From contig CM022667.1 in the NCBI GenBank assembly GCA_012295275.1, positions 19,530,001 to 19,594,000 of the forward strand: a stretch of 64,000 nt of DNA. The letters run 5' to 3'. This document shows, piece after piece, positions 1 through 64,000 of the stretch. Each line of letters opens with the position of its first letter. The stretch's first letter is position 1. The notes under the pieces are model-generated. The model worked only from the letters and a program-made list of their open reading frames with translations, had not been told where the DNA came from and searched no databases. This stretch comes from Chrysomallon squamiferum. Its lineage: Eukaryota > Animalia > Mollusca. A program made the translations under genes and the position numbers.

Positions 1-429
1 CCTAGTCACGGACTGTAACTCAGTATACAACACATATTCCGCTGAAAGCGCACGGAGAGAAGTTAATCGACAAACGAGGAGGACCACGTTTAAACGCTGG
101 TGCAAAGTTGAGTGGAACTAGCCAGTCGGTTGAGTTCACTATTGATCGTTTCTCCTTCACGATTCAGCGGCGTAGTCAAACCCATCCACAGACTCCGATC
201 TCTACTCGCACGGAGAAAGTAATTTATACGCAGTTCTTATTCGAGGGTATTTTTACAGAATCGCGAACAGTGCAGAGCATTGGTTCAGCGCGCAGGGGTC
301 TGAGTGGAGAGAGAACGGTTTCAGTTTGAATAAGTCAGAAGCGAAAAAGAAAAGAAAAGAAAAGAAATCCTCAGTCTTGATAATAATAATAATACGGCTG
401 TATCGCAAATACCTTAGTTATCGTAATAG

Positions 430-1010
430 ACGTTATCGTTGTTACTTCTGTGTTTTCCTTGTTGTTGTTGTTGTTGTTGTTGTTGCTACAGTTATGTTAG
501 TGTCAGTTTTCGTAGTAACAGCATCAGTAGTAGTAGTAATTGTAGTAGCAATACTCGTAGTAACTTGTTGTAGTAATAGTAGTAGTATTAGTAGTGCAGT
601 AACAATAGATGATTATTAGTAGTAACAGCAGTTGTAGTGGTAGTAGTAGTAGTAACAGTAGTTGTAGTAGTAGTAGTAGTGGCGGTAATAGTATTAGTAT
701 TACTATATGTAGGAACAGTGGTAGCGGCACCAGTAACGGTAGCAGCAGTAGCAGAAATAATCGTAGTAGTAGTAGTAGTAGTAATAGTGGCAATTGTCGT
801 AGCAGTAGTAGTAACTGTTGTTGTGGTCGTAGTAGTAGTAATAATAGTAACAGTCGTAGTAGTCGTAGTAGTCGTAGTAGTCGTGGTAGTCGTAGTAGTA
901 GTAATAGTAGTAGTAACAGTCGTTATAGTTGTAGTAGTAGTAATAGTAGTTGTAATAGTTGTAGTAGTAGTTGTAGTAGTAGTGACAGTGATAGTGGTAA
1001 GGTGGTGGTG
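430..1010. repeat. Degenerate (GTA/GTT)n trinucleotide tract
   Basis: Direct reading; source of spurious poly-S/V/L ORFs. Confidence 0.9.
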
Positions 1011-1404
1011 ATGTTTAACAAAGAAACATTGATATATTTTCTTTCCACTGCAGCTGCTGTTGTTTGAGATGTTTTCTCTTGTTCTTTGTCCTATTTCTTT
1101 TCATCAGTGAATCGATTTATTTGACTGGTTTCTTCTGTTCGTTACAATAATTAGAACCCTTCGTGCGAGAATTTCTGTCAGTGTTTAAATATAATCCATA
1201 ATCTCTGTGGTATAGAGAAGAATCATACAGATTTAACTAAGTAAAACTTTCATCTAAAGTTTTAAAAACGATTTATTTATGCCGTCAGTGTTTATCAATA
1301 ATACGAATTTGACATAAATAATTATATCGTTACATAAAATGGAATCAAAGAGCTTCAAGAGATCCTTTTGAAATGAACATATGTTAACACCACTTACTTT
1401 TATA

Positions 1405-1585
1405 ACTGCTGTTACTACTACTATTACAACTGCAACAACAACAACAACTACTACTACTACTACCATTACTATCACTACCACTACATACTACCACTATAAT
1501 ATACTACAACAACTATTGCTACTGCTATATAATACCATTACATTATATTACTAGTATAGCTGCAAACACTACTGCTGTGCTGTTG

Positions 1586-1661
<76 letters not shown>

Positions 1662-1754
1662 GACTACGACTACTCTACTACAACCACAGTTACTACTATT
1701 ACTCTTCCTACTGCTAATGCTCTACTACTACAACTACAGCTATTAATACTTCTT

Positions 1755-1792
<38 letters not shown>

Positions 1793-1880
1793 TGTTGGTG
1801 TTGTTGTTGTTTGTTGTTGTTGTTGTTGTTATAGTTGTTGTTTTTATTGTTACTGTTGTTAATGTTAATGTTGCTGTTAT
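1405..1880. repeat. (CTA)n/(TTA)n/(GTT)n trinucleotide tract
   Basis: Direct reading. Confidence 0.9.
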
Positions 1881-1887
1881 TGTTGTT

Positions 1888-2170
1888 GTTTCTGTAAGAA
1901 ATAGTGATTATTTTGTCGTTATCATTGTTATCGATTGTCGCTGTTACTGTTGTTGTTTCTGATGATGATGACGATGATGATGACGATGGTTGTTTCTGTC
2001 TGTAGGAAGTAGTGATTATTTTGTCGTTATCATTGTTATCGACTGTCGCTGTTACTGTTGTTGTTTCTGATGATGATGACGATGGTTGTTTCTCTCTGTA
2101 AGAAACAGAGATTATTTTGTCGTTGTCATTGTTATCGGTTGTCGCTGCCGCTGTAGTTGTTTCTGCTGGT
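1888..2170. repeat. Three tandem copies of a ~95-110 bp unit (ctgtaagaaatagtgattattttgtcgttatcattgttatcgattgtcgctgttactg...gatgacgatg)
   Basis: Copies start near 1890, 1998 and 2095. Confidence 0.85.
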
Positions 2171-2482
2171 ATTTATCGACGACACCACTGTTTCTCTACA
2201 AACAAAACCGATACAAGAAATCCGATACGTCACCTTTCACTGCATTACAGCTTCGCGTCTTTCTCTGCCTTAATAATTACACGATAACAAAAAAAAAACT
2301 GATAACGGATATATTTTTGTCCACTATACGAACAAAAATAACTGATATTTATACATCTTATCCTTTCATTCTGAATTAATTATAGATCATGTAGCAGAAA
2401 TCTATGAAGCAGAAGAAAAACATTTTTTAATATGCGACAGAGAGAAAGCAAACTATTTCTGATTGTTCCAGAAAAAGCAACG

Positions 2483-2513
<31 letters not shown>

Positions 2514-2772
2514 TGTGAATCAATAAATATAATTATCTCATAACCGTAAATATGAACAGCAAAACGCAAATCTTTATATCAAGTAGGACACAGCATATAA
2601 GTCTTATTAATTTCTTCTTAGATATAAATTAGATTATAACATTACTGAAAATATTATTATTTTTTTTTATTATTAATATTATTTCTTGGTCTGTACATGC
2701 ATAAGGTAAAACATACATTAATTTTAAATATATCTCAACTGAGTCAAATAGAAAAATGCACGTACAGTTACA

Positions 2773-2993
<221 letters not shown>

Positions 2994-4725
2994 GAATATC
3001 TAATGTTATTTGCACGGCAATCGTGTATTTGCTAACAAATCCATTAAATGAGAAAAAAACGATCTGTAATTATATAAATGTATATATTGATTTCTGGTGA
3101 TAATGCGATATCAATATACTAATTAGTTAGCAAACTATCGACTATATTGATTCAGCAAGTCCTTTTTTCTTAATTATTATTATTATTTATTTATTTTTAT
3201 ATATACTTGTAATGTAAGAGTGTCCGTATTTGTATGTATGTATTTATAGGTAAGTATATTAATGAACTGGGGTAATTGTATGTGTATATAGGATGTGTTA
3301 TATATAGAGAGCATTTCTTCACATACACTCTCATTAGTATAATTATAATACACATATTTTGAAAACGTGGACGCTATGCAAACATTCTGTCGTTAACTTC
3401 GTTGTTTAATGGTTTAAATTTAGTAGTAAAAAGAGAAAAGAAGAAATGGTTTTTCTGTTAATTAAATAGCGTTATCCCTCCACATCTATTTCTGTAACAT
3501 CGGTCTAGTTTCCTGATGATGATGATGATGATGATGACGATGACGTCGGTAATGACGATGACGACGACGATGATAATGATGATGATGATGATGCCAAAGA
3601 AATTATACATGTTTCATAGTAGTTCATGTTTTGTTCCATGTATATTGAAAACAGTTTAAAGGGAATGAAAAAAAAGTAATTTAACTTCGAAAGCCAAATT
3701 ATTTTACTGTAATTGTTTGAATGAACACTTTCAAATGTTAAAACGTAAGAGACCTCTCAAAAAAAGGGTGGGGGGAAGGAAGAAGAAGAAAAAAAGCAAA
3801 TTCGTTGATCGTTTTCTTGAAACTGGCTTTTGCAACGGTCTCCTATAGAAATTTATTTGAGTTGGGATTTTTGTCTGACAGGCAACTAACTAAAGGATCG
3901 ACCCTCAAATAGTAACAATGCTTATTCTTGTTCTACTAAAAGTAAATGTTAAATACATACTAAACTTTAGAAACAGCAGTACATATTATTACAGTCACTT
4001 ATATCCTACAGAGAATGAAATACTTTTCTACTGATAATAAACACTGCATTATATTCAGATATCTAGACTGTATATTTTAATTTTTTTTTTTTTTAGTAAA
4101 ATATAGATTTTTTAATTTCAGTATTATTTTATGAACACACTAAATAACTAAATGGCGAAGCAGATTTTTATTTCATTAATTTGATTGATTTCTGGAAGTA
4201 GATATACTTCTAGAACAAACACTCCTCTCGTCAGCCAATCAGAATTCTATACATGATTGCCATAAATCGGAACTCTGTTCTGCTGGATTAGTTTATGGTT
4301 GTCGTAAAAGAAGTACTCGTGAAAGACTGAAGAGTTTTTTTTTCATCAGCAGCAGGCAGAACTTGACATACTCCGAGAGTTTGATTGATTTTCATCTTAC
4401 AGCAGTCATCATTCACCATTTCTTGCAACTCGCTGAGTTCTCATTTAATATCTCTTCATTTCGTTCCGGCTTTCTTTGTGTCAAATATTTACTGTTGGAA
4501 ATGCCAGTCATTTCTGATGTTCTGTCCATCTTTCACAGCGTCTGTTCGCTCTGTTTTGACTTTAATATTACGCTCCAGTCTTGACATTTATCTTTTTACC
4601 GTGTTTCATTCTCTCTGTGTGTTTTGTCCGTCATTGTAGATGTTTAAATAATTATGTCAGAAAAACCAAAAAAAAAAACCCAAAAATCATTAATACAATT
4701 TTTTGTCTCTCATGTATAGCACAAA

Positions 4726-5683
4726 TATACTTAACTCAAAAAAGTTTAGCAAATTTTTGTAAAATGACTGTTGCTTCGAAATAAATTAAAGTGATAAAAC
4801 TTGGTAATACGTTAGTTGCATATGCCCAGTCGCTCTGGGATCTGGGTAATGAAAAGAACACAATTTGTCATTTCACACGTCGCTATGGGTACTGCACGTG
4901 CAAACGCGGTGCGCTCGTGCTGTCTCAGAAGCGAGTGCAACACGGTTGTATTGAAAACACGTTTTGATGCGCTGAAGTAACATTATCCAAAAACAAAAGA
5001 AAGATTTTATCTTGTTTATAATTGGTCGTCGTCCAGGCTTAACGGAAAATCAACGTCATGAAGTAGGGGACGGCTTAACGCCGGCCAACGCGTACACGAC
5101 GTCGCTCAGTACCTTCCTGTTGATGACAGTACCATATAACGACTCCAACAACGCGTACACCAAATTGGGAAAGTTCGAGATCGACCACGTTCTGGTAGAC
5201 CACGATTAACTACTCCAAGGAACATAGGTATTTAGTGACGTCATCTCGACGTCACAGGTTCGAAAGTGTTCCACTTTAGCACGTACGTTACAGCAAACCA
5301 CAGGCACTAGAATTCATACTCAAAGTTTCCGCAGTCGTCTCCATGCTTCTGGTTTACACGCACGTCGCCCTGTCGTAGCTGTTCCCCTGACAGCGCGTCA
5401 CGTTCAGGAACGTCTGAGATAGGCCACAATACACCAACATTTGCGACGCAGACAACCGGATCAGTCATTATTCACAGACGAAGCCAGGTTTTGAGTTCAG
5501 TTTGCGGATGGCAGGCGTCATGTACAGAGGCGACGGGGAGAACGACGTGATACAGACAACGTCCTTCAGCACGACGGTGGCAGCGTTGTGGTCTGGGCCG
5601 GCACTCATGGTGGACGTAAAACAGATCTCGTTTTCATTGCCGGAAACATAAACGTAATTGCTAAATTTATTTTGCACAGTATA
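4726..5683 (+). mobile_element. Decayed, internally deleted Tc1/mariner-superfamily (Tc1-like) DNA transposon
   Basis: Disrupted translation over ~5030-5655 gives LTENQRHE..DVAQYL..STI*RL..GKVRDRPRSGRPRLTTPREHRYL..RSRLHASGLHARRP..PLTARH..LFTDEARF..GGSVVVWAG (Tc1 HTH, GRPR motif, first catalytic D). Imperfect TIRs tatacttaactcaaaaaagtttagcaa and ttgctaaatttattttgcacagtata end in TA. Confidence 0.85.
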
Positions 5684-6349
5684 TTTCTAATGGAAGAATT
5701 CAATATATCGATATAAAAAAATAAAAAAAATTAAAAATTACAAAAATACATACTACAAAACAACAACAACAACAAAAAAAACTAATAATAATAAATAAAT
5801 AAATAAATAAAAAAAAAAACTTTAAAATATTTTTTTGTGTAAAGAGAAAAAGATTACTGTAACCTTCCGGTAGTTTTTGGATTTTCTTATCTGTTTAAAA
5901 TTGTTTTAGTTTACGACTTTTAAATAATTCATTTGGGACTGGCAGTTTTATTCTTGTAGAGTCGTTTATCTCTGAGTAGATAAGCACATTGGCCGCGTCA
6001 TGTTGAGATAGGAAAGAAATGTTAGTTTTTGTCAGAGCAAATTTCGTATCAAATTTTCTTTTTCTCCTTCTGGATTTCCTATTTTATATTCCCTTTGTTA
6101 TTTCTCTTGTTTTTCTTTTCTCTTTGTTTTCTCTGATGTTACTTTTACCCGTTTTGTTTCCTTTTACTGACACGAAACTGTGACACTGCAACGGCAACAC
6201 ATTGTTTTACGAGGGTTTACTGACGTTGTAACGATTACCAGGCAGTCACGTCATCAACGGACGTTGTAACGACAACGTTACCATATTGACGCAGTAACAA
6301 TTACAGTACAGTCAGATTACTGTAATAATGTTGAAACGATTCCCCGAAC

Positions 6350-6850
6350 AGTCATATTACTTCATCGATGTTTTAACCATTGTCGTACAGTCATATTACT
6401 TTATCGATGTTGTAACAATTATCGTACGTTACTTTATCGATGTTGTAACAATTATCGTACGTTACTTTATCGATGTTGTAACAATTATCGTACGTTACAT
6501 TATCAATGTTGTAACAATTATCGTACGTTACTTTATCGATGTTGTAACAGTTATCGTACGGTCGCATTACTTTATCGATATTATAACAAGTATCTTAACA
6601 TTACTTTATCGATGTTGTAACAATTATCGTACGGTTACATTATTTTATCGATGTAATAATTATCGTACAGTAACGTTACTTTATCGATGTTGTAACAATT
6701 ATCACATTATTTTATCGATGTTGTAACAATTATCATAACGTTGCTTTATCGATGCTGTAACAATTATCGTACAGTAACGTTATTTTATCGATGTTGTAAC
6801 AATTATCGTACAGTAACGTTACTTTACCGATGTTGTAACAATTATCGTAC
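6350..6850. repeat. Minisatellite, 33-bp unit TTACTTTATCGATGTTGTAACAATTATCGTACG with longer variants
   Basis: About 13-14 visible copies. Confidence 0.92.
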
Positions 6851-8677
6851 TACGGTCGCGTTTATTGTACTGACTTTGAAACTATCTCCGTACAGTTAAG
6901 ACACCGTACCGAGGTTATTTTTACACCGAAATTAAACAAACCGTGAAGAAATCTTTGATATAAAGTTGTTTAGCGACGGCTGTTAGTTTCGTGTAGAACA
7001 GACACTAATTAATTAATCAGATTTTATCTCGTCTGCCGCTTTCTCAGTTAGCTTCACTTTCAAACGGCTGGCAGAAGACCGAACTCACCGGAGTATTTCA
7101 GACAGAGCGTTATTTCATTTACTGCAAATTATATTGCACTAAGCAGATTAATTTAATCATCTTGAATTTTAAGGAAATGATAAAATTAGAAATTCGTTTA
7201 CGTTACTCTTTTAATTTATTTTATTTTTTTTATACAATTTTTGTTGTTGTCGTTGCTGTTATAATCTTCATCATCATCACTATTTCTTTTTTTTTTTTTA
7301 GAAGGGAGGGTGGATTTATTTATTTTATTTCATTTCATTTAATTATTTAATTTTTATTTCATATCGTTTTTTAATACACGAAATAAATTTTGATAAATTC
7401 TAAAATTTCAATTTAAAAAAAAAAAAAAATTATTTCATTTTTTTCTTCCCTTTTTTTCTTCATTTATATCTTTCATCGGAAACGAACAATTTTATAAAAT
7501 TGAGAAAATTAAATTCTCCCTCTCTTTTCTCCCTTTCTTATCAAATGTCGTTTCACAGAGGCATCACGTGATTTGCATGCTGTGTATTATCAACGAATCG
7601 GCTAAGTCTGATACTGCTGCTGCTTTTGCACGAAAAACGTTCTAAATCTCTAAATAACAACCTCTTTAAAGTACAAAGAAATAAATATAACAACAGCTCA
7701 AGCAGAAATAGAACACAATAATATTTATAGGATAAATAACTGTCTTTATAGATAACAGTGCCAGCTATTGCCGAAATCATTTTTGTTTTTTGTGTATATG
7801 TGTGTGTTTCTGTGTGTGTATGTACTCTTATATGTGTGTGCATACGTATGCACGCATGTATCTGTCTGTGCGTACATGTATGTATGTGTGTATGTTTGTG
7901 TTATGTATTAATTTTGTAGGAATATGAATATGTGTGTGTGTGTGTGTGTGCATGCATATGTAAGTATGCACGTGTTTATGTCTCTGCACGTGTATATATA
8001 TCTCTATGAGAGCGAAGGCGCATTAGTGACTGGAACTTTTTTCTACGAGAAACCTTTGTTTATTATTTTACAACATGTGATATCCAATTCTGTCAGTGGT
8101 AAAAAAAAAAAAAAAAAAAAAAAAGTATCCAATGCCTGTTTTGTTCTCTTACTTTCACCTTTCGTTTTTCTTTCTTTTTTTTCTCCCCCCCCTCACCTCT
8201 GACACGCTTTATCTCCTCTCACTTTTCTTCATACCTGAGTGCGCCCAGTTATTCTGGAGGAAATTAAATACAAACACAGATGACGGTAAAACATGGCGTT
8301 CTGATTTCTACCAATGCGTTTCAAGCGAACACAAATGCGTGGAGTGACCGTCTGAGAATGTGTAATTGTTGTGGTTTTATATTCCAGACGCCCGTTCGTG
8401 TAGAAATCACTGGTTAACATTTACAGACGTGTCACAGGCCACATTACACATGGGAACCAACCTGCCCACTGGAACGTAGCACGGTGGCAAATAATCCGTA
8501 CAGACGCAACATTAACAGTATTGTGTTTTGTGAGATCAAGACCTTTTCCTAATTTGACATCTGGTTTCTGTTTACCGCTGTGTTTACCACTTACAGAATA
8601 GTTAGCGTCAACAAAATAAAACATTGTGTTTAAGAACGTATGTTTCCTTTATTACTTTATTGTTATTATTATTTATT

Positions 8678-8681
<4 letters not shown>

Positions 8682-8756
<75 letters not shown>
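8682..8756. repeat. (CT)n microsatellite
   Basis: Direct reading. Confidence 0.95.
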
Positions 8757-8759
<3 letters not shown>

Positions 8760-9756
8760 TTTCTTCTTCTTCTTCCTATGCAATACTTTTATTTTCCCAG
8801 TATTTCCTTTTCATAGACGTTTTTTTCTTTCTTTCTTTTTTTTCTTGTTTTTTTTTAAATGCCCTTTCAGCAGTTTATTTAAGTGAATTAATCCTGCAAA
8901 TATATATATATATATATAATATATCTTCGTGTGAGTTCGGCAACCCTGACCGCACACAATCTAGCCTCAGTTCATTTAACGTTGAGCACGTTATCTACAA
9001 AAAACGTCTGCTGATTAATACTTCATCTTCCTCTGAGCAGTTCTCGCCCTTTGATCACGTGTCAGAAAGTTTGACCGGACACACGTCTGCTGCTCCTTTG
9101 ATGTCGACGCAGAACTGAGGAACTGCTGTGTTTAACTGCCACCGAGGAAACCTCTTCTGTTGTTGTAGCGATCGTCAGAATATGTAAATAAACACACTCA
9201 AAAAATGGTAGTGTTAATAATCCTTACAGAAAAAGAAGCAAGAGTTATATGAGTGTGGTTGATGTATTTAATCATATTGTTCGTTTATAAGAAAGTTAAC
9301 GTAGAAAGCAAGTATTCTTCTCATGTATAATGTTTCAGAAATTTAAAAAAAACGGGTAAATATTTAACTCTTTTTCTCTCTCGGACATATAAGGTAGCAC
9401 AGTATATCTATATGACATTACCAGATTCGTACAGTTTCGAATGATTCACGATTTCTGAACCAATGGTTTGTTACACTACAAAAATAAGTTTAATCCAAAT
9501 GTAAAACTGATTAAATATCTTTGTAAAAGTGTCGGGACAATGGCGTTGAGATAAGCAATTCCCACGATTCCTTAAAATAGTTCACTGGCACCATGTTCCG
9601 ATTAACTGAAAAAACACCTCACACTTAACATTACGATAGACAGGTTTATCACACTTATTTATGGGTTACTTGATGATCCGGAATCAAATTAAACAAAAAG
9701 TGAGAAAAAAAAAAAATAGAGTAAACGAAACAAGAAAAAACTAAATTGGTGAATAT

Positions 9757-10020
<264 letters not shown>

Positions 10021-10445
10021 TATCTAGAAAGATGATATTTTCATTATTCCTGTTGTCTTTGATAACTGGTTTTCCATTCATCGAAGTGTTCTGTTCGCTT
10101 TTTCTGTAAATGAGAGGAAAAAAAAGTATATATAAAAATAAAATAAAGCCAGTACCAACTGACTGGTACATACATCAAGTGTCGGTACATTACTAAAGGT
10201 GTGTAATAAACAAGGAATGGGTTGATAGAACAGGTAGATCTCGTCAGAGAGGGAAATGCAGAAAACATATCTACAGATAATACGTGATATTTGTGAGAAG
10301 ACTGGCATACATGCAGAGAAACAGAAAGAGAGAGAAAAACTGGTGGAAAGGTAACAACATAATGTTCAAACACACAGAAAGCGAAATCCCTTACTGAAAA
10401 AATCCATTTGAGAGAGAATGATAGTTGGACGGATAAAAAAGATGT

Positions 10446-10446
<1 letters not shown>

Positions 10447-10501
<55 letters not shown>

Positions 10502-10558
10502 GTAGGTAGGTAGGTAGGTAGGTAGACAGACAGACAGACAGACAGACAGATAGATAGA
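10447..10558. repeat. (GATA)n/(GGTA)n/(GACA)n tetranucleotide repeat
   Basis: Direct reading. Confidence 0.95.
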
Positions 10559-10997
10559 CCCGTGTAGTTTTTATTAATTCTATGTCAAGATAAATGCTTG
10601 TGCCAAATAAAATAAAATTACTTCAGTACTACCTCTGCTGCTGCTGTTGCTACAACAGCTATTACTATTATTATTATTCCTTCTACTTCGAAAACCTACG
10701 TTAATACCCATTAATTCGGATAATAAATAATTAATTCTTCAATTAAAAATACAATGAAGTATTGACCTAGTACCAGCATTAGTACAAGTGACACGGATGT
10801 AACCATCATGTAGAGAAGAAGAAGAAGAAGAAGAAAAAAATAAAAACAAACAGCTAGTGACCTTTTGAAGAAGGTAGCAGAGATTTCTAAAACGAGAGAC
10901 TGTGGATACTATTCCGGGAAAGAGCCAGCTGGAGTCGTGTAAGTTCGACGATTTCAACAGCGAACTGCTAATCATCATCAGTAAGGATCTGCCGAAG

Positions 10998-11013
10998 CAG
11001 CGCCACCTGTCGG
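10998..11013 (-). promoter_or_regulatory. CTCF-like binding motif (CCGACAGGTGGCGCTG on the - strand)
   Basis: Close match to the CTCF core CCASYAGRKGGCRS inside a GC-rich island. Confidence 0.5.
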
Positions 11014-12234
11014 TTTGAGCAGACAGCTCTTTGGAAGACGTCTCAGATGATGTGATTTGTTCTCTGCTCTGTTTATTCGTCTATTAGTCAACTGTGAAAT
11101 ACCTGACAGCGGGAACCTTCCATTTTATTAATGTTTTATTTTTTTTTTTTTTTTTTTTTTTTTATTTTTTTACAGAAATGAAAAATAGACAATTAGTTAT
11201 ATAGAAGTGTACTTCTTTTATCAAATATCCGTCATTAGAGTTGTCTTCTCCTGTTTTGTTTCAGACCTAATGTTTAAGTTATTTTTATTTCTTTATTACT
11301 GACGTTAATTGTTACTTCTTTCAATATTTAAAAAAAGAATAATAATAAAAAATAAATAATAATAATAATAATAATAATTTAAAAAATTAAAATTAACAAA
11401 AAAAAAAAAAAAAATAAATTAATTCATGAAGGAGCGCATGCTTTGGTTGACAACATATGCATAAGCATGCACGCACGTAAACTATAATAATCTTCTTTAA
11501 TAAATTGAACGTACAGCCTGAGGAGTAATTAACTAATAACGAAATAACTAGAAATGGTAGAAGTCACACTTGTAACAGTAGTGTCAGCAGCACTTCTAGA
11601 GGGGAAAGGACAGTCCTGAGCTAGTGACGTCACAGTAAGCCGGATATTGCCTGCCACAAAGACAAAAATCTAATATTCCTCGCAGCCTGGGAATCCAAGA
11701 CCTCACACGTAAATCAGGGCTTGCGCCTCTGTTTTGTGTGTTTGTACAATGACGTCTGCTTTCTCTCTCGTTAAGATATTAATGGCGTTTTGTTAGGTTT
11801 TACATCACACCATTATCTAAGAGGTTTAGAGCAAAGAGCAGTTCATCTGCGATGGTTTATATACATTGAGGTGTTGTGGTGCGCCTGTTTGTCGTAAAGA
11901 ACAGAAAAAGGCCGTCTTAAAACGATTATTTTAGAAAATCTGGATAAAAAAATAAAAAAAAATAAAAATCGTGATATTGTGAACGGGATGACCCTACGGG
12001 ATGATGATAATAATGATGATGTAAATTATTATAATAATGAAATTACGTAATTTTATTAACGTTAGCGGTATGACAAAATAAATTAATTTAGATTCTAGCT
12101 GAAAACTTCGTCTACTGGTTATTTGTGGTTAGTCAAACTAATTTCAATTGTATTCTGTTCCTCTTTATCATCATTTCACAATAACAATTTGTGGAATTAA
12201 AATCTTGTTCATTTACTTAGTGACAACTAGTCAC

Positions 12235-12524
12235 AAGTTTGAACTGGGGCGACACAAAGAGAACCTATGCGCACTGAAGTTTACTGAAAAAAGATGAAGG
12301 ATTAGCAAAAACAAGAAAAAGATAAAGAGACGGGAAAAAAGAAAAGAAAGGAAAGAAAGGTATTTTTATTTATAGCAAAGTTTGAACTAGCGCGACACCC
12401 AAAACAAAAAAAAAACCTGTGCACGTTGAAGTTTACTGAAAATGATGAAGGAGCAACAGAAAGAAGAAAAAGATACAGAGACGAGAAAAAAGAAAAGGAA
12501 AGAAAGAACAGTATTTTTATTTAT
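12235..12524. repeat. Diverged direct duplication of ~143 bp (aagtttgaact...gaagtttactgaaaa...gatgaagga...gtatttttatttat)
   Basis: Two alignable copies starting near 12235 and 12378. Confidence 0.85.
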
Positions 12525-13013
12525 GTGTAAAACGGCTTCTTGACAGTTTTATTTTTGTACAAGTTAAGGAAAGCACGACTGTAAGTTAGATACATGTAAA
12601 GTAAAGTGTCATTATTTTCGTTATTTTCAGTCCAAGCAGCAGTTGAATTTTCCGGGAAATGTCGGGATGTTGCGACCATTATCGAAAATTACCGAAAATA
12701 CAGAAACGTTTTCGATAATAATGTTTTGGTTAATTATACGGTCATTATTTTTATTTAACTTTCATAAGTATTCAACATATATCTGTTTAGAAGGTTTTAT
12801 GAATTCTTTACGTGTCAGAATGATTCTATAAAATGAGTTCTATAAAAAGGAATACTGAAAACATTGTAGCAAAAATCTCCTTTAATAAATGCCGGACCAT
12901 CAGACAAAGGTAGACTCTAATCTATATGTGCCAATGCGTTTGTGTTTTATTTTTTATACTATCAGCTGCTACTGATAACTTATACTCCTAAATCTTCTAG
13001 TCTTTTCACCTCG

Positions 13014-13044
<31 letters not shown>

Positions 13045-13119
13045 TTATTTTTTTTTTTTTATTTTTTTAAATTTTATTTTATTTTATTTTATTATTATTA
13101 TTTTTTTTTTTTGTGTAAG

Positions 13120-13150
<31 letters not shown>

Positions 13151-15931
13151 TTTTTTTTCAATTGTTTGTTAGACTGTATTCATGTCCAGTGTGAAGCAGA
13201 ACACAGACAAATATGTTTTTTACATTCACGTCTTTATTTAGTAGTTCATAAATCTGTCTAACTTAGTTTAATGTCGACTTTATTTTCTTTTTCTTAAACC
13301 TAATTTTTTTTTTTTTTTTTATCTTTTTCAAGCTTTTTTTTTCTTCTACTTCATAATTTTTTCTTCTTTCTTTGTTTCTTCCTTTTCTATCTCAGCTGTT
13401 CTGTCCTTTCTTTTTCTTTTCTTTCTTCATTTATTTAGTTATTTTTTATTTGTTTATTTGTTTGTTTCATAAATATTTAATTATTTATTTATGTACTTAC
13501 GTATTTACTGATGTACTTTATTTATTTATTTATTTTTTTTTTTTTTTGTTTGTTTACTTATATTCATTATTATTTTATTTTTTTATTTACTTATTATTTA
13601 TTTATTTATTTATTACTTATTAACTTACTTACTTATTTTATCACATATTTATTTATTTACTTATTTAATTACGTACTTGCTATTCATTCATTTATTCATT
13701 CATTCATTCATTCATTCCTGTGAAAACATGATCAAAATATGTTCTAATTTATATAATTATTTCACTGGTTGCTTATCTCTTTCTTACGTCATCAAAATAA
13801 ACTACAGTCATTGTCTTAACAATTAGAGTTATCTATACTTTTAGTTTTGAGCAACAAGTGCAGATAATCATCATTAAAACCCGAGCGATTCCAAAAATAT
13901 TTCAAATAAAACGAAAAAGAAAAGAAAAAAAAAGAAAAAGAAAAAAGAAGGTGAAGTGCTGAAAAAGGGAAAGAAATATTTTTAAATCAATTTCTGACAT
14001 GAACGTTTAATTATCTTGGAGTGTATTTCCAAAGTAGCGGCAACTCTGGTTTAATTAATTGACGTGCGTACAGTTTATTTACATTTGACTGTGGTAGGGG
14101 ATAATGAAGAAATGTCAACATGACCGTGTTTCATGAAAGCGGTAATAAATATTAAAATGCTTAGAAATAATTTTATAAAAGCAGACAGTTATCACAGAAA
14201 AACAAACTAAAACAACAAATAAATAAATAAATAAATAAATAAATTCGCTTTCCTTTTTAATATCATCATTTTAAAAATATATATTTTTTGTTTATTTATT
14301 CCTTAATACAGAAATCTTAAATTCAGACGTCAATAAAATAATAATAATAATAATTAGAATAATAATAATAATAATTTTAAAAGGAAAAGAAAAGAAAATA
14401 GAAAAAAAAAAAAAAAAAAAATTAAACATGATGTACTTCCGGCGTGGTTTATTTTTGTCTTAAACTTACAAGAGTTCAGTGGTCTCGTTACCCACTTTTT
14501 TTTTCTCTCTAAACTACTCTCATCTTGTTGCGAATAGCTGTTTGTTTGAACAAATAAAAGAGGTTCTGTATCAGCAATCACTCGTTTTATTTGTTATCAT
14601 TCACTTGTTTATTTCAAATGATTAAATGTATCATTCTTCACACTGCGGACAAAGATAATACTTTTACTGTAGATGATGAAAATGATGGTTATGCCGATGA
14701 TGATGAAGATGGACAATTAGAAGAGTATCATGATTTTAACAGAATAATAAAAATCACCATTAGCTACCCTTTTCTTATAAATATACTGCTCCTACAACTG
14801 CATCTACTGCTACTACTACTACTACTACAACTGCTACTACTATTACTATAACTGCTACTGCTGCTACTACTACAACTACTACTACTACTATTATTTTTGT
14901 TGTTGTTGTTGTTCTTCTTCTTCTTCTTCTTCTTATTATTGTTGTTGTTGTTGTTTTTGTTGTCGTTGTTGTTTTTATTATATGTACGGACATCACATGT
15001 TTATTAAAACTTGAATTAGAAGAGTTATGAATATTTAACAGTTTTTTTATTATTTTTAATACCTTTAAAAAGTAGAACATTAACACCTCAGTCATTTATA
15101 CGGGCAGACAACAGTACACCTAGCCCAAAGTTTAAGTTAACTGCAGCAAACTGATAAAACACAATTCTGTCTGAAAAACCTCCTGATCTTCTGAAAGAAA
15201 GAAAAGTGAGAAAATACCTGTACTAACCATTAACAAGACCTCTCAACTCACCTGAGCTCAGCCATGTAAAAAAAAAAATGTCGCGGCAACGGTCAGCTAT
15301 TTTTCAGTCACGGATGTTTCGTTAAAAGAGTAGCTGATGAGGCATGTGTTAAAAGAGTAACACATGTTTCCCCTTGCAAGTTAATAAGCTAAGTTAAAAC
15401 TTGCATTGTAAGTAATACTTTAACATTAAGAATATTTACTTATGTTTTGTTTTATATAAAACTTTGTAGACAGATTACGTAGTCACCTACATCCCAGTCA
15501 CCCATACATATACACGTAATATTCAACAATGGCTGTATACACAAAAATATATATCACCTACCCATGAAAGTACATGCATAATGTTGACACAAATATACAT
15601 GTAAATAAACATGCATTTTCTAACTTATATGGATACATGCATATGCACGATCAGACAAACTTACAGACAACGGACATATATATATATACATAACATATGT
15701 GTGTGTATGTATGTATACATATATATATATATACACACACACACACACGTACAGACAAACGTACAAACAAACATACATACATACAAATATAAATTTATTT
15801 TCCTTTTTATTTTATTTTATCAGATACATGTACTTTTTCTTTTGTTGTGTGAGATCACACTAAATGAAACTATTAGTATTTCAAACAAACGAATTCTGAC
15901 TTCTGCAGAATTCTATCCTTTTTTCTTTCTA

Positions 15932-15964
<33 letters not shown>

Positions 15965-16227
15965 CCTCCCCTCCCCCAGCATTATAATAATTAATTACAT
16001 TCTGGAGCCGCCTCTGTTGATACGGTTATGACTGTTCCTTACAACTCCGTAACGCTTAAATCATCAGTCTGGCCGAGCAGTAACTGGAGGCAGTTTGTAG
16101 GTAAGCAGTATCGCTATCAACCGCGCGTCACTTCACGTGACATTCAGTCATACTTTCTAAACAACTACTTGTGTGACATGCCACGCAGTTGGAATTAATA
16201 TGTAGACACCGTTCACGTTATATTTGC

Positions 16228-16267
<40 letters not shown>

Positions 16268-16887
16268 GTGTAATAATAGTAATAATAATAATTATTATTA
16301 TTATAATAATAACATGTGTTAGAATTGTATGTATGTATTGTTATATTTACATAGGTACGAATGTATACAAAAAAACAAACAAAAAAAACTAACCTGGCAA
16401 GTTTACCAGTGAAATCATTTTATATTTAGATTATTTTTCAATCACATTTGAACAGCTGTTCCGAACCAACGAGAATCTGCTCCACGAAAAATAAAATGGT
16501 GGAGAAAACAAACAAATGACGTCACGAAGTTGTAAGTTGCTGCGTCAACGTCAGTTTGAATGGACAGGTTAGTACGCAAGCAGCTGCTTATCTGTGCAGA
16601 GTACACATAATTATCTGCAGATTAAACGTATCATGTGTTAAATGTTTTAAATAAATAACCAGAAGATAACAGGGTTGAGATGCATCAACACATTTATAAA
16701 CCTGTTTCGCGGATGCCTGAACATGAGGTGTATGTATGAATTAATTTATTATTTTAACCAGTTTTAATATAAATACAAGTTAAACGTAAGTTCACAGCGA
16801 GTTGGTTTAGTCTGTATATTTTGATATATAACATTTGGCGACGTGTTTTATGGTTAATAAAGTATCTTTTTAATGTTTCGTGAGAAT

Positions 16888-16890
<3 letters not shown>

Positions 16891-16975
<85 letters not shown>
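16891..16975. repeat. (GA)n microsatellite
   Basis: Direct reading; further (CT)n tracts near 17892, 20735 and 22344. Confidence 0.95.
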
Positions 16976-16976
<1 letters not shown>

Positions 16977-17887
16977 ATTGCCAGTACACGACTGCACAAA
17001 GATTTATGTTACTTAGATAAAGTCAAAATGTTTTTGTGTTTATTATGTGGGCGTGTAACAACATAATTAGCTAATAACATCATCAATATCAGCTAGATAG
17101 AGAAATAACTATTTAGACAGGTGTTATTAACGCTGTTTACTTCGACATTTTGAGAGAAAGTGTGAAACAGTTTCGGGGTTGAGTAGGTACTAACAAAATT
17201 GCTCATATACAACACGTACAGTCTTCTGCTGGAGGTTTGGAACTGTTACACAAGGGGTTTTGGGAGAAATGCGAGAAACAGGTTTAAGGGATGGTTTTTC
17301 CAAAACAAAATGTCCATAAAGATAAAGTCATCGCGTGCACGGTCAGCACGTGCAAAGCTAATCCGTGCAGTTCGGTCCACGTGCTGGCCACATAACCATA
17401 ACACAAAATGTCTGTACGCGAAATGTGGGAACAAGTAACTGACCTAATTACGCCGAACAAATTACTCCGTGTTTTCTTTTGTCTAATGCCAAATGTCAGT
17501 CTCGACAGAATTATCATAATAGAGAATATCGTTTACAGCTTTCTCCACCGCTAATGTACATATTATGTAGATATGTGTAGTTAATTAGTGAGCATTATTT
17601 GGGTTTAACTTATTTTCGTGGGCAAACTCGGAATTCTGGGCTGACTGCGCGTTGAAAGAATATTTGGTTAACGTGACTGTGTGTGTTATATGTTTGTCTG
17701 TAGTTTAAACTAATTCTCTTTGGAAGCTGTGTTAATTTTGACGAGAGTCTGTTTAGTTATTTCAGACTAAATACACAGAGAGAAAGGCCGCTTTCATCTC
17801 TTTATTTATTCATTAATTATAACCCGGTAAATTGTCTCGCTGTTTTTTAACTTCACTTAAATTATTTTATCATATCCACCGAGTCTC

Positions 17888-17942
<55 letters not shown>

Positions 17943-19459
17943 TGCATACTCGATTTGTAAAAAATATAGTAAACCTATACTGTTTTATCAGATATTTTTT
18001 ACTTCCTATTTTTTCCTCGCTCGTTTCCAAGTTTGACCTTCAGTACTGAAAATGTTAACATTAACAGATGTCTCTCCAGATGGTGTTCATTATTTACCTG
18101 CAGACGCGACCCGAAACCAAATCTACCTTTCCGTGTTTTCTCATAAAACAAAAAGCTGTCAGGTCCGACAACTCTGTTGATCTGTGTTAGAGTTAACGCC
18201 GTCAACACTTCAGTGTTAATGTTGTTTTCTCTACACGTGAAAGAAAAATCGACATATTCTACTTAAGGCGACCATTTACTTTACGTGAAATGCTATTCAC
18301 AGTGTTTGATTACTTTATGTTTAATACTATGTATACTAGAACGTATTTTGCTTTTATTGTGACGTTATTCACAATACTTTACTACTATCGCTTGTGACGT
18401 TGTTTTAAATTGACTTCACTTGTAATGTTATCAGCAGCACTTGTAGCGTTATTTCCAGTAACTGATTATCAGAATGTGAAAGGTTATTAATAGTAACCGA
18501 TTATCCAGGCTAGTATATTTATTCACAGTAACTGATAATCAACACTTGTAACGTTATTCACCGTTCTGATTATCAACCCTTGCGTTGTTTTTTATTCTCT
18601 TTATCTTTGTGACGATGTAGATTTATTTTTATTTGTAATATTATTTATTATACTTCCCATCTGATAACAGTAAATATCCTGTTATTTTAGATATAAATAA
18701 ATAAACAAATACAAACAACGGACGTGTTTCGTGTTATATTTCCGACATTTAATAACAAACTCTAAGAAGAAAATAAAGACCACCGACATGTTTGATTAAA
18801 CTCTTAAATTATGACAAAATGTTCATTTTGTGACTTTGAAAATATTGTGTCTAGATTTCTAGAGAAGAAAATCCACCTTGAAGATTACGTATAGAAATTT
18901 TATTTTTGTTTGTCCAAAAAGCAAAACAGCGCGATTTGTCATAGCGGTTATGGAGGTGTGGCTAGAATGGGCGAAACAGGATCGTTCCTACAATCCGTCG
19001 ACGTTGCTGACGGATTCACACAACAACGAAGGCAACAAGCAGAAGTCGGTCGGTAAGCAGAGTTAATTGGAGTAACACTGTTCCCATGCAGAGAAAATAA
19101 ATTATATTTAATTGCTATTTAATGAATGTTATTTAATAGCCGTACATACTGCAGAAAGAATAGAGTAGCTCTTTGATGTACAGATGACACGTGATTTGTG
19201 ACTTGTGGATAACGTCGAGCCAATGACGTCAGCAGCTGAGGTTTTCTGGTGCAGACGGCGTCATTAATGTCAAAGAAAAAGATGTTTTCTCTTTACCCGA
19301 CTCTTCAACTGAAGAGTTGGTTAATTAATTTTAGTGTCTTATTTCTTTTCATATGGCAGGTCGTTTTAAAACTGCGCAGATAGTTAAAACCTGCAGGTGC
19401 TGAGTATACCCTGCGATTACTGATGTGAGAGTGAGGGAAAAAAACGAGAGAGAAATAAT

Positions 19460-19920
19460 TATAAATAAATGTTTGTCGTTTATTTGAAATCGTAATCTAG
19501 TGTTTGTTGTTGTTTATTTAAATTTTAAACTAATGTTTGTTGTTGTTTATTTAAAATTTTAAACTAATGTTTGTTGTTTATTTAAAATTGTAAAATAATG
19601 TTTGTTGTTTATTTAAAACTGTAAACTAATGTTTGCTGTTTTTTATTTAAAATTGTAAATTAATGTATGTTGTTGTTTATTTAAATTGTAAATTAATGTT
19701 TGTTATTTATTTAAAATTGTAAATTAATATTTGTCATTGTTTATATAAAATTACCAAGTTTATTTGAAATTACAAACTAATGTTTGTTGTTTATTTAAAA
19801 ATAAAAAGTAATTTTTGTTGTTTATTCAAAATTATAAAGTAATTTTTGTTGTTGTTTATTTAAAATTATAAACTAATTTCTGCTGTTTTTTACTTAAAAT
19901 ATGGTAACTAATGTTGATTG
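19460..19920. repeat. AT-rich minisatellite, ~31-35 bp unit (aaactaatgtttgttgttgtttatttaaaattgt)
   Basis: About 13 degenerate copies. Confidence 0.88.
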
Positions 19921-20248
19921 TTGTTGTTGAACATTCTGTTGATAATAAGAAAACTTTCAATGTTTGTTTTTCGTATTTTTCTTTCTCTTTTTTTCTTTCG
20001 TCTTTTACAAACGAAAGAAAATTAAAATGATGGAGGACTTTGTTTACGTTTTTTAAACTGAAACCAGCTGTTACAACCTCTCTCTATCATCAGCCGATGA
20101 AGCTGTCGTCGTTTTCTTTATTTAGGAGTAACTTCAGTGGAGGGTTTGGTTTCCAGAAACAACTGAAAGAAAAGTCTTTATATATGTCTTTCAGTTACAG
20201 TGAAACAGAATGTATTACAATTTTTATTCTTATTCTTATTCTTATTAT

Positions 20249-20301
<53 letters not shown>

Positions 20302-20731
20302 TTGTTGCTGTTGTTGTTATTGTTGTCATCGTTATCATCGTTATCATATTCATTAATAATACATGTATTATCATTATTATTATTATTATGCATTATCATT
20401 TCATTATCATCATCATCATCATCATTATTAATATATATATATATATATTAAAGACATTTTCAAAAAGAGGAAACAAAAACAAAGGTAATAAATTTGTTCG
20501 GGATCATCGTCTGAAACTCGTGTTTACATATGACGTCATAAACTGACACTGTGGTCGGAACGTTACGATTAGGCACAGGTGCATGACAAAGGAATTGCGC
20601 AGTAAATGAAGCACGGGATCATGCTACGTGTCCATGGTGATTTGTACGTTACGTGATTAATGGTAACGGAGCGCATAAAACTGACAAAACCAGCTATAAG
20701 AAAACTGTCGGCGCGTTTATCTAATCTACTC

Positions 20732-20819
<88 letters not shown>

Positions 20820-20939
20820 GTGTTTGTAGAGATATAGGTTTGTGTATGTTTTTGTATGTTTTTATGTATATGTATATCTAGATGTTAGTATGACTATCTC
20901 TGTGATTGCGTATATAAGTGTGTGTGTGTATGTATACAT

Positions 20940-20979
<40 letters not shown>

Positions 20980-22338
20980 GTCTCAGATCTGTGAAACTGA
21001 ACGGAGAGAAACAAGGAATCACTAACACACGTATTACCTTCACTGGTCGTGACGCAGACGTATCGCTCTGTGGCAGCGAGATCTGCAGACTTTACACAAC
21101 TGGTGTAGACAAGCAGAAATTTGTTTTCTTTTTAGGAGTCGGCGCACGCAACATGCATAAATGTTGTGTTTACAGTGCCAGCAGAGACAATGTTATTCTC
21201 TTCAATTTTCTACCGGAAACACGTGCGTTAGTTTTCTGATTATAATATCAGAACTCTTCACAGGTGAGAAAACAAATCGAGTTCCTCAGACCAGTACAGA
21301 AAGATGAACCGGTCCAACTGTTCTCAGTTTACAAATTCAAATATTAGAAAATAAAATGGTTTAAGAATTGTATTAATACACAGAGGCCGAAATTTTTCCA
21401 TCTGCAATGAGATCACAGTCACAAATTACACCATACTGAAATTGTCTTGTTCTTCAGAACTTTTTAAATTCAGGTTTAATATTTGACATAGCTAACCTTT
21501 AGATTGATCGAGTTTAATGACAGTAACATTTTTCACTCACAATCTCTCCAGCATCACCACCACTCCTCCCTCTAAAAACCCAACAAAAAAACACAAAGCG
21601 CAAAGTGTGTAAAATCACACGGTTAAATAACCTAGAATGTGACGTGTTATCACCTGTCATGCCCCACACACACAGACGCACACACAGACGCACACACACA
21701 CATACGTGAACATAATGTATACTGCGTGTGTTCTTCCTATTCTTTCAGTTTAGAAAATGAACTCCTTGGTAAGTTTCATTCGTAAACGCGATACGCACAA
21801 ACAGTGATTTACCGCTAACAATATCGACTGATCGCTGTAGACTGTAAAATGAGACGGCTGTTGAAGACACCTGTTTAACTTCAGTGTGTTGATGTATGTG
21901 GCCACTTGTGTACAGCACCAGTCTTCAAATGGCGTAACGCCGTATCGTTCACGTGGCCTGCCGTGGCGCCGGAAATCATTTGTATACTATTTTCCAATTA
22001 CCTGATATTTATATATTTACTTTCTAATTGACGCGATACGATCTGCCCACTGAAGTTCTGGTTGTGAATTCGCCGCTTCTGACAGTGCTGCGGAATCAAA
22101 ACGCCATAGATATTGCTATTTTCAGCCTCGCACTAAAAGCGAAACAGACTAACAAAGAATCAAACAGTGATTAAGTACACCTGGACTTACTTTTCAAACT
22201 TTTTGAAGTTTGTATACTGACTTTTTTGTTCTACAGGTAATTAACTTTTGTTGTTAGTGAAACCTCAAAATAGATTACAGACATTCTGCAGAGATTTTTA
22301 TTTTTATTTTTATTTTTATTTGTTTATTGTTTTATTTT

Positions 22339-22404
<66 letters not shown>

Positions 22405-23018
22405 CTTTCTCTTTCTATCTTTGTCTTTCTCATTTATCGCTCTCTCTGTCTGTCTGTCTCTCTGTTTTTCGCATACTGAATAAAGTTTATTACGTTTTGC
22501 TTTTTCTTGTTTTCTTGTTTCATTCTTCGTTCTGTATTTCTCCTAATTTATATATTTATTTGTTATCGTTGATGTGTTAAAACATTCAAAATCCAATCAA
22601 AACACAGAATAAGCTTGTTTTCAATACAAGAAATCAATGCAAATAATATCCAGGGAACCGAACACAAATCCTGTCATTCATACGTCTATTTCATTATGTT
22701 AAACAGACTCCGGAAATGGATTCTCAGTTACAGTTACTGTTTCCAAAGCCGAAATTTTTTGCCGCCATTATTAGACTGGTGATTTAAAAGTTGCGTGACA
22801 AGCTCATAAATCACTGGGAAGCAGACGTTCCGACAACAGAGATGTGTTCAGTTGTTTGTTTTTCTTTTCCTCTGATTAAAGAGCGCTTGAAAGAAAAGTT
22901 CATTATCGTCCAATCTACCTCACGTGCACACCCACAACTCTGAAAGATAACCTCTCAAACCGAGACACGCGATACCGAGTCATGCTCACTTACACGTCCG
23001 CCTGCTCCAGTTCTGTAG

Positions 23019-26000
23019 CAGTTCACATTTCTATACACTTTACTTACAGTACACATTTCTATACATTTTACTTACAGTACGCCTTTCTATACACTTTACT
23101 TACAGTACACATTTCTATACACTTTACTTACAGTACACCTTTCTATACACTTTACTTACAGTTCACATTTCTATACACTTTACTTACAGTACACCTTTCT
23201 ATACACTTTACTTACAGTACACATTTCTATACACTTTACTTACAGTTCACATTTCTATACACTTTACTTACAGTACACATTTCTATACACTTTACTTACA
23301 GTACACCTTTCTATACACTTTACTTACAGTACACCTTTCTATACTTTTTACTTACAGTACACCTTTCTATACTTTTTACTTACAGTACACCTTTCTATAC
23401 TTTTTACTTACAGTACACCTTTCTATACACTTTTACTTACAGTACACCTTTCTATACTTTTTACTTACAGTACACCTTTCTATATACTTTTTACTTACAG
23501 TACACCTTTTCTATACACTTTTTACTTTACAGTACACATTTTTCTATACTTTTTTTACTTACAGTACACCTTTTCTATACTTTTTACTTACAGTACACCT
23601 TTTTCTATACATTTTTACTTTTTACAGTACACCTTTCTATACATTTTACTTACAGTACACCTTTTATACACTTTTTACTTACAGTACACCTTTCTATACT
23701 TTTTAATTTTACAGTACACCTTTCTATACATTTTTTACTTTACAGTACACCTTTCTATACACTTTTAATTTACAGTACACCTTTTCTATACACTTTTATT
23801 TTACAGTACACCTTTTTCTATACATTTTTTACTTACAGTACACCTTTTATACACTTTTTTTACAGTACACCTTTCTATACACTTTTAATTTTACAGTACA
23901 CCTTTCTATATTTTACACACTTTTTTTACTTACAGTACACCTTTCTATACACTTTTACTTTTACAGTACACCTTTCTATTCTTTATACACACCTTTTTAC
24001 TTTACTTACAGTACACCTTTCTATACACTTTACTTACAGTACACCTTTCTATACACTTTACTTACAGTACACCTTTCTATACATTTTACTTACAGTACAC
24101 CTTTCTATACATTTTACTTACAGCACACCTTTCTATACACTTTACTTACAGTACACCTTTCTATACACTTTTTAATTTACAGTACACCTTTCTATACTTT
24201 TTATTTACAGTACACCTTTCTATACTTTTTTATTTACAGTACACCTTTCTATACATTTTACTTTACAGTACACCTTTCTATACTTTTTTTTTACAGTACA
24301 CCCTTTCTATACACTTTTTACTTTACACCTTTCTATACACTTTTACTTTACAGTACACCTTTCTATACTTTTTTTATTTTACAGTACACCTTTTCTATAC
24401 TTTTTACTTTTTACAGTACACCTTTTACTATTTTAATTTACAGTACACCTTTCTATACATTTTTTACTTACAGTACACCTTTTTTATACTTTTTTTTTAA
24501 TTTACAGTACACCTTTTATACACTTTTTTCTTACAGTTCACACCTTTCTATAGTTTTTAATTTACAGTACACTTTTCTATACACTTTTTACTTTACAGTA
24601 CACCTTTCTATACTTTTTTTACTTTACAGTACACCTTTCTATACTTTTTTTTTACAGTACACCTTTCTATACTTTTTACTTTACAGTACACTTTTCTATA
24701 CATTTTACTTACAGTACACCTTTTCTATACTTTTTACTTACAGTACACCTTTCTATAATGTTTTTTACACCTTTTACTTTTTTTACAGTACACCTTTCTA
24801 TACATTTTAATTTACAGTACTTTCTATACTTTTTTCTATACACCTTTTTACATTTTTACAGTTCACATCTTTTTCTATACATTTTATTTTTACAGTACAA
24901 TTTTTTTATATACATTTTATTTTACAGTACACTTTTTCTATACACTTTTTATTTTTACAGTACACCTTTTCTATACATTTTACTTTTTACAGTACACCTT
25001 TCTATACACTTTTTATTTTACAGTACACCTTTCTATACACTTTTACTTACAGTACACCTTTCTATACATTTTTTACAGTACACCTTTTATATACTTTTTA
25101 CTTTACAGTACACCTTTCTATACACTTTTTACTTTACAGTACACCTTTCTATACTTTACTTTTACAGTACACCTTTCTATACATTTTTTAATTTACAGTA
25201 CACCTTTCTATACACTTTTACTTTACTTACAGTACACCTTTCTATACACCTTTTTACTTTTTTTAGTACACACCCTTTCTATACTTTTTAATTTTACAGT
25301 ACACCTTTCTATACATTTTTTACCTTTTACAGTACACCTTTCTATACACTTTTATTTTACAGTACACCTTTTCTATACATTTTAATTTTACAGTACACCT
25401 TTTCTATACACTTTTACTTACAGTACACCTTTCTATACACTTTTATTTTACAGTACACCTTTCTATACACTTTTACTTTTACAGTACACCTTTCTATACA
25501 CTTTTACTTTACAGTACACCTTTCTATACACTTTTAATTTACAGTACACCTTTTTCTATACATTTTATTTTACAGTACACCTTTCTATACACTTTTACTT
25601 TACAGTACACTTTTCTATACATTTTTACTTTATAGTACACCTTTTCTATATGTTTTTTTTTTTACAGTACACCTTTCTATACACTTTTTACTTATAGTAC
25701 ACCTTTTTTCTATTTTTTATTTTACAGTACACCTTTTATATACTTTTACTTACAGTACACTTTTCTTTTTCTATACTTTTTACTTACAGTACAGTACACC
25801 TTTTTATACATTTTCTTACAGTACACCTTTCTATACACTTTTTACTTACAGTACACCTTTTTCATACTTTTTTTAACTTTACAGTACACCTTTCTATACA
25901 CTTTTAATTTTACAGTACACCTTTTCTATACACTTTTTTTTACAGTACACCTTTCTATACACTTTTACTTTTACAGTACACCTTTTCTATACACTTTTTT

Positions 26001-29000
26001 ACAGTACACCTTTCTATACACTTTTACTTACATACACCTTTTATACACTTTTACAGTACACCTTTCTATACACTTTTATTTTTACAGTACACCTTTTCTA
26101 TACACTTTTACTTTACAGTACACCTTTTCTATACACTTTTTACTTTTACACAGTACACTTTTTTCAGTACACCTTTTCTATTTTACTTACAGTACACCTT
26201 TCTATACATCTTTTTACTTTACAGTACACCTTTCTATACACTTTTAATTTTACAGTACACCTTTTTCTATACTTTTAATTTACAGTACACACCTTTTCTA
26301 TACATTTTTTTTTACAGTACACCTTTCCTTTTTCTATACACCTTTCTATACACTTTTAATTTACAGTACACCTTTTCTATACATTTTATTTACAGTACAC
26401 CTTTCTATATACTTTTATTTACAGTACACACTTTTCTATACTTTTTACTTACAGTACACCTTTCTATACACTTTTTTTACTTACAGTACACCTTTCTATA
26501 TTTTTTTTATTTACAGTACACCTTTTTTATACACTTTTTTACTTTACTTTACAGTACACCTTTTCTATACTTTTTTTACTTACAGTACACCTTTCTATAC
26601 ACTTTTTTACTTTTTACAGTACACCTTTTATACACTTTTTACTTTACAGTACACCTTTCTATATACACTTTTACACCTTTCTATACACTTTTACTTACAG
26701 TACACCTTTCTATACTTTTTTACTTACAGTACACCTTTTTATAATTTTTACTTACAGTACACCTTTCTATACACCTTTTACATTTTATTTTACAGTACAC
26801 CTTTTCTATATTTTTTTTTAATTTACAGTACACACCTTTCTATACATTTTAATTTACAGTACACCTTTCTATACACTTTTACTTACAGTACACCCTTTCT
26901 ATACTTTTTTTACTTACAGTACACCTTTCTATACATTTTTTACAGTACACCTTTCTATACACTTTTTTTTCTATACACCTTTTTTACTTTTTATTTACAG
27001 TACACCTTTCTATACTTTTTACTTACAGTACACCTTTCTATACATTTTTTTTTTTACAGTACACCTTTCTATACATTTTACTTTACAGTACACCTTTCTA
27101 TACACTTTTACTTTTTACAGCACACTTTTTTCTATACTTTTAATTTTTACAGTACACCTTTTCTATATTTTTTTTTTACAGTACACCTTTCTATACACTT
27201 TTTATTTACAGCACACCTTTCTATACACTTTTATTTTACAGTACACCTTTCTATCTATTTTACACACCTTTACAGTACACCTTTTCTATACACTTTTTTT
27301 ATTATAGTTCACCTTTCTATACATTTTACTTTACAGTACACCTTTCTATACATTTTACTTTACAGTACACCTTTCTATATACTTTTACTTTACAGTACAC
27401 CTTTCTATATTTTTTTTACTTACAGTTACACTTTTCTATACATTTTACTCTTTACAGTACACCTTTCTATACATTTTTTTTTAGTAGTACACCTTTCTAT
27501 ACACTTTTTTTTTACAGTACACCTTTCTATACATTTCTTTTACAGTACACCTTTTTCTATACATTTTTATTTTACAGTACACTTTTCTATACACTTTTTA
27601 CTTTACAGTACACCTTTTTATACTTTTTAATTTTTTACAAAACACCCTTTCTATACACTTTTTTACTTACAGTACACCTTTCTATACATTTTAATTTTTA
27701 CAGTACACCTTTCTATACACTTTACTTTTACAGTACACCTTTTCTATACATTTTAATTTTACAGTACACCTTTTCTACACTTTTTACTTACAGTACACCT
27801 TTCTATACTTTTTTTACAGTACACCTTTTTACATTTTACTTTACAGTACACCTTTCTATACACTTTTTTTTTACAGTACACTTTTTCACTTTATACACCT
27901 TTCTATTTTACTTTTCCTTACAGTACACCTTTCTATACATTTTCTATACAGTACACCTTTTCTATACACCTTTTTATTATCACTTTCTATACACTTTTTT
28001 ACAGTACACCTTTTCTATACACTTTTATTTACAGTACACCTTTCTATACACTTTTTTAATTTTACAGCACACCTTTCTATACACTTTTAATTTTTATAGT
28101 ACACTTTCTTTCTATAATTTTTAATTTATTACAGTACACCTTTCTATACACTTTTACTTTACAGTACACCTTTCTATACACTTTTTACTTACAGTACACC
28201 TTTTCTATACACTTTTTTTTACAGTACACCTTTCTATACACTTTTTTACAGTACACCTTTCTATACTTTTACTTTTACAGTACACCTTTCTATTTTTTTT
28301 TACTTACAGTACACCTTTCTATACTTTTTACAACTTACAGTACACCTTTTCTATACATTTTTTTAATTTTACAGTACACCTTTTCTATACTTTTAATTTA
28401 CAGTACACCTTTCTTATACATTTTTACTTTTATAGTACACCTTTTCTATATTTTTTTACTTACAGTACACCTTTCTATACTTTTTACTTACAGTACACCT
28501 TTCTATACACTTTTTACTTCATATACACCTTTCATTTACAGTACACTTTCTATACATTTTTTTTACAGTACACACCTTTTTTTTATTTTTTAATTTTTAT
28601 AACAGTACACCTTTCTATACACTTTTACTTTACACCTTTTCTATACATTTTTATTTACAGTACACCTTTCTATACACTTTTACCTTTTACAGTACACCTT
28701 TCTATACTTTTTACTTTACAGTACACCTTTCTATACATTTTTTTTTTACTTACAGTACACCTTTCTATACACTTTTTTTACAGTACACCTTTCACCTTTT
28801 CTTATACATTTTCTATACATTTTACAGTACACACATTTCTATAATTTTTTTACTTACAGTTCACACCTTTCTATATATTTTATTTTTACAGTACACCTTT
28901 TCTATACATTTTTTAATTTACATATCTTTTATATACTTTTTTTTTACAGTACACCTTTCTATACATTTTACTTATTTACAGTACACCTTTCTATACTTTT

Positions 29001-32000
29001 TTAATTTACAGTACACCTTTTCTATACACACTTTTACTTACAGTACACCTTTTTCTATATTTTTTATTTTACAGTACACTTTTTCTATACACTTTTTAAT
29101 TTACAGTACACACCTTTCTATACACTTTTTATTTACAGTAATACACCTTTCTATATTTTTTATTTTACAGTACACCTTTTTATATTTTACTTTTTACAGT
29201 ACACATTTTTCTATACATTTTTACTTTACAGTACACCTTTTTCTATACTTTTTACTTTTTACCTTTTACAGTACAGCACACCTTTCTATACATTTTACTT
29301 TACAGTACACCTTTCTATACACTTTTTTTTTTACAGTACACCTTTTTATACATTTTATTTTTACAGTACACCTTTTCTATACACTTTTTTTTACAGTACA
29401 CCTTTTCTATACTTTTTTACTTACAGTATAAGTACACCTTTTCTATACTTTTTTACTTACAGTACACCTTTCTATACATTTTTTTTTTACAGTACACCTT
29501 TTATACACTTTTTTTATTTACAGTACACCTTTTCTATACATTTTACTTACTTACAGTACACCTTTCTATACACTTTTTTTTTTACATACACCTTTACACC
29601 ATTTTTTATACACTTTTTACTTTTTTTTACAGTAGTACACCTTTTTCTATACACTTTTTTTTTTACACCTTTCTATACATTTTTTTCTAGTACACCTTTC
29701 TTTTACACTTTTTTAATTTACAGTACACCTTTCTATACACTTTTAACTTACAGTACACCTTTTCTATACATTTTAATTTTACAGTACACCTTTCTATACA
29801 CTTTTACTTTACAGTACACCTTTCTATACATTTTACTTTACAGTACACCTTTCTATACATTTTTTACTTACAGTACACCTTTTCTATACATTTTTTTTTT
29901 TACAGTACACCTTTTCTATACACTTTTTATTTTACAGTACACCTTTCTATACACTTTTTACACTTTTTTTAGTACACCTTTCTATACTTTTACTTATACA
30001 GTACACTTTTCTATACATTTTTACTTACAGTACACCTTTTCTATACATTTTATTTACAGTACACCTTTCTATACATTTTACTTACAGTACACCTTTCTAT
30101 ACACTTTTTACTTTTTTACAGTACACCTTTCTATACTATCTTTTACTTACAGTACACCTTTCTATACATTTTACTTACAGTACACCTTTCTATACTTTTT
30201 TTTTTTACAGTACACCTTTCTATACACTTTTTTTTTACAGTACACCTTTCTATACATTTTACTTACAGTACACACCTTTCTATACACTTTTATTTTACAG
30301 TACACCTTTCTATACACTTTCTTTTATACACCTTTTCTATACACTTTTAATTTTTACAGTACACCTTTTCTATACATTTTAATTTTACAGTACACCTTTC
30401 TATACTTTTTTACTTACAGTACACTTTTCTATACACTTTTACTTACAGTACACACCTTTCTATATACACTTTTACTTTACAGTACACCTTTCTATACTTT
30501 TTACTTACAGCACACCTTTCTATACATTTTAATTTTACAGTACACCTTTCTATACACTTTTACTTTACAGTTCACACCTTTCTATACACTTTTATTTTAC
30601 AGTACACCTTTCTATACATTTTTACTTTACAGTACACCTTTTCTATACATTTTAATTTCTTACAGTACACCTTTCTATACACTTTTTTTTTTACAGTACA
30701 CCTTTCTATACACTTTACTTTACAGTACACCTTTTCTATACATTTTAATTTACAGTCACACCTTTTCTATTTTTTTAATTTTACAGTACACCTTTTCTAT
30801 ACACTTTTACTTTACAGTACACCTTTCTATACACTTTTTTCTTACAGTACACCTTTCTATACACTTTTACTATACACACCTTTCTATTTTTATTTTACAG
30901 TACACCTTTCTATACACTTTTACTTACAGTACACCTTTCTATACATTTTATTTTACAGTACACCTTTTCTATACATTTTTATTTACAGTACACCTTTTAT
31001 ATATTTTTTTTTACAGTACACACTTTTCTATACACTTTTTTACAGTACACCTTTCTATATACATTTTTATTTTACAGTACACCTTTTCTATACACTTTTA
31101 ATTTACAGTACACCTTTCTATACACTTTTTAATTTTACAGAACACCTTTCTATACACTTTTACTTTTACAGTACACCTTTTTACACTTTAATTTTACAGT
31201 ACACCTTTTATATACTTTTTACTTTTACAGTACACCTTTTCTATACATTTTTATTTTACAGTACACCTTTCTATACACTTTTTTACTTACAGTACACCTT
31301 TCTATACACTTTTTTTTACTTTACAGTACACCTTTTATTCTTTTTTACTTACAGTACACCTTTCTATACTTTTTACTTACAGTACACCTTTCTATACATT
31401 TTTATTTACAGTACACCTTTTCTATACACTTTTTTTTACAGTACACCTTTCTATATATTTTAATTTTACAGTACACCTTTCTATACATTTTACTTACAGT
31501 ACACCTTTCTATACACTTTTTACTTACAGTACACCTTTCTATACATTTTAATTTTACAGTACACCTTTTCTATACACCTTTTCTATACACTTTTATACTT
31601 TTTACTTACAGTACACCTTTTCTATACACTTTTTTTTTACAGTACACCTTTCTATACAATTTTTACTTTACAGTACACCTTTCTATACACTTTTACTTAC
31701 AGTACACCTTTTCTATACATTTTTTTACAGTACACCTTTTATACACTTTTTTTATATACACCTTTTTATACTTTTTTTTACAGTACACTTTTCTATACAT
31801 TTTTTTACTTACAGTACACCTTTCTATACACTTTTTTACTTACAGTTCACCTTTCTATACATTTTTTACAGTTCACATTTTTTATATACTTTTTAACAAC
31901 AGTACACTTTTCTATACATTTTACTTTACAGTACACCTTTCTATACATTTTACTTTTTACAGTACACCTTTCTATACATTTTTTACTTTACAGTACTTTT

Positions 32001-33200
32001 TCTATACATTTTACTTTACAGTACACCTTTCTATACACTTTTTACTCTTACAGTACACCTTTCTATACATTTTATTTTACAGTACACCTTTCTATATACA
32101 CTTTTTACTTACAGTACACCTTTTATACATTTTACTTATTACAGTTCACCTTTCTATACACTTTTACTTACAGTACACATTTCTATACATTTTACTTACA
32201 GTTCACCTTTCTATACACATTTTACTTACAGTACACCTTTCTATACATTTTACTTACAGTACACCTTTCTATACGTTTTACTTACAGTACACCTTTCTAT
32301 ACACTTTACTTACAGTACACCTTTCTATAATGTTTTACTTACAGTACACCTTTCTATACATTTTACTTACAGTTCACCTTTCTATACACTTTACTTACAG
32401 TTCACCTTTCTATACTCTTTTTTAACAGTAAACCTTTCTATACATTTTACTTACAGTTCACCTTTCTTTACATTTTACTAACAGTAAACCTTTCTATACT
32501 TTTTACAAACTGTAAACCTTTCTATACATTTTACTATCAGTTCACCTTTCTATACCTTTTACAAACAGTAAACCTTTCTAAACTTTTTACAAACAGTAAA
32601 CCTTTCTATACATTTCACTTACAGTTCACTTTTCTATACACTTTACAAACTGTAAATCTTTCTATACTTTTTATAAACAGTTCACCTTTCTATACTTTTT
32701 ACTTACAGTACATCTTTCTATACATTTTACTTACAGTACACCTTTCTATACATTTTACTTACAGTACACCTTTCTATACATTTTAATAACAGTACACCCT
32801 TTTATACATTCTACAAACAATACAGTTTTGTATTTATTTTAGTAACAGTACACCTTTCTATACACTTTACTTACAGTACACCTTTCTATACATTTTACTT
32901 ACAGTACACCTTTCTATACATTTTAATAAAAGTACACCCTTTTATACATTCTACAAACAGTACACCCTTTTATACATTCTACAAACAATACAGTTTTGTA
33001 TTTATTTTAGTAACAGTTCACCTTTCTATACACTTTACTTACAGTACACCTTTCTATACATTTTACTTACAGTACACCTTTCTATACATTTTATTAACAG
33101 TACACCTTTTATACATTTCTACAAACAAAACACCTTTTTTTACATTTTATTTTAGTAACAGTTCACCTTTCTATGCAGTTTACTGACAGTACACTTACAA
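23019..33200. repeat. ~10 kb tandem satellite, 28-bp unit CTTACAGTACACCTTTCTATACA(C/T)TTTA, roughly 350 copies
   Basis: Directly visible periodicity; clean units at the edges, variable T-run lengths in the centre. Confidence 0.97.
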
Positions 33201-33798
33201 ATCTCTGTATTTATACTAACTTTTCTATTAACCTGTGTGTATTTCACTGACAGTACACTTTTCCATACTAACTACTAAAGTACCGCCTTTTTTATAAACC
33301 TCTGTACATTTTATTTATAATCTACTTTTCCATAAACCTCTATAAATTTTACTAACAGTAAACTTTTCTAGAACTGTCTATACATTTTTTTTCACTGTAA
33401 ATTTTTCGAGAAACCTGCGCACATTTCGTATTTTAAAAAAGACTAGTTATATTTCATGCAGTACACATAACTTATTTTTAACATAGGTGAATTATGTTGT
33501 GTTGACGATTTTCTTCCATTTTTCCCCGTAACAGATGTGAAATTTTTTTTTTGTTGCCTCCATTTATTCTTGTTTTAACTTCCTTTTATTTATTTATGTT
33601 TTATATCTTTGCTGCACATTTTTCATTACTTTCAGAATGTTTTATTGTAAATAAAGATTTATCCATTTACATACTGACACCTATCTATGCAAGTAAAAAC
33701 ACACGGACACACTCACACACAAACACACACACACACACATACACTCAACACACACACATATACTCAACACACACACATACACACACACGAAAACATAC

Positions 33799-33955
<157 letters not shown>

Positions 33956-34642
33956 AGCTATGCTATGTTATATGTGCAGGTACGTATACGCATGTATCGC
34001 ATAGGGTTACATACAAACCTATTCAAGTACACACGCCACTTAATATTTGTATACGTGTATGGGATATATGTTATTAATGAAGAGTAGAAAGGCATTAGTT
34101 TAAGTTGTAATTAAAAATATATCTTTAACTGAGAGAATAATAAAAGAATAAATTGACTGAAAATAAATAAATAAATAAATAAATATCGATTTCAAAATAA
34201 TAAGAATTATCAATAAAAACATTCATTGTTTTGAAAGTGCTTATACTTTTAAAGAAAAAAAAATGATCTTTGACAAGGGAGACAATTCTATTGTTTTTCT
34301 TCTTTGAAGTTTAACTTGATTATCAACCTTTCCTGACTTCGTTCATTGTTTTTGGTGGAACTTGTAATCTTTTATAAATATCTAAACCTGTATCCATATC
34401 TCTAATTCTATCTATGTCTACCTGTCTGTCTGTCTGTCTGTCTATCTGTATTTATATACTGAAAGTGTCAGCATAAATGAATGTTAGTTTTACGACGCTA
34501 GACATACGTTGTGTACTTGTGTATGTTTCTGTGTGTGTGTGTGTATGTCCGTGTTTGTTTGTGTGTGTGTGTGTGCGTTTGCGTGTGTTTGTCTGTGTGT
34601 ATTTTAAAGTATATTAACAGGAATGGTGTGATTTTGTAAGAT

Positions 34643-35082
34643 TTATGTTTGGATCAAACTTGTACAGATCTAAGTTTAGTTTTATGACTGGATCAAACTT
34701 GTGCAGATCTAAGTTTAGTTTTATGACTGAATCAAACTTTTACATATCTAAGTTTAGTTTTATGATTGAATCAAACTTGTACAGATCTAAGTTTAGTTTT
34801 ATGACTGAATCAAACTTTTACAGATCTAAGTTTAGTTTTATGTCTGAATCAAACTTGTACAGATCTAAGTTTAGTTTTATGACTGAATCAAACTTGTACA
34901 GATCTAATTTTAGTTTTATGACTGAATCAAACTTGTACAGATCTAAGTTTAGTTTTATGACTGAATCAAACTTGTACAGATCTAATTTTAGTTTTATGTC
35001 CGGGTCAAACTGGTACAAATCTAGATCGGCTTTTTATGTTTGAATAAAACTTAAATAGATTCAAAGTTTAGTTTTATGACTG
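34643..35082. repeat. Minisatellite, 39-bp unit TTTATGACTGAATCAAACTTGTACAGATCTAAGTTTAGT
   Basis: About 11 copies; explains ORF 34645..35043. Confidence 0.95.
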
Positions 35083-35408
35083 ACAAGGGACTTTTCAGAT
35101 TATTTTTAGTTTCATTTTAATATATATATAGATAGATAGATATAGATATAAATATATATAGATATAAATATGTATAATTGTAGAATATGAACGAAGGGAC
35201 GAACGATTTTTTTTCTTTCATTTTAAGATATATATATATATATATATATAGAAAGAATTTTAGATAGATAGCCAAATAGATAGATATTTTAAATATTAAA
35301 ACGTCTTGCGGTTGAATTAATTTTAATTTTATGTCAAACTGTATTCCATTTTATTACCACACTATTAATGCGATTGAATTAATTGTTGTTGTTATTAGTT
35401 GTAATTTA

Positions 35409-35467
<59 letters not shown>

Positions 35468-36789
35468 CCTGCATCGCAATCTTTTTTTTTTCTTTTTTCT
35501 TTTTTTTTTTTTTTTTTTTGATATCAAACGCTGCTGTTTTGTCTTAATTCAACTGAAAACATTTAATATTAAAATTAGAAATACTTTTCAGCATTACCAA
35601 TAGACTAAACAAAGCATTTAGTGAAGTGTTATAACTGAACGTACAAATTGCGTGAGTTCATGCGTTTGCACACACACAAAAAAATAACTAAATTAATAAA
35701 AATACAATAAAATGAATTCTGACATGGAGTAATGAAGCTCCAGGGAAACAGGGTATTTTTCTCATTTCAGTGTAAACAACATTTCATTATATTTATTATT
35801 TATCTGAAAGATTTTGCTTTTCCACACGTTACTTATATTTGATCTGATTAAAAAAAAGAGATATAACTAACTGTCAGAGAGATGTCGTAGATTTTAGGAT
35901 CGATACTCGTTATGTCTTTTAACATTCAGTCGCCTGTTTCAATGGTGTATATAAAACTGTGGTGTGTTCTATCTTGCCAGTAGTAGAATTTATAAAAGAC
36001 AAATTGTTTATGTGAGGTGATATATTTCACTCTCAAACTATATATCTGTTACTGTAATTTTAAAAGAACTAAATTATCATAAGTATGTATTTATTTTCTA
36101 ATTCGAACACTTATTCATGACTTATTTATAAATGTACAGTTTTTTTCTTTCTTATAGATACGCTGTAAATTCGACAGAAAAAAAAGCAAAATAAACTGTA
36201 ATCTTTTTTTTATATATAGGGTCGACAAATATTATAATTGAGTTTTGAAAGTCATCGGAAGGAAATATTTTAAAATCACGATAATAAACGTTCTGTCTTA
36301 TTTATTTATTTGTTTGTTTGTTTGTTTGTTTGTTTGTTTGCTTATTTATTTATTTGTCTGCCTCGTAAATAGCTTTACACAGCGAAGAGTCATATTTGAC
36401 AGATAGACGAACATTTCAAATAGTTTATTATAGAGAAAATTCATGCTGTACTTTTAAATTTCTAGGTTCAGCTTTTCAGATGAAATTTATTTTCCCTCAG
36501 GCTGTGTCTTTTTTACATAACAGGTTGATTTACATGCTTTCAAGCATAAAGATTTATATCATGTAATGTATATTATCAATTTCGCTTTTTATATTTTTAA
36601 AATATTGCTGCATTAATACCTCATTTACATACTAAATTTTTAGTTTTGTTATCAAACACATTAATCAGCTTTTTATAATTAAGAACTAATGATTAATTAT
36701 GTAGATAACGCAACTGAATGTTAATATTTTTGGCGAATTGATGTATATATAAATGATACGAACGTTAATTAGAGTGACTTCCCTTTACA

Positions 36790-37249
36790 TCGATTGCAGA
36801 CGCTCAATAACACATGCGCAGACGTCACTTGTGCCGCAACTGCAAATTACCACGTGAAAATGGAAGAGGAGAAACCCCGCTGGGACATCGAAGTAGAAAT
36901 AGTCTCCTCATTGGAGGGAGAACTCTGCAGTTTTCTTCTCCCCGGGGAGCCCGGGCCATTCGCATATGTTATCTCCAAGCAAAGCTCATTGCGAGAAGCC
37001 AAAAATATCACGTATTATTTCCCAAGCGTTGGAACAATCGGCGAATTCGCTCAACCGACAGCGGGCGTGTTCAAAGGTTCGAACCCTGGGGAGTAACCCC
37101 CATGGGTGCCGTTGCTTTCGAGGCAATTCAATATTCATTTGATGGTGTAGCTAGCACACATGCTGTGCTTTGGCGTTCTGGGCTCCGAGTTTGGAGCGGT
37201 TGTCAGACGAGGGACTAGCCGAACTGGGAGGTAACTTAACGTTGTGACA
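36790..37249 (+). promoter_or_regulatory. Putative promoter/5' UTR of the ZNF423-like gene (GC- and CpG-rich island)
   Basis: About 450 bp of GC/CpG-rich sequence directly before the ATG, with CATGCGCA, GACGTCA, CACGTG and three CCCNNGGG palindromes (36939, 37083, 37097). TSS not determinable. Confidence 0.65.
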
Positions 37250-37289
37250 ATGTCACGGCGAAAACAAGCGCGACCGAAATCGTGTAAAT
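37250..37289 (+). CDS. ZNF423: Coding exon 1: [13 protein letters not shown] (NuRD-interaction motif)
   Basis: ATG TCA CGG CGA AAA CAA GCG CGA CCG AAA TCG TGT AAA T followed by a consensus donor gtaagt; matches the MSRRKQxxP motif of FOG/SALL/BCL11/ZNF423. Confidence 0.92.
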
Positions 37290-37759
37290 GTAAGTATAGT
37301 TATATATACGCTCCATTCTGTTATTATCACTACCGTTTATCCATTTCTTTCGGTCTTGTGCATTCAAAACAATTACTTGCTTTGATCAATTAGATTACTG
37401 TTGCTTTGGTTACAACCAAGTGACGCAAAATCGACCGACTCTGACGTTTGAAATCTGTGCTTCGGTGTGTTTTGATTTATTATGACGTTTTAACAAACAT
37501 TCAGCCCATGGTGAATACATGTATATTATTTTTCAGAAATTAAAACTGTTACTAAAGCCACACAAACATATCAGATCTGACGACTTACAGTAGTTGATTT
37601 TATACCGGTACTTCATAATTATCTACAGCGACAGAATTATATCATACATGTAATATTTAACTTTCAGTAGTCGGAGATATTTGCTATTATTTTTATTTAT
37701 TTGTTTGTTTTATAACCATCATCATCGTTATTGCCGTCATATTTATCATCATAATCATT

Positions 37760-37834
<75 letters not shown>

Positions 37835-38786
37835 TCCTTTTAATTAAGGAGTGAAATATAATTTCACATAAAAGGACAAAATAATTATAATAATAATAAT
37901 AAACATTTAGCTAAAAGGGGTGTGTTGAGTCACTTTTTAATTCATGCGTTTCTTTCATTAGTAGCTTTTCTACTCATTTACAAATAAAACTGAAGATGGA
38001 AATGTAATATTGCACAAAGGAATAAGATGTTGGCTTTAGAATGACATTTATTATTTGTTACATTCTCTATACTGCTGCAGTATAAAAAGTGAGGTGATGA
38101 GGGAAAACAAAATATACTGAATATTTACATTAAAGAAATATACTATTAAAGTAATTTACTGAATATTTATATAAAAAAAAACATACAGAATATTTACATT
38201 AAAGAAACATACTGAATATTTACATTAAAGAACTGTACTGAATATCTACATTAAAGAAACATACTGAATATTTACATTAAAGAAACATACTGAATATTTG
38301 CATTAAAGAAACAAACTGAATATTTACACTAAAGAAACACACTGAATATTTACACTAAAGAAACATACTGAATATTTACATTAACAAAACATACTGAATA
38401 TTTACATTAAAGAAACATACAGAATATTTACATTTAAAAAAAAAAACATACTTGTATTTACATTAAAGAAGTCTACTGAATATGAATATTACCTGAACTT
38501 CTTATCATCTGACATCATTTCACTGATGTCACAGTTACTGCTTGCTGTTTGAGTCAGTGAGTAACGACTCAGCTATTGTCCCGGTAACCACTGACCCCTC
38601 CTGACTTGTTTAAGGAGCTCTTTCCTGCTGTTTTATTCATCACTTGATGTTCTTAAGGAGAAGTGCTCAAAGGGAGTTCACACAAACAACTCCAGCTTTA
38701 CAGACTGTGTGACTCCCCCAGGGGTGGAGATACATGTTTGACTGTGGGCTGTATATATATGTGTGTAAAATGAATTAAAATGAATG

Positions 38787-38820
<34 letters not shown>

Positions 38821-38853
38821 GTAATAGTAATAATAATAGTAATAGTAATAGTA

Positions 38854-38933
<80 letters not shown>

Positions 38934-39961
38934 GATGACGATGATTATGATGATAAATATGATGATATATATATTTGTGTGTGTGTGTGTGTGTGTTTTA
39001 TAATTAAAATGAAATATGTGTTCTAAAATTTCTCTTCTTACTATAAAACAAATGAATTACGTTTGACCATTCTCATAATGCCATTATATGAAACAACAAA
39101 CATTATTATTGATGTAATATACATTAATTTTCTTATAATGAGTAATAAGAGATTTATGACCTTACATTATATAGATAGATAGATAGATATAGATATAGTG
39201 CCACACTGTAAGAAAATCAGTAAATTTAACATAAAATGTCATTTAAATGTATTTGAGTATTATATGTCATATTTGCCTATTAGCATATCATTATTTAGTA
39301 TTAAAATTAGTAGATCATAATTCATTACTAAGAGGTAGATTATCATTTTCTTCTAATGTTAAATGTAGTCAAATTTTGACTAGTAATAAGAATATTATAA
39401 TATCACATATATCAAGACAATCAGTTTTTATATCATAATTAATTGTGTAGATTTTAATCTAATATTAGAATTAGAAGATTATATTTCGAAAAAATTAAAA
39501 CCTTTTATGAAATATTTTCTCATATATATGTATATATATATATATAAGAGAAATAGAAAAAAGGTTTTAGTTGAGATTAGTATTTGATTGATTTTTTTTT
39601 TCCACTGTTGCCTGCATCCCTCAGTTTTCTGGATCAGTCCTTCTCTGTGGTCAGTTTGAAGTATCACATGTGATAATGATTCTGTTCTGCCTGTATGAAG
39701 GTGAATGTAAAATACTTCCGCTTTGAGAGAAATTCCCATGGTGAGACTCTTCTCTTTGTTTTCATGTTTTTTTTAAAAATATTATTCAAAGTTTATTGTA
39801 GTGATTGTTTTATTTTATTTTTGTTTCAGTGAGTGTGTCAGATGAAGGTGAAGGTCAAACAGATGTCGTAAATGATGATGATCAGTCTGTGGAAGAGGAG
39901 AAGAAGTTACCAGAAAAAGGTTGTTTGTTTGTTTGTTTGTTTGTTTGTTTGTTTGTTTGTT

Positions 39962-39992
<31 letters not shown>

Positions 39993-42410
39993 TGTCTTTT
40001 GTTTGTTTGTTTATTTGTTGTGTTTTTTTTTGTTTTTTTTCCTAATTATTTATTTGTTATTTGTGTGTATTTTATATATATATTTTTTAATTTATTCATT
40101 TATTTATTTTAAAAAGTTATTTTTATTTTTTTTTTTTTTTTCTCTTTTCCTTTTTGTTTGTTTATTTTATTTTTTTACTAATTTATTCATATTCTCACAT
40201 TATAATGTACTACATTATGAAATTGGAAGAGAAGAATAAAATAAATACTGATGACCAACTTAGGTCTCCAAAATATCCAAAACACACCACTACACTTAAA
40301 ACAGACTCAGAATAACACAGGTACTGTATCTACACTAACACTGTGTCTTTTCTGTCACAGAAACATCGGAACAGCCAGCACCATCATATAGTGATGACAT
40401 TGATGACGATGGCACTGTTCTGTCTGATGAAGATCCAGCAGAGATTGGATCAGAAGCGTTCCACTGCGAGACCTGTAACACTATCTTCAGTAGTCTGGGG
40501 CAGTTTATGGACCACTGCAACTTTGACTGTTGTGGGGGTGAGTGGCTAAACAAAATCTACATCTTGTTTTAATTTCTGTGTGTTTATTTCCAGTTTACTG
40601 CTTTTTGTTAAAGTGTACCAGCCATAGTGATAACTTACAGCATGCTGTATCAACCACAAAATATCTGTCTTCTTGTTTGTGTACAGACACATACACAGAC
40701 AGATAGATAGACAGAGAGACAGACAGACTGATGTTGTATACAAACATATATGTATACAAATATATATGCATACAAACATATATGTATCTATCTACATATC
40801 TGTCTGTCTATCTACATGCAGATCCAGACACATTCACCCACCAACCACACACCCCCACACACACATAGATATTGCAAACAATACACTGTCAATAAAATCT
40901 AGTAATAAAATACCGTTTTTGAAATTTAATTATCATTTAGTTAAACAAGAATAACAAGAAGGAATTTCACTTTGTATCATTGTAATCACTTCATTGTTGA
41001 ATGTTGTTCTGTTTCATGCAAGTCATGAATATTAAAATAGAAACAGCATCGCTGTTGTTTAGAAAATTAAAATGGCAGCATAAAGAAATAGATTGTTTTG
41101 TGAAATCCCCGGTCTGTATAGGAAAAACATTCTTCATTTCAGTATAATTAATTGTAGCTCTCCAGGGGTTACTCTCACTTCCACTTGAGAGTTATCACCA
41201 GTGATCTGTCTGCTGTAGTAGATAAAAACAGGAAATTCCCATTCTAACTGCTCCTGGTTACACTCACTTATAATTTTTTTGAACTGGATATAACCATGAG
41301 TTTCCAAATCCAGCTAAAAATAATTACTCTTACCTCAATTTCCCATTCTAACTGCTGTTGCAATATGAATTAATTTCTGGTGTAATTAGATCAAAGTAAA
41401 TATGACCCTGAAAAGGTCAGAAAGGATATGATGTGAATACAGGATCTTTCATATACTAAATGTAAATGAATGTATCTTTGTAAACACAGCTATTTAGTGT
41501 ATTCAATAAAATAACTCAAATTAAAATTAATCTTATTAGAAATTTCTTTTGGGAAGATTTTATTATATTTATATGACATAGGAGCTGTATATTTAGCTGC
41601 CTCATTTGAGACAATCCTGTATGTGTGTTTGTTTGTTTGTGTGTGTGTGGGTGTGTGTGTATGAATATTTGTGTGTTTGTGTATGTGTGAATGTTTTTTA
41701 TTGTAATAGCTGGTGGTAAAACATTTTCAGGTTTGAGCAAAAGATGATTAAAGATAACAGAATATGTTGAATTTGTGCAGATATAAATATTTAACCAGTT
41801 TGTAAGTGACGACAAAACTAAGGATTTTAATAGGATCATATTTACTTCTTTTATATTAACTTCCCAAAACCTGTATTATCTTACATTCTTACCTGCCACA
41901 CTTTGTTTTAGTCTGTTAAAATTTAATAAGCTCATTTTCTTGTTTCTAGCTAGAATTTTATTATTATCAAAAGCAGTAATAGTAGTAGTAGTAGTAGTAC
42001 TGATGTATTATAAATTATTAATATTGTAACCTATATCCAAAATATCCAAATGAATTGTAGCAGCAATAGTATTGTTATTGTTGTTATTATTAGTATAGTA
42101 ATGGTAGTACTAATGATATTGTTTTATTATTATTATAATTGTTGTTATTATTGTTGTTGTTGTTGTTAATATTATTAGTAATAGTAGTAGTCATAGTAGT
42201 AGCAATGATATTGTTTTATTATTATAATTGTTATTATTATTGTTGTTGTAGTTGTTGTTGTTATTAACATTATTATTATTATTATTATTAGTAGTAGTAG
42301 TAGTAGTAGGAATAGTAATAGTAGTAGTAATGATATTAGTTTATTATTATTATTATAATTGTTATTATTATCATTATTATTGTTGTTTTTGTTGTTGTTG
42401 CTGTTATTAA

Positions 42411-42447
<37 letters not shown>

Positions 42448-42811
42448 ATGAATATGATTATTACTACTACTGCTACTATTCTACAAACAAAGAATGCAAG
42501 CCTGATGTTGTGTGTTTCCCAGGGGACAGGTAGGAAGGTATCTAATTATTTAGAGTCAGACTGCCCAGGGATTCCTCTAACAATAAAGCACATCTCAGTT
42601 TCCCAGCACCAGGCTCTGGCTGCCATGGTAGCGTGCTGCCCCCTGGGGATAGCAAATGGAAATACTGTTTGACTGTCTGCTAGTCTCTGGAACGCTGGCT
42701 CCCTGGGGAGTGGGAGGCATGTAACATCCTCTATTGATTTTAATCTCATTCAGCTTAGTTGTTTAAATGCAGAATAAAAAATAGGTATAGCTTTTTGTGT
42801 GTGTGTGTGTG

Positions 42812-42893
<82 letters not shown>

Positions 42894-43078
42894 GTGTGTG
42901 TGTGTGTGTGGGTGTGTGCAAACATATATGGGTGTATTTGTGTGTTTTGTGTGTGTGGGTGGGTGCAAGTATACAATGGGTATATATATATGAGGGCATG
43001 TGTATTTGTGTGTGTGTGTTTGTACTAATATATATGGGTGTATATATGAGGGTGTGTGTGTGCATGTGCACACGTATT

Positions 43079-43122
<44 letters not shown>

Positions 43123-43232
43123 CTGCTATCACTGTATCTAGTGGCAAGATAAGATGACTAGGTAAACTGCTATATTTTTGGGGCACTGACCAAAAAGATC
43201 TGTTTAGTTTGATAAATTAATTGTTTTTTACC

Positions 43233-43269
<37 letters not shown>

Positions 43270-46200
43270 TGTTCAGATTTACTAATTTGTTGGTTTAGAT
43301 CTTAAAAAACCATTCTGAAAATGGTTTTCATTTAAAAAAAAAAAAGTAATAAATTTTTCTTATTTAAGAACAATTATTTTTGATGTATTGCAACAACAAA
43401 CTCAGTATGCATGAATCTTCTGCTGTTGAGAAATAAAAGTTAATTGTATTTAATTTTTGTATAATTTAGGATTACTCAGATCAAATGGCCATTCTTACAG
43501 TTATTTCTTCTGTATCTGTAATTTAAGTCTTTATTGGGGCACATGTAAATGTGTTTGAGAATTTGTTTGACTGTTTGTTTTCTGGATAAAGTTTCAAAAA
43601 TAGGAACATCTGTTCTATGTTTATCTTTATTTTTATCTTTTTATCTTTATAGTTAATTAATGTTTAGTATATATAAACTGTTATCCAGCTTGGTTTAATA
43701 ATAATTTTAAAAAAAAAAGAACAATTTATTTGAAGATTACAGAAATATCCTTTTTATATATATATTTTTTCTTACTTCAAATCCAATAACATCTTTCTTT
43801 TTCTTCTTGACTGATATTGTTTCATTCTTATTTATAAAAAAAAGATATTTTTTATTTTTTATTTTTATTTTTTAAACTATTAGTTTTTTGCCCAATATTT
43901 ACCTTCTTTTTTTCCACCACTATTTATCTTCTTGATTTCAAACATATTTCAACAGCTTGTGACAGAAAAAAAAAAAAAAAAAAAAAAAAATCTCATTGAT
44001 CAGAAAGGTGAAGGTTACAGATACATATCTTCAAAAGGTGTTACTTTTTAGACATTTAATGTAGATGTATCTGATTGAACTTGTCACATATATCTCTAAC
44101 TGACAAGCATAGCTAAAGATGTATTAGTAAATATATACTTCAGACTTAATGTGATAAATGTATACATAGACTTAGTGTCATAAATGTATACATAGACTTA
44201 GTGTTATAAAAGTATACATAGACTTAGTGTGATAAATGTATACATAGACTTAGTGTCATAAATGTATACATAGACTTAGTGTCATAAAAGTATACATAGA
44301 CTCAGTGTGATAAATGTAGACAGATTCAGTGTGATAAATGTATACATAGACTTAGTGTCATAAATGTATACATAGATTTAGTGTGATATATGTATACATA
44401 AGACTCAGTGTGATAAATGTATACATAGACCAAGTGTGATAAATGTATACATAGACTCAGTGTGATAAACGTATACACAGACTCAGTGTGATAAATGTAT
44501 ACATAGACCTAGTGTGATATATGTATACATAGACCAAGTGTGATAAATGTATACATAGACCAAGTGTGATATATGTATACATAGACTCAGTGTGATAAAT
44601 GTATACATAGACCTAGTGTGATAAATGTATACATAGACCTAGTGTGATAAATATATACATAGACTCAGTGTGATAAATGTATACATAGACTTAGTGTGAT
44701 AAATGTAGACATAAACTCAGTGTGACAAAAGTACACACAGACTGATAAAACAGGTAGAAAGAACAGGTGACAACCTATTGATCTGTGTAATAAACCTTTG
44801 CTAAAACAATGTATCATAAATTACCACCTGTATTACTAAACAGCTGACCGTATCAAGTATCACTTGATATGTAGGAATTTTAAAATATATTTGTTTATAT
44901 GAGTGTGTGTGTGTGTGTGTGGGTGTGTGTGTGTGTGTGTGTCTTCATCCATACATGCTTGTTTAATTTTTTTTGATTGACAGCATCAGCACACTCATGC
45001 AGATTACGCACATACATACATGCAGACACACATTCACATACCAAAAAAACAACCATACACATAATGGTATAAAAGCATAAATTGATAAAACTTTAAAGTT
45101 CTTTAAATCTTATTAAAACAAAACAAAAATTAAACATTATAAATTTTAGCCAGAAGAAGCCTCTGTATCATAATGGCTTAAAAATATTTAATTTTTTTGA
45201 CTATATATAAATATTAGACAAAATATTCACAAACTGCCTCACTCTGCATGGCTCATTCCCCACCCCCCTGCTGTGAGCATGGCGCCTGCCCTGGGGTGAA
45301 AGCCTGGGGATCAAGAGATATCAGCTTAATTGTGGGACATTAACAGAGTCAGGGGTCACGATGTGACTTGACAGTTTTTAGTTCATGTAGCATTCATGTC
45401 TAACACACACACTAACACACAGTCACTGCTATAAACACAGGCTTTCACAGTTTATTTGTGTTTAGTGTGTTGATTATAAAATATGAGTACATTCTGAAAT
45501 TTTGTATTGATTTACTGTGTTGATTATAAAAATATGAGTATATTTTGAAATTTTGTATTTAGTGTGTTGATTATAAAAATGTGAATACATTTTGAAATTT
45601 TGTATTTATTTAGTCTGTTAATTATAAAAATATGAACACATTTTGATTGTTTTGGTAGCAAGAGTATTTTAGTAAAACAAATGTCTAAATAAATAATAGT
45701 AGTATTAACTTCAAAAAGCACATAACACACTGATAAAAACATATTTTTTAAAATCTGATATTAAAATAATGTAATTAAAATATATAAAACAGCATGTAAA
45801 CGATATTAACCTTTTCTCTTTTTTAAATTTTATTACTATTATATTATTAATTTTTTTGTTTTTTTTTTTTAATTATTATTAATTTTTTTTTAAATAACCT
45901 TAAAAATAATGTTGTGTACATGGAGAGATTGTCTCACATTATAACAACAAAGATGTGGTATAACATTCTACTGGTAATATCTAAATATAATAATCATACA
46001 TGTATGACCTCAGTGAGTTGTTTCATTGACGTAACTAACAGTGGATAATTGAAAACATGTTTGTGTAACTAACCAGTGTTAATGGCAGTTATAAATTACT
46101 CACAAGTGAAGAGCTGTTCACTGCATTACATTGAGAGAAACAGATTACAGAAAATACTTTTTCTTACAAGATAACTGTTTCTGTTATCAGTTGATTAAAT

Positions 46201-46667
46201 GAATGTGAGTGTGTGTGATACCAGTATACAAATAACATTAATATATATGCATACACTTTTAAAAAACATATACATACCGATATATATTCATACAAACATA
46301 CTTATATACATACATATATAGATACATTATACACATATACACATATACATACATACATACATACATACATACATACATACATACATACATACATACATAC
46401 ATGTTGCATGCATACAGAAATGCAAACATAGATACCTACAAATATTTTTTATTCTCTGTTTTTAAGCATTTTTAATACATTTTTAAAGATAAACTAAATT
46501 TTTAACAACTGAAAACAAATTCTTAACTACATTGCTAACACTACAAAAATTCTAGAACTGAACATTTTTAAGACAAGAAATAAAATAATCTAAGAAAAAA
46601 TATATTGCAAAGAAAATTTTAAAAAAATACCAGTTCCCCCATTAAATTTAAAATCATTAGAAATGCG

Positions 46668-46721
<54 letters not shown>

Positions 46722-47848
46722 TTATCAGAAATGTCTGTAGATTTGTGAGCCTTTCTCATCAAGGAATCATGTTTTTATCAACTGATCATATATCTGCCAC
46801 CACAGGGAGTTGGAAAGCTTCGCACAACTGCAATGATCTCATCCCAGTGAAAATGGAATTCATGCAGTTTGCATACAACTCCGGAAATAATTTAACAGCT
46901 TGGCTCAGCTATCCTTTAGGAAAGTAGCGGTAATTCTCAGAAGGAATAAAACCCAACACTGAATAGAATATGAAAATAGGTTACGTTATTCTGATAGATT
47001 AGACTGAGGAGTTGGCCATACTTCGGGGGAACCCCTGCTGGGAGATGTTCTGTGATTGGCTGATCCCAGCGGGGAGTCCTCTTGCAGAAGAATGATTACA
47101 AAGACAGTGCCTGCACCCCAGGGGAGATCACTCATTTCAGTCACAGCAGGTGGGAAAAAAGAGAGTGTCCATGGTAATAATTGGTATTGGTTACTGAACA
47201 AGCATACTGCTGATGCATCCTGCCAGTATTAAACTGCATTAGGAATTTTTTTTAATTTTTTTTTTTTTTTTTTTTTTTTTTTTGTCTAACTTTAATTATA
47301 TGTTTCAGTAGAAAACACATAATCTGTATCATGATTAAGTATAATGTTGTCACGAACTGGTCCGAGTATGTTGTACATCATTCTGTCTGTCTGTGTGTGT
47401 GTGTTCCGTAAAATTGATTCTGCTGACAGTTTATTTTTCTTTGTTACTTTATTTTCTGTGTTTTCTGTGAGAATGGATATTTATCATTTTAATGTCTTCC
47501 AGTAAAATATCTAACTGAAACTTTATGAATGTCTGTCAACTTTACCATCAATCTCAAATATATATATATGTATAGATCAAAACTGGTTCTATAAATTTGA
47601 GATTTTTCATTCTTTATTATATTGTTATTACCTCAGAGGTTAGAGTGCAGATAGTAAAACATTATATTTTATTAAAGGCCATGGTAAGTGCTGTTCTGTC
47701 TGTGTATGACTGATAGCATTATTTTTATAATGGATTGGTGTGTTGTTCAGCATTTATTTGTTAATTCTTTTTTCTTTTCTTTTATTCTTCTTCTTTTTTC
47801 TATTTATTATTTATGTATATAACAGTTATCATCATCATCACTACTGTT

Positions 47849-47879
<31 letters not shown>

Positions 47880-48449
47880 CTGCTGTTGACATTCTTGTTG
47901 ATGTTGCCATTGTCAGTATTATTTATTGTTACTGTTATTATTACTGTTATTATTGTTGTTGCTGTTCTTCATATTGTGACAAACCCACATTTGCTAATGC
48001 TCAAGCACATACACCCACATACAACACAACAGATGATATATTTCTGACTGGTTTGTATTACCTGTGCTGTATTGAACCAATCACTGATAAAATGAACTAG
48101 AAAGAGTGAGATTCCTGCTTACCAAGTCCCCAGAGAGACTTTAGTTTCATCATGTAGCGTGCTGTTCTTTAGTTACCAGCTCAGGGTAGGTTACTCTAAT
48201 TAACTACTCAGTAAAACGTGCTCCAGTCACACCAGCCAATCAGTGTGGTCGTCTCTGATGGCAGACGTGAGCCTGCTTCACAGATGTCGTTACTGCAGCC
48301 CCATGGGACATGTAGTGGTAACCATGACAGGGCATCTTAGATAAGTAAAGTCTGATGAATATTAATGAGCAGTTTTGCAGAATTTCTTTCCTTCGTGTAG
48401 AGATTTTATTGACCTTATCCAGATACTGACTCACAAAACACATGTGCAT

Positions 48450-48482
<33 letters not shown>

Positions 48483-50637
48483 ATATATATATTAATCAAC
48501 ATATTCACTGACATCCAGTGATTAATTTACTTATTCACTAACATCCAGTGAGTAATCTACTTATTCACTAACATCCAGTGAGTAATCCACTTATTCATTG
48601 ACATCCAGTGAGTAATCTAATTATTCACTAACATCCAGGGATCAATCCACTTATTCATTGACATCCAGTTTTTAATCCACTTATTTACTGATGAATCTAC
48701 TTATTCAGTAACATCCAGTGAGTAATCTACTTATTCACTAACATCCAGTGAGTAATCTACTTTTTCAGTAACATCCAGACCTCAATCCACTTATTCACCA
48801 ACATCCAGGGATTAATCCACTTATTCACTAACATCCACTGAGTAGACTACTTATTCACTAACATCCAGGGATAATCCACTTCCTCGCTAACATCTTGTGA
48901 TTATTCTACTTATTCATAAACATCCAGTGATTAATTTACTTCTTCACTAACATCCAGTGATTAATTTACTTCTTCGCTAACATCCATGGATAATCCACTT
49001 CCTTGCTAATATCCATGGATAATCCACTTCCTCGCTAACATCCATGGATAATCCACTTCCTCGCTAATATCCATGGATAATCCACTTCCTCGCTAACATC
49101 CATGGATAATCCACTTCCTCGCTAATATCCATGGATAATCCACTTCCTCGCTAACATCCATGGATAATCCACTTCCTCGCTAACATCCAGGGATAATCCA
49201 TTTCCTCGCTAACATCCAGTGATTAATTTACTTCTTCACTAACATCCAGATATCAATCCCCACTTATTCACTAACAAAATTTTCATGGTCAGCTAACATA
49301 TAGTGATTTACCTTTATCATTCTATTTACCTATTTACTGGTATGGCTAGATATTAATGACAGGTACAGATATTATATGTTGTAAGAATGGAACACAACAG
49401 ACCTTGGAAAAAATACAGTCACGTTGTAAGACAAACCTAAACACATTTTGTTCATTATTATTGTTTACTCTTTGTTTTGTGACTTGCTTTTTTTTAAATT
49501 TCTTTAATTTATTTAATATGATTTGTTTTCTTTTTTTTTTCGTCCACAGATGGTCGCTGTATTCAGTGGAACGTTGAAGAAGGCAACAGCGTTGCTCGGT
49601 CTAAAACACCTTCATCATTATCACCTACAAATGTCAGCAACAGCGTCACTGCTGGTAACAGCAACATGACACCATCTGCTGTAACCACTGTCCCACCTGA
49701 TCAGCTGCCATTTTCAGTGAGTCTGTCTCAGTCAAATCCTTATGCTTGTCATTTCTGTGAGAAAAGCTTTCCTCGGCTCGGCTTTCTGAGAATACATGAA
49801 CAGGTATTATTAACCAGTTTAAATACTCGACATGCCACTGTATTTACTGTTTTACTTATTCAAAACTGATGTTTTCATCACTTTAATCTCTGTACAGGTT
49901 CTTTGATTATTTTACTGGAGGATTTTTGTTGTTGTTGTTTTATTTATTTTTTATTTGGCATACTTTATTTTGCTGTGCAAATGAAATATGAAGAATATTC
50001 TAGCATTTGCTTTATGATTTTCAAAAACATTTTAGTTTTATCTAGTAACATATAAAAAAACAAAACATTCTGGACAGCAGTGAATTTAATAAACATTGTA
50101 TTCACCAAGACTTCGTCTGTAATTTCTCAAAAATTCAGATACTGCACCAATTTAGTTGGATTGATTTTTAATAGGCCTCATGAAACAATGTTAATAAAGC
50201 TTTATTAAACATTTGCTCACCTTCTGGTCACAGTCAGTTGTCAAGGGTATAGAAATTTAATAGTGACCGACATGGAGTTTTGCATGAATAACGAGGTGAA
50301 ATCAAATATTGTTGTATATTTGCATGTGTGAATTGTCCCCAGGTGCATGCAGATCTCATGCCATTCAAATGTGTCCACTGTCAGAGAGTGTTCCGACACA
50401 AGCGAAGTCTTGACCGACACGTGAAGCTTCACACTGGAATCAGAAAATACAAGTGTACACAGTGCCAGTCTACATTCGCCAGGTAACTCTTTAGTTTTTG
50501 TATGTTGTGTCTTTTACCTGTTTTAGCTTGTTATGCATTCATCATGTTTTATTTAACAGTATATATATATATATATATATGGATGTATGTAATACATACA
50601 CACACATATAGATATGTGTGTGTGTTTAGGTGTGGGT

Positions 50638-50691
<54 letters not shown>

Positions 50692-50940
50692 TATATGTGT
50701 GTGTATATATATATATATATGTATGTATGTATGTATATATAAATACTATGTGTTATGCATATGAATATATGTTGTGTGTATATGTGTGTGTGTGTTTCTA
50801 TAAATATATATATATATATATATGTCTAATCTATAAATGTATGTAAGTATGTATGTATGTATGTATATATGTATGTATCTATGTATGTATATGTGGGCAC
50901 GTGTTTGTGTGTGTGTATGTATAATATATATATGTGTGTG

Positions 50941-50993
<53 letters not shown>

Positions 50994-53900
50994 GTGTTTG
51001 TTTATGTATATATCTGTCTCGCTGTGTGTGTGTGTGTGTGTGTGTGCACATATATATATATCTTGTGATATACATCTTTAATGGTTTGGTTAGTTTTTAT
51101 AACAATCTTCATTCTACCCTGTTTAAATATTTGTTATGAAATTCACAGACATGGAAATGATTGTTAATCTTAACTTTTCACAGATGTTGAAATATTTGCT
51201 ATTTTTTAAATTTACAGATATTGAACTGTTTATAGTTCGTTAAACTTCACAAAATTAATGTTGAAATGTTTTCCACTATCCGTCAACTCTCCAGTTTCAG
51301 TAATTTCACAAAAACATTTTATAAGAAGACAAACACACAGGCATTCTAAAATGTTTCTCCAGCATGTTTCTGTTTGTGTTAACAAACTGCAAATTGTTAT
51401 ACAATAGAAAAGAAGAAGAAAAAAAATCACCTGATACTCTTGAGAAAGGAGAAATTCAATAAATTAAATTTCGGCTTGCAAACTTTATCATTGAGAACGA
51501 TGATTACCTCCTCCAGGGAGTTTAACATGAATAATTTCTGTAGCAGTTTGTAAAAAAAAAAACAGAGAAGAAAAACAATTAGTTTTGTGTATTACAATTT
51601 ACTTTATCTACCGAAATGCTAACTGCTTATGTACTAAAGAGATGCATTCACTTCAGCAACGTAATTCTTTGTTCGACACTGCGAACAGGTTTTCAATGAC
51701 GAGCAGAAAAGCTTTGATTTCTCTGCTAAACTTCTTTATTTGTTTTTGAAAACTATTTTTTCAATGACAGCTTTGGCTTCGCACAGACGCAAACTAAAGG
51801 TAGGTGGTGAGGGAATAGAACATGACTGTGTACATCATGATTTATGAACACTGAGCGGAGAAAAACTTCATGAAATATTCCATCTGCGGAGAACTAAGTA
51901 CATTTTATTTCTCCCTCGTGCTTTGAGCAAAATCTCAAAACTGATGACGCCAAGTTTATGCATGTGAAAATTATGAATAATTGATTAGTTTGAAATGGCA
52001 AAATAGGACTGAGACCTGCTGACTGTACAGTACAAAAGGGGTGGAAGTGGGCATTAAACAAAACAGCAGTAAGAAAAAAAAAAGAATTTTGTTGTCGTTA
52101 TGAAATATGGACAAAAAGGTAACACGATAATAAATGATTGTTCAATTCACAGAATGAACGGTGAATAAACAAAAGGTTGTTTTGAATATGTTGTGTAGTA
52201 AAAGTAAAAACAGCGTAAGTTAGCATGAGGTATTTAAATGCTTGTGTAGAGTAGAAAGCTAATTTAAGTGTGAGAAAAAAACTGTGTGTGAGAGATGAGC
52301 ATGGAGTGTTGATTCCCTCTGCAGGATTACAGAGAATGTACAGGTTACGGTAAAATACATAGCAAAACTTACTTACAAAATAGCTTTAGAAATATTTTAA
52401 TTACATACAACTCACATTGGTAATTGTTTTATCAGTTGATCATAGAACTTATAATTATAACAGTAACTGGGTTTTTTTTTGAGTTTGTCATAGAACTCAT
52501 TTTGAAGATTTGTGATTTATTTTGACTGTACTTATACTTTATTTTTAGTGTACTTTCAGTTTTCTTTTGCATTACTTTTATTTTATTTTTAATTTATTTT
52601 TCATCACAATAAGTTGGGTTTTTTTCATTTTATTATTTTTTAAATTGCAATTAGGTTTATACATCTGTGTATGTGTTTGAATATTTGTATATATATATAT
52701 ATAATCAACCTTTCACTTTATTATAAATTGATTTTTTACATTTGACAGGTTATGTTTAGTTTTATTTTCCACTTGCTACACAATCTATCTGACATTGCTA
52801 AAATCTAAAACTCGTTATGGCATCATATTTAATGAAAAACATTTTTTAAAAATACCTTGTTGCCATGTTTATTAGTGCTCTGTGTAAAATAAAAGTAAAA
52901 TATCTTCGGCACAAAAATATATGTTTGATAACAGTGTTGATAGTGCTATGTTTTTGTGACAGAATAGATATAATTGCTTGGGGTATTGTACTCCATTGAT
53001 TTCCCCAGTGACCAGCCACACATGCAATGCACCTCCCACTTGAAAGAAATCACTGCCAATAGTCCACTCCCTGGAGACGAGTTTTCATCATCCGAAACAT
53101 TAACCTTTTATGAAGAAATTCGCCTATGGCTTGCTATTGACATTATGATGTCTTTTTTGCTGCTCTTGCTGATGAAAAGGGATGCCGGCGCCTGGAGATT
53201 TGTAGTGTTTTCTAAAAGATAATTTCAACTCATATTGTCTGTCTTTTATTTCCATTGAACTTGTAGTTAATATTGAGGTCAAATCGGTAACCGCCTACTC
53301 TCTGTTAGTTTTTATTGTTGTTTTTTGTTTTTGTTTTTTGTGGGGTTTTTTGACTGTTGAAATTTTGTTGTTACTTTGTTTCTTTATTGTTGAAATGAAT
53401 TATTACAGTCTCTGTTCTTTAACAACAGAAATCTTTTCGTTTCAGTTATTTTGTTTTTAAGTGTTGACATCTCATTTGCTTCAGTTGTTTTTTGTTTTTT
53501 AACTTTTGAAATATGTTGTCTTTGGTTACTTTGTTTTTGACTGTTGAAATCTCATTCATTTCAGTTACTTTGTTTTCAACTGTTGAAATCTCATTCACTT
53601 CAGTTACTTTGATTTTGACTGTTGAAATATCATTCACTTCAGTTTCTTTGTTTTTAACTGTTGAAATCTCATTTACTTCAGTTACTTTGTTTTTAACTGT
53701 TGAAATCTCATTCACTTCAGTTACTTTGTTTTTAACTGTTGAAATCTCATTCACTTCAGTTACTTTGTTTTTAACTGTTGAAATCTCATTTACTTCAGTT
53801 ACTTTGATTTTAACTGTTGAAATCTCATTCACTTCATCCTCTTTGAAATCTCATTCACTTCAGTTACTTTGTTTTTGACTGTTGAAATCTCATTCACTTC

Positions 53901-56900
53901 AGTTACTTTGTTTTTAACTGTTGAAATCTCATTCACTTCAGTTACTTTGTTTTTGACTGTTGAAATCTTGTCTTTTGTTGTTCTCTTTCTACAGTTATTG
54001 AATGTCTAGGCACTGTGATTGAGATAGGGAATTGAAATCACATGACAAAGAAACATCAGTGTTATTTTGTGGGCAGATAATGGAACTATTATCATTTTTT
54101 ATGATTCATTTCTCTTTTATTTTTATCCTCTGGCTTTTGAAAAACAACAACAATAACTATTATTACCTATTATGTATGTACATACAGATATACATATTTA
54201 TGGTAGAATGAACATGTTCTGACAGTGTGTGTTAATACGTATGACTGTATTTGTTGAAAATGTTTGATTATAGGAAGGTTCTGAAAAATCTTTGTTAAGC
54301 CAACAAAAAGTATTAATTCATAAATAATTCTGTATTAATATACTGTTTGAAATACTTTGAAAATGGTTTATTATTGATATTGTTTTGTCTTTTGTGTATG
54401 GGGTGGCTGGGTGTTTTTGTTTGTTAGTTAGGTGATCTATGTGAAAAAAAGAACTTTCATTTGTTACAAAAATATATTTGAAAATATATATATATTATCT
54501 TCTTTTATTTATATATTTGTCTTTAAAGCTCGCAATGATAAAGTCACAAAGGATAGTATGGAGAGCTTGTTAGAATGGGAAATAGACTGACATATATGTG
54601 ACATTTCTGACAAAAAAACTGAAAAAAAATATACTATAATAGGACTTTCAAACATCACATTATTTAAGTTATATGTTTGCACACACACACACACACACAC
54701 ATTTATATATATATATATGACAAATTCTGCATCTAATTCATACTGATAAAACAACAACACCTGTAACACCATTCTAGTAATGCTGATCCATGGACTGTAC
54801 AGCACAGCACATACCATAGCCTTTGTTTTATACTACTAGTATAACCACAGCTTTCATTATTGTTCAGACTTGTTGTTGTACTTATTTTATTATTATTATT
54901 CATGGCAGTACTTTTATTTTTTTTTTCTCCAGAAGTGATCATTTGAAGAGTCACCTGAGAACTCATGACAGTGCCAAGCCATTCCAGTGTCCAATCTGTA
55001 ACCATGGTTACCTGACAACATCGTCTCTTGCATCTCACATGCTGTCTCACAAAGAGACTGGTAAGGAGTACGAGTGTATGCAGTGTCAGCAGTCGTTTGG
55101 CAGCACCCAGGAACTGCAGGACCACATCGTCATCCACAGTGTCAAGGTGAAGCTGGAGAACATTCAGTGTGCTCACTGTGCAGAGAGCTTTCTGGGTCAG
55201 GATGCTCTGGACTCTCATATGAAGGATGCTAACACGAAGGATGCTCACCACAGCAGTATTCAGCTGAAGTGTCCTATATGCTATGACAGTTTCACCGAGA
55301 CTGAGTCGCTGTGTCAGCACATGGAAAGTCACCTAAGCCGGGATGACAGCGTGGTTGTCACAGCAGACAGGCCGGAGAGCGCTGTTGTTGCAAGTCCTAT
55401 TGGAGACACATCCTCCATTCTGACTGGTAACACGTCATCAGGTGAGTTGTTAGTGTGTCCGTACTGCATGGGTGATGACTACAGCAGCATCGAAATGCTG
55501 GAGATACACATGCAGAGTGTGCATGGAGTAAAACCCACAGAGATTTACACCTGCAACTACTGCAATGCTCCCTACCCGAATCTGTACAGTCTTCATGACC
55601 ACATGAACGTTGTGCATAGAAACCAGCCATGCATGGACATCAAGTACCCGTGTAGTATGTGTACAAAACAGTTCCCTAGCATTGAGTTGCTCATCGAACA
55701 CAAGAAAGCATCTCACACATTTCCAGATGGTGGAGCACCAATCATAGATTCAGTCTACTGTATGCAGTGTACCCTGGCCTTTCCAAACCCTTCATCTCTA
55801 GAGGAACACATGATTCTGGTACACTCCACCCCACTGGAAGAAAAAATCAAAATTGGCAAGACCAAAGGGAAAAGGTCATGGTCAAAAGGTCAGAAGGAGT
55901 CGCGACCTGTTACTCCATCAAAGCACTCAAACTTAGGTTCTCTGATGCTGAGTCCAGAGCCTGTAGTGGACAGTGTTACATGTGACCAGTGCAATGCCAC
56001 TTTTCATGACCTCAACAACTTCCAGGCTCACATCAAGCTGCACCTGGAGTCAACACTGACAAAGTACAGCTGCAAGCAGTGCAGTCAGCAGTTCACTTCT
56101 GAGGAACAACTTGAAACCCACTCCTCTATTCACTATCTCTCCATGACAACAGAGTATGGCTGTACCAGCTGTGTGAAACTGTTTTCTAAACCAGATGAGT
56201 TGCAGAAACACCTGATGGACATACATGCACATCACCTGTACCGCTGTTCTCTCTGCAAAGAAATCTTTGACTCCAAGGTGAACATACAGGTGCATTTTGC
56301 TATCAAACACAGCAATGAATGTAAATTGTTCAAGTGTACTCAGTGTGACAACATCTTCAGGTCAGAGACTGAATGGCAGGTTCACATAAGAGTAAACCAT
56401 CTTCACATTGCCAAACCATACCGTTGTCTCTTCTGTCAGAGCAGCTTCTGCAGTGAGATGGATCTGCAGTGTCACCTGACCACTCACAGTAAACCATTTC
56501 AATGTCCAATGTGCAGTGAGACATTCCACATTGAGTTTCTGCTCGATCAGCACATGCAGAGTGTTCATGCTGACAAAGCAGATCACACAGTGGGAGAATC
56601 CAGCAAAAACAAGAGTTTCTGTCCATCACCTGTTGTTAAAGTTAAAAGTGAGAAGGATGTTGACGGTATTCCCTCTCCAACCAGTAAATCTCTGAATTCT
56701 TTCAGCCCTCTGAGGTCACCACCACTTACATCAGCATCAGCTGTGACATCAGTGTGGAAAAGTGGTGAACCTCTTCACATCTGCAACATCTGTGATCACA
56801 AGTTCACCAGCCAGAATGCCTTGCAGACTCACAAGAGTCAGGACCATGGCTTGAAGATACAGAAGTCTCCGGATCCAGTCTCTATAGTAGATGATTACTG

Positions 56901-59316
56901 TTCTGCTTCCAGCAGTCTGCAGATGAGAAATTCAGCTCTGCTTTCAGTGTTAACATCTGACCGACATGAGTCTTGTATCTACTGCAGTCACACATTCAAG
57001 AATAAGACTGAGTATGAAAAACATATGCGCATCCATTTGAGCTCAGAGAATCTGAAGTGCAAGATCTGTGACAAAGAGTTCCCATCTGGAAGTATTCTAG
57101 CAGAACACAAACTGGAGCACTGTAAGATACAGCAAGGCAACTGCTGTGTTGTCTGCAAGCTGGCTCTGAAGAGTGAGGATCACTTCTACATCCACTCTCA
57201 GGACCACGGCTACCAGGGGTCTCTGCTGCAGTGTATCATCTGCAGGCAGACGCTCGCCTCACTGGTGGAACTGCAGATGCATGGCAAACACCACTTCCAG
57301 TCAAAACCCACCTTCTACACCTGCTGTGTCTGTCTCAAGAGCTTTGACTCGAAAGAAAATCTTGTCTCAAAACTCAACACCAGTGGCAGGACTTACTATG
57401 TCTGTAAGCCTTGTTACCATGGTGAAACATCCATTTTGAAATGTGAAAAGTGTTCTCTGTCCTTTGCCACTGAGGAAGGTCTGGAGATTCACCAACTCGA
57501 GCACAAGAAACAGACATTCCAGTGTATCAAGTGTCAGCAGTTCTTTTCCACAGAGTATGAGATTCAGGTGCATGTAGCCACTCACATGATGCAGGAGGGA
57601 AACCATCACGAGTGTACTCTGTGTTCACAGAACTTTGACACACCTTCAAAACTGCAGTGTCATCTCATAGAACACACCTACAAACATTCTGAAATGCGCT
57701 GTAGTATCTGCTGCAATGTGTTCCATTCAGCCAGCGAGATCCAGGCTCATGCCCTGGAACATGGAATCCAGGCTAGGAAGTACGCTTGTTCTCACTGCAG
57801 TCAGAAGTTTTTCTTTAGTGCAGAACTGGAGAATCACTTGTCATCACATAAAGTGTCAGGAGACACAGTGCAGAGCAGGTACGAGAACGCAGCGAGAAAC
57901 GGAAAACCAGACGTTTCCAAGACAACAAAACACTCCAGTACAAGACTGGAATGCTGTGAGTGTCGTCAGACATTTCTCAGCTCACCTGACCTGCAGCAGC
58001 ATCTTAAAGTGCACGAGTCAGGGGAGACAATCAAGTGTTCTATATGTGTGTCAGAGTTCAAGGACATTTTAACAATGCAGCAGCACTTTTTCAGTGTCCA
58101 TTCGAGTCTGGATTTAGAAAATACAAAAAGAACTTTCAAGTGCAGTGTCTGTGAGAAAGATTTCCCCTGTCTGAGTAATCTGCAAGGTCACATGAGAATA
58201 CACAAATCAGGTAAATCATTGTCTACTTGAACTGTTTTTTTTTTTTTTTATTATGATAATTCAAAAGACAGGTAAATCTTTGTTTAATCTACCTGTTACA
58301 TAAATTTCTGTTCTTATTAAATTATACTTCAGAAGTCTTTGTTTTATCTGATTTATGACTTGCTAATGAAGTTTTGTTGACTTGTCTTTTATCTGCACTG
58401 TTTTACATTTGTTAAAATGATAGCAAGGGGAGATAATGCCTATTTCATTAATTTTATTTTATCAGAAATTGATTGCTAACCATTCTTTCACACCTGGTGT
58501 TCTATGAGTCACTGTTCAATAAAACCAGTGATACAAAACTATAAAATAATAAAAGATTATAAAAATTGTATTTATCAATGTATACAACATATTATTTAAT
58601 TATTTGTATGCATCATTTATGTGCTTAAACATCCTGCAGAGGATGACAGTGAAAATCTGTGACTGGAATTCAGCTGATTACAGATTTACAATTAGCAATA
58701 AGGTTTCTTTTATATTCACTTTCCAGTCAACAGTTTAGGATTCAAAACAAGGGTATGATCCCAGCATTTACAAACTGTTGAACATGTAAGCGATTAAGAC
58801 AGTGTTACTGTTAAGACTGGAAGATAAAAGTGATTTTTGAATATTTCAGGAGAAAAGTTTGCATGTCCTGTGTGTCAGAAGATGTTTTCTGTGTCTCGTA
58901 ACCTGACACTGCACCTGAGATCTCACAGTGGAGAAAAACCATACGAATGTCCGGTCTGCAACAAGAGATTTTCACGTACGTTCTTGTTAGTGACAGAAAC
59001 ACAGAAAATACGAGAAACCACATCAGATATTTTAAAAACTAATATTTAGTATATTCAAAAACAAACACTTAATATATGTTTTTAAATATTTAATATGTTT
59101 TATATGTTTATAGGTTTTGTATATTTGTACATAGATTGTATGTAGTAATGTGTTTCTCACTAGTCTAATGCTCACATAGTTAAGATCAAATATGAAGCTA
59201 TTTACTATAAAGAACGTGTCTTTATCTGTTTATGTGACTGTACAGATGTGTGTGAGAATATGTATTATGTAATGTGGATGTGTATTTGTTTGTGTGTGTG
59301 TGTGTGTGAGTGTGTG

Positions 59317-59355
<39 letters not shown>

Positions 59356-60368
59356 AAAGTTAATCACTACACACTTTGAAGCTGTTTGTATTTTTATTTA
59401 ATGGAAAGCAATTGCTGTTTCAGGAAGAGAAAACCACAAGTCACACATGAAATCTCACAGTGGAGCTCATCCGTTTGTGTGTCCTGTCTGTCAGAAATCA
59501 TTTACACGAAAGAGTCACATGCGAGAACATTTGAAACAGCATTCCCAACTGGTCAGAATTATCTCCCTTCATAGAAATCCTTCTCTTTCACTTTTTCTTT
59601 TTTTTTAAATAAATTATTTATGTACACGAATTTATAAAAATGATTACCTAGTTTGTTAGTTAATTTTTTAATTGTTTATGATAAAATCAGATAATTTAAA
59701 ATATATATATTTTTTGTTTTATTTTGTTTTTTGTTCTTTTTAATAATTTTTTTATAATTTGTTGCTGGCTAAGAATTAATTTTCATGATATTTTTCAATT
59801 CTTAAAAGTGATTATCAAAAAAAATATATTATTTTACACCTGTTCTATGTAAATTCTTTGTTTCAAATTACACTCTTTAAACATTGTTTCAATTTTTTGT
59901 TGTATTTTTTTTTTTTTTTTTTAAAATTAAAATTTTATTTTTTTTTTTTTTTTTTTTACACAATATTTAGCCAGAATAAAATAGTTTGTATTAAAAATGA
60001 TTCATATTCATGCTGTGAATATTTTGTTTTAAAAACAACATCATGCTGTGAATAGTTTGTTTTAAAAATAACATCATGCTGTGAATGCTTTGTTTTAAAA
60101 ATAACACCATGACGTGAATGCTTTGTTTCAGGAGGTGGGTAACAAACTGGAACACACCTTGCTTGACGTAGACAGTGACTCAACAAGCACGAGTGAGGAA
60201 GCCATTCAGAACGGTCTGTCAGAGTTACCTGACCTTGATTCAACAGAAAACAAAGAGGGCGACACTGCCATTACAACCAACAACACAAACAGCAGTGACA
60301 TGCATGTAGATGATGAAAACATCAGTACCAAAGAACGAGTTACTATTAAGACAACTGATATACAGTGA
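37250..60368 (+). CDS. ZNF423: ZNF423/ZNF521 (Oaz) orthologue, multi-zinc-finger transcription factor; join(37250..37289,39830..39919,40361..40537,49550..49803,50343..50482,54933..58210,58850..58975,59424..59551,60132..60368), ~1489 aa, ~36 fingers
   Basis: Hand-spliced model with all GT-AG introns and compatible phases (1,1,1,0,2,1,1,0); 4470 nt open to TGA. Family signatures: [11 protein letters not shown] start, [127 protein letters not shown]423 and ZNF521 are vertebrate paralogues, so this is probably the single pro-orthologue. Confidence 0.93.
38113..38480. repeat. Minisatellite, 26-bp unit ATACTGAATATTTACATTAAAGAAAC (intron 1)
   Basis: About 13 copies. Confidence 0.93.
38788..38965. 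repeat. (AAT)n/(GAT)n tract
   Basis: Direct reading. Confidence 0.92.
39830..39919 (+). CDS. ZNF423: Coding exon 2: acidic linker ([29 protein letters not shown])
   Basis: Acceptor ttgtttcag; 90 nt open reading; weak donor AG|gttgtt; phase 1-1, so skippable without frameshift. Confidence 0.75.
40361..40537 (+). CDS. ZNF423: Coding exon 3: acidic region plus atypical finger 1 ([24 protein letters not shown])
   Basis: Branch-like ctaac, acceptor tctgtcacag, donor G|gtgagt; C2HC-type first finger as in ZNF423/521. Confidence 0.88.
41975..42480. repeat. Degenerate (TTA/GTA/GTT)n tract (intron 3)
   Basis: Direct reading. Confidence 0.88.
42797..43120. repeat. (TG)n-rich microsatellite region
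   Basis: Direct reading. Confidence 0.92.
44141..44745. repeat. Minisatellite, 26-bp unit GACTTAGTGTGATAAATGTATACATA
   Basis: About 23 copies. Confidence 0.95.
45455..45645. repeat. Short tandem repeat, ~47-52 bp unit (gtgttgattataaaaatatgagtacattctgaaattttgtatt)
   Basis: About 4 copies. Confidence 0.8.
48500..49275. repeat. Minisatellite, 30-bp unit TTATTCACTAACATCCAGTGAGTAATCTAC, grading into 29-bp variant TTCCTCGCTAACATCCATGGATAATCCAC
   Basis: About 26 copies in two sub-families. Confidence 0.94.
49550..49803 (+). CDS. ZNF423: Coding exon 4: Ser/Thr-rich linker and start of finger 2
   Basis: Polypyrimidine tract plus ccacag; reads ...[22 protein letters not shown]; donor CAG|gtatta. 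Confidence 0.9.
50343..50482 (+). CDS. ZNF423: Coding exon 5: end of finger 2, finger 3, start of finger 4
   Basis: [47 protein letters not shown]; acceptor tccccag, donor AG|gtaact. Confidence 0.93.
50560..51060. repeat. Compound (TA)n/(TG)n/(TATG)n microsatellite (intron 5)
   Basis: Direct reading. Confidence 0.9.
53440..53968. repeat. Minisatellite, 39-bp unit TTCAGTTACTTTGTTTTTAACTGTTGAAATCTCATTCAC
   Basis: About 13 copies; explains ORFs 53446..53832 and 53513..53878. Confidence 0.95.
54933..58210 (+). CDS. ZNF423: Coding exon 6: giant 3278-nt exon, fingers 4 (C-terminal half) to 33
   Basis: Lies within ORF 54823..58230; acceptor ttttttctccag, donor CAG|gtaaat; continuous array of C2H2 motifs. 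Confidence 0.95.
58850..58975 (+). CDS. ZNF423: Coding exon 7: finger 34 and start of finger 35
   Basis: Acceptor atatttcag; [41 protein letters not shown]; donor C|gtacgt. Confidence 0.88.
59424..59551 (+). CDS. ZNF423: Coding exon 8: end of finger 35 and finger 36
   Basis: Acceptor ctgtttcag; (R)[42 protein letters not shown] completes the finger split by intron 7; donor CTG|gtcaga. Confidence 0.86.
60008..60131. repeat. Four copies of a ~32-33 bp unit (tcatgctgtgaatrytttgttttaaaaataaca) abutting the last exon
   Basis: Direct reading. Confidence 0.85.
60132..60368 (+). CDS. ZNF423: Coding exon 9: acidic/Ser-Thr C-terminal tail and stop
   Basis: Acceptor ctttgtttcag; phase 0; [23 protein letters not shown]...KTTDIQ*; coding-like composition amid AT-rich flanks. 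Confidence 0.75.
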   Translation, partial: EVGNKLEHTLLDVDSDSTSTSEEAIQNGLSELPDLDSTENKEGDTAITTNNTNSSDMHVDDENISTKERVTIKTTDIQ

Positions 60369-60898
60369 TAAATACTTCATTGTTAATTTAATATTTAAAC
60401 ACGTCACAATTAATTTAATATTTAAACTGTGAAGTGACTGTTGACTGATAAACATTTCATTGTTAATTTGATATTTAAAAATCTCCAAATAGGAATACAT
60501 TAATAAACATGTCATTGTTAGATTAAAAATGTATTTATGAAACAGCAGTAAACATCTGTAAAAAATAATTTAATATGTTGTGATAATTTCATCTGTTGTG
60601 ATATTAGATTATATATATGTATGGGTGTGTATGGATATGTGTGTGTGCATTGATATGTGTAATTAAAGTATTTAAAAATAATTATATTAATAATAATTTG
60701 TCAAAATTAAATATAAGATTACAGTGTATATAGACACAGAAAAGATTAACTGGTTTCAGACATATTTAAACAATACAACATTGAATATAAACATCGATTA
60801 CTAAAATTAACATTAAAAACTAAAACCAAATGTTCAGTCTGATATGATGTTTATACATGTACTTTTCTTTTTCAATTTTTTTTCAGTTCACATGTTTT

Positions 60899-60904
60899 AA
60901 TAAA
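60899..60904 (+). terminator. Candidate polyadenylation signal (first of several AATAAA at 60.9-61.25 kb)
   Basis: AATAAA about 530 nt after the stop codon; low specificity in AT-rich DNA. Confidence 0.3.
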
Positions 60905-61858
60905 TCATAATAACGTTAAGAAAATGTATAATATTAAATAAAAATAGATATATGGTTTGTTAATAAATCAGTTACAGCCCTCTGTGATTTTTGTCTAAGT
61001 TTGCCTTGTGAAGTACTGTTTACTGTACATCAGGAACATGCAGTGTATGCTATGTGACATCAGATGTACTGAATAATTATGTGACATAAATATATTGTCC
61101 TCTGTGACAAACATTGTGTACCAAGTGATGTTAAATACTGTATTAAATAGTACCTCATGAAATTACACAGTATACATGATTAAACAGTTATATATATTTG
61201 TGTAAACTCACAACAATAAATGAAAAAAAAATAATAATAAAGATTATACTGCCAGAATGAAACAGACTGGAGTAATTTTGTTTTTGTTTTCAAGATGAGT
61301 ATCACACTGAGTAAAAATATTTTAAATTATTTTTTAAAAATTAAATAAACTGTCTAGTTTCAGGTGTAAAATCTCTATCCCTACAATTCTTCTTATCTAC
61401 TCTTGTAACAAATTATCACAATGTTCAAAATACATGACAATGACAATGACTTTATTTTCATAAACTGTAGGACTGCTGTAAAGAGAAGAATGTATTACTG
61501 ATATATAATAACAAAATAAAAATTAAAATGCAGAATTATTCAATTATTAAATTTATATTGTCCCTAATACGTATGATATGTCTGTCTAATTAAAGTGAAC
61601 CTTTGATGATGTGAACAGCTAAGCTAAACACATTTCTCATATCTGTAGGTTCTCTTTTTTTTTTTTTTTTTTTTTTTTCTTTTACAGATATTTATTAATA
61701 ACAAATTAAGAAAACAACTAAAAAGAACATAATTTTAAAAAATCACTGTGAACCTCCATTTTTCTGTTGTTATGACGTCATAGCTTACATTAGTTTATTC
61801 TAGTTTTGTCCGAAAATTATTCTAAGGGTACAGGAAGGCTTTTAGCATTTATACATTG

Positions 61859-61899
<41 letters not shown>

Positions 61900-62259
61900 G
61901 GACATTTAAAGACTTTCCAAAACCACATTTTGCTAATTCATGTTAACAGTTAAATCATTCTAACTAATTCTATGGCACATAAACATTATATACGCTGTAA
62001 CTACGTGTAGATAGATATTCATGTACCGAGTATTTTTTTATAAACAGATTCAATCTTGATTATTTATATAATTATAATATTTGCATATTTAGTGTCTATT
62101 ATATAATTTATTCAAAGATTTATATTTTGTTGTTTAAATCGCTTTTTGTATAAGTTGTCAATATTGTGAAAATCAAAATGAGAGACACTATGTTGAAATA
62201 AAACGTATGTAATATTTGTTTATGTTTTTCTTGTGCTGATTTTCATTACTTATTATTTA

Positions 62260-62297
<38 letters not shown>

Positions 62298-62996
62298 TCA
62301 GTGGTTGTAGTAGTAGCATTAGTAATAGTGGCAGTAATAGCAACAGTAGCATTATTATTATTTTATTTTTTATTATTATATTCTCTCAAATATAGTAATA
62401 ACAAAAAATAATTAATAATAATAATAATGAAGTAGAAGGGGAATAACTCTACCTTACTGACGGTTAATAGCTGACGCTGGCGTTTAAAGGAATATTCCGT
62501 GTCAGACGTCTGGCTGAGAATCAGAGTGATAGCATCACAGAAGACGTAGTCACAGATGTTCATAAGAATGATCTATCCTATGTCAAACTCATTTAACAAC
62601 AGGCGTACCCAGTCACAATTTTGTGAGTATTAAAATATAAAAACGCCAATCGTTTTTCAAGCAGAAAAATAAAGGTAGAATTACCTTTTAAAGCCCTACT
62701 GCACCTTTTATCACAACCGAAATACTTACAGTACATAATAACTAAAAAAAAAATGAAACAAAATACCCATTACGACAGAAATATATACAGTTGTATTATA
62801 CATGAATATATGAAGTACACTAAATAAAAAATATCTACAAACTAATTATATACATGTATACTGAAAACATTGCGATCGAACTCAGGTCCTTCGTTCTGTC
62901 ACGTTCACGTCTTATTTATTTATTATTATCATCACCATTAACATCATCACCATTATCATCATAATCACCACCATCATCATTATTATTATCATTTTC

Positions 62997-63048
<52 letters not shown>

Positions 63049-64000
63049 GTGATAGACAGAATGTTCATGTATCTGCGTGTTTATAAACAATATTAGTGAT
63101 ATATTAGTTCCATTTTTTTTACAGGTGTACAGAATAGCAACTTCAGAATAATCTTTCGTCACTTAATTACTACGTTTTACCTGAATACATTCTGAGAATG
63201 AATCTAATGTATATATTTCCTTTGAAAGGATGTCAAAACAAAGAGAAAATAAATAAACAACAACAAAAAAAAACAAGAAAAACAACAACAACAAAACGAT
63301 GACGATTATTATTATTATTGTTGTTGTTGTTGTTGTTGTTGTTGTTACTGTAATGGTGGAGGGTATGGATATAAAAAGAATTTAACCAGCACAGACGCCC
63401 TCAACTTTCAGTACAGAGTATTATAACTGTTTTACTGTATTCGATTACATCATTTATCTTTCTAAACTGATCATCTAAATACAATTTAAGTACAATAATT
63501 CTTTCTCCAGCATGATTAAGAATGGGAGTTACTGACATGAGAAATGAAATATAACAGTACTGGACGACTGTGTTAACGCTGTAAATCCAGATCCTTGTAT
63601 CGAGATGTCGACACGAAACAATAAAATAACAACTTAACCTGGACTACTTTTACATTTTTACCTGTGTAGAACAGGTGTGTCTGTATGACTCATATACCTG
63701 TGATTACTGTGTGCTGATGTATGCGTATAGATAGATGCAAATGTCACACTCGATTTGATATCCAATATGGCTGTAAGGTTGTGGATCAGGATATAGGGTT
63801 TTCATTTGTATGCAAGACTTCCTTTTAACGAGTTAATGAAGTCGTTATTTCTGTTTTAAAACTTTATAATCATTCTTGCTGTTGTTTAATTTGTTTATTT
63901 ATTTGTTTAATTAATTTATTATTATTAATATTATTATTACTTTTTTTAAAACAAATAATAAATGCTAAAACGCCTACAAACACATACGAACATGTGTACA

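What the first reader, a model, noticed from the sequence alone, without database searches (positions are those of the whole stretch)
36939..53077. Locus-wide array of EBF/COE palindromes in the gene for EBF's own cofactor: candidate ancient COE-ZNF423 feedback circuit
Seen: ten perfect-core CCCNNGGG palindromes between 36.9 and 48.3 kb (36939 TCCCCGGGGA, 37083 ACCCTGGGGA, 37097 CCCCATGGGT, 38715 CCCCCAGGGG, 42517 TCCCAGGGGA, 42640 CCCCTGGGGA, 42700 TCCCTGGGGA, 45288 GCCCTGGGGT, 47116 CCCCAGGGGA, 48299 CCCCATGGGA). One-mismatch cores occur at 35737, 41159, 42562, 45301, 48127, 51510, 53002 and 53068. They sit in small GC-rich islands inside very AT-rich introns. I noticed no perfect core in the first 35 kb. 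Rough hand estimate with ~15% C and ~15% G is about 1e-5 per position, so well under one chance hit is expected in that span. Known: TCCCNNGGGA is the EBF/COE/Collier site, and vertebrate ZNF423/521 binds EBF through its last fingers and is itself EBF-regulated. Inference: COE drives this gene through several homotypic enhancers and the product feeds back on COE, so the circuit may predate vertebrates.
Basis: partly seen in the sequence, partly recalled or inferred. Interest (0 to 1): 0.85.

Follow-up and report, generated by a model that had tools for sequence, protein, structure and literature searches.

The report
COE-type sites across mollusc ZNF423 gene
A mollusc's ZNF423 gene carries ten non-random CCCNNGGG palindromes near its start and in its introns; they are likely binding sites for the COE/EBF transcription factor, which would extend to molluscs a regulatory link already shown in fly and mouse.

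Summary
All ten CCCNNGGG loci lie in the 5' region and introns 1 and 3 of the ZNF423/521 orthologue of a likely gastropod; none occurs elsewhere in the 64 kb. Local shuffles give at most 6, and the motif ranks first of 832 spaced palindromes. The islands are not copies of each other, and the six tested are single-copy. In a diverged relative, the three 5' cores sit unchanged in a 406-bp conserved block and the 47116 site lies in another; the remaining intron evidence is incomplete or negative. COE binding is the best reading, but the idea is not new. Drosophila Oaz, the orthologue, carries six Collier ChIP peaks, including the strongest of 559, and a Collier-dependent enhancer. Mouse Zfp423 and Zfp521 have intronic EBF1 enhancers. 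This locus is therefore a sequence-level spiralian member of a known link. One addition: five Zic-type motifs lie within 83 bp of cores (post hoc), so Zic is a likely co-input and a rival binder for some palindromes. COE occupancy, the sign of regulation and protein feedback are untested here. Other invertebrate loci gave no clean support.

The parts
36939..36948 (.). COE-type palindrome TCCCCGGGGA, 311 bp upstream of the ATG; also shares 13 letters with a published Zic1 site
   Evidence: unchanged in organism B; Zic site table
37083..37092 (.). COE-type palindrome ACCCTGGGGA; organism B has T at the first position, giving the full TCCCNNGGGA consensus
37098..37107 (.). Core CCCATGGG followed by a GGGTGC (ZNF423-type) half-site; core kept and half-site changed (37107 T>C) in organism B
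38715..38725 (.). Core in intron 1 (CCCCCAGGGG); lacks the COE A flank; conservation and copy number not tested
42517..42709 (.). Densest cluster, in intron 3: TCCCAGGGGA (42517, same 10-mer as the fly Oaz_Col site), one-mismatch site 42562, CCCCTGGGGA (42640), TCCCTGGGGA (42700); conservation and copy number not tested
45288..45310 (.). Core GCCCTGGGGT plus one-mismatch site 45301, in intron 3; single-copy in the same species; no alignment found in organism B
47116..47125 (.). Core CCCCAGGGGA in intron 3, inside a conserved block; preceded by GCACCC, changed in B at 47115; shares 11 letters with a fly Collier site in eya
48127..48308 (.). One-mismatch site 48127 and core CCCCATGGGA at 48299, flanking but outside a conserved block
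51510..53077 (.). One-mismatch sites 51510, 53002 and 53068 in intron 5 (other one-mismatch sites: 35737 upstream, 41159 in intron 3)
36794..37199 (.). Conserved non-coding block (promoter or 5' UTR; start site unknown) shared with organism B: 33 substitutions and 3 gaps in 406 bp
46774..47160 (.). Conserved non-coding block in intron 3 shared with organism B: 57 substitutions and 8 gaps in 387 bp
48143..48243 (.). Conserved non-coding block in intron 3 shared with organism B: 9 substitutions and 2 gaps in 101 bp
36876..47150 (.). Five Zic-type motifs CCYGCTGDG at 36876, 45267, 47034, 47065 (minus) and 47142 (minus), each within 83 bp of a core
   Evidence: Zic consensus
37250..60368 (+). ZNF423/521 orthologue, nine predicted coding exons (37250-37289, 39830-39919, 40361-40537, 49550-49803, 50343-50482, 54933-58210, 58850-58975, 59424-59551, 60132-60368); 1489 aa, starts MSRRKQ, 33 finger-pattern matches
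   Evidence: all eight introns GT-AG, open frame
57613..57849 (+). Three fingers aligned to the last three (EBF-binding) fingers of vertebrate ZNF521, at 17/21, 8/22 and 11/22 identity; six more fingers follow
   Evidence: binding role of ZF28-30

Best explanation
The ten palindromes are non-random sites in the 5' region and introns of the mollusc's ZNF423/521 gene, and most of them are likely binding sites for COE (Collier/EBF) dimers in several small enhancers. COE would thereby control ZNF423 transcription, as shown in fly and mouse, likely together with a Zic factor at the neighbouring CCYGCTG sites. The ZNF423 protein would then bind COE through its retained EBF-type fingers and damp its activity, closing a negative feedback loop. 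Shown here: enrichment, position, fit to fly Collier sites, partial conservation and retained fingers. Inferred: occupancy, sign of regulation, Zic co-input and protein feedback.
For: Enrichment survives local and look-elsewhere nulls. 7 of 10 loci match CCCnnGGGA, the motif in 542 of 559 Collier peaks. The top 20 hits of the fly-site matrix are all in 35.5-54.9 kb, about 30% of the window. The 42517 site has the same 10-mer as the mutationally verified Oaz_Col site. Fly Oaz has 6 Collier peaks over 17 kb (one 5', five intragenic), ranked 1st and 6th among others; this locus has a similar layout over 16-17 kb. Mouse Zfp423 intron 5 has an Ebf1-dependent enhancer with a conserved CCCnnGGG core. 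Zfp521 intron 2 has a cluster of Ebf1 peaks. In organism B the three 5' cores carry 0 of the 27 listed substitutions and one flank moves to the consensus. Islands at the 6 tested cores have single-copy depth. Island pairs are no more alike than control windows once cores are scrambled (mean 24.9 against 24.0). COE is present in gastropods.
Against: No occupancy data exist here. Flanks alone do not single out COE: T precedes 11 of 20 half-sites against 123 of 268 other C-runs, p 0.29. 3 of 10 loci lack the A flank. Zero changes in 24 core bases is not significant against the block's 7.8% rate (p 0.13). Of the 3 intron-3 cores tested in B, one is inside a conserved block, one is 56 bp outside one and one has no alignment. 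For the one inside, 30 difference rows were not shown, so its integrity is unresolved. Four cores were not tested for conservation or copy number. Of 12 non-coding segments from 10 other invertebrate loci, 1 was enriched, and that in a repeat-looking block; the near-complete locus L008 has 1 core in 22.9 kb. Published Zic sites resemble 36939 and 38715. No genome-wide intron background was available.
Confidence: 0.7

Rival explanations
1. The islands are mainly Zic (odd-paired) enhancers, and many of the C-run/G-run palindromes are Zic sites rather than COE sites.
For: Five CCYGCTGDG motifs lie within 83 bp of cores (0.36 expected, 0 of 200 shuffles, 0 in the upstream 23 kb). They match published Zic2/3 sites, CCTGCTG and CC(C/T)GCTGGG. 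The tabulated Zic1 site of Math1 shares 13 letters with the 36939 site, and other tabulated Zic sites resemble 38715. The 36876 motif has no listed change in organism B.
Against: The pattern was chosen after seeing the islands. 7 of 10 cores fit CCCnnGGGA, and the 37083 change in B moves toward the COE consensus. The densest cluster (42517-42709) has no Zic-type motif. The fly orthologue is the top Collier target.
Confidence: 0.12
2. The sites are autoregulatory sites for ZNF423 itself, whose inverted GCACCC repeat also contains CCCNNGGG.
For: Zfp423 occupies overlapping ROAZ/EBF sites in mouse introns 3 and 5. GCACCC half-sites flank 2 of 20 half-sites against 2 of 268 other runs (p 0.025, post hoc). 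The N-terminal DNA-binding fingers are conserved (13/21, 14/21, 13/21 and 11/21 against Xenopus ZNF521).
Against: No site has both halves; the best has 2 mismatches to GCACCCNNGGGTGC. A single half-site binds weakly. Both half-sites are altered in organism B (37107, 47115). A fly Collier site carries the same GCACCC flank. This reading can coexist with COE binding at shared sites.
Confidence: 0.1
3. The pattern is compositional or repeat-derived: GC-rich islands, CpG decay or a dispersed repeat produce C-run/G-run pairs with no function.
For: The gene body is CpG-depleted (o/e 0.31 against 1.09 upstream), which favours CA/TG centres. Weak local similarity exists between the intron 1 island and the 42.6 kb island (score 35-37, control 99th percentile 33, control maximum 42). 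L051 suggests that a repeat-like block can make such a cluster. Four cores were not tested for copy number.
Against: 4-mer-preserving shuffles in 100-bp blocks reach at most 6. The upstream DNA has as many GC-rich windows (28% against 21% at GC 0.42 or more) and no core. Depth is single-copy at 6 of 6 tested cores, and conserved blocks exist in a relative. There is no second copy of any island in the window.
Confidence: 0.04

Closest known systems
Drosophila Collier/Knot binding at Oaz (PMC4512700)
   Same: Orthologous gene pair; several CCCnnGGGA-type sites spread from the 5' side through the gene over about 17 kb; the Oaz_Col 10-mer equals the 42517 site.
   Different: The fly link is shown by ChIP-seq and a mutated reporter; here there is only sequence. 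Fly OAZ ends at the EBF-type cluster, while this protein has six more fingers. No test of shared enhancer sequence with the fly was possible.
Mouse Zfp423 intron 3 and 5 EBF/ZFP423 sites (PMC3675209)
   Same: Conserved CCCnnGGG cores in introns of the orthologue; Ebf1 activates the intron 5 enhancer and ZNF423 overexpression represses it.
   Different: Three predicted overlapping ROAZ/EBF sites there, against ten cores with no full ROAZ repeat here. Intron numbers are not shown to be homologous.
Mouse Zfp521 intron 2 Ebf1 peak cluster (PMC3507953)
   Same: A homotypic EBF cluster in an early intron of the paralogue, within a feedback loop with Ebf1.
   Different: Ebf1 represses Zfp521, so the sign of regulation in the mollusc cannot be assumed.
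Zic1/2/3 binding sites (tabulated in PMC11201823; bioRxiv 10.1101/2025.06.20.660819)
   Same: CC(C/T)GCTGGG and CCTGCTG occur beside the cores; one tabulated Zic1 site is nearly identical to the 36939 palindrome.
   Different: I did not search for Zic input at ZNF423-family genes; the enrichment test is post hoc.

Membership tests
ZNF423/521/Oaz gene family | Best protein matches are ZNF423-like over the full length | tested here: met
   62% identity to Haliotis ZNF423-like over 100% of the query exon
ZNF423/521/Oaz gene family | MSRRKQ N-terminus and ordered finger homology, including the EBF-type cluster and C4-like segment | tested here: met
   features as described
COE-bound ZNF423-family enhancers | Sites match the in vivo COE consensus CCCnnGGGA | tested here: met
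   7 of 10 loci; consensus
COE-bound ZNF423-family enhancers | Several sites concentrated in the gene's non-coding DNA above chance | tested here: met
COE-bound ZNF423-family enhancers | Sites conserved in related species above their flanks | tested here: inconclusive
   3 cores unchanged but p 0.13; 1 of 3 intron cores inside a conserved block, integrity unresolved; 4 not tested
COE-bound ZNF423-family enhancers | COE occupancy and site-dependent enhancer activity | not testable with these tools
   the run search listed no ChIP or ATAC library among its 11 rows
COE-ZNF423 feedback loop | ZNF423 protein binds COE and inhibits it | not tested
ZNF423 autoregulatory (ROAZ) sites | Inverted GCACCC repeat with both halves | tested here: not met
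   best site has 2 mismatches; only two single half-sites, both altered in organism B
Dispersed repeat family | Raised copy number or mutual similarity of the islands | tested here: not met
   single-copy depth at 6 of 6 tested cores; no island copies in the window; 4 cores untested for depth

The most novel reading that the evidence does not exclude
Multi-site COE control of ZNF423 is a regulatory link inherited from the last common bilaterian ancestor and kept in all three superclades. In this mollusc it is wired as composite COE+Zic enhancer modules, so the COE-Zic-ZNF423 trio linked to vertebrate neural midline development would be an ancestral unit, with ZNF423 feeding back on COE.
Probability: 0.3. 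Interest if true: 0.62.

Novelty: new member of a known kind. Interest (0 to 1): 0.4.

Why it matters
Single transcription-factor-to-target links conserved across phyla are rarely documented. With fly (ChIP and mutant reporter) and both mouse paralogues already shown, a spiralian locus with the same many-site layout would make inheritance from the bilaterian ancestor the simplest reading. It also gives exact coordinates for reporter and CUT&Tag tests in a mollusc. It would not overturn anything: the link and its invertebrate occurrence are in print. The possible Zic co-input is the newest part.

Tried and rejected
Own genome: none is held, so there is no genome-wide intron background. Cross-phylum test: 56 metagenome loci were scanned and 8 of 56 have at least one core; most are short and lack the 5' introns. 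Twelve segments from 10 of the 56 loci were shuffle-tested. L002 (annelid-like): 5 cores against 3.5 expected (82 of 300); core plus flank 5 against 1.8 (10 of 300), but a reversed control scored equally (9 against 4.3, 10 of 300), so it was rejected as support. L051 (termite-like): 4 against 0.75 (1 of 300), but one core is coding and three sit in 85 bp of a GC-rich block that from recall resembles a termite dispersed repeat. That resemblance was not confirmed (no second copy among the 56 loci; 0 hits in viral contigs), so it was not counted either way. L008: 1 core, at 10327, outside the two tested segments. There is no non-coding sequence similarity between the window and any of the 56 loci, apart from exons and simple repeats. 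RNA runs X8 and X9 did not cover 36.2-37.5 kb, so the start site and the promoter versus 5' UTR question stay open; lack of cover proves nothing. The lack of alignment of organism B at 45288 is likewise not proof of loss. Rfam gave 0 matches in 35-55 kb. X-box-like, E-box, TALE and Fox-like motifs were counted and showed nothing convincing; CCATGG is enriched (8 against 1.1), partly through the cores. Pfam found no family for two upstream and downstream frames. Earlier findings of the scan: none. No complex prediction was run, for lack of a COE sequence. Searches for a mollusc or spiralian report of this link listed none; I saw only listings and abstract starts for most, and subscription journals are not covered.
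Full report
Observation. There is no perfect core in 1-35500 or 54931-64000. The excess is robust. Shuffles preserving 2-, 3- or 4-mers in blocks down to 100 bp never exceed 6 (0 of 200 reach 10 in each of 15 settings). Among 832 spaced palindromes in the repeat-masked gene, CCC-N2-GGG ranks first (p 1.6e-7), beyond the best pattern in any of 120 shuffles. The reversed GGGNNCCC is at background. The empty first 35 kb includes a 10.2-kb satellite without GGG, but the unique upstream 23 kb has similar numbers of CCC and GGG and of GC-rich windows, and has no core.

The gene. The large exon matches ZNF423-like proteins of molluscs best (62% to Haliotis), so the host is likely a gastropod. A nine-exon model with GT-AG introns gives 1489 aa starting MSRRKQ, with the ATG at 37250. 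Three cores are 311-152 bp upstream of the ATG, one is in intron 1 and six are in intron 3; weaker sites extend to intron 5. The last three fingers of Xenopus ZNF521 align to internal fingers here (17/21, 8/22, 11/22), followed by six more. This invertebrate extension is already described (bioRxiv 10.1101/2020.03.09.984518, parts 1-2 of 4 read).

Repeat or conserved element. The islands have no second copy in the window and are no more alike than control windows once cores are scrambled. Contigs of the same organism show single-copy depth at the six cores covered; 38715, 42517, 42640 and 42700 lay outside both laid stretches. A second organism (runs X10 and X11) shares next to none of the sampled words of the big coding exon, yet aligns at 36794-37199, 37388-37433, 46774-47160 and 48143-48243. 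In the first block all 27 inner substitutions are listed. None hits the three cores (p 0.13 against the block's rate), one turns 37083 into the full COE consensus, and one alters the GGGTGC flank at 37107. In intron 3, the 47116 core is inside a block, though 30 difference rows were withheld and its integrity is unresolved; 48299 is 56 bp outside a block; 45288 has no alignment. Conservation is therefore consistent with function but not decisive.

Which factor. The in vivo Collier motif is CCCnnGGGA (PMC4512700, passages and supplements), and TCCCNNGGGA is the UNC-3 site (PMC5498135, passages). Seven of ten loci fit it. A rough matrix from the 14 sites of that paper's S2 Table (read whole) puts its top 20 window hits all inside this gene's non-coding DNA. 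Flank letters alone do not discriminate. ZNF423 binds inverted GCACCC repeats that share the core (PMC4695665, passages), but no site here has both halves and both single halves differ in the relative. Zic is the stronger rival and a likely partner. Five CCYGCTGDG motifs lie within 83 bp of cores (0.36 expected; 0 of 200; none in the upstream 23 kb; one more in the big exon). They match published Zic sites, and a tabulated Zic1 site is nearly identical to the 36939 palindrome (passages of bioRxiv 10.1101/2025.06.20.660819 and PMC11201823). I chose this pattern from recall after seeing the islands, so the test is post hoc.

What is known. In Drosophila embryos Oaz has six Collier peaks (one 5', five intragenic, over 17 kb), including the strongest of 559. 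A reporter from one peak is lost when its site is mutated, and that site's 10-mer equals the window's 42517 site (part 1 of 5 of the peak file read). In mouse, Zfp423 introns 3 and 5 carry conserved overlapping ZFP423/EBF sites, and the intron 5 enhancer needs Ebf1 and is repressed by excess ZNF423 (PMC3675209, parts 1-4 of 5 read). Zfp521 intron 2 has an Ebf1 peak cluster through which Ebf1 represses it (PMC3507953, passages). COE is expressed in gastropod development (PMC2990012, passages). Five searches aimed at an invertebrate or mollusc report listed none for spiralians; most hits were seen only as listings. Supplements of the bioRxiv papers were not seen.

Against generality. Other invertebrate loci gave no clean support: 8 of 56 had a core, and 1 of 12 tested segments was enriched, in a repeat-looking block. 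The annelid-like L002 was not significant and the near-complete L008 has one core. Most of these loci lack the 5' introns, so the test is weak rather than negative.

Mechanism and verdict. Most likely (0.7), COE dimers bind several small enhancers and the 5' region, probably with Zic input, to set ZNF423 transcription, and the ZNF423 protein binds COE and tempers it. Enrichment, placement, motif fit, partial conservation and retained fingers are shown; occupancy, sign, Zic role and feedback are inferred. It works like the fly and mouse COE-ZNF423 link; membership awaits occupancy data. It is a new member of a known kind; interest 0.4.

Noticed in passing
window 36876, 45267, 47034, 47065, 47142: Five Zic-type motifs (CCYGCTGDG), all within 83 bp of a COE-type core; 0.36 expected, none in the upstream 23 kb (post hoc).
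   Followed up: partly
window 23019-33194: A 10.2-kb degenerate satellite with a 28-30-bp unit, about 338 copies, with no GGG.
   Followed up: no
window 5050-5700 (+): A frame with stops that reads like a decayed Tc1/mariner transposase (family recognised from recall, not by a profile hit).
   Followed up: no
window 37700-62300: The gene body is CpG-depleted (o/e 0.25-0.43) while the upstream DNA and promoter are not (1.09-1.20), the signature of gene-body methylation on a developmental regulator.
   Followed up: no
window 47670-47714: A short stretch matching a very high-copy repeat in organism B (depth about 7000) but low-copy in the window's organism; likely a decayed repeat remnant.
   Followed up: no
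window 38715-38750 and 42639-42681: Two cores are followed by a similar 21-bp tail containing TGTTTGACTGT; either a shared co-motif or an old local duplication; the score is within the control range.
   Followed up: partly
window 42619-42632: An X-box-like palindrome (2 mismatches to a recalled RFX consensus) between the 42562 and 42640 sites.
   Followed up: no
window 37199-37388: In organism B the stretch holding coding exon 1 is replaced by 252 unaligned letters against 188 here, while the non-coding block just upstream is 92% identical.
   Followed up: no
L051:8540-8845: A GC-rich intronic block with three CCCNNGGG cores that from recall resembles a termite dispersed repeat; a caution that repeats can mimic such clusters.
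   Followed up: partly
L002:4007-4062: Two COE-like sites 42 bp apart in a GC-rich island of the intron before the large exon of an annelid-like orthologue; not significant over the whole intron.
   Followed up: partly
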